Of a DNA stretch of 24,000 nucleotides, positions 1 through 24,000 are shown piece by piece; within the stretch, counting starts at the first letter, position 1, and each line of letters starts with the position of its first letter. Under the pieces are notes generated by a model. The model was not told where the DNA came from. It did no database searches and worked only from the letters and a program-made list of their open reading frames with translations. The position numbers were made by a program, and so were the translations under genes. Source of the DNA: Aestuariimicrobium soli (lineage in GTDB: Bacteria; Actinomycetota; Actinomycetes; Propionibacteriales; Propionibacteriaceae); assembly GCF_051192575.1 (NCBI RefSeq), contig NZ_JBPJSQ010000002.1:68029-92028 (forward strand). The letters are read 5' to 3'.

Positions 1-1
1 G

Positions 2-316
2 TCCGAGCCCTTCAGCGAGCTGGGCCTGAGCGCGGCCTTCGCCCCGTCGCCCAGCCCGGCCGAGCAGCCGTGGCGTCTGGACGACGTCCTCGCTGTCCGA
101 GCCGAGCAGACCGACGAGCTGGCCGCTTGGCTGGCCACGGTGTCGGCCGACGACCTCACGGCGGAGGCACCCGTTCCGCTCGACGAGGGCTGGCCCGCGC
201 ATTCCCGGGGTCGGTCCGTGCGTGAGTGCCTGGCGGTCGTGCTCGACGAGACCCTGCTGCACCACGGGTTCTGCGTTCGAGACCTGGATCTCTTGGAAGC
301 CCCGAGCGATGGCTGA
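2..316 (+). CDS. 3' end of a DinB/DUF664-like (four-helix-bundle, mycothiol-transferase-type) protein; the 5' end lies outside the window
   Basis: Absent from the ORF track because there is no Met in the window. Hand translation of frame 2 is open from the window edge to TGA 314-316. It reads ...WRLDDVLAVRAEQTDELAAWLATVSADDLTAEAPVPLDEGWPAHSRGRSVRECLAVVLDETLLHHGFCVRDLDLLEAPSDG*. The C-terminal E-x3-HHG-x4-RD pattern resembles DinB-fold proteins. The stop overlaps the next start (ATG 309) by 8 nt. Confidence 0.45.
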   Translation, partial: SEPFSELGLSAAFAPSPSPAEQPWRLDDVLAVRAEQTDELAAWLATVSADDLTAEAPVPLDEGWPAHSRGRSVRECLAVVLDETLLHHGFCVRDLDLLEAPSDG

Positions 317-1418
317 GCGGCCCGATTCGCTGCGACTGACCGTCGCTCAGGCCCGGCGCATCGCGGTGCGGGCCCAACTGTTGGACGACCCCCGGCCCTC
401 CTCGGTGATGGAGGTGGCGGAGCGACTGGCGGCCCTGCAGGTCGACCTGACCAGCTACGTCGCCCCCAACGTCGAGCTCGTGCTCTGGAGCCGGCTCGGG
501 AATGGATTCAGCACCGACGAGTTGGCGGTGTTGCTCGACCAGCGGCGACTGGTCGAGATCCACGGATTCCTGCGGCCGGCCGACGACATCGCCCTGTACC
601 GGGCCGAGATGGACGCGCTGCCCACGCCAGCGTGGGTCGAGGCCAACCACGCCGCCCGCGACGAGATCGTCCAGGTGTTGCGGTCCGAGGGGGCGATGGC
701 GGCGCGCGACCTTCCCGAGATCGACTTCGTGAAGCCGTGGCGGTCGTCCGGGTGGAACTCCGGCAAGAACGTGCCCATGATGCTCGAGCGACTCGAGGAA
801 GCCGGGCAGGTCGCGGTCTCGCACCGGGAGGGTCGCGAACGGGTTTGGGACCTCGCCGAGCGGGTGTATCCCGACGTGCCGGCGCTGCCGATGGACGAGG
901 CGCTCCGGGTGCGGGCCGAGCGGCGGCTCGCGGCTCTAGGGGTCGCGCGACGATCGGCGACCCGCACCCCCACCGAGCCCAACGACGTCGGCGAGGTCGG
1001 GGTCGAGGCGGTGGTCGAGGGTGTGCGCGGACGATGGCGGGTCGATCCCGAGCTGGCCGATGCGGTGACGGGTGAGGTGGCGGGTGACGCCTTCGCCGGA
1101 CGAGTCGCGGTGATCTCGCCGCTGGACCGGCTGGTTTTCGACCGCAAGCGCATGGACGAACTCTTCGACTTCGACTACACGCTCGAGATGTACAAGCCGG
1201 CGGCCACGAGACGTTGGGGTTACTTCGCGCTCCCGGTGCTCAGCGGGGATCGGCTGGTGGGCAAGGTCGATGCCGAGTCGGATCGCTCGGGTGGTTTCCT
1301 GCGCGTGCACGCGGTGCATCGGGACGAACCGTGGCCGCCCGAGGTGGATGCCGCCGTGACCGAGGAACTCGAGAGCCTGGCCCGCATGGTGGGCCTGATG
1401 ATCGAGTTCGAGGACTGA
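309..1418 (+). CDS. Winged-helix YcaQ/AlkZ-like (HTH_42/DUF1006) DNA glycosylase family protein
   Basis: ORF 222..1418. Start moved to ATG 309 (MAERPDSLRLTVAQARRIAV...) because residues 1-29 overlap the upstream gene end. It shows family-typical N-terminal A-Q-A-R-R and LAALQVDLTSYVAPNVELVLWSR, with a Q-phi-D motif at 438-446. The C-terminal part reads FDFDYTLEMYKPAATRRWGYFALPVL...LVGKVD. Confidence 0.8.
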   Translation: MAERPDSLRLTVAQARRIAVRAQLLDDPRPSSVMEVAERLAALQVDLTSYVAPNVELVLWSRLGNGFSTDELAVLLDQRRLVEIHGFLRPADDIALYRAEMDALPTPAWVEANHAARDEIVQVLRSEGAMAARDLPEIDFVKPWRSSGWNSGKNVPMMLERLEEAGQVAVSHREGRERVWDLAERVYPDVPALPMDEALRVRAERRLAALGVARRSATRTPTEPNDVGEVGVEAVVEGVRGRWRVDPELADAVTGEVAGDAFAGRVAVISPLDRLVFDRKRMDELFDFDYTLEMYKPAATRRWGYFALPVLSGDRLVGKVDAESDRSGGFLRVHAVHRDEPWPPEVDAAVTEELESLARMVGLMIEFED

Positions 1419-1790
1419 TCACCGCTTTCGTGGGTCGCAGGCCATCACTACGCAAACCCGTAGGAAAGAGTGGCACCCGTAGGAATTTTCCTGAGGGTCG
1501 CATGTTTTGGTACCGGTTTGCGCCGGAAGGGCCAGACCAAACTCTGTCGTCCGCCGCTCGTGGCTCGGTCGGCGGTGGCTGCGCTCCCCGTCGAGTGTTG
1601 TGCAGAATCCGTCGCGTGGCGGGGATTCTGCCCCCGAGAGGGCAACTGTGGGGGCTACCGAACCGAATCCGCACACAGCCGCCAGCCGCCGACGGTGCAT
1701 TGACCGTGGTCGTTGTTGCCGATGGCGAGCACGGTGCCGTCGCGGCGCACCCCCAGGCTGTGCCCCGCCCCCGCCGCAATGGCCATCACG

Positions 1791-1820
1791 TCGCGCCACT
1801 GCCCCACCCGGCACTGGCCG
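1791..1820. repeat. Copy 1 of a perfect 30-bp intragenic repeat (tcgcgccactgccccacccggcactggccg)
   Basis: Identical string at 2014..2043. Both copies encode GQCRVGQWRD of the RCC1-like repeat on the minus strand. Confidence 0.9.
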
Positions 1821-2013
1821 AAGGCGTCGTCACCGGCGGCCAGCACTCGTCCGTTGGCCTGCAACGCCAGGGTGTGGTGACTGCCGGCGGCCACCGCCAC
1901 CACGTCACGCCACCGCTGGGTGGCTGCCACGTCGGTCTGGGCCGGCGGTGAGCACGCGTCCCGCCGAGGTCACCCCGACGGTGTGCAGATGGCCGGCGGC
2001 CAGAGCCACCACA

Positions 2014-2043
2014 TCGCGCCACTGCCCCACCCGGCACTGGCCG
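2014..2043. repeat. Copy 2 of the perfect 30-bp intragenic repeat
   Basis: Identical to 1791..1820. The 223-nt offset places the two copies in different reading frames. Confidence 0.9.
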
Positions 2044-2506
2044 CGCCGATCATTGCCGACGGCGACCACTGTCCCGTCGGCGCGGAGCCCCACCGAGTGC
2101 CAGTCCCCGGCCGCCACCGACACGATCTCGCGCCAGTCCTCGACGGCGCAGGCGCCCTCCTCCGTGCGACCGGCGGCGACCACCGTGCCGTCGGCCCGCA
2201 CTCCCAGGGTGCGCCGCCAGCCCGCCGCCACCTCGACGACGGACGACCACCCGCCCACCTCGCACTGTCGTGAGACGTTCCAGCCGGCCGCCACCACGGT
2301 GCCATCCGCGCGCAGGCCGACGGTGTGGGATCGTCCGGTGTTCGGCGCACGATGCACGCCACCGGCGGCGATCGACACCAGTCCCGACCAGCCCGATCCG
2401 CGTCCCACTGCGTCACGGTCGCCGGCCGCGACGACGGTGCCGCCGCTCCCGAGACCCACCGAGTGGCGCGGACCGGCGGCCAACACTGCGTGCATGCTGC
2501 GATCCG

Positions 2507-3454
2507 TCAGTAGCCGGCGTCGAGGTCGACGATGTTCACCAGCGCCTCCCCCGCGACATGCCGACGCACGTTCTCGAGGAAGATCTCGACCCCCCGGCGC
2601 GGAGTCTGGTGCGAGGTCGCGCCGTTGTGGGGAGTGATGATGGTGTTCGGTGCGTCCCAGAACGGACTGTCGGCCGGCAGCGGCTCCACACCGTGGGCGT
2701 CGATACCGGCGCCGGCGATCCACCCCTCCCGCAGGGCCTGCAGCAGGGCGTCGTCGTCGGCAATCCCGCCGCGCGAGAAGCAGATCCAGGTGGCCGTGGG
2801 CTTCATCGCCCGGAACTGCTCGACGCCGAACATGCACCGGGTCTCGTCCGTCAACGGGGCCGTGACGACCACCACATCCGACTCGGCCAACAGCCACGGC
2901 AATTGGTCGGCGCCACGCACCTCGTCGACGTCCCCCGACAACTCCGGACGACGCCGGGTCGCGATCACGCGCATGTGGAAGGCCTTCGCCTTGCGGGCCA
3001 GATCGGCGCCGGAGTGCCCCAGCCCCACGATCCCGAGGGTCAACCCGGCGAGTTCGCCATGGCTGAACCGCTCCCACCGGTGGGCTCGCTGATTGTCGAC
3101 CCAGCGCAGCGCGTCGCGATTGAGCATCAGCATGAGCAGCATCGCGTGCTCGGCCAGCGGGACCGCGCCATTGCCCACCGCCGAGGTCAGCACGACGCCA
3201 CTCGTCCGCAGGTCGTCGTTGACATACGAGTCTGGCCCTGCCGCCCAACTGTGCTGCCAGGTCAGCCGCGGCAGGGCGTCGAGCGGCCTGCCCAGGGGGC
3301 CGGCCACCCCGGTCACCTCGTCCAACGGCGCGGTGATGTCGTCCCAGGTGTCGACGACCAGCGTGCGGGGTTCGAGGGCGAGCAGGGCGGCGCGTTCGTC
3401 GTCGGTGAGGTGGTAGCCGCTGACGACGAGGCGGGGCGAGGGGAGGTCGGCCAT
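2507..3454 (-). CDS. D-isomer-specific 2-hydroxyacid dehydrogenase family protein (NAD-binding)
   Basis: 315-aa ORF. Rossmann motif GIVGLGHSGADLARKAKAF, family-typical ...FSRGGIADDDALLQAL..G.IAGAGIDAHGVEPLP and catalytic-region ITPHNGATS. Confidence 0.9.
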   Translation of the reverse strand: MADLPSPRLVVSGYHLTDDERAALLALEPRTLVVDTWDDITAPLDEVTGVAGPLGRPLDALPRLTWQHSWAAGPDSYVNDDLRTSGVVLTSAVGNGAVPLAEHAMLLMLMLNRDALRWVDNQRAHRWERFSHGELAGLTLGIVGLGHSGADLARKAKAFHMRVIATRRRPELSGDVDEVRGADQLPWLLAESDVVVVTAPLTDETRCMFGVEQFRAMKPTATWICFSRGGIADDDALLQALREGWIAGAGIDAHGVEPLPADSPFWDAPNTIITPHNGATSHQTPRRGVEIFLENVRRHVAGEALVNIVDLDAGY

Positions 3455-3512
3455 GCCTCGATCCTGTCACCGTTCGTGGAATGAGGGGGCGGCGTCCCGC
3501 GTTGTCACTGCC

Positions 3513-4151
3513 ATGACGACGATCCATCCCATCGACGATTCCAGCGTTCAGTGGCGCGACGCCGAGGGCGGACGAGACGGCTCCCACCTGCTGCTGATGC
3601 TGCACGGTGTCGGCAGCGATGAGCACGACCTGATCGGTCTCGCCCCGCACCTTCCCGCCGACCTCACGCTCGCGAGCCTGCCCGGACCGCTGCCGTGGCC
3701 CAACGGCGGGCGCAGCTGGTTCGACGTGACGCCGGGCTACGACACCGACACCACCAAGATCGCAGCCTCGGTGGCCGGGGTGCTCGCCTGGCTCGATGCG
3801 CGCCCCGAGACGTTTGCGAGTGTGGGCGTGCTCGGCTTCAGTCAGGGGGCGGCGACCTCGCTGCAGCTGGTGCGCACCGACGTGGAGCGGTTCGCCTACG
3901 TGGTCGCGTTGTCGGGGTTCGTGTTCAACGGCGGCCCGAGCCGCGACGCCGACCTCGCGCGCCGACAACTGCCGGGTTTCGTCGCCTTCGGCACCGCCGA
4001 CCAGGTGATCACGCCCGAGAAGACCAACGCCACCCTGCGGTGGGCTCCCGAGCACCTCGACCTCGACCTGCACGACTACCCGATGGGTCACACCATCATC
4101 GAGCAGGAACTGCGTGACGTGGTCGCCTTCCTCGAGCGTCAGCTGGGCTGA
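3513..4151 (+). CDS. Phospholipase/carboxylesterase-family alpha/beta hydrolase
   Basis: ORF 3453..4151. Start moved to ATG 3513 (MTTIHPIDD) so it does not overlap the divergent dehydrogenase start. Motifs are LMLHGVGSDEHD, the nucleophile elbow GFSQGA, an Asp in FGTADQVI and a His in DYPMGHTI. Confidence 0.8.
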   Translation: MTTIHPIDDSSVQWRDAEGGRDGSHLLLMLHGVGSDEHDLIGLAPHLPADLTLASLPGPLPWPNGGRSWFDVTPGYDTDTTKIAASVAGVLAWLDARPETFASVGVLGFSQGAATSLQLVRTDVERFAYVVALSGFVFNGGPSRDADLARRQLPGFVAFGTADQVITPEKTNATLRWAPEHLDLDLHDYPMGHTIIEQELRDVVAFLERQLG

Positions 4152-4181
4152 GGGCTCCGCGACCGGTCAGGTCACGTCGGG

Positions 4182-5150
4182 TCAGGTCACCACGACCAGC
4201 TTGCCCCGGGCCTGCCCCGACTCCATCAGCGCGTGAGCGGCCCTGATCTCGTCCATCGTGAAGGTTCGATCCAGCGGAATCACCGCGCGACCAGCGGCGA
4301 CGTCGTCCAGGTAGGTCTGCAGCACGTCGGCTGGCAGGTCGTGCGCGGCGCCGGCGTAGGCCGTCAACCGCACCCCGCGCGGCAGGTAGCCGATCGGGTA
4401 GAAGTCGGGCACCGTCCACTGGTTCGAGAGCATGCCGGTGAAGCAGACGACGCCGTGCACCCGGGTGGCCGCGAGCGTGTCCGGCAGCGTGGGGGTGCCG
4501 ATCAGTTCGAGGGCGGCGTCCACCCCGTCGGGCACGACCTCACGCACCTGAGTGGCGATCTGCCCATCGTCGATGATCACGTGGTCGACCCCGGCGTCGC
4601 GCAACACCGACGACTTGTCGGCCGAGCGGGTGGTCGCGAGCACGGTCAGCCCGCGCTGCTTGGCGAGAACCGCGGTCGCCAGGCCGACGGACGACGTGCC
4701 GCCCCTGATCAGCAGCGTCTGCCCCGCCCGCACGTCGAGCCCGACGGAGAGCGACCCATACGCGGTCTGCAGCATCTCGGGCACGGCGCCCAGCACGCCC
4801 CACCCCAGCGGCGACCGGAACGGGATCACCTGGTCGAGCGGCACACACGTGTAGTCGGCGTAGCCACCGTCGAACGTGCGGCCCATGCCGCCCATCATGG
4901 TCACCACCTGGGTGCCCACGGGGTGGGTGCCGGAGTCGTCGCGATCAATGGTGCCGGTGGCCTCGATGCCGAGCACCCGCGGGAAGGTGACTCCCTCGGC
5001 CAGTCCCAACCGCGTGTGCAGTTCCGAGCGGTTGAGCCCGAACGCACGCACCCGAATCCTCACCCAGCCCTCCGCCGGCTCGGGCAGCTCCCGTTCGGTC
5101 AGCACCAGGTTCTCCACGGGCCCGGGTTGGCTGAGCACCACTGCTCTCAT
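4182..5150 (-). CDS. Zinc-type alcohol dehydrogenase / NADPH:quinone oxidoreductase (MDR superfamily)
   Basis: 322-aa ORF: MRAVVLSQPGPVENLVL...VRIRVRAFGLNRSE...PRVLGIEATG, then the cofactor region LLIRGGTSSVGLATAVLAK and the C-terminal GKLVVV. The start overlaps the padR-like stop by 4 nt. Confidence 0.9.
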   Translation of the reverse strand: MRAVVLSQPGPVENLVLTERELPEPAEGWVRIRVRAFGLNRSELHTRLGLAEGVTFPRVLGIEATGTIDRDDSGTHPVGTQVVTMMGGMGRTFDGGYADYTCVPLDQVIPFRSPLGWGVLGAVPEMLQTAYGSLSVGLDVRAGQTLLIRGGTSSVGLATAVLAKQRGLTVLATTRSADKSSVLRDAGVDHVIIDDGQIATQVREVVPDGVDAALELIGTPTLPDTLAATRVHGVVCFTGMLSNQWTVPDFYPIGYLPRGVRLTAYAGAAHDLPADVLQTYLDDVAAGRAVIPLDRTFTMDEIRAAHALMESGQARGKLVVVT

Positions 5151-5692
5151 GGTCGATCTCCTTCGTCGATACCGGTGTCGGCGGGGAGTTGACCCCGCAG
5201 CCAGCGCAGGTCGGCCGCCCGGGTGGCGCGCGCCAGCGACGTGATCGCCTGGCGGTAGGGGTCGTCGAGATCGGACGAACGCACCGGCTCGTCCCCTTCG
5301 ACGAAGAAGCTGGCGGCGCCCTCGAGGAACGTCAGTCGGCGCCGCAGCACCGCCTGACGCTCGTCCTCGTCGGGCAGGTGCGACAGGAAGGCGAGCACGA
5401 CGATGTAGTGGCTCAGGTCGCTGAGGTCGTGGCCATCGGCCGTGCGCAGGCGTTCCCGCAGCCGGGCTAGCCCGGTGTCGGTGACGTGCAGGCGCCGGCG
5501 GGCACCCGAGCGCACGCCCACCTCGTCCTCGGCGCGCACCTGCCCCGCCGCGATCATTCGGGTGATCGCCGGGTAGAGCGTGCCGTCCGAGATGGTTCGG
5601 GCGTATCCGTGCAACTGCTCCATCTTTCGACGAAGCTCGTACCCGTGCAGTGGCCCGTCCGCGAGGAAGCCCAGGATCATCAGTTCGACCAT
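5147..5692 (-). CDS. PadR-family transcriptional regulator
   Basis: ORF 5147..5827. Start moved to ATG 5692 (MVELMILGFLADGPLHGYELRRKMEQLHGYARTISDGTLYPAITRM), the classic PadR winged helix. GGGAGG lies 6 nt upstream. The 45 residues before it are not PadR-like. Confidence 0.85.
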   Translation of the reverse strand: MVELMILGFLADGPLHGYELRRKMEQLHGYARTISDGTLYPAITRMIAAGQVRAEDEVGVRSGARRRLHVTDTGLARLRERLRTADGHDLSDLSHYIVVLAFLSHLPDEDERQAVLRRRLTFLEGAASFFVEGDEPVRSSDLDDPYRQAITSLARATRAADLRWLRGQLPADTGIDEGDRP

Positions 5693-5810
5693 GCGCTTCC
5701 TCCCTGCGTGAACACCACCCAACTGGGTCTGGTGATTATCTCGATTCGATGCATACAGTTTCCCGGCAGACAGTAGCCTGCTGAACCCAGCCGATTGAAG
5801 GGATCCCCCC
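5693..5810. promoter_or_regulatory. Divergent promoter/operator region between the padR-like gene and the ABC transporter operon
   Basis: 118-bp spacer holding the most AT-rich stretch in the neighbourhood (ggtgattatctcgattcgatgcatacagtt, 5731-5760). GATAAT lies on the minus strand (5735-5740) and TACAGT (TANNNT) on the plus strand (5754-5759). SD-like GAAGGGA lies 8 nt before GTG 5811. No experimentally defined site is recognised. Confidence 0.35.
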
Positions 5811-6629
5811 GTGATCGAGTTCGACAACGTGTCGAAGACCTACCCAGGCGGCTCCGTGGCGGTCGAGAACTTCTCGCTCACCGTGCCGAGCCACCGCACC
5901 GTGGTGCTCGTCGGTTCGTCGGGCTCGGGCAAGACGACGCTGATGCGCATGGTCAACCGCATGGTCGACCCGAGTGCCGGCAGGGTGCTGATCGACGGTG
6001 TCGACGTGCGCACCAGCGACCCGGTCAAGCTGCGGCGAAGCATCGGATACGTGCTGCAGCAGGGCGGGCTGCTCCCCCACCGCACCGTGGTCGACAACGT
6101 CGCCACCGTGCCGATGCTCACCGGCACCCCGCGCGCTCAGGCTCACGGGCAGGCCCTCGACCTGCTGGAGCGGGTCGGGCTTCCTCGCGAGGTCGGCCGG
6201 CGCTATCCCACCCAGCTCTCGGGCGGTCAGCAACAGCGCGTGGGCGTGGCCCGGGCGTTGGCCGCTGACCCCAACATCCTGCTGATGGACGAACCCTTCG
6301 GCGCCGTCGACCCCATCGTGCGGCGCGACCTGCAGGACCAACTGCTGCGGCTGCAGGCCGACCTGGGCAAGACCATCGTGTTCGTCACCCACGACATCGA
6401 CGAGGCCTTCCGCCTGGGCGACGACGTCGTGGTGCTGCGTCACGGCGGCCAGATCGCCCAGCAGGGCACGCCCGAGCAGATCCTCGCGCACCCGGCCGAC
6501 GACTTCGTCCGCGACTTCATCGGCGCCAACCGCGCCGAACGCACCCTGACCACCACCGACGTCGACGGGCGGTCGGTCGTCGTCGACGGCAACGGACGAC
6601 CCGTCGGCCTGCTGGGTGATCGCCCGTGA
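5811..6629 (+). CDS. ABC transporter ATP-binding protein, glycine betaine/choline (OpuCA/ProV-like) type
   Basis: 272 aa with a GTG start. Walker A GSSGSGKTT, Q-loop, signature LSGGQQQRVGVARAL, Walker B ILLMDEPFGAVD and the H-switch VTHD. Confidence 0.9.
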   Translation: MIEFDNVSKTYPGGSVAVENFSLTVPSHRTVVLVGSSGSGKTTLMRMVNRMVDPSAGRVLIDGVDVRTSDPVKLRRSIGYVLQQGGLLPHRTVVDNVATVPMLTGTPRAQAHGQALDLLERVGLPREVGRRYPTQLSGGQQQRVGVARALAADPNILLMDEPFGAVDPIVRRDLQDQLLRLQADLGKTIVFVTHDIDEAFRLGDDVVVLRHGGQIAQQGTPEQILAHPADDFVRDFIGANRAERTLTTTDVDGRSVVVDGNGRPVGLLGDRP

Positions 6630-7267
6630 ACTGGCTGCGCCTCAACTGGCCGCAGGTGGTGTCGCTGACCCTCGACCACCTGGTGCTGAGCCTGCCCGCG
6701 ATCATGCTGAGTGTGCTGATCGCGGTGCCCATCGGACGACTCGCCCACGTGCGGCCCCGGGTTGGCGCGCCCCTGCTCGGTGCCGCCTCGCTGCTGTACG
6801 CGGTGCCGGCGCTGCCGCTGCTGATCATCATTCCGGCGCTGGTCGGCACGCCGCTGCGCTCCCCCGCCACCATGGTGATCGCGCTGACCGTGTACGGCGT
6901 CGCACTGCTGGTGCGCAGCGCCGCCGACGCCTTCGCCTCGGTGGACGACCGTGCCCGCGAGGCCGCGATCGCCGTCGGCTACTCTCCGCGCAGTCTGCTG
7001 TGGCGGGTCGACCTGCCGTTGTCTCTGCCGGTGCTGGTGGCGGGCGTGCGGGTGGTCACCGTGTCGACCATCAGCCTGGTCACGATCGGGGCCCTGATCG
7101 GCGTCTCGAGCCTGGGCACCCTGCTCACCGACGGCTTCCAGCGGGGCATCACCGGCGAGGTGGCCACCGGCGTCATAGGGACCGTCGTCGTGGCCCTGCT
7201 GCTCGACGGGCTGCTCGTGCTGGTCGGGCGTCTGCTCACACCCTGGACGAGGCGGGTGGCGGCATGA
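6626..7267 (+). CDS. ABC transporter permease (OpuCB/BPD_transp_1-like)
   Basis: 213-aa hydrophobic ORF with a GTGA overlap onto the ATPase stop. The EAA-like loop reads DDRAREAAIAVGYSPRSLLWRVDLPLSLPVLVAGVR. Confidence 0.85.
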   Translation: MNWLRLNWPQVVSLTLDHLVLSLPAIMLSVLIAVPIGRLAHVRPRVGAPLLGAASLLYAVPALPLLIIIPALVGTPLRSPATMVIALTVYGVALLVRSAADAFASVDDRAREAAIAVGYSPRSLLWRVDLPLSLPVLVAGVRVVTVSTISLVTIGALIGVSSLGTLLTDGFQRGITGEVATGVIGTVVVALLLDGLLVLVGRLLTPWTRRVAA

Positions 7268-7941
7268 ACCTCTTCTCGCAGGCCATCACGTGGCTCACCG
7301 ACATCGCCCATTGGCGGGGCGCCGCTGGCATTCCCACGCGGCTGGGGCAGCACCTGGCCGTGACCGCGGTGGCGGTGCTGATCGCCGCCGTGATCGCGCT
7401 TCCGCTGGGCGTCTGGATCGGCCACACCCGTCGCGGTTCGGCCTTGATCGGCGGCCTGGTCGGCGGCGCCCGCGCGATTCCCACCCTGGGCCTGCTGACC
7501 CTGTTCGGACTGTGGTGGGGCATCGGGCTCGGGGCGCCCGTGGCGGCGCTGGTCGTGCTGGCCATTCCCTCGCTGCTGGCCGGTGCCTACTCGGGTGTGC
7601 AGAGTGTCGACCCGGCGCTGCCGCGTGCGGCCAAGGCCATCGGCATGACCCCGCTGCAGGTGATCGGCCGGGTCGAGGTGCCCCTGGCACTGCCGGTGAT
7701 CATCGGTGGCCTGCGCGCCGCGACCCTCCAGGTGGTCGCCACGGCGACCCTGGCCGCGTACACCTCCGACACGGGGCTCGGGCGCTACCTGTTCGCGGGC
7801 CTCAAGACCCGCGACTACGCGCAGATGCTCGGTGGAGCGTTGCTGGTGCTCGTCCTCACCCTTGTTCTCGAACTGCTGCTGGCAGCCTGCCAGCGACTCG
7901 TCACCCAACGGGTGACCCACCCCGAAAGGATCCGCCCATGA
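7264..7941 (+). CDS. ABC transporter permease (second membrane subunit)
   Basis: C-terminal 225 aa of ORF 6616..7941, starting at ATG 7264 (ATGA overlap). It reads MNLFSQAITWLTD... and the EAA-like loop is LPRAAKAIGMTPLQVIGRVEVPLALPVIIGGLR. The part of the ORF upstream of 7264 is Arg/Gly/Pro-rich and overlaps the first permease. Confidence 0.85.
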   Translation: MNLFSQAITWLTDIAHWRGAAGIPTRLGQHLAVTAVAVLIAAVIALPLGVWIGHTRRGSALIGGLVGGARAIPTLGLLTLFGLWWGIGLGAPVAALVVLAIPSLLAGAYSGVQSVDPALPRAAKAIGMTPLQVIGRVEVPLALPVIIGGLRAATLQVVATATLAAYTSDTGLGRYLFAGLKTRDYAQMLGGALLVLVLTLVLELLLAACQRLVTQRVTHPERIRP

Positions 7942-8858
7942 CCACCGTTCCCCCTCTCGCCCGCCGTTCGCTGTTCGCGCTCGCGGGGGTGGCCGCCCTG
8001 GCCGCCTGTGGCTCCCAGGACCCGCTCGGGCAAAGCTCCTCGTCCGGTTCGGGTGGTTCGGCCGCCCTCGTGATCGGGTCGCAGGACTACTACTCCAACG
8101 AGATCATCGCCGAGATCTACGCTCAGGCTCTCGAGGGCGCCGGGCGCACGGTGCGTCGCGACTTCCGCACCGGCCAGCGCGAGGCCTACGTTCCCGACAT
8201 CGAGCAGGGGCGCATCGACCTGTTCCCCGAGTACAGCGGCCCGCTGCTGCAGTACTGGGTGAAGGACACCAAGGCCCGCCTCGCCGACGACGTCTACGCG
8301 GCGCTGCAGAAGGCGACCCCCGACGGGCTGCGGGTGCTCGACCAGTCGCCGGCCACCGACCAGGACTCCTACACCGTCACCAAGGAGTTCGCCGACAAGT
8401 GGGGGCTGACCACCATTGACGACTTGGCGAAGGTGACCGACCCGATGACCATGGGAGGCAACTCCGAGGGCGAATCGCGCCCCAACGGGCCGAAGGGATT
8501 GAAGGCCACCTACGGGGTCACGGTCGGATACAAGCCGATCGAAGACAGCGGCGGCCCGCTGACCGTCAAGGCCCTCAAGGACGGCGACATCCAGCTCGCG
8601 ATCATCTACACCGCCGACCCCACGATCGCCGCCAACGGGTTGGTCTCGCTGACCGACACCAAGGGCCTGTTCCTCGCCTCACACGTCGTGCCGGTCGCCT
8701 CGAAGAACGTGGACGAGGCCGCCGCCGCGGTGATCAACAAGATCTCGGCGGCGATGACCCCCGAAGACCTGATCGGGCTCAACGGCCGCTCGGTGAAGGA
8801 GGAACTGCCCGCGGCCACCATCGCGAAGGACTGGTTGGCGAGCAAGAAGCTCAGCTGA
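7938..8858 (+). CDS. Glycine betaine/osmoprotectant ABC transporter substrate-binding lipoprotein (OpuAC/OpuCC family)
   Basis: C-terminal 306 aa of ORF 7290..8858, starting at ATG 7938 (ATGA overlap). Signal peptide plus lipobox ALAGVAALAAC-GS. Family-typical GSQDYYSNEIIAEIYAQALE and IDLFPEYSGPLLQYW. Confidence 0.85.
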   Translation: MTTVPPLARRSLFALAGVAALAACGSQDPLGQSSSSGSGGSAALVIGSQDYYSNEIIAEIYAQALEGAGRTVRRDFRTGQREAYVPDIEQGRIDLFPEYSGPLLQYWVKDTKARLADDVYAALQKATPDGLRVLDQSPATDQDSYTVTKEFADKWGLTTIDDLAKVTDPMTMGGNSEGESRPNGPKGLKATYGVTVGYKPIEDSGGPLTVKALKDGDIQLAIIYTADPTIAANGLVSLTDTKGLFLASHVVPVASKNVDEAAAAVINKISAAMTPEDLIGLNGRSVKEELPAATIAKDWLASKKLS

Positions 8859-8873
8859 GGGCTGCGGCTCAGC
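8854..8873. terminator. Short hairpin between convergent gene ends (stem gctgag/ctcagc, 8-nt loop)
   Basis: The 6-bp stem arms contain the two stop codons (TGA 8856-8858; complement of tca 8869-8871). No U-tract, so function is uncertain. Confidence 0.2.
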
Positions 8874-9435
8874 CGGGCAGCAGGTAGGCGCCCGAGGCAA
8901 CGGCGTCACGCACCACGGCCAGCGTCTGCTGCGGGGTATTCGCCGACGTGTCGATCACGCACCGCTCGAGTTGACCCAGTTCGGCGAACTGGTCCCACAT
9001 CGACAGCACGGGGTCGGCATCGGTGAGCGCGTCGGGGCCGGTGCGCTGCTGCGCGCGGCGCAGGGTCTCGTCCCGGGCTGGCCGCAGCACCACATAGTGC
9101 AGTCTCGGGCTGAGGTCTGGTGCCGGGCCCGAGGCGTCGGGTGCGCCATCGGTGAAGTGATGCAGCATCCACGGGCCGACGACGCCGTCGACCACGGTGG
9201 TGAAGCCACCCTGGGCGTAGGCCCACGCGGCTTGCCGCACGGCGACCATCACGGTCTGGTTCTGCGCATCGGACTCCGCCCGGTAGGGAGTGATGGACCC
9301 CGACACGATGAATCGCCAGAAGTCATCGGAGTGCAGGTGGACGGCCCGGGGCCGGATGGTCGACGCCAGCGCATGCGCCGCCGTCGACTTGCCCGCACCG
9401 GGGGGTCCACTGATCAGGATCACATCGGCCACCAT
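8869..9435 (-). CDS. Small P-loop NTPase / AAA-type kinase-like protein
   Basis: 188-aa ORF with Walker A ILISGPPGAGKST near the N-terminus. No further specific motif recognised. Confidence 0.7.
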   Translation of the reverse strand: MVADVILISGPPGAGKSTAAHALASTIRPRAVHLHSDDFWRFIVSGSITPYRAESDAQNQTVMVAVRQAAWAYAQGGFTTVVDGVVGPWMLHHFTDGAPDASGPAPDLSPRLHYVVLRPARDETLRRAQQRTGPDALTDADPVLSMWDQFAELGQLERCVIDTSANTPQQTLAVVRDAVASGAYLLPG

Positions 9436-9463
9436 GACCCCACGCTACTCGCCCCCAGCCGGC

Positions 9464-9479
9464 CCGAACAGGTGTTCGG
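9464..9479. promoter_or_regulatory. Perfect 7-bp inverted repeat (ccgaaca-gg-tgttcgg) in the divergent intergenic region
   Basis: Read directly from the sequence. It lies 29 nt from the P-loop gene start and 88 nt from the ATPase start. It is a candidate operator only. Confidence 0.25.
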
Positions 9480-9566
9480 TGCCCCCGCTCGCCTCGCGCG
9501 AAGCCGTCGCCGCTACGGTGAACACGAGTGCACGACCCCACGGAGCCACCGCCCTAGGAGAGCCGC

Positions 9567-12338
9567 ATGACCACGCCTGAGCTCGACCCCGTGAGCGCCA
9601 CCTCGTCCGCTGTCCTGGAGGCTTGGCACAGCGACGAGCAGCAGGGGCTCACCTCGGACGAAGCCGCCTCACGGCTGGCCAGCCACGGCCCCAACGAGCT
9701 GCGCCCCCAGGCGCAGGAGCCGTGGTGGCGCAAGCTGCTGCGACAGTTCCAGGACCCGCTGGTCTACCTGCTGTTCGTGGCGATGGCGATCTCGCTCGCG
9801 GCCTGGGCGGTCGAGGGTGCCCACGGCGTGCCCATCGACGTGGTGGTCATCCTCGCGATCCTGCTGGCCAACGCGGCCATCGGACTCAGCCAGGAGGCCA
9901 AGGCCGAGAACGCCGTCGCGGCGTTGTCGCGCATGACGCGCGCGTCGTCCACCGTGGTGCGCGACGGCAGGCAGAAGACGGTGCCCTCGGGCGAACTGGT
10001 GCCCGGTGACGTGCTGGTGCTCGCCGAGGGCGACGCCGTCGGCGCCGACGCGCGGCTGCTGAGCGCCACCGCCCTGAAGGTGCAGGAGTCGTCGCTGACC
10101 GGTGAGTCCGAGGCGGTCACGAAGCGTCCCGACCCGATCGAGGGCGAGACCGCGCTGGGCGACCGGACGAACATGGTCTTCAAGGGGACCGCCGTGGTGC
10201 AGGGCGTCGGGCGGGCCGTCGTCACCTCGACCGGCATGGGCACCCAGATGGGGACGATCGCCACGCTGCTCGACTCCACCGAGGCGCAGGAGACCCCGCT
10301 CACCCGCGAGATCGACAAGGTCTCGAAGATGCTGGGCGGTCTGGTGATCGCCATCGCGATCCTCACCATGGGCGCGCTGCTGGTCGTCAACGGCGTACAC
10401 GACCCGCAGGACCTGGTCGACACGCTGCTGATCGGCGTGTCGCTGGCGGTCGCGGCGGTGCCCGAGGGGATGCCGGCGATCCTGTCGCTGGTGCTGGCCG
10501 TCGGGGTGCAGGCCTTGTCGCGGCGCAATGCGGTGATGAAGAACCTGCACTCGGTCGAGACGCTGGGGTCGGCCAGCGTGATCTGCTCCGACAAGACCGG
10601 CACGCTGACCCGCAACGAGATGACCCTGCACACGGTGGTCACGGCCCACGGACGCACCGATCTGTCCGGCGTCGGCTACGCGCCGACCGGTGAGGTCGAC
10701 ACCACGTCGTCGGAGGTGGCTCTCGAGGGGGCGCGGCTGGCCGTCTTCGGCGGCGCCGTGGCCAACAACTCCCAGCTCGAGCAGAACTCCGACGGCGAGT
10801 GGACGATCGTCGGCGACCCCACGGAGGCGGCCTTCCTGGTGGCGTGGCCCAAGCTCGCCAACGAGAAGGACCCCGCCGCGCTCCCCCGCCTCGGCGAGGT
10901 GCCGTTCAGTTCCGACCGCAAGATGATGTCGGTCGGTGTCGAGCGTGAGGAGGGCAACCGGCTCTACAGCAAGGGTGCCCCGGACGTGCTGCTCGTCCAC
11001 TGTGACTCCGAGTGGGTCGACGGCGAGATCGTGCCCCTGGACGACGAGGGTCGCGCGCGGATCGCCGCCGTCGTCGAGGACCTGTCGGGCGAGGGCTACC
11101 GCACGTTGGGCATCGCGTTCCGCCAGATCGACGACGATGACGACGTCGTGGACGAGGACGACGAGGAGGGGCTGACCTTCGTCGGAGTGGCGGGCATCAT
11201 CGACCCGCCGCGCGAGGAGGTCTCGGCCGCCATCGCCGAGGCGCACGGCGCCGGCATCCGCACCGTGATGATCACCGGTGACCACCCGGTCACCGCAGCC
11301 CGAATCGCCTCCGACCTCGGCATCGCCGACAGCCCGCGCGCCATGACCGGCCTCGAGCTCGACGAGTTGGACGAGGAGGGCTTCCGCCGGGCGACCCGCG
11401 AGGTGAACGTGTACGCCCGGGTGGCGCCGGAGCACAAGCTCAGGATTGTGGACGCGCTGCAGGCCGACGGCCAGGTGGTGGCGATGACGGGCGACGGGGT
11501 GAATGACGCGCCGGCGCTGAAGTCGTCCGACATCGGGGTGGCCATGGGCATCACCGGCACCGAGGTGACCAAGGAGGCGGCCACGATGGTGCTGGCGGAC
11601 GACAACTACGCCACCATCGTCACGGCGGTGCGGTTGGGTCGCGGGGTGTTCGACAACATCCGCAAGTTCCTGCGCTACATGCTCAGCTCGAACATGGGCG
11701 AGGTGGTCGCCATCTTTTTCGGCGTGGTGCTGGCCGGCGTGTTCGGGCTCACCGATGGCTCGGGCGGGATCGTGCTGCCGTTGCTCGCCACGCAGATCCT
11801 CTGGGTGAACCTGGTCACCGACTCGGCGCCGGCGTTGGCGATGGGCGTGGACGAGCCCGATCCCGACGTGATGCAGCGCCGCCCGCGCAACCTGAACGAA
11901 CCCATCATCGACCGGGCCATGTGGATGCGGGTGCTGTTCATCGGCCTGGTGATGGGGTTCTCGATGCTCGTGACCATCGACATCTTCCTGCCCGGCGGAC
12001 TGGTCGAGGGCCACGACTCCCTCGAGGTGTCGCGCACCGCTGGGTTCACGACGCTGGTGGTGGCGCAGCTGTTCAATGCACTCAACTCGCGGGCGGCCGA
12101 CGCCTCGGCGTTCTCGCGGCTGTTCACCAACAGGTGGCTGTGGGGGGCGATCGCGCTGACCCTGCTGCTGCAGATCGCGGTGGTGCACGTGCCGTTCATG
12201 CAAACCGCGTTCGGCACCCGGCCGCTCGACCTGGAGCACTGGCTGATCGCCCTCGCGATGGGCTCGGTGGTGCTGTGGGCGGAGGAGCTGGTGAAGCTGG
12301 TGCGGCGGTTGGTGCACCGAGGACGAGCCGCCGCCTGA
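9567..12338 (+). CDS. Cation-transporting P-type ATPase (type II, Ca2+/Mg2+-ATPase-like)
   Basis: 923 aa. N-terminal cation-ATPase domain, TGES, phosphorylation site ICSDKTGTLT, MITGDH, hinge TGDGVNDAPALK and about 10 hydrophobic segments. AGGAGA lies 6 nt before the ATG. Confidence 0.95.
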   Translation: MTTPELDPVSATSSAVLEAWHSDEQQGLTSDEAASRLASHGPNELRPQAQEPWWRKLLRQFQDPLVYLLFVAMAISLAAWAVEGAHGVPIDVVVILAILLANAAIGLSQEAKAENAVAALSRMTRASSTVVRDGRQKTVPSGELVPGDVLVLAEGDAVGADARLLSATALKVQESSLTGESEAVTKRPDPIEGETALGDRTNMVFKGTAVVQGVGRAVVTSTGMGTQMGTIATLLDSTEAQETPLTREIDKVSKMLGGLVIAIAILTMGALLVVNGVHDPQDLVDTLLIGVSLAVAAVPEGMPAILSLVLAVGVQALSRRNAVMKNLHSVETLGSASVICSDKTGTLTRNEMTLHTVVTAHGRTDLSGVGYAPTGEVDTTSSEVALEGARLAVFGGAVANNSQLEQNSDGEWTIVGDPTEAAFLVAWPKLANEKDPAALPRLGEVPFSSDRKMMSVGVEREEGNRLYSKGAPDVLLVHCDSEWVDGEIVPLDDEGRARIAAVVEDLSGEGYRTLGIAFRQIDDDDDVVDEDDEEGLTFVGVAGIIDPPREEVSAAIAEAHGAGIRTVMITGDHPVTAARIASDLGIADSPRAMTGLELDELDEEGFRRATREVNVYARVAPEHKLRIVDALQADGQVVAMTGDGVNDAPALKSSDIGVAMGITGTEVTKEAATMVLADDNYATIVTAVRLGRGVFDNIRKFLRYMLSSNMGEVVAIFFGVVLAGVFGLTDGSGGIVLPLLATQILWVNLVTDSAPALAMGVDEPDPDVMQRRPRNLNEPIIDRAMWMRVLFIGLVMGFSMLVTIDIFLPGGLVEGHDSLEVSRTAGFTTLVVAQLFNALNSRAADASAFSRLFTNRWLWGAIALTLLLQIAVVHVPFMQTAFGTRPLDLEHWLIALAMGSVVLWAEELVKLVRRLVHRGRAAA

Positions 12339-12368
12339 GCTGGGGGTTGCCGAGCGGGGGGCTCAGGC
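12333..12368. terminator. Hairpin between convergent gene ends (stem gcctgagc/gctcaggc, 20-nt G-rich loop)
   Basis: Perfect 8-bp stem whose arms contain both stop codons (TGA 12336-12338; complement of tca 12363-12365). No U-tract. Confidence 0.2.
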
Positions 12369-13619
12369 CGGGTCGGCGGCTGCCCGCAGCTGGACGATGG
12401 CGTCGACCAGGGCGGCCGCGGTCTGCTGCTTGGTGCCGCTCGCCCGGCCGACGACGGTGCCTCCCGACCCGAGGATGACCATTGCGTTGTCGGACGATTC
12501 GAAGCCCTGATGCCAGCCGACGGCGTTGACGGCGAGCAGGTCACAACCCTTGCGCTCGAGCTTGCGGCGTCCCAGGTCGAGCAGCTGCTCCTCGCTGTCG
12601 GCGGTCTCGGCGGCGAAGCCGACGATCACCTGGGCTGCGCTCCCCTGGTCTGAGGCGCGTCGTTCGACGAGCCCGCGCAGGATGTCGGGGTTCTCGATGA
12701 GCGACAAGGTGAGCTCAGGCGTGCCGACGTCTTCCTTGCGCAGCTTGCCCTGGCCGATGTCGGCCGGGCGGTAGTCGGCGACGGCGGCGCACATCACCAG
12801 CACGTCGGAGGCGTCGGAGACCTCGCGCATGGCGGCGTCGAGCTCGGCCGCCGAACCCACGGGAACCACGGTGACCCCACTCGCGCCGTCGAGCACGGCC
12901 GCCTCAATGTTGGCGGCCACGAGCGTGACCTCGGCTCCGCGTCGGGCGGCCTCGGCAGCCACCGCCACCCCTTGGCGTCCGCTCGAACGGTTGCCGAGGT
13001 AGCGCACGGGATCGAGCGGTTCGCGGGTGCCGCCGGCGCTGACCACGACCTTGACCCCGGCCAGGTCGCCTCGTCCGTTCTCATCAGCGACGGGCTCGCC
13101 CACGAGCTCGAGGGCGCGGCGGAAGATCTCCTCGGGCTCGCTCATGCGTCCCGGCCCGGAGTCGGACCCGGTCAGTCGTCCGCTCTCGGGCCCGACCACG
13201 TGCACGCCGCGGTCGCGCAGGGTCTCGACGTTGTGCTGGGTCGCGGGGTGCTGCCACATCTCGGTGTGCATGGCGGGCGCCACCAGCACGGGCGCGCGGG
13301 TCGCGAGCAGGGTGGTGCCGAGCAGGTCGTCGGCGAGTCCGGCGGCCATCCGCGCCAGGGTGTTCGCCGTGGCCGGGGCGACGACGACCATGTCGGCCTG
13401 CTGTCCGAGGGCGACGTGGCGCACCTGGGCGACGTCGTCGTGCACGGACGTGGTGACGGGGTTGCGGCTGATGGCCTCCCAGGTCGACAGCCCCACGAAC
13501 TTGAGCGAGTCGTCGGTGGGGGCGACGTGCACCTCGTGGCCGCCCTCGACGAACAGTCGGGCGAGTGAGACCACCTTGTAGGCGGCGATGCCTCCGCAGA
13601 CTCCCAGCAGGATGTTCAC
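12363..13619 (-). CDS. coaBC: Bifunctional phosphopantothenoylcysteine decarboxylase / phosphopantothenate-cysteine ligase
   Basis: ORF 12363..13694. The N-terminal flavoprotein domain is VNILLGVCGGIAAYKV...VAPATANTLARMAAG. The C-terminal CoaB domain is VSAGGTREPLDPVRYLGNRSSGRQG. Start set to GTG 13619 (418 aa) because the longer ORF would run into the divergent NRDE gene start at 13678. Confidence 0.9.
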   Translation of the reverse strand: MNILLGVCGGIAAYKVVSLARLFVEGGHEVHVAPTDDSLKFVGLSTWEAISRNPVTTSVHDDVAQVRHVALGQQADMVVVAPATANTLARMAAGLADDLLGTTLLATRAPVLVAPAMHTEMWQHPATQHNVETLRDRGVHVVGPESGRLTGSDSGPGRMSEPEEIFRRALELVGEPVADENGRGDLAGVKVVVSAGGTREPLDPVRYLGNRSSGRQGVAVAAEAARRGAEVTLVAANIEAAVLDGASGVTVVPVGSAAELDAAMREVSDASDVLVMCAAVADYRPADIGQGKLRKEDVGTPELTLSLIENPDILRGLVERRASDQGSAAQVIVGFAAETADSEEQLLDLGRRKLERKGCDLLAVNAVGWHQGFESSDNAMVILGSGGTVVGRASGTKQQTAAALVDAIVQLRAAADPA

Positions 13620-13664
13620 CGAGCCATGGTCCCACGCTGCCCGCAGCCCTGTTCGCTGCGTGGC

Positions 13665-13670
13665 TAGCCT
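13665..13670 (+). promoter_or_regulatory. Candidate -10 hexamer (TAGCCT, TANNNT) 7 nt upstream of ATG 13678; possible leaderless transcript
   Basis: Read directly from the sequence. No SD-like purine run lies between it and the ATG. Confidence 0.2.
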
Positions 13671-13677
13671 TGCGCGC

Positions 13678-14439
13678 ATGTGCACCGTCGTCATCCACGT
13701 GCCCGAGACCGCGGACGAGGAGGTGCGCCTGCTCGCCGTCAGGGACGAGGACCCCTCCCGACTCTGGGACCCGCCCGGCTACTGGTGGCCGGAGCTCCCC
13801 GGGGTGGTCGGCGTGCGCGACCGTCTGGCCGGTGGGGCGTGGCTGGCGGCCAATCCCGGCGAGGGCAGGCTGGCGGTGGTGCTCAACCGGGCCGACGTGT
13901 TCTCGGGCGGGCTGCCGGCGGGTCCGAACGGGCTGGCCTCTCGCGGCTCACTGGTGCTGGAGGCGGCTGTCGGGTCAGCGGTGCCGGAGGTGCCGCGCAC
14001 GGCCGGGTTCAACCTCGTCGAGGTGGCCGGCGGGGTGGCCACCGTCACCAGCTGGGACGGTGCCACGCTCACCCGCACGGTGCTCGCCCCCGGTGTGCAC
14101 ATGGTGGCCCACGACGACGTGGACGACCCGCGGACCGCCCGCATCGAGGCCTGGCTGCCGGCCTTCAGGGCCGCGGCGGAGGCGGGGGGCTCGTCCGAGG
14201 TCGACTGGCGCCGTCGGTGGCTGGACGTGCTGGAGGGCACCGCGGCGCTGCCGGTGGACGACGACCGCGCCATCATTCGCGACAACCGCAGCGACGGCTA
14301 CCCGACCCTTTCGCTGCTGGTCTGCCTGGCGGAGATCCGGCCGGGGATCGCGGGTGGGGACGAGCGGGTGCGGCTCTCGTCCGCGACGTTGGACGAGCCC
14401 GCCGTCTGGGAGCACCCCGACTTTCAGACCGCCACCTGA
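13678..14439 (+). CDS. NRDE-family (TANGO2-like, DUF833) protein
   Basis: C-terminal 253 aa of ORF 13588..14439, starting at MCTVVIHVPE (the Met-Cys start typical of this family). Then LLAVRDEDPSR (NRDE-type motif), GGAWLAAN, AVVLNR and ASRGSLV. Confidence 0.8.
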   Translation: MCTVVIHVPETADEEVRLLAVRDEDPSRLWDPPGYWWPELPGVVGVRDRLAGGAWLAANPGEGRLAVVLNRADVFSGGLPAGPNGLASRGSLVLEAAVGSAVPEVPRTAGFNLVEVAGGVATVTSWDGATLTRTVLAPGVHMVAHDDVDDPRTARIEAWLPAFRAAAEAGGSSEVDWRRRWLDVLEGTAALPVDDDRAIIRDNRSDGYPTLSLLVCLAEIRPGIAGGDERVRLSSATLDEPAVWEHPDFQTAT

Positions 14440-14460
14440 GCTGCCCGCAGGGAGTTCGGT

Positions 14461-14466
14461 TAGTCT
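14461..14466 (+). promoter_or_regulatory. Candidate -10 hexamer (TAGTCT, TANNNT) 7 nt upstream of ATG 14474; possible leaderless transcript
   Basis: Same geometry as at 13665. No SD between the hexamer and the ATG. Confidence 0.2.
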
Positions 14467-14473
14467 CCAGACC

Positions 14474-15652
14474 ATGGACAACGACGTTCTGGACGGGTTG
14501 GTCACCCCGCTCGTCCCTTCCTTGGCCACGAGCCTGTCCACACAGTTCAATGTGTTCGAGGTCATGCACCACGGCACACACGAGAAGCAACTCTCGAATG
14601 TGTTTGCGTGGCTGCTGCGATCGGACGCGAGCCACGAACTCGGTGACACCTTCCAGACGATCCTGATGGGCCGGGTGAACAAGCACCTGCCCGACGACGA
14701 GCAGCTCCCCTTGAGCGGCTATCGCATCAGCCAAGAGGTCGACACCGCCAAGGGCTCCGAGAGCGGCAGGGACATCGCCGACATCCTCATGGTCTCCGAG
14801 CACGCCAAGGTGGTGGTGGAGAACTACGAGAGTTCCGACGGGCACGGGCACAGCTTCGACGGTTACCTGGAGCACGGCACAGCGGACGGAGGCCGCGGCG
14901 TCGTGGTGCTGATGTGCCGGCGACACGAGCCGCACCGTCAACGCGAAGGCTGGGAGGACGCTGCCGTCGTCACCTACGCCGATGTCCTCGGCGACCTTCG
15001 GACACACCTGAAGGGCGATCCGGCATGGGTCTCGGCTCATCCACGTCAGAGCACGTTCATCAACGAGTTGATCGATTACTTCACGGAGGTACCCGGAGCC
15101 ATGACCGATCAGGACAGAGTCGACTTCATCTCCGCCATGTGCGACGCCGGTGAATGGAACCGCTTCGCGTTGAACAAGCAGGAGCAGGTGGCGCAGGAGT
15201 TCGCGGACCTGGTTGCCGAGCACGCCAAGCGACAGTTCATCGAGGCGAAGAGCGCCCTCCAGACCATCAAGAATTCGCTACGAAGCTTCGCCCGCAGCAC
15301 CCTCATTCCACAGGTGGCGGAGGCCGTCACCATCGGGCGCATCTCCACTGCCAGTGTGGGCTTCCAAGGCCAGTGGCAATGGTGCATCTCGCTGCCTCGG
15401 GAAGACGGCCAGCCCACACTGTTCCTGGTGTTCGGGCCGACCGCCGCCGCCGAACATGGCCAGTTTGCGCGTCCTCCTGAAGATCCGGACTACAGCCGGG
15501 TGTTCGTCATGCGGTCGGCCGGACGCGACGCGCGCGACGTGATGCACCAGACCAGGGTGGGTCTGGACGAGGTCCTGGCCGGACTGGGCCCAGACGACGT
15601 CCGGCTCAGGGATGCAGTGATCGAGGTCATGCGGGCCGACAGCAGCGCCTGA
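14474..15652 (+). CDS. PD-(D/E)xK nuclease-superfamily protein (PDDEXK_4-like) with a variant E-N-Y in place of E-x-K
   Basis: C-terminal 392 aa of ORF 13565..15652, starting at ATG 14474. The N-terminal FNVFEVMHHGTHEKQLSNVFAWLLRSDASHELGDTF matches the family pattern (FN-F-E..-HE--hS--hAWLL-----H-LGD-F). The core is ISQEVD...GRDIADILMVSEHAKVVVENY, with D at 14771-14773 and 14780-14782 and ENY at 14819-14827. Confidence 0.65.
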   Translation: MDNDVLDGLVTPLVPSLATSLSTQFNVFEVMHHGTHEKQLSNVFAWLLRSDASHELGDTFQTILMGRVNKHLPDDEQLPLSGYRISQEVDTAKGSESGRDIADILMVSEHAKVVVENYESSDGHGHSFDGYLEHGTADGGRGVVVLMCRRHEPHRQREGWEDAAVVTYADVLGDLRTHLKGDPAWVSAHPRQSTFINELIDYFTEVPGAMTDQDRVDFISAMCDAGEWNRFALNKQEQVAQEFADLVAEHAKRQFIEAKSALQTIKNSLRSFARSTLIPQVAEAVTIGRISTASVGFQGQWQWCISLPREDGQPTLFLVFGPTAAAEHGQFARPPEDPDYSRVFVMRSAGRDARDVMHQTRVGLDEVLAGLGPDDVRLRDAVIEVMRADSSA

Positions 15653-15723
15653 CGACTTTGCAGGCACTCGGAGTCAGTCCGCAATTCCGGGATCGTCCCC
15701 CTCCCGCGTTCACCTCCTGAACA

Positions 15724-15757
15724 TGCCCTTGCCCCTGTTCGGTCGAGGGCAAAGGCA
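15724..15757. terminator. Hairpin in the 157-bp convergent spacer (tgcccttgccc / gggcaaaggca, 11-bp stem with one mismatch, 12-nt loop)
   Basis: Read directly from the sequence. It lies between the PD-(D/E)xK gene stop (15652) and the helicase gene stop (15810). No clear U-tract on either strand. Confidence 0.3.
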
Positions 15758-15809
15758 CGGTCAGCAGGTAAACACCCAGCGGTGTCGACCTCGACGTGTC
15801 CGCTCGCAA

Positions 15810-18800
15810 TCAACCGAGCGCTGAGCCGAGCCCCACACCCAGCGAACTGAGCAGGGCTGCGGCTGCCCCGCGGGAGAGAATCTCGTGGTCTCGCTGGTTC
15901 CGGTAACCCCGCAGGCATCCGTAGCAGGATGTCTCCGGCCCACAGTCGCACGTCGTGACCCGCCGTAGGGCCGCCTCGAGAACATCCTCCAGCCTCTCCT
16001 CGATCCGCAGCACGTTCCCACCACCGCCTGGAACCGTGTCGAAGAGCACCAACGACCTGGTGACAGGCCCCGTGGGCGACAAGGTCCCCCCGATGTCGTC
16101 TCGGGAGATCTGCAAGGTGTCCGACGCTGCCTCGAGCAAAGCGTAGAGCACGGACTTCCAGACGGCTTCCTCCCGAAAGATCTGGTTAGGCCTGACGTCC
16201 AGCCAGAGAAGGTCAGTCTCGTATGGATGAGCGAGGTCGACCAGATCCAAGGGGCCTGTGCAGTCGTGCCCCGCCCGGAGGAGGTGCTGATGCTTGGTCG
16301 GACGTCGAGTCCCGACGTTGGTCAGGGCCGTGCCCCAGCCGCACCACCGACAGACCAAGTAGCCACTCTCTGAAGGCCCATCGGCGATGGAGATGAGGCG
16401 ACCCCTGGGACCCACAAACGCCTCGATGCTCCCGCCGGGGAGTTCGAACGAACGTGAGCGGGAGACATCCGAGAGCTTGACCACGTGCGTGGCGCCCCCC
16501 CAAGCTCCGCGTGGGGGCCGGGAGCCGGGTCGCTTCGGGTCGGGCGCCGCCACGAAGCCGAACTCGGGGATGATCAGCGTCCGTGCGGCCGCGGCAGCCA
16601 CGTCGCCGCACGTAGGACACTGCGGCTCGACGTCGCCGAAGGATTCCCAGTACTGACCGCACCGCCGACAGACCCGGTAGTTCAGCCCGACGAGCTCCTT
16701 TCCCGGGAGTCGGTAGATGCCGCGAGACATCCACTCCAAGCCCCCCGCGACCAACGACGCGTCCGGGGCGTACTCGTGGATCGCTTGCGACAGGTCACGC
16801 GACAGGTCGAGCTTGGCCCCGAGGAAGTGCTCGGCAGCGCTGAAGTCAGTCCGGAGTTCCACCGAATCGACCGGGAAGCCGTACTTGGGAATCACGTTGT
16901 GGTTCGCGAGGTGGCCCAGGAGGTCCCGGCCGCGGAGCGTCTTCAGGACGCCCTCGTACCGGTCGGCCAGAAGGAAGTTCCGCGCGGCCACCGCCTCGTC
17001 CTGGATACCACGCAGGGTCGAGACGTCCGCAGCGAGCCCCTGCCGCACTTCCTCCAGCAGATCTAGCAGCACCGGCACCCATTCGCCGGAGTCGACTCCG
17101 ATGGCCTTCTGGACTCCCACCGGCAGAACGCGACGCAGCGAGGTCTGGACTTCAGCAGGCACGGGGTTCAGGAAGGTGCGGACGGCCGCGACCGGCGGCT
17201 CATCCACCCCGTCACCGATGAAGAACTCGCCTGCCTTCCTGGAGATGCCGTGGAGGCTTTCCAAGTACCAGCGGAAAAACGCCGCCAGCGCTACGGAGTG
17301 GGCGTGTCGCCTGTCGATGCGGTCATTGTCGAGAGGCACGTAGGGAGCCGGGATGCGACCCGCCATCATCGCTTCCGGAGCTGCGTACTGGGTCAGGTCG
17401 TGCGACCGTCGCTGTGCGTACGTGACCACGAGGGCAGCAGCGCCCGCACGACGGCCGGCTCGCCCAGCACGCTGGACGTAGTTTGCTGTGGTGGGCGGCA
17501 TGTTCCGCAACATCACCGACTGCAGCTCGCCCACGTCGACCCCCAGTTCGAACGTGGTCGAGCACGACAGTGCGTTGATCTCGCCCCGGATGAAGTCCTG
17601 CTGAATGCGAGCCGCCTCAGTGTTGCGCCACTGCGCGGTGTGCTCACGTGCCGTCAAAGGGACTGGGAGCATCGACCGGTAGATGGCCCGGTAGTGATCG
17701 CGGTCTTCGTCCGCCGGCGGGGGAACGAGAGTGTGTAACTCCCCCGGGCACCCCAACGCCGGGCAGACTCCCGCCACCGACACCGGAGCCACGCGCTGGC
17801 ACGTCGAGCATTGATGGACGGGTGTGCTTGCATCGACGAGCGCGAACCGGAGCATGCGGTGATCGACCTGGCTGACGGCACCCAACCCCTTTGGGGTACT
17901 GGTGACCAACCAGTCGACCTCGGTTCCCGGGTCGGTGAGGAAGCGCCAGACACCGTTGAGCACCCCGACGGGGTCGGTGTCGCTACCCATCGCCGCCAGC
18001 ACGCGGTTCACGTAGTCGACACGCCGGTTGCTTCCGCGCCCAGGGAGCCATGAGAGCACCTTTCGCTTCGGCTCCGGCCCGCTGAGGCGCGCGTAGATGG
18101 GCCCCAGTCGCGGGGCGAAGATCTCATGGTTGGGGGGGACGTCGTCCGGCATCGTCACCGCGCCTTGGAGCCTCAACGTCCTGACCAGCTCCGCGACGAA
18201 GTCCCAAGCCTGTTCGGTCGTGAGGCCCAGGCGCAGGAGTGGCTCCGGGAGCTTCCACCCGGGCTCGCGCCGCAGGGTGACGCGGACCAATCCGACCCCC
18301 TCGAGCGACTGGCGATCGTCCATGCTCGCAGCTTCGGCCATGATCCACGGAGCGATCATCCTCTCCTGCCCCGCCGCAGACATGCCAGGACTGAACACCT
18401 GCACCGCATCCGCGCTCCGCCGAACGTGGTACCGGGCGTCAGCGACGTTCACCCCAGAGGTGGCGGCACCAGCCGACTCCAGCCCTTGAATGATCAGACG
18501 TCGGCGCTGAAGCCGACCGTACGAATCCTCCAAGTACGGCGCGAAGTAGGCAGCCGCCTGCCGGCTGTCGCTGAACATCAGCAGCTTGCGTCCTTCGCCG
18601 GGCCGAGCGACGTCCCGAGGGTCCTCGCTGGCGGGGAGACTCTGGTACAGAGAGGTCGTGATGACCGCGCCAGCGGCGTCCGCGCCCGTCTCGAAGGCAC
18701 GGACGGTGCCGGCTCCCCGGGCGCCACACACCAGACAACCGACGAGCTCCTGGCCACGCTGCTTGAGCTTGCGAACACGCCGGAGCGTCGAGCTGCCGCA

Positions 18801-20495
18801 ACCGGGGTCAGCGCAGCAGGTGGCATCGGCCGTGGTGAGCACGCCGCACTGGGTGCACAGCTTGCCCTCAGCGCCGTTCACGGCGCCGCCGTCTTCTGCC
18901 AAAGCCTCCTCATCCTCGTCGACCCGATCCAGACCGTCATCAAGCACCAGCCACGACGTCGGGGCGTCCGCCTTGCGGGGCGCGAGGCGCAGACGCCTGT
19001 CGCGCGACTCAAGGACGCCCAGCAGGTGAACCGCGCCGCACCGCTTGCAGGCCCCCACCTCGAAAACTGGGGCAGCGCAGTCACGGCACAGCTCGTGTCG
19101 AGCGAGATGCACGTGGGGGCCAGACGGAGAGAGGCAGGTGAACGCTCCCTCCGTGGCGCGCAGGAAGAGGTGGTACCGGGACGAAAGAGCGGACGACCCG
19201 TCAGGCCCTCTCAGCGCGCTGGCGACAGCCACCAGCGCGACGAGCCCCTCCTGCCGACGGGGGTCGTCTGGGAAGACCCGTGCCGGCAGGGCGTCGAAGG
19301 GCTGTGGTCCGACGCTCAGCAGCCGCTTGAGCTGAACGAGACTGCCCTCGTGGGCCAGGGCAGAGCGAGCATCCGGTGCCGTGAAGTCGTGGCTGCGAGC
19401 CAGCGCTACAACCTCGTCGTCCACGGCAGTGCTCTGCGCCAGCCGAAGATAGTCCTCGGCAGTCAACGGGCCCCACGTCGGCCCGGTCGGAGTCTGGCGG
19501 CGCTCGGCTGTGATCAAGTCCTGCCGCGCGGAGTCGTCGTGCACCCACTCGAAGGGCACTCCGAAGAGACGGGACGCGAACTCGGTGACCGACGACGGAT
19601 CGGTGTCGGCGCCCACAGTGGCCGAGGTGGCGATGCACTGCAGCGGCCGGTCAGGTGCCACGCGATCCCTCAGGCGACGCACGAGCATGGCGATTTCGGC
19701 GCCCTGGGTTCCGTCGTAGACGTGGGCCTCATCGATCACCAGGAAGCGCCAGGTGGCGTCGCCGTCGCTGGGGAACAGGCCCATGTCCTGCGGGCGGAGG
19801 AGCAGGTACTCCAGCATCGCGTAGTTGGTCAGCAGCAGATGGGGCGGCGTCTTGCGCATCTCCTGACGACTGAGCAACTCGTTGCTCAGGAGGCGTTCAC
19901 CAGGGTTGAGCTCTTCGAAACGCTCGCTCGCGCGACGCGGGTCGTCCTCGGTGTCTCCGGTGTAGCGACCGAAGGTGATGTGCGGAGTGTCGGCGAGCAT
20001 GGCCCGGAGCCTCTTCATCTGGTCATTGGCCAAGGCGTTCATCGGGTAGAGGAGCAATGCTCGCACGCCAGGACCCAAGGCGCCCCGCTCGTTCTCGGCG
20101 GCCAAACTGTCCAGAATCGGCATGAGGAATGACTCGGTCTTCCCGGACCCCGTACCGGTGGCCACCACGACGTTGCGGCCATCCCTGACCTTCCGGATGG
20201 CGGCCTCCTGATGCCGGTACAGCGGCCGGTCGAGCGGAAGCGCCGGGCTGGCCAAACCTGCGAAGCCGGCGGACAGCAACCCAGAGTCAATGAGCTCGCG
20301 GATGCTGGACCCGGTCGCGTAGGGCGGAGTGGCCTCCAGATAGGGCCCTTTGTCGAGAGATGGCGAGGTGTCAATGGCGCTCGCCAGCGCTGCGGCGATC
20401 TTCGGGTCACGAGCGGCGATGAGCGAGCCCAGATACCTGCGGTAGGACGCCTTGATCTCCGCAGAGGTCCTCACCGGGTCGGAGTGCTCGGTCAT
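15810..20495 (-). CDS. Giant SF2 DEAH-box helicase fused to a C-terminal DUF1998/MrfA-type Zn-binding domain (DruE-like, 1561 aa)
   Basis: ORF 15810..21335 trimmed to ATG 20495 (MTEHSDPVRTSAEIKASYRRYLG). This start forms an ATGA overlap with the upstream stop, and the 280 residues before it are R/P/G-rich and overlap the upstream gene. Motif I is ATGTGSGKT (20139-20162), II is VIDEAH (19722-19739), III is SAT (19617-19625) and VI is QRAGRAGRR (17448-17474). RecA2 onset is KLLMFSDSRQAAAYF (about 18543-18587). The C-terminal Cys cluster is TCDCGPETSCYGCLRGYRNQRDH (Cys codons 15915-15950). Confidence 0.85.
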   Translation of the reverse strand: MTEHSDPVRTSAEIKASYRRYLGSLIAARDPKIAAALASAIDTSPSLDKGPYLEATPPYATGSSIRELIDSGLLSAGFAGLASPALPLDRPLYRHQEAAIRKVRDGRNVVVATGTGSGKTESFLMPILDSLAAENERGALGPGVRALLLYPMNALANDQMKRLRAMLADTPHITFGRYTGDTEDDPRRASERFEELNPGERLLSNELLSRQEMRKTPPHLLLTNYAMLEYLLLRPQDMGLFPSDGDATWRFLVIDEAHVYDGTQGAEIAMLVRRLRDRVAPDRPLQCIATSATVGADTDPSSVTEFASRLFGVPFEWVHDDSARQDLITAERRQTPTGPTWGPLTAEDYLRLAQSTAVDDEVVALARSHDFTAPDARSALAHEGSLVQLKRLLSVGPQPFDALPARVFPDDPRRQEGLVALVAVASALRGPDGSSALSSRYHLFLRATEGAFTCLSPSGPHVHLARHELCRDCAAPVFEVGACKRCGAVHLLGVLESRDRRLRLAPRKADAPTSWLVLDDGLDRVDEDEEALAEDGGAVNGAEGKLCTQCGVLTTADATCCADPGCGSSTLRRVRKLKQRGQELVGCLVCGARGAGTVRAFETGADAAGAVITTSLYQSLPASEDPRDVARPGEGRKLLMFSDSRQAAAYFAPYLEDSYGRLQRRRLIIQGLESAGAATSGVNVADARYHVRRSADAVQVFSPGMSAAGQERMIAPWIMAEAASMDDRQSLEGVGLVRVTLRREPGWKLPEPLLRLGLTTEQAWDFVAELVRTLRLQGAVTMPDDVPPNHEIFAPRLGPIYARLSGPEPKRKVLSWLPGRGSNRRVDYVNRVLAAMGSDTDPVGVLNGVWRFLTDPGTEVDWLVTSTPKGLGAVSQVDHRMLRFALVDASTPVHQCSTCQRVAPVSVAGVCPALGCPGELHTLVPPPADEDRDHYRAIYRSMLPVPLTAREHTAQWRNTEAARIQQDFIRGEINALSCSTTFELGVDVGELQSVMLRNMPPTTANYVQRAGRAGRRAGAAALVVTYAQRRSHDLTQYAAPEAMMAGRIPAPYVPLDNDRIDRRHAHSVALAAFFRWYLESLHGISRKAGEFFIGDGVDEPPVAAVRTFLNPVPAEVQTSLRRVLPVGVQKAIGVDSGEWVPVLLDLLEEVRQGLAADVSTLRGIQDEAVAARNFLLADRYEGVLKTLRGRDLLGHLANHNVIPKYGFPVDSVELRTDFSAAEHFLGAKLDLSRDLSQAIHEYAPDASLVAGGLEWMSRGIYRLPGKELVGLNYRVCRRCGQYWESFGDVEPQCPTCGDVAAAAARTLIIPEFGFVAAPDPKRPGSRPPRGAWGGATHVVKLSDVSRSRSFELPGGSIEAFVGPRGRLISIADGPSESGYLVCRWCGWGTALTNVGTRRPTKHQHLLRAGHDCTGPLDLVDLAHPYETDLLWLDVRPNQIFREEAVWKSVLYALLEAASDTLQISRDDIGGTLSPTGPVTRSLVLFDTVPGGGGNVLRIEERLEDVLEAALRRVTTCDCGPETSCYGCLRGYRNQRDHEILSRGAAAALLSSLGVGLGSALG

Positions 20496-23400
20496 TTGTC
20501 CTCCTGGCTCGCGCTCGACTGCTCCGCAGCCTGCAGCAGTTCGGCCACAATCAGGTCGATCGTGACGAGGTCGGGCGCGATGCGCGCCAGATCGGCCCAG
20601 AGTCGCCCTTGCTGTGCCACCAGCTGGCGCGCCTGGGCATCGCCGCGCGCGACGCGCCGTGCCATCCAGGCGAGGCTCAGGGACAGGGCCGGATAGCACC
20701 GCCACCCATCTGACCGGGTGGGATGGCATCGGGCTGCGACGGCGTCGACACCTGCCAAGTCCCCCACGGACTTGAGGTAGGCGCGGAGCAGCTGGAGGCA
20801 CCGGGGGCCGTTTTCCTGGAGCCCCGCAGATGCGTCGCGCCGTCGATCCAGCAGGTTCAGAGACGCCTGCACTCGCGTGTCGCCATCGACAAGGCCTTGG
20901 GGAACCAGCCTCAACTGATTCCGGAAGTCCAGTTGCGCGGTCGAGCCAAGCGCCAGATACCGATCGGCCGCTGTGTCGAAACGGCCCAGACCTGGCCACG
21001 GGTCGTTCCCACGCAGGAGGCTGTCCACACCGTCTCCGCACACCACCCGGGCGTTGGCAGCAGTGTCCAAACCCCGCCTGACATCGTCCACCAGTCCTGG
21101 AGCGGTCAGGAGTGCCGCTGGTAACGCTCCTGCGCGGGTCCACGCCACGCTGCCCCGAGACGGCAACGCCGTCGGCGTCCATGCGAGCCCGGAACGGATG
21201 ATCGCCTCGGGCACGCGGTCGGCTTCGATGCCGCTCGAGTCCAAGGCGAGGAGTGAGGAGACAGGATCCTGGGTGAGCACGTTGCGGCAGGCCTTCCCCA
21301 CCTCGGCGAGGCGCTCGCCCATCAGCCCGAGCCACGGCAGCCGGCCAGTGACCGCCCAGACCCTCGACAGGTCAGCAATATCGGCGGGGAGTGGCCCCGC
21401 GCCTGCCAGCCACCGGGAGAGCGATGTCTCCTCGGCGTCCTCGCTCGAAAGCCAACCCGGCGCACTGAGCAGCCAGGCCTTCTGAGGGGCCGGCCATGCC
21501 GGAACCGATGCCGGAGCCCACGGATCATCGACCCGGACGGTCACGACGACGGGTCCCGCGTCGCGCAGCTCTTCAGGGAGCTCGACCTGTCCATGCCGGA
21601 CCTCGAGTCGCGTCCCGCCTCGCCAAGGTGCGACCACGGGGTACACCAGCGCGACGAGTCCCTCCACGTCGACGCTGTCGACGAGCTCGAGGATGTCACC
21701 GGTCAGCTTCACTTCCGAGTACAGCCTTCGCGGGCTCACCTGACTCACGACGAGGAGGCCTGCTTCGTCGAGTGACAGTCGTGCGCGGGGGTGAGCTGCC
21801 AGCGTGTCGCCCACCTGAGCAAGGTTGAATCGATAGACGCCGTCGCGGCTGCGGCCGAAGGTCACAAGCTCCTGGACGCAACGGTCACCCACTAGGACGT
21901 GCAGGGTTGGATCACCCACCGCGTCCAGGTCGATCGTCAGCGTCCCGCCCAGCTCACGAAGGTCCTCGGCATACAGCGGTACCGGCCGGACGCCCGCCGT
22001 CGTGGAGCGTTCACTCGACTGGTAGGACATCGACATGTGAGGAGGTCGCACTACGGCTCGAAGAACCGTGTGGTGCGCGGTCAGTGTCACCTGCTGCTCT
22101 GTCTCGTGCCCCGCGAGCTCGAACGACGACTGCTCGGCCTCGACGCCAGGAGGGAGGCTGAGACGGATCGTCGCGGGCACCAGCCCATCGGGGGCGATCC
22201 GACGCCACGGGGGCTGAGACGCCATGCGCACTCCCTCGGCCAGCACCAGGTCGCGAGAGATCCCTCGCCCCCAAGGGCCGCGCACCCGGATTCGGTACGT
22301 GCCCAACAACGGTCGAGGAACGCCCGACCACAGTCCTTCGCGGAGGTCGTCGCCGGCGTGAAGCATGCGGTTGTCAACGAGCACCCGCCCGCCAGCATCA
22401 GTGATCGTCAGGGACCAGCTGCTGTCAGTGCTAGCAGCGGATGGCAGCTCGATCTGGGGAACCTGCCCAAAGACTGGCCCGCCGCGGTGCAGGAGGCCCT
22501 GGATCGGTTCCCCGGCGGCGATCCGCACGGACGAAACCCTGCGCACACTGCGTGGACGCTCGCATCTGGAGGACCTGACCATGCTGGCGCCCCGGAGGTC
22601 GAGGAGTCGCAGGGTCCAGCCGCTCCAGCCCGGGGGAAGTGCGCCCTCGGCCAGGACCACTGCCTCGCCGACAACCACTAGGTCATCAGGGCCGCCCGGA
22701 AAGAGCAACCACACCGGAAAGCCCGGAAGAGGCAACCCCGGGAGGAGCTGCCGGCCCTCCTCGGAGAATGCGAGGAGGGGGTCCTTGTCGTCGACGACCG
22801 GCACGGTCATCGTGAGGTCGGGGCGCCGTTGGAGGGCAGCCGTCACTGCTCGGACTGGACCGATGACTGGCACATCCGTCGGCGGGGCCGGCTCTCCCGG
22901 CCAGGCCGCCTCGCTGTGCACGTGTTCCGACTGGGTGCCGACCGTCACCGTCCACGTTGCCTGGCCGACCTCGTCCACGGGCGGCAGTCTCAGGAGTGGC
23001 CCGCGACCATAGGGATCGAGCACCAAGCCTGGCCGCTCTGCCTCGTGTCCGTCGGAGTGGCCCCTTGGCCGCCTCTCGCTGATCCCACCAGCCTGTCGAA
23101 GGGCCACAGCGGCGACGCGGAACCTGTCCGGCAACGGCACTTCCTCGCCCGTACCACCGGCCGCGACCACGTCGAGCAGCTCAAACACGCGGTCGCTGAC
23201 GTCGATGGCGAAGTCGCCGCCGTAGCGCAGGAACCGCTCGACAGGCTTGTCGATGTTGAACAACTTTCCCTCGGCGGCCTTGCTGGCCGCCCACGCCACG
23301 AACTCGTCAGGCGTGATCCCCTCGTCTCGGCTGCGGCGTTCACCGACGAGTTTGAAGTAGTCCGCAAGGCAGTGGGTGGGAATCCCCGAATGCATGAGGA

Positions 23401-23980
23401 TCGGGCCGACGAATCGGGCTCCAGAATCCTCAATCTCGCCGAAGTCCGGAAGTCCCAGCGCTCGCAGGTTCTCCAAGAAGGCAGTTCCCCACTCCTGCTG
23501 GAAGCTCTGATCCCCACGGATCCCAAGCATGCCCGTCAACTTGGGCCAGAACGTGCCGTGAGAGTAGTGGTGGGTGGCGATGCTCACTGTCGACATCACG
23601 TGAACCGCTGGCCAGCGGCGCAACAACCAGCTGCGATCCCGCCCTCGTGCCGCAAGGAACTTACCTCCCAGTACCTCGAGGGCCTGTTCGGCGTGTTCGG
23701 CCTTGGCCAGATCCTCGGCGACCAGCGACACGACGCCCAGGCGCCGTCCCCACCCTTCCTGTCTCAGGCGTAGTAGCTCATTAGGGGTGACGACCCTTTC
23801 CTGCGTGTCCGCAGATCCCACGGTCAATGCACCCCCAATTCGCGCGGCGCGACGATGCGCCGATGTCGCTCTCAACGGTATCAACATAGACCGTTTGGCG
23901 GTTCGCACCGCCACCAGCCTGTACCTCACGTCGTGGTCGGAATCGGGGGCAGCCACCATTTCCTCCCGCAGACCGGTCAC
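20492..23980 (-). CDS. Large (about 1155-1162 aa) protein of unknown function, translationally coupled to the helicase; candidate DruH-like partner
   Basis: Single uninterrupted minus-strand ORF with protein-like composition throughout, e.g. HHYSHGTFWPKLTGMLGIRGDQSFQQEWGTAFLENLRALGLPDFGEIEDSGARFVGPILMHSGIPTHCLADYFKLVGERR. I recognise no catalytic or nucleotide-binding motif. The start is ambiguous: GTG 23980 sits 3 nt after an in-frame TGA, and ATG 23959 is preceded by GGGAGG with only a 2-nt spacer. Confidence 0.75.
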   Translation of the reverse strand: MTGLREEMVAAPDSDHDVRYRLVAVRTAKRSMLIPLRATSAHRRAARIGGALTVGSADTQERVVTPNELLRLRQEGWGRRLGVVSLVAEDLAKAEHAEQALEVLGGKFLAARGRDRSWLLRRWPAVHVMSTVSIATHHYSHGTFWPKLTGMLGIRGDQSFQQEWGTAFLENLRALGLPDFGEIEDSGARFVGPILMHSGIPTHCLADYFKLVGERRSRDEGITPDEFVAWAASKAAEGKLFNIDKPVERFLRYGGDFAIDVSDRVFELLDVVAAGGTGEEVPLPDRFRVAAVALRQAGGISERRPRGHSDGHEAERPGLVLDPYGRGPLLRLPPVDEVGQATWTVTVGTQSEHVHSEAAWPGEPAPPTDVPVIGPVRAVTAALQRRPDLTMTVPVVDDKDPLLAFSEEGRQLLPGLPLPGFPVWLLFPGGPDDLVVVGEAVVLAEGALPPGWSGWTLRLLDLRGASMVRSSRCERPRSVRRVSSVRIAAGEPIQGLLHRGGPVFGQVPQIELPSAASTDSSWSLTITDAGGRVLVDNRMLHAGDDLREGLWSGVPRPLLGTYRIRVRGPWGRGISRDLVLAEGVRMASQPPWRRIAPDGLVPATIRLSLPPGVEAEQSSFELAGHETEQQVTLTAHHTVLRAVVRPPHMSMSYQSSERSTTAGVRPVPLYAEDLRELGGTLTIDLDAVGDPTLHVLVGDRCVQELVTFGRSRDGVYRFNLAQVGDTLAAHPRARLSLDEAGLLVVSQVSPRRLYSEVKLTGDILELVDSVDVEGLVALVYPVVAPWRGGTRLEVRHGQVELPEELRDAGPVVVTVRVDDPWAPASVPAWPAPQKAWLLSAPGWLSSEDAEETSLSRWLAGAGPLPADIADLSRVWAVTGRLPWLGLMGERLAEVGKACRNVLTQDPVSSLLALDSSGIEADRVPEAIIRSGLAWTPTALPSRGSVAWTRAGALPAALLTAPGLVDDVRRGLDTAANARVVCGDGVDSLLRGNDPWPGLGRFDTAADRYLALGSTAQLDFRNQLRLVPQGLVDGDTRVQASLNLLDRRRDASAGLQENGPRCLQLLRAYLKSVGDLAGVDAVAARCHPTRSDGWRCYPALSLSLAWMARRVARGDAQARQLVAQQGRLWADLARIAPDLVTIDLIVAELLQAAEQSSASQEDK

Positions 23981-24000
23981 TGATCATGGAGCACCGTTAC

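Follow-up and report, generated by a model that had tools for sequence, protein, structure and literature searches.

Two overlapping genes on the minus strand

The window analysed here, a 24,000-nucleotide stretch of Aestuariimicrobium soli DNA, carries on its minus strand two long open reading frames, at 15810-20495 (1561 aa) and 20492-23980 (1162 codons, counted from the first GTG). The pair follows a two-gene plan, with the partner gene lying directly upstream of druE on the same strand and with flanking genes that are not conserved (Table 1). The ATGA overlap described in an earlier sequence-only reading of this DNA was found exactly where it had been claimed, and direct reading of the sequence places an AGGAGG 4 nt 5' of the druE start codon. 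Such translational coupling suggests that the DruH-like protein and DruE should be co-produced. The same reading had assigned 1162 aa to the upstream protein, a figure that holds for the maximal open reading frame. However, the real start is probably the internal GTG listed in Table 1, as judged from the lengths of family members (~1100-1120 aa) and from the homology with the Mycolicibacterium smegmatis protein, which starts near residue 56 of the open reading frame. We found no sigma-70-type consensus promoter in the 5' leader or in a scan of 14300-24000. That scan also gave no excess of terminators and no tRNA was found in the window, so that none of these marks the borders of the island.

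Table 1. Coordinates of the gene pair, its junction and its neighbour in the window
Feature	Position	Strand	Remarks
druH-like partner gene	20492..23824	-	probable GTG start 23824, 1110 aa; maximal ORF to 23980; NCBI annotation 1079 aa
druE	15810..20495	-	YprA/MrfA-like SF2 DEAH helicase, compact, C-terminal MZB (DUF1998), without nuclease domain, 1561 aa
translational-coupling junction	20492..20507	-	AGGAGG 20507-20502; druE ATG 20495-20493 overlaps druH TGA 20494-20492
operon 5' leader or promoter region	23825..24000	-	ends at window edge; GC 0.62
PD-(D/E)xK gene (PDDEXK_4 / PDC-S26-like), 392 aa	14474..15652	+	neighbour, convergent with druE

The helicase and its partner protein

Matches to PADLOC, Pfam and PDB entries together identify the product of the downstream gene, at the level of sequence, as a DruE-type helicase. 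Among the PADLOC profiles, DruE1 (9.1e-177) and DruE3 (3.1e-163) scored best, with DruE2 and DruE4 also matching at <=1e-113. The Pfam domains DEAD (residues 94-295; 2.5e-23), Helicase_C (952-1016; 4.4e-9) and MZB/DUF1998 (1451-1528; 2.7e-13) all exceeded the gathering score, and the PDB matches included a DruE-like chain (9tu7_Y, 6.7e-83, residues 73-674) and MrfA/YprA (6znp, 1.4e-23). These results bear out the expectation of the sequence-only reading that both DruE and DUF1998 models would match, and every motif it listed could be located in the translation: GSGKT at 116-120, DEAH at 255-258, SAT at 291-293 and QRAGRAGR at 1008-1015 leave helicase motifs I, II, III and VI intact, and the C-terminal cysteine cluster runs from CDC (1516-1518) through CYGC (1524-1527) to LRGYRNQ. 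The protein ends at residue 1561, ~30 aa past the MZB domain. Neither Pfam nor PADLOC detected a nuclease family in it, PLD and Vsr being absent.

The upstream protein had been called an orphan. We found instead a large family around it, comprising 138 close homologues and, at E<=1e-3, 1581 cluster representatives. The accompanying caution that its homology to DruH could not be established by reading alone proved justified: canonical models fail, the predicted domain plan is DruH-like and the profile match is marginal. The partner had no PADLOC, Pfam or NCBIfam match, and none of the 12 PADLOC DruH HMMs matched by the E. coli DruH control matched it, even at E<=10. The canonical DruH Pfams, PF27205 and PF27201, are recorded on 0 of 120 members of its family. 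BLASTP comparisons of the partner with E. coli DruH and with the Ralstonia partner returned nothing, as did PDB sequence searches using either its sequence alone or a profile, and hhalign between the close-family profile and canonical DruH was null (probability 0.4%). The experimentally validated M. smegmatis DruH and the Ralstonia partner likewise fail the canonical DruH models, and the Ralstonia partner joins the partner family (hhalign 95.5%), not canonical DruH. Moreover, DruE scores about equally on HMMs of type I and of type III, a pattern found also in the DruEs of M. smegmatis and Ralstonia but not in that of E. coli III-A. All of this would fit a helicase that is DruE paired with a protein that is not a true DruH homologue, such as an unrelated or convergent multi-Ig protein, in which case the actinobacterial pair would form a separate Druantia type and not type III.

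We consider such a separate type unlikely. With a broader profile, hhalign gave a weak N-terminal match to canonical DruH, in which residues 64-146 align to 64-148 in the same order (probability 16.5%, E 0.0015, score 42.3). All 61 controls scored lower (reversed, 23.2; 30 column shuffles, <=26.1; 30 block shuffles, <=32.3), and the alignment pairs residues that are invariant in both families (W93/W89, G140/G133, G147/G140 and P149/P142). The merged profile A1+A3 aligned to canonical DruH near-globally and in the same order, at a non-significant level (E 0.022).

The AF2 model of the partner (pLDDT 87) has a helical region at 14-244, an all-beta region of ~525 aa at 266-790 and a second helical region at 797-1109. 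The model thus predicts the tripartite DruH plan, in which an Ig-like array is flanked by helical domains at the N- and C-termini; this fold is described in two cryo-EM studies of DruH, with six Ig-like domains in the middle. In the AF2 model of E. coli DruH the corresponding regions span 3-265, 272-818 and 834-1095, with domain boundaries within ~30 aa of those of the partner, and both models place two short helices at matching offsets within the beta region. Secondary-structure order similarity between the two proteins reached z values of ~2.4 in the N-terminal, 3.2 in the beta and 0.6 in the C-terminal domain. Foldseek against a PDB library without DruH structures returned only generic multi-Ig proteins (alpha-2-macroglobulin, complement C5) at TM ~0.1. 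The agreement in length and in predicted plan, boundaries and beta-region helices, the same gene position upstream of DruE and the fact that published work already calls this family DruH argue against a separate type. The type III-like architecture of DruH plus DruE that had been proposed from the sequence is upheld by the helicase, by gene order and by orthology with the M. smegmatis system; the partner matches no canonical DruH model.

Relation to characterised Druantia systems

By sequence comparison, the pair is orthologous to MSMEG_1253/MSMEG_1254, a functional type III Druantia with anti-phage activity in M. smegmatis (Li & He 2026, PMC13316683). DruE is 61% identical to MSMEG_1254 over its full length, and the DruH-like protein is 41% identical to MSMEG_1253 over 1125 aa. 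Both systems have the same two-gene order with overlapping genes (by 4 bp here and 17 bp in M. smegmatis), and the two DruEs agree in having DEAD, Helicase_C and MZB domains. The DruE described here is shorter, at 1561 aa compared with 1667 aa, and lacks a C-terminal tail of ~110 aa; the host family, Propionibacteriaceae, also differs. Residues essential in M. smegmatis are retained: DruH D240, R536 and D1108 correspond to conserved D218, R513 and D1090 here, of which D218 and D1090 are invariant in 54/54 sequences, and essential DruE residues are kept as K119, A292, A1013/A1016 and C1516. In contrast, M. smegmatis DruH E842 and E864/865 are not kept (S820 and G843/K844 here). Because the pair so closely matches one that blocks phage, we regard it as a new representative of an established system; very probably, A. 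soli carries here, on a small acquired island, a Druantia type III anti-phage operon with two genes, of the compact subtype III-B.

Type III-B has been described as consisting of two genes only, with a compact DruE that lacks the PLD nuclease and belongs to a DruE branch distinct from III-A (representative GIH50614.1; Bell et al. 2025, bioRxiv 10.1101/2025.09.15.676423). The A. soli locus resembles it in having two genes, a DruE that ends just past the MZB domain and no PLD nuclease, and the pair fits III-B, with the clade assignment taken from published descriptions. The M. smegmatis DruE aligns to the DruE3 profile only up to position ~1679 of 2055. The III-A systems of E. coli and P. aeruginosa, in which DruH is of the YjiT family and DruE has ~2100 aa, have the druH-then-druE operon plan in common with this locus, as well as the helicase core up to MZB (the 9tu7_Y match) and a DruH of similar length with the same predicted helical, Ig-array and helical plan. 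However, the III-A DruH HMMs and Pfams all fail on the partner here, the marginal N-terminal profile match being the one exception at the sequence level.

The earlier description of the Druantia mechanism as poorly understood is out of date, given at least six mechanistic papers or preprints from 2025-2026. The mechanisms published for DruH, all from III-A, conflict with one another and include a 3'-5' exonuclease, an ATP-inhibited ssDNA binder and a dimer-dependent nuclease and sensor. In M. smegmatis, the system blocks circularisation and replication of the phage genome, and the phenotype resembles a delayed abortive infection; DruE with mutations in the helicase, motif VI or MZB loses defence (PMC13316683). 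By analogy with that system, the DruH-like protein and DruE of A. soli may bind each other, and the DruH-like protein may be toxic alone and neutralised by DruE. Its Ig-like array would sense infection. The trigger is likely to be a structural protein of the phage; that of M. smegmatis is a minor tail protein, and E. coli III-A responds to late or baseplate proteins. The DruH-like protein may also engage ssDNA 3' ends. DruE, an SF2 helicase, would load at ssDNA/dsDNA junctions and use ATP to unwind in the 3'-to-5' direction. With neither a PLD nor a Vsr nuclease in DruE, any destruction of DNA would have to be the work of the DruH-like protein or of nucleases of the host; a block that is non-degradative, through unwinding or occupying phage DNA ends, is the alternative.

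The pair could also work mainly as a toxin-antitoxin-like abortive-infection module, with toxicity supplied by the DruH-like protein, which DruE would keep in check until a phage protein sets it free, unlike the direct, DNA-degrading immunity of III-A in E. coli and Pseudomonas. This would be in keeping with findings in M. smegmatis, where DruH is lethal alone, DruE neutralises that lethality, the minor tail protein Gp25 by itself kills system-carrying cells and cultures collapse late at high MOI (PMC13316683). The lack of a nuclease domain in DruE points the same way, and translational coupling would suit a fixed stoichiometry. However, the loss of defence in M. smegmatis DruE mutants indicates that DruE is more than an antitoxin. 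III-A systems, reported as non-abortive in contrast to the M. smegmatis orthologue of this pair, clear phage without host toxicity, and four loci carry DruH-like genes without DruE, which is hard to square with an unrestrained toxin. We hold this module to be possible, though on balance rather improbable. Quite unlikely, in our judgement, is the bolder proposition that the actinobacterial DruH-like family, the Ralstonia partner included, does not descend from canonical DruH or has diverged to a different way of working, such that a nuclease-less branch would have the DruH-like protein as its toxic effector, with DruE restraining it and phage tail proteins setting it free. If it were true, III-B would be an abortive system guarded by its helicase and separate in mechanism, not a trimmed III-A.

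Distribution of the pair and its significance

A pattern scan found related loci in only 56 of ~185,000 species genomes, always in different contexts, and no other locus among these 56 shares the flanks of the A. soli pair. A DruE homologue gene lies immediately 3' of the partner gene in ~48 of the 56. The pair is rare among species genomes, and it is neither syntenic nor universal, as a core locus would be. In Streptosporangiales, a three-gene cassette with an Hsp70-like NYN RNase fusion lies within the pair or adjacent to it. Relatives retain the CoaBC/NRDE pair with different genes downstream and no druH-druE pair. GC3 of the two genes is 0.78-0.82, compared with 0.81-0.95 in 11 of the 12 flanking genes (the other, OpuAC, has 0.76). 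Together with the unshared flanks, the differing genes in relatives and the adjacent PDC-S26-like gene, this forms the signature of an island.

These observations bear on whether the locus encodes a housekeeping DNA-repair helicase of the MrfA/YprA/SftH kind with an accessory protein. The SF2 core and MZB/DUF1998 zinc module of DruE are indeed common to MrfA/YprA, mycobacterial SftH and DISARM DrmA/DrmB, and SftH is able to replace DruE in M. smegmatis (PMC13316683). However, those proteins are half the size and lack both the long RecA1-RecA2 insertion bearing Cys4 clusters and a DruH-like partner; the DISARM methyltransferase is absent here. Membership in MrfA/YprA (~750 aa, a conserved locus of the core genome that often occurs with the MrfB exonuclease) fails on a length of 1561 aa, twice that of MrfA, and on the sparse, non-syntenic distribution, and TIGR03817 gave 148 bits on the DruE product against a cutoff of 874. 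The best profile matches are to DruE, GC3 lies below that of most neighbouring genes, relatives with the CoaBC/NRDE pair do without the locus, and the orthologue gives phage defence. We rejected a housekeeping role on distribution and context, and regard it as extremely improbable.

The neighbouring PD-(D/E)xK gene matches Pfam PDDEXK_4 (1.2e-4) and eleven PADLOC PDC-S26 HMMs (best, 3.4e-10), and has a GC of 0.639. That it might be a third component of the system was considered and dismissed, since none of the 56 related loci contains it. Judging from its profile matches, it is likely a candidate defence gene in its own right, situated on the same low-GC island, and not a conserved part of the pair.

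The A. soli locus provides a Propionibacteriaceae representative of the compact, nuclease-less Druantia III-B, whose only tested member comes from M. smegmatis. No member of the actinobacterial DruH-like family, not even the validated M. smegmatis protein, is recognised by the DruH models of PADLOC 2.0 or by the YjiT Pfams. Pipelines requiring a DruH match will consequently not call such systems type III, an annotation gap that profiles made from the family itself would close. For the biology of Druantia, III-B poses the question of how phage DNA is stopped without the PLD nuclease used by III-A.

The gene pair and its mycobacterial orthologue

The two long minus-strand genes of the window overlap by ATGA exactly where the sequence-only reading had placed the junction, with the druE ATG (20495-20493) over the TGA of its upstream partner (20494-20492), and AGGAGG lies 4 nt 5' of the druE start codon. 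Family lengths and the point at which homology to the M. smegmatis protein begins indicate that the partner would start at GTG 23824, which is the start of neither the maximal ORF nor the NCBI annotation (1079 aa). This codon is preceded by GGGGG, and the predicted 1110-aa product has a family-typical length. Conserved sequence common to M. smegmatis and the family consensus begins 5' of the NCBI start, which appears to be set too far downstream (region 23731-23980, minus strand). The partner shares 100% identity with an NCBI protein of Aestuariimicrobium soli, which identifies this species as the source of the window.

Features of the gene pair and its neighbourhood (window positions)
Feature	Position	Strand	Description
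PDDEXK_4 gene	14474-15652	+	392 aa; convergent with druE, between NRDE and DruE
druE ORF	15810-20495	-	1561 aa
Partner maximal ORF	20492-23980	-	

The SF2 helicase motifs and DUF1998 Cys cluster read earlier from the DruE sequence are present, namely GSGKT (116), DEAH (255), SAT (291), QRAGRAGR (1008) and a C-terminal CDC...CYGC-LRGYRNQ, and they are supported by Pfam matches above gathering scores to DEAD (94-295), Helicase_C (952-1016) and MZB/DUF1998 (1451-1528). PADLOC profiles matched the same protein as DruE1 (9.1e-177), DruE3 (3.1e-163), and DruE2 and DruE4 (<=1e-113); no NCBIfam equivalog matched it at cutoff. Its best PDB matches were 9tu7_Y (6.7e-83) and 9wae_A (1.9e-45), helicases of ~2000 aa that we took to be DruE, with MrfA/YprA next among solved structures (1.4e-23). 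Since the C-terminus lies ~30 residues past MZB, the window DruE has no C-terminal nuclease domain.

The partner family includes an M. smegmatis protein (P0100) encoded ahead of a 1667-aa helicase (DEAD, YjiV_N, Helicase_C, MZB), with a 17-bp overlap. This locus, L001, fits the published MSMEG_1253 (DruH, 1132 aa) and MSMEG_1254 (DruE, 1667 aa, 17-bp overlap), which protect against diverse mycobacteriophages (Li & He 2026, PMC13316683). [quoted passage not shown] Along its length the window DruE shares 61% identity with MSMEG_1254, and the window partner shares 41% with MSMEG_1253 over 1125 residues. Residues at which mutation abolishes defence in M. smegmatis are kept in the window: DruH D240, R536 and D1108 correspond to D218, R513 and D1090, of which D218 and D1090 are invariant in 54/54 sequences, DruH E1096 corresponds to D1078, and DruE K119, A292, A1016 and C1516 are all kept. 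DruH E842 and E864/865 are not kept. The proposal of a Druantia type III-like pair therefore holds, as DruE profiles match and the pair is orthologous to a validated system; it is of a kind already known and recently characterised.

When the published numbering was compared with the CP102342.1 translation (L001 7785-16170), D240, R536, D1108, K119, A292, A1016 and C1516 agreed, and the residue types of DruH R864/865 and DruE D225 and P800 did not, which may reflect a numbering or strain difference. Two further helicase genes (866-7231, 16448-18661) flank the M. smegmatis pair, one encoding a 2121-aa HEPN_Swt1, DUF4011, AAA_11/12, MTES_1575, DUF3320 protein and the other a UvrD-like helicase, and the neighbourhood is likely a defence island.

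The partner family and canonical DruH

The partner had been called an orphan, a label that did not survive: although Pfam, NCBIfam and PADLOC gave no match to it even at E<=10, a word-indexed search recovered 138 proteins of ~1100 aa, of which nearly all come from Actinomycetota and none carries a Pfam domain, and an exhaustive profile search with the family recovered 1581 cluster representatives at E<=1e-3 (670 at E<=1e-30).

Membership of the partner in DruH fails by canonical sequence models. As a positive control, DruH of the E. coli druH-druE locus matched 12 PADLOC DruH HMMs (E down to 0); the M. smegmatis DruH and the partner from Ralstonia solanacearum, scanned together with it, matched none. 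PF27205 and PF27201 were found on all canonical DruH proteins and on 0/120 actinobacterial partner proteins, BLASTP of the partner against E. coli DruH was null, and hhalign of the close-family partner profile against the canonical DruH profile gave a probability of 0.4%. With a broad profile built from distant representatives, hhalign placed 64-146 onto 64-148 of canonical DruH (score 42.3, E 0.0015, probability 16.5%); the controls scored 23.2 for the reversed alignment, and at most 26.1 and 32.3 for 30 column shuffles and 30 block shuffles, respectively. This alignment matches residues invariant in both families (W93/W89, G140/G133, G147/G140, P149/P142). The Ralstonia partner joins the window partner's family through the broad profile (95.5%, E 1.4e-8) and does not join canonical DruH.

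In the AF2 model of the partner (pLDDT 87.3), a helical region (14-244) is followed by an all-beta region (266-790) and a second helical region (797-1109), corresponding to 3-265, 272-818 and 834-1095 in the E. coli DruH model; the offsets of two short helices within the beta region also agree. In a crude secondary-structure alignment, the N-terminal domain (z ~2.4) and the beta region (z ~3.2) scored above element-shuffled controls, and the C-terminal domain (z ~0.6) did not. Over the whole protein the score was uninformative, since a helix-beta-helix plan reads alike in both directions. Foldseek against the PDB returned generic multi-Ig proteins only. Homology of the partner to canonical DruH is thus likely, though unproven.

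Distribution and genomic context

When one genome per species was scanned by pattern, 56 partner loci were recovered, almost all in Actinomycetota and spread across many genera, with a few in Saccharibacteria, Chloroflexota, Acidobacteria and Bacillota MAGs. DruE lies directly downstream in ~48/56, and the window's flanking genes recur at none of the 56. Within the window, the genes of 1-14440 are ordinary ones for metabolism and transport, their GC3 being mostly 0.81-0.95 (OpuAC 0.76), and the pair has GC3 0.78-0.82. In the nearest relatives, the divergent CoaBC/NRDE pair is kept and followed by unrelated genes. The PDDEXK_4 gene, which shares a lower-GC stretch with the pair and is absent from all related loci, encodes a product matching Pfam PDDEXK_4 (1.2e-4) and 11 PADLOC PDC-S26 candidate-defence HMMs (best 3.4e-10), and is probably a defence gene in its own right, carried on a common island. 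The scattered loci, unshared flanks, GC3, relatives' gene order and PDC-S26-like neighbour speak for a small, acquired defence island and against the alternative of a core repair locus, which the sequence-only reading had tied to distribution.

Outside Actinomycetota, the pair occurs at L021, L047, L060 and L053; the three loci checked (L021, L047, L060) have GC 0.37-0.59 (Saccharibacteria 0.45, Bacillota 0.37, Limnocylindrus 0.59), well under actinobacterial loci, which suggests real horizontal spread, not contamination.

Four loci (L030, L056, L052, L026; partner at 8001-11250 in each) have no DruE homologue within 8 kb, and in L030 HAD hydrolase and GH65 genes follow the DruH-like gene; such genes are odd if DruH is toxic alone, as the M. 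smegmatis report says. A recurrent cassette adjoins the pair at L042 (11396-15862), L046 (11398-15930), L038 (9408-13941) and L033 (15993-19247), encoding proteins of 536 aa and 287 aa (function unknown) and a 682-aa Hsp70-like ATPase-NYN ribonuclease fusion. In three Streptosporangiales-type loci this cassette separates the DruH-like gene from druE, and in Nonomuraea it lies directly 3' of druE; it may represent an accessory module, or a system travelling with the pair. In the window, 157 bp separate the convergent PDDEXK_4 gene and druE, and an imperfect GC-rich inverted repeat within them (15727-15756, CCCTTGCCC...GGGCAAAGG) could be a bidirectional terminator; a consensus scan did not call it as one.

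Subtype and proposed division of labour

Type III Druantia comprises III-A, the E. coli form whose DruE carries two PLD domains, and a distinct III-B or 'III-like' branch whose DruE most often has no nuclease (Bell et al. 2025). The window DruE agrees with the latter description. Its DruE1 and DruE3 HMM scores are similar, as in the M. smegmatis and Ralstonia DruEs, whereas E. coli DruE scores 2695 bits for DruE3 and 541 for DruE1. We infer that the window DruE belongs to the III-B clade. The Ralstonia megaplasmid locus (L005) encodes a 1142-aa partner (2585-6013) and a 1979-aa DruE (5977-11916) whose C-terminus matches a ZorD Mrr-like nuclease region, and seems to represent a nuclease-bearing relative within that III-like branch.

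In III-A, DruE forms a dimeric helicase of 3'-to-5' polarity and loads onto ssDNA-containing DNA; DruH acts on ssDNA 3' ends, which it binds or degrades, and probably senses late phage proteins via its Ig-like domains. The window pair may divide labour as the orthologue and III-A do, with translational coupling fixing the DruH-like:DruE stoichiometry. Because its DruE has no nuclease, the killing step would fall to DruH, to host nucleases or to a non-degradative block of phage DNA ends. What novelty remains concerns the unproven homology to DruH and the question of the nuclease-less effector; both pertain to the whole III-B branch and not to this locus specifically.

Follow-up and report, generated by a model that had tools for sequence, protein, structure and literature searches.

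A large protein coupled to a DruE helicase in Aestuariimicrobium soli as the probable DruH component of a type III Druantia gene pair

The window analysed here, a stretch of 24,000 nucleotides of Aestuariimicrobium soli contig NZ_JBPJSQ010000002.1, carries a long open reading frame (20492-23980, minus strand) beside a helicase gene, which raises the question of what the encoded protein is and how it works with that helicase. A preliminary description of the sequence had regarded the product as a possible sensor or scaffold subunit acting with the helicase and had suggested comparing it with DruH. Our analyses make it very likely that the product is DruH and that, with the helicase DruE to whose gene it is coupled, it makes up a compact anti-phage system of type III Druantia (III-B) in which DruH is the subunit that is not a helicase. 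The suggestion of a helicase partner related to DruH thus found support in the DruE gene downstream, in the translational coupling of the two genes and in 42% identity to the DruH of Mycolicibacterium smegmatis (MSMEG_1253). The genes and their junction are as follows.

15810..20495, minus strand: druE, encoding a 1561-aa DExH helicase of the YprA/MrfA family that carries an MrfA Zn-binding (DUF1998) domain at its C-terminus
20492..20495, minus strand: ATGA, in which the stop of druH overlaps the start of druE, giving translational coupling
20499..20504, minus strand: Shine-Dalgarno sequence GGAGGA of druE, lying within the 3' end of druH, read from the sequence
20492..23980, minus strand: maximal druH ORF, 1162 aa from GTG 23980, from the ORF list and translation
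20492..23827, minus strand: probable extent of druH, coding for about 1111 aa and including the stop, from homolog N-termini

The downstream helicase was identified as DruE by PADLOC (DruE1, E = 9e-177; DruE3, E = 3e-163), with Pfam matches to DEAD, Helicase_C and MZB. The MZB match occupies residues 1451-1528 of 1561 and the protein ends right after it; no PLD or Vsr match was found in DruE with Pfam. The long frame had been placed upstream of the helicase, which holds in the transcriptional sense only, the helicase being downstream on the minus strand. druH is probably co-transcribed with druE and is translationally coupled to it, and the pairing is widely kept in related genomic loci: DruE was directly downstream of druH in 47 of 53 loci and behind an insert of 4.6-4.7 kb in three more; a few family members, at loci L027, L031, L053 and L057, had no DruE neighbour. 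The 4-nt druH/druE overlap was found in 34 of 48 measured pairs, and some stop/start overlap in 42 of the 48. The neighbouring PDDEXK_4-like and TANGO2-like genes were considered as further parts of the system and rejected, because they were conserved in none of 56 related loci. A scan for promoters and terminators was uninformative, and no tRNA was found in the window.

To place the pair, we compared it with a characterised system. A. soli DruH aligned with the protein P0100 at 42% identity over about 90% of the length (E = 1e-239). The gene for P0100 precedes that of a 1667-aa helicase and overlaps it by 17 bp, the arrangement described for MSMEG_1253/1254 (PMC13316683), and seven of the nine residues mutated in that study fall on the stated amino acid in P0100 with an offset of 72; because of these agreements P0100 was taken as MSMEG_1253. 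This DruH is needed together with DruE for phage defence in M. smegmatis (Li & He 2026, PMC13316683), where the two proteins bind each other, DruH alone is toxic and its toxicity is neutralised by DruE, and the system, triggered by a phage minor tail protein, stops phage DNA circularisation and replication (PMC13316683). The A. soli DruE is 61% identical to MSMEG_1254 over its full length. From the identities of both subunits, 42% and 61%, we therefore assign the A. soli locus, with high confidence, to III-B type III Druantia, and since the 42%-identical relative is needed for defence, A. soli druH can be treated as an ordinary gene.

The two systems share the DruH sequence family, a two-gene operon in which druH overlaps druE, the essential residues corresponding to D240, R536 and D1108 of M. 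smegmatis DruH (MsDruH), an actinobacterial host and a DruE with no identified nuclease domain. They differ in that A. soli belongs to another family of Actinomycetota (Propionibacteriaceae), in the overlap (4 nt in A. soli versus 17 nt in M. smegmatis), in the length of DruE (1561 versus 1667 aa) and in R410 and E651, which are predicted to lie at the interface of MsDruH but are not kept and are V and T in A. soli DruH. Compact III-B systems are typical of Actinomycetota; they consist of just two genes, their DruE is compact and without PLD nuclease domains, and it forms a branch of the YprA phylogeny represented by GIH50614.1 (Bell et al. 2025; Himpich et al. 2026). The A. soli locus likewise has two genes, a DruE of 1561 aa ending after MZB, and neighbouring genes that are not conserved with the pair.

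The preliminary description had reported no recognisable domain in the protein, and the searches agreed: DruH had no matches in Pfam or NCBIfam (E<=1) or in PADLOC (E<=10), and a profile of 70 DruH sequences had none among PDB sequences. An AlphaFold2 model was nevertheless confident (pLDDT 88, pTM 0.81). Counted along the 1111-aa protein, it is helical at 15-245 and again at 798-1110, and between these has strands at 267-787 that make up about six sandwich modules, in agreement with the helical N-terminus, beta-rich modular middle and helical tail that had been read from the sequence.

23078..23827, minus strand: N-terminal alpha-helical domain, model residues 1-250 (AlphaFold2)
21458..23035, minus strand: beta-sandwich (Ig-like) modules, about six in a central row, model residues 265-790 (AlphaFold2)
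20495..21442, minus strand: C-terminal alpha-helical domain, model residues 796-1111 (AlphaFold2)

This architecture matches the plan seen by cryo-EM in the III-A studies, where the six Ig-like domains of DruH lie between one helical domain at the N-terminus and another at the C-terminus. III-A DruH is the YjiT or STY4851-ECs_5259 family, represented by PADLOC DruH3 and by Pfam PF27205 and PF27201, and it has been studied in E. coli and Pseudomonas (bioRxiv 2026.05.12.722862, 2026.05.13.724313, PMC13192584). The YjiT-type proteins resemble A. soli DruH in size (1096 aa), in gene position directly upstream of DruE, in the three-part domain plan and in having had no annotated domains until recently, whereas their DruE partner is about 2100 aa long with two PLD nuclease domains that A. 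soli DruE does not have. No similarity between the two families was found by sequence or profile. The proposed comparison with curated DruH sequences gave a negative answer, as the PADLOC, NCBIfam and Pfam models of DruH/YjiT matched none of the A. soli family: none of the 12 PADLOC DruH models matched A. soli DruH (E<=10) while all 12 matched E. coli YjiT, PF27205 and PF27201 were absent from the A. soli DruH homologs while at least one of them occurs in most YjiT homologs, and a PADLOC scan of eight representatives from among the most distant in the family, which could have given a transitive link to the DruH models, had no matches. BLASTP of A. soli DruH against full-length E. coli YjiT returned only noise, and hhalign between alignments of 70 A. 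soli DruH and 32 YjiT sequences gave a probability of 0.4%, with a maximum of 3.5% when run domain by domain. Without detectable similarity, the ssDNA/ATP pocket, the exonuclease site of the N-terminal domain and the contact of the C-terminal domain with the DruE stalk cannot be mapped onto A. soli DruH residue by residue.

These failures bear on an alternative that we consider possible though somewhat unlikely, namely that A. soli DruH is a functional analogue of YjiT-type DruH and not a homolog, an independently recruited Ig-array protein with its own biochemistry whose partners are the nuclease-less DruE helicases and whose name reflects gene position only. In its favour, every sequence and profile test against the YjiT family failed, the A. 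soli and E. coli DruH models both retrieved only generic Ig or MG arrays with Foldseek, and the order of secondary-structure elements aligned only weakly better than shuffles (z of 2.6 for the N-terminal, 2.4 for the beta and 0.5 for the C-terminal part), a weakly positive result that we do not use as evidence of homology. The equal length of about 1100 aa, the shared succession of the three domain types, whose boundaries in the A. soli and E. coli AlphaFold2 models agree to within about 15-35 residues, and the same gene position and coupling to DruE argue instead for a shared origin. DruH is also reported to evolve much faster than DruE, and the 42% versus 61% identity seen here therefore makes divergence beyond detection plausible.

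Foldseek searches of the A. soli model against PDB and BFVD also bear on a reading unrelated to defence, in which the protein would be a surface, adhesin-like or alpha-2-macroglobulin-like Ig-domain protein that neighbours the helicase by chance. The best PDB matches were indeed bacterial alpha-2-macroglobulins, complement C3/C5 and S-layer proteins, but with TM-scores of about 0.1 and rmsd above 20 A they are generic tandem Ig/MG arrays; the likeness to alpha-2-macroglobulin and complement MG-domain proteins extends to tandem beta-sandwiches only, and the global fold differs. The N-terminus of DruH is hydrophilic with no signal peptide found, the pairing and overlap with DruE are kept in most loci, and the MSMEG_1253 ortholog is experimentally needed for phage defence, all of which makes a surface protein very improbable. 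An alpha-2-macroglobulin or adhesin identity was rejected on the Foldseek scores, which leave homology with YjiT unsettled. That the frame is a chance opening in GC-rich DNA and untranslated has a negligible likelihood, since, common as spurious long ORFs are in GC-rich genomes (83 overlapping ORFs of >=100 aa in the window), this one has hundreds of full-length homologs with 35-79% identity and invariant motifs, a coding-like GC content by codon position (0.74/0.52/0.77), a confident AlphaFold2 model and an annotated product in the source genome, and the conservation rules such a reading out.

The homolog counts, 138 full-length proteins in a word-indexed search and 1560 representative clusters in an exhaustive one (E<=1e-3), establish druH as a real gene, and the clean, long, protein-like frame that had first been noticed is therefore a genuine one. 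Its length of 1162 aa holds for the frame and not for the protein. The first ~51 codons showed no conservation in the homolog alignment and close homologs begin near TTG 23827 or GTG 23821, which together indicate a DruH of about 1111 aa; judged from the sequences, translation probably begins ~51 codons into the frame. The start annotated by NCBI, GTG 23731 (P0001, 1079 aa), is probably too short; a conserved and confidently modelled helix (model residues 15-30) precedes it. The product is a 100% match to an annotated hypothetical protein of Aestuariimicrobium soli, and exact-sequence look-ups of P0001 and P0002 found nothing on record.

Two motifs stand out in the DruH family alignment, and with them the blocks earlier quoted as conserved-looking proved to rank with the best-conserved stretches in the family.

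23375..23392, minus strand: HSGIPT motif, one of the best-conserved stretches in the N-terminal domain
22262..22282, minus strand: RGPWGRG loop, situated in beta module four and better conserved than any other motif of the family

In HSGIPT, residues H197, G199, P201 and T202 are invariant, and the pattern [YF][VL]G[RP]IL[ML]H[SAC]G from the same region was chosen automatically as diagnostic of the family. R567, G568, P569, G571 and R572 are invariant in RGPWGRG. The invariant polar residues of the N-terminal domain are H197, R216, D260, R264, D270 and R286 (ORF numbering). Mutagenesis found D240, R536 and D1108 of MsDruH essential, the D240 alanine mutant being defence-defective (PMC13316683). 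These correspond to D270, conserved in 69-70 of 70 sequences, to R565 just before RGPWGRG (63 of 70), and to D1142 in the C-terminal domain, invariant in 70 of 70.

How DruH may act is suggested largely by analogy. The three III-A studies (2026.05.12.722862, 2026.05.13.724313, PMC13192584) disagree on whether DruH is an ssDNA binder, a nickase or an exonuclease, and in the Pseudomonas III-A system the equivalent C-terminal domain contacts the DruE stalk. By analogy with YjiT-type DruH, the Ig-like array and the N-terminal domain may sense infection through a phage structural protein or through exposed ssDNA or forked DNA, and the C-terminal helical domain may dock on DruE and load or activate it on phage DNA. 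Because A. soli DruE is without a nuclease domain, any DNA cleavage must come from DruH or from the host, and DruH probably supplies the DNA-damaging step. The lack of a nuclease motif noted in the preliminary description is compatible with nuclease activity, as YjiT-type DruH proteins, also without recognisable motifs, are reported as nucleases. Speculatively, the step could be the trimming of single-stranded ends in the 3'-to-5' direction, which would account for failed circularisation as well. A more specific version, in which actinobacterial DruH forms a lineage separate from YjiT that supplies the nuclease missing from III-B DruE, with H197, D260, D270 and R264 as an undescribed nuclease site that trims single-stranded phage genome ends and so prevents circularisation, is offered as a doubtful, rather improbable proposal.

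Other defence systems also pair a helicase with a non-helicase partner that regulates it, as in Hachiman (HamA nuclease and HamB helicase) and DISARM (DrmAB), and DruE shares its helicase core and DUF1998 domain with DrmA and DrmB. HamA, however, is about a quarter of the size of DruH and has a known nuclease fold, while DISARM depends on additional genes, a methyltransferase among them. Neither system showed any sequence relation to A. soli DruH.

The identification turns two A. soli genes listed as a hypothetical protein and a DEAD-box helicase into a defined, predicted anti-phage system. The family comprises at least 1560 clusters at 50% identity, the named ones nearly all from Actinomycetota, and as a family it is matched by none of the PADLOC, Pfam or NCBIfam models searched, so that tools using these DruH models probably miss or mislabel actinobacterial systems. 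A dedicated actinobacterial DruH HMM would fill this annotation gap, and the family offers a natural comparison in the debate over DruH function. At the A. soli locus itself, GC3 is 0.77-0.82 in the system versus 0.87-0.95 in the flanking housekeeping genes, which we count as a sign of foreign origin.

The protein encoded by the minus-strand ORF at 20492-23980, which the ORF scan and translation recovered where the preliminary description had placed it, is DruH of type III Druantia, a recently characterised kind. The earlier proposal that it acts as a helicase partner was supported by the adjoining DruE gene and by orthology to MSMEG_1253 of M. smegmatis. The window protein and the M. smegmatis homolog (P0100) were 42% identical (E 1e-239), and the P0100 gene was followed, with a 17-bp overlap, by a gene encoding a 1667-aa helicase, exactly the arrangement described for MSMEG_1253 (DruH) and MSMEG_1254 (DruE) (Li & He, Cell Insight 2026, PMC13316683). 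Extended by 72 codons, P0100 yielded the published 1132-aa protein, in which 7 of the 9 mutated residues matched the stated amino acid. At the offset fitting these seven, R864/R865 of PMC13316683 fell on E792/E793 in P0100, a mismatch that may reflect a difference in numbering or in strain. Over its full length, the window DruE shared 61% identity with MSMEG_1254. Alanine mutants of M. smegmatis DruH at D240, R536 and D1108 lost defence (PMC13316683); these residues correspond to D270, R565 and D1142 of the window ORF and were invariant or nearly so among 70 family members, and R565 immediately precedes the loop RGPWGRG, which is conserved more strongly than any other family motif. At R410 and E651, which are predicted to lie at the interface in M. 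smegmatis DruH, the family showed no conservation.

The window DruE (1561 aa) matched the PADLOC models DruE1 (E 9e-177) and DruE3 (E 3e-163), and its Pfam matches were DEAD, Helicase_C and an MrfA Zn-binding/DUF1998 domain at residues 1451-1528; no C-terminal nuclease domain was matched in Pfam, and no space for one was left after residue 1528. The junction between the two genes contained the following features:
20492-20495, minus strand: ATGA, overlap of the druH stop and the druE start
20499-20504, minus strand: GGAGGA, Shine-Dalgarno sequence for druE

Relatives were sought in one genome per species, which gave 56 loci, and these were compared with the window DruE by tblastn. DruE was found directly downstream on the same strand in 47 of the 53 loci having sufficient downstream sequence, and behind a three-gene insert of 4.6-4.7 kb in 3 more. 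Of 48 pairs, 42 had a predicted druE start overlapping the stop of druH, and in 34 the overlap was exactly 4 nt. Amycolatopsis mediterranei and M. smegmatis had the same druHE architecture in defence-island-like surroundings. The neighbors were an AIPR gene and a DUF87 ATPase gene in the former (L001, 2897-7910), and genes encoding a 2121-aa HEPN/Swt1-DUF4011-AAA_11/12 protein and a UvrD-like helicase in the latter (L003, 866-7231 and 16448-18661).

The remaining window genes were housekeeping genes (AlkZ-like glycosylase, dehydrogenases, PadR regulator, ABC/OpuAC transporter, P-type ATPase and CoaBC), apart from two small unconserved genes, one TANGO2-like and one PDDEXK_4-like, between CoaBC and druE. 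Both were rejected as system parts, as neither adjoined any of the 56 related loci, and the Druantia system here is therefore a two-gene unit. The second of them was:
14474-15652, plus strand: PDDEXK_4-like ORF, 392 aa, marginal PD-(D/E)XK match (E 1e-4)
This ORF is convergent with druE and lies in the part of the window with the lowest GC (0.644); since it was absent beside druHE in all 56 loci, the island probably carries it as separate cargo.

Several related loci departed from the common arrangement. The druH-druE insert was found in Streptosporangiaceae-type loci:
L039, 9281-14002: insert
L043, 10276-14894: insert
L047, 10276-14965: insert
It encodes 536-aa and 287-aa proteins without a Pfam match and a 682-aa protein in which an Hsp70-like ATPase is joined to an NYN RNase domain, and could represent a defence module, accessory or nested; at L034, its first two genes sit downstream of druE. 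In four loci (L027, L031, L053 and L057), the 7 kb downstream of the DruH-family gene contained no DruE. That of Actinomadura miaoliensis (L027, 10920-14952) had two Schlafen-group-3/DUF2075-type helicase genes after the DruH-like gene, which may mean that the partner was swapped or that the system has decayed. A 1300-aa metagenomic homolog (P0045) with a DEAD-box Pfam match resembles a DruH-DruE read-through; it could be a true fusion, or else a frameshift or assembly artefact at the overlapping stop and start. Actinomycetota accounted for nearly all of the 56 loci; one locus each was labelled Saccharibacteria, Limnocylindrus (a member of Chloroflexota), Acidobacteria (partial) and Bacillota (weak). 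These four (L022, L048, L054 and L061, respectively) come from MAGs, and could reflect horizontal spread past Actinomycetota or binning errors.

The druH ORF had a coding-like GC by codon position (0.74/0.52/0.77). Window GC was 0.64-0.73, with 0.64-0.69 in the druHE region (15001-24000) versus 0.67-0.73 in 1-15000. GC3 was 0.77 in druH and 0.77-0.82 across the druHE region, whereas it was 0.87-0.95 in the housekeeping genes, a composition that is compatible with horizontal acquisition of druH and suggests it for the whole region. No tRNA or repeat boundary of the region was seen within the window, and its upstream border falls outside. The ORF begins at GTG 23980, with only 20 bases of window upstream. 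Because its initial ~51 codons were unconserved and the nearest homologs start opposite TTG 23827 or GTG 23821, the true product is likely ~1111 aa; family members were 1100-1115 aa long. NCBI annotates the product as a hypothetical protein of Aestuariimicrobium soli (100% match) starting at GTG 23731 (P0001, 1079 aa). This start probably truncates the protein, as it would cut off the family-conserved VTPxELLxxRExxWxxRL encoded at 23731-23827, which was modelled confidently as the first helix.

The absence of a recognisable domain, noted previously, held for the libraries searched: the window DruH had no match in Pfam, PADLOC (up to E<=10) or NCBIfam, and a 70-sequence family profile had none among PDB sequences. 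An AlphaFold2 model built on the 70-sequence alignment was confident (mean pLDDT 88, pTM 0.81) and reproduced the layout guessed from sequence, with these parts in the 1111-aa protein:
residues 15-245: N-terminal helical domain
residues 267-787: beta-rich centre of about six sandwich modules
residues 798-1110: C-terminal helical domain
Foldseek searches of PDB and viral models returned only generic tandem Ig/MG-domain arrays at TM about 0.1 (alpha-2-macroglobulin, complement C3/C5, S-layer proteins and phage Ig-decorated proteins), matches that point to a string of beta-sandwiches and no more.

The III-B branch of Druantia III has a compact DruE, usually without a nuclease domain (Bell et al., bioRxiv 2025.09.15.676423; Himpich et al., bioRxiv 2026.05.13.724758). 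The window DruE matches this description, and the system is probably III-B. For comparison, we used a full-length YjiT of 1096 aa, the III-A DruH of E. coli, together with the 2114-aa DruE, both from strain LS45. YjiT matched 12 DruH models in PADLOC; neither the M. smegmatis nor the window DruH matched any. Among the YjiT relatives listed, most had the Pfam domain PF27205, usually accompanied by PF27201, and the name 'STY4851/ECs_5259 family' was attached to many of those that are named; the actinobacterial relatives have neither these domains nor this name. BLASTP between the window DruH and YjiT gave noise only, and hhalign of the two family alignments gave a probability of 0.4%, at most 3.5% domain by domain. 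Judged by sequence, the two families are distinct. The AlphaFold2 model of E. coli DruH (helices 1-258, strands 272-818, helices 834-1095) had domain boundaries nearly equal to those of the window model; the families may be evolutionarily linked. The analysis exposes an annotation gap, in that a large DruH family, with 1560 representative clusters in an exhaustive search, is matched by none of the PADLOC, Pfam or NCBIfam models searched.

Our analyses established that the two genes form a coupled unit orthologous to a validated system, and gave the fold of DruH. In M. smegmatis, defence requires both DruH and DruE, the two proteins interact, DruH is toxic by itself and is neutralised by DruE, and the system, triggered by a phage minor tail protein, stops phage DNA circularisation and replication (PMC13316683); by analogy with this ortholog, the same may apply to the window pair. 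How the window DruH might act can be extrapolated from III-A DruH, although the reports on the latter (bioRxiv 2026.05.12.722862, bioRxiv 2026.05.13.724313, PMC13192584) are not yet mutually consistent: it is described as an ssDNA binder competed by ATP, as a sensor of phage protein whose nicking activity depends on dimerisation, and as a 3'-to-5' exonuclease that docks on the DruE stalk through its C-terminal domain and loads DruE onto forked DNA. Since the window DruE has no nuclease, DruH would be the likeliest source of DNA damage, with the conserved polar cluster of the N-domain (H197, R216, D260, R264, D270 and R286) as a candidate active site. If DruH trimmed single-stranded genome ends like the III-A exonuclease, this would account for the failed circularisation seen in M. 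smegmatis.
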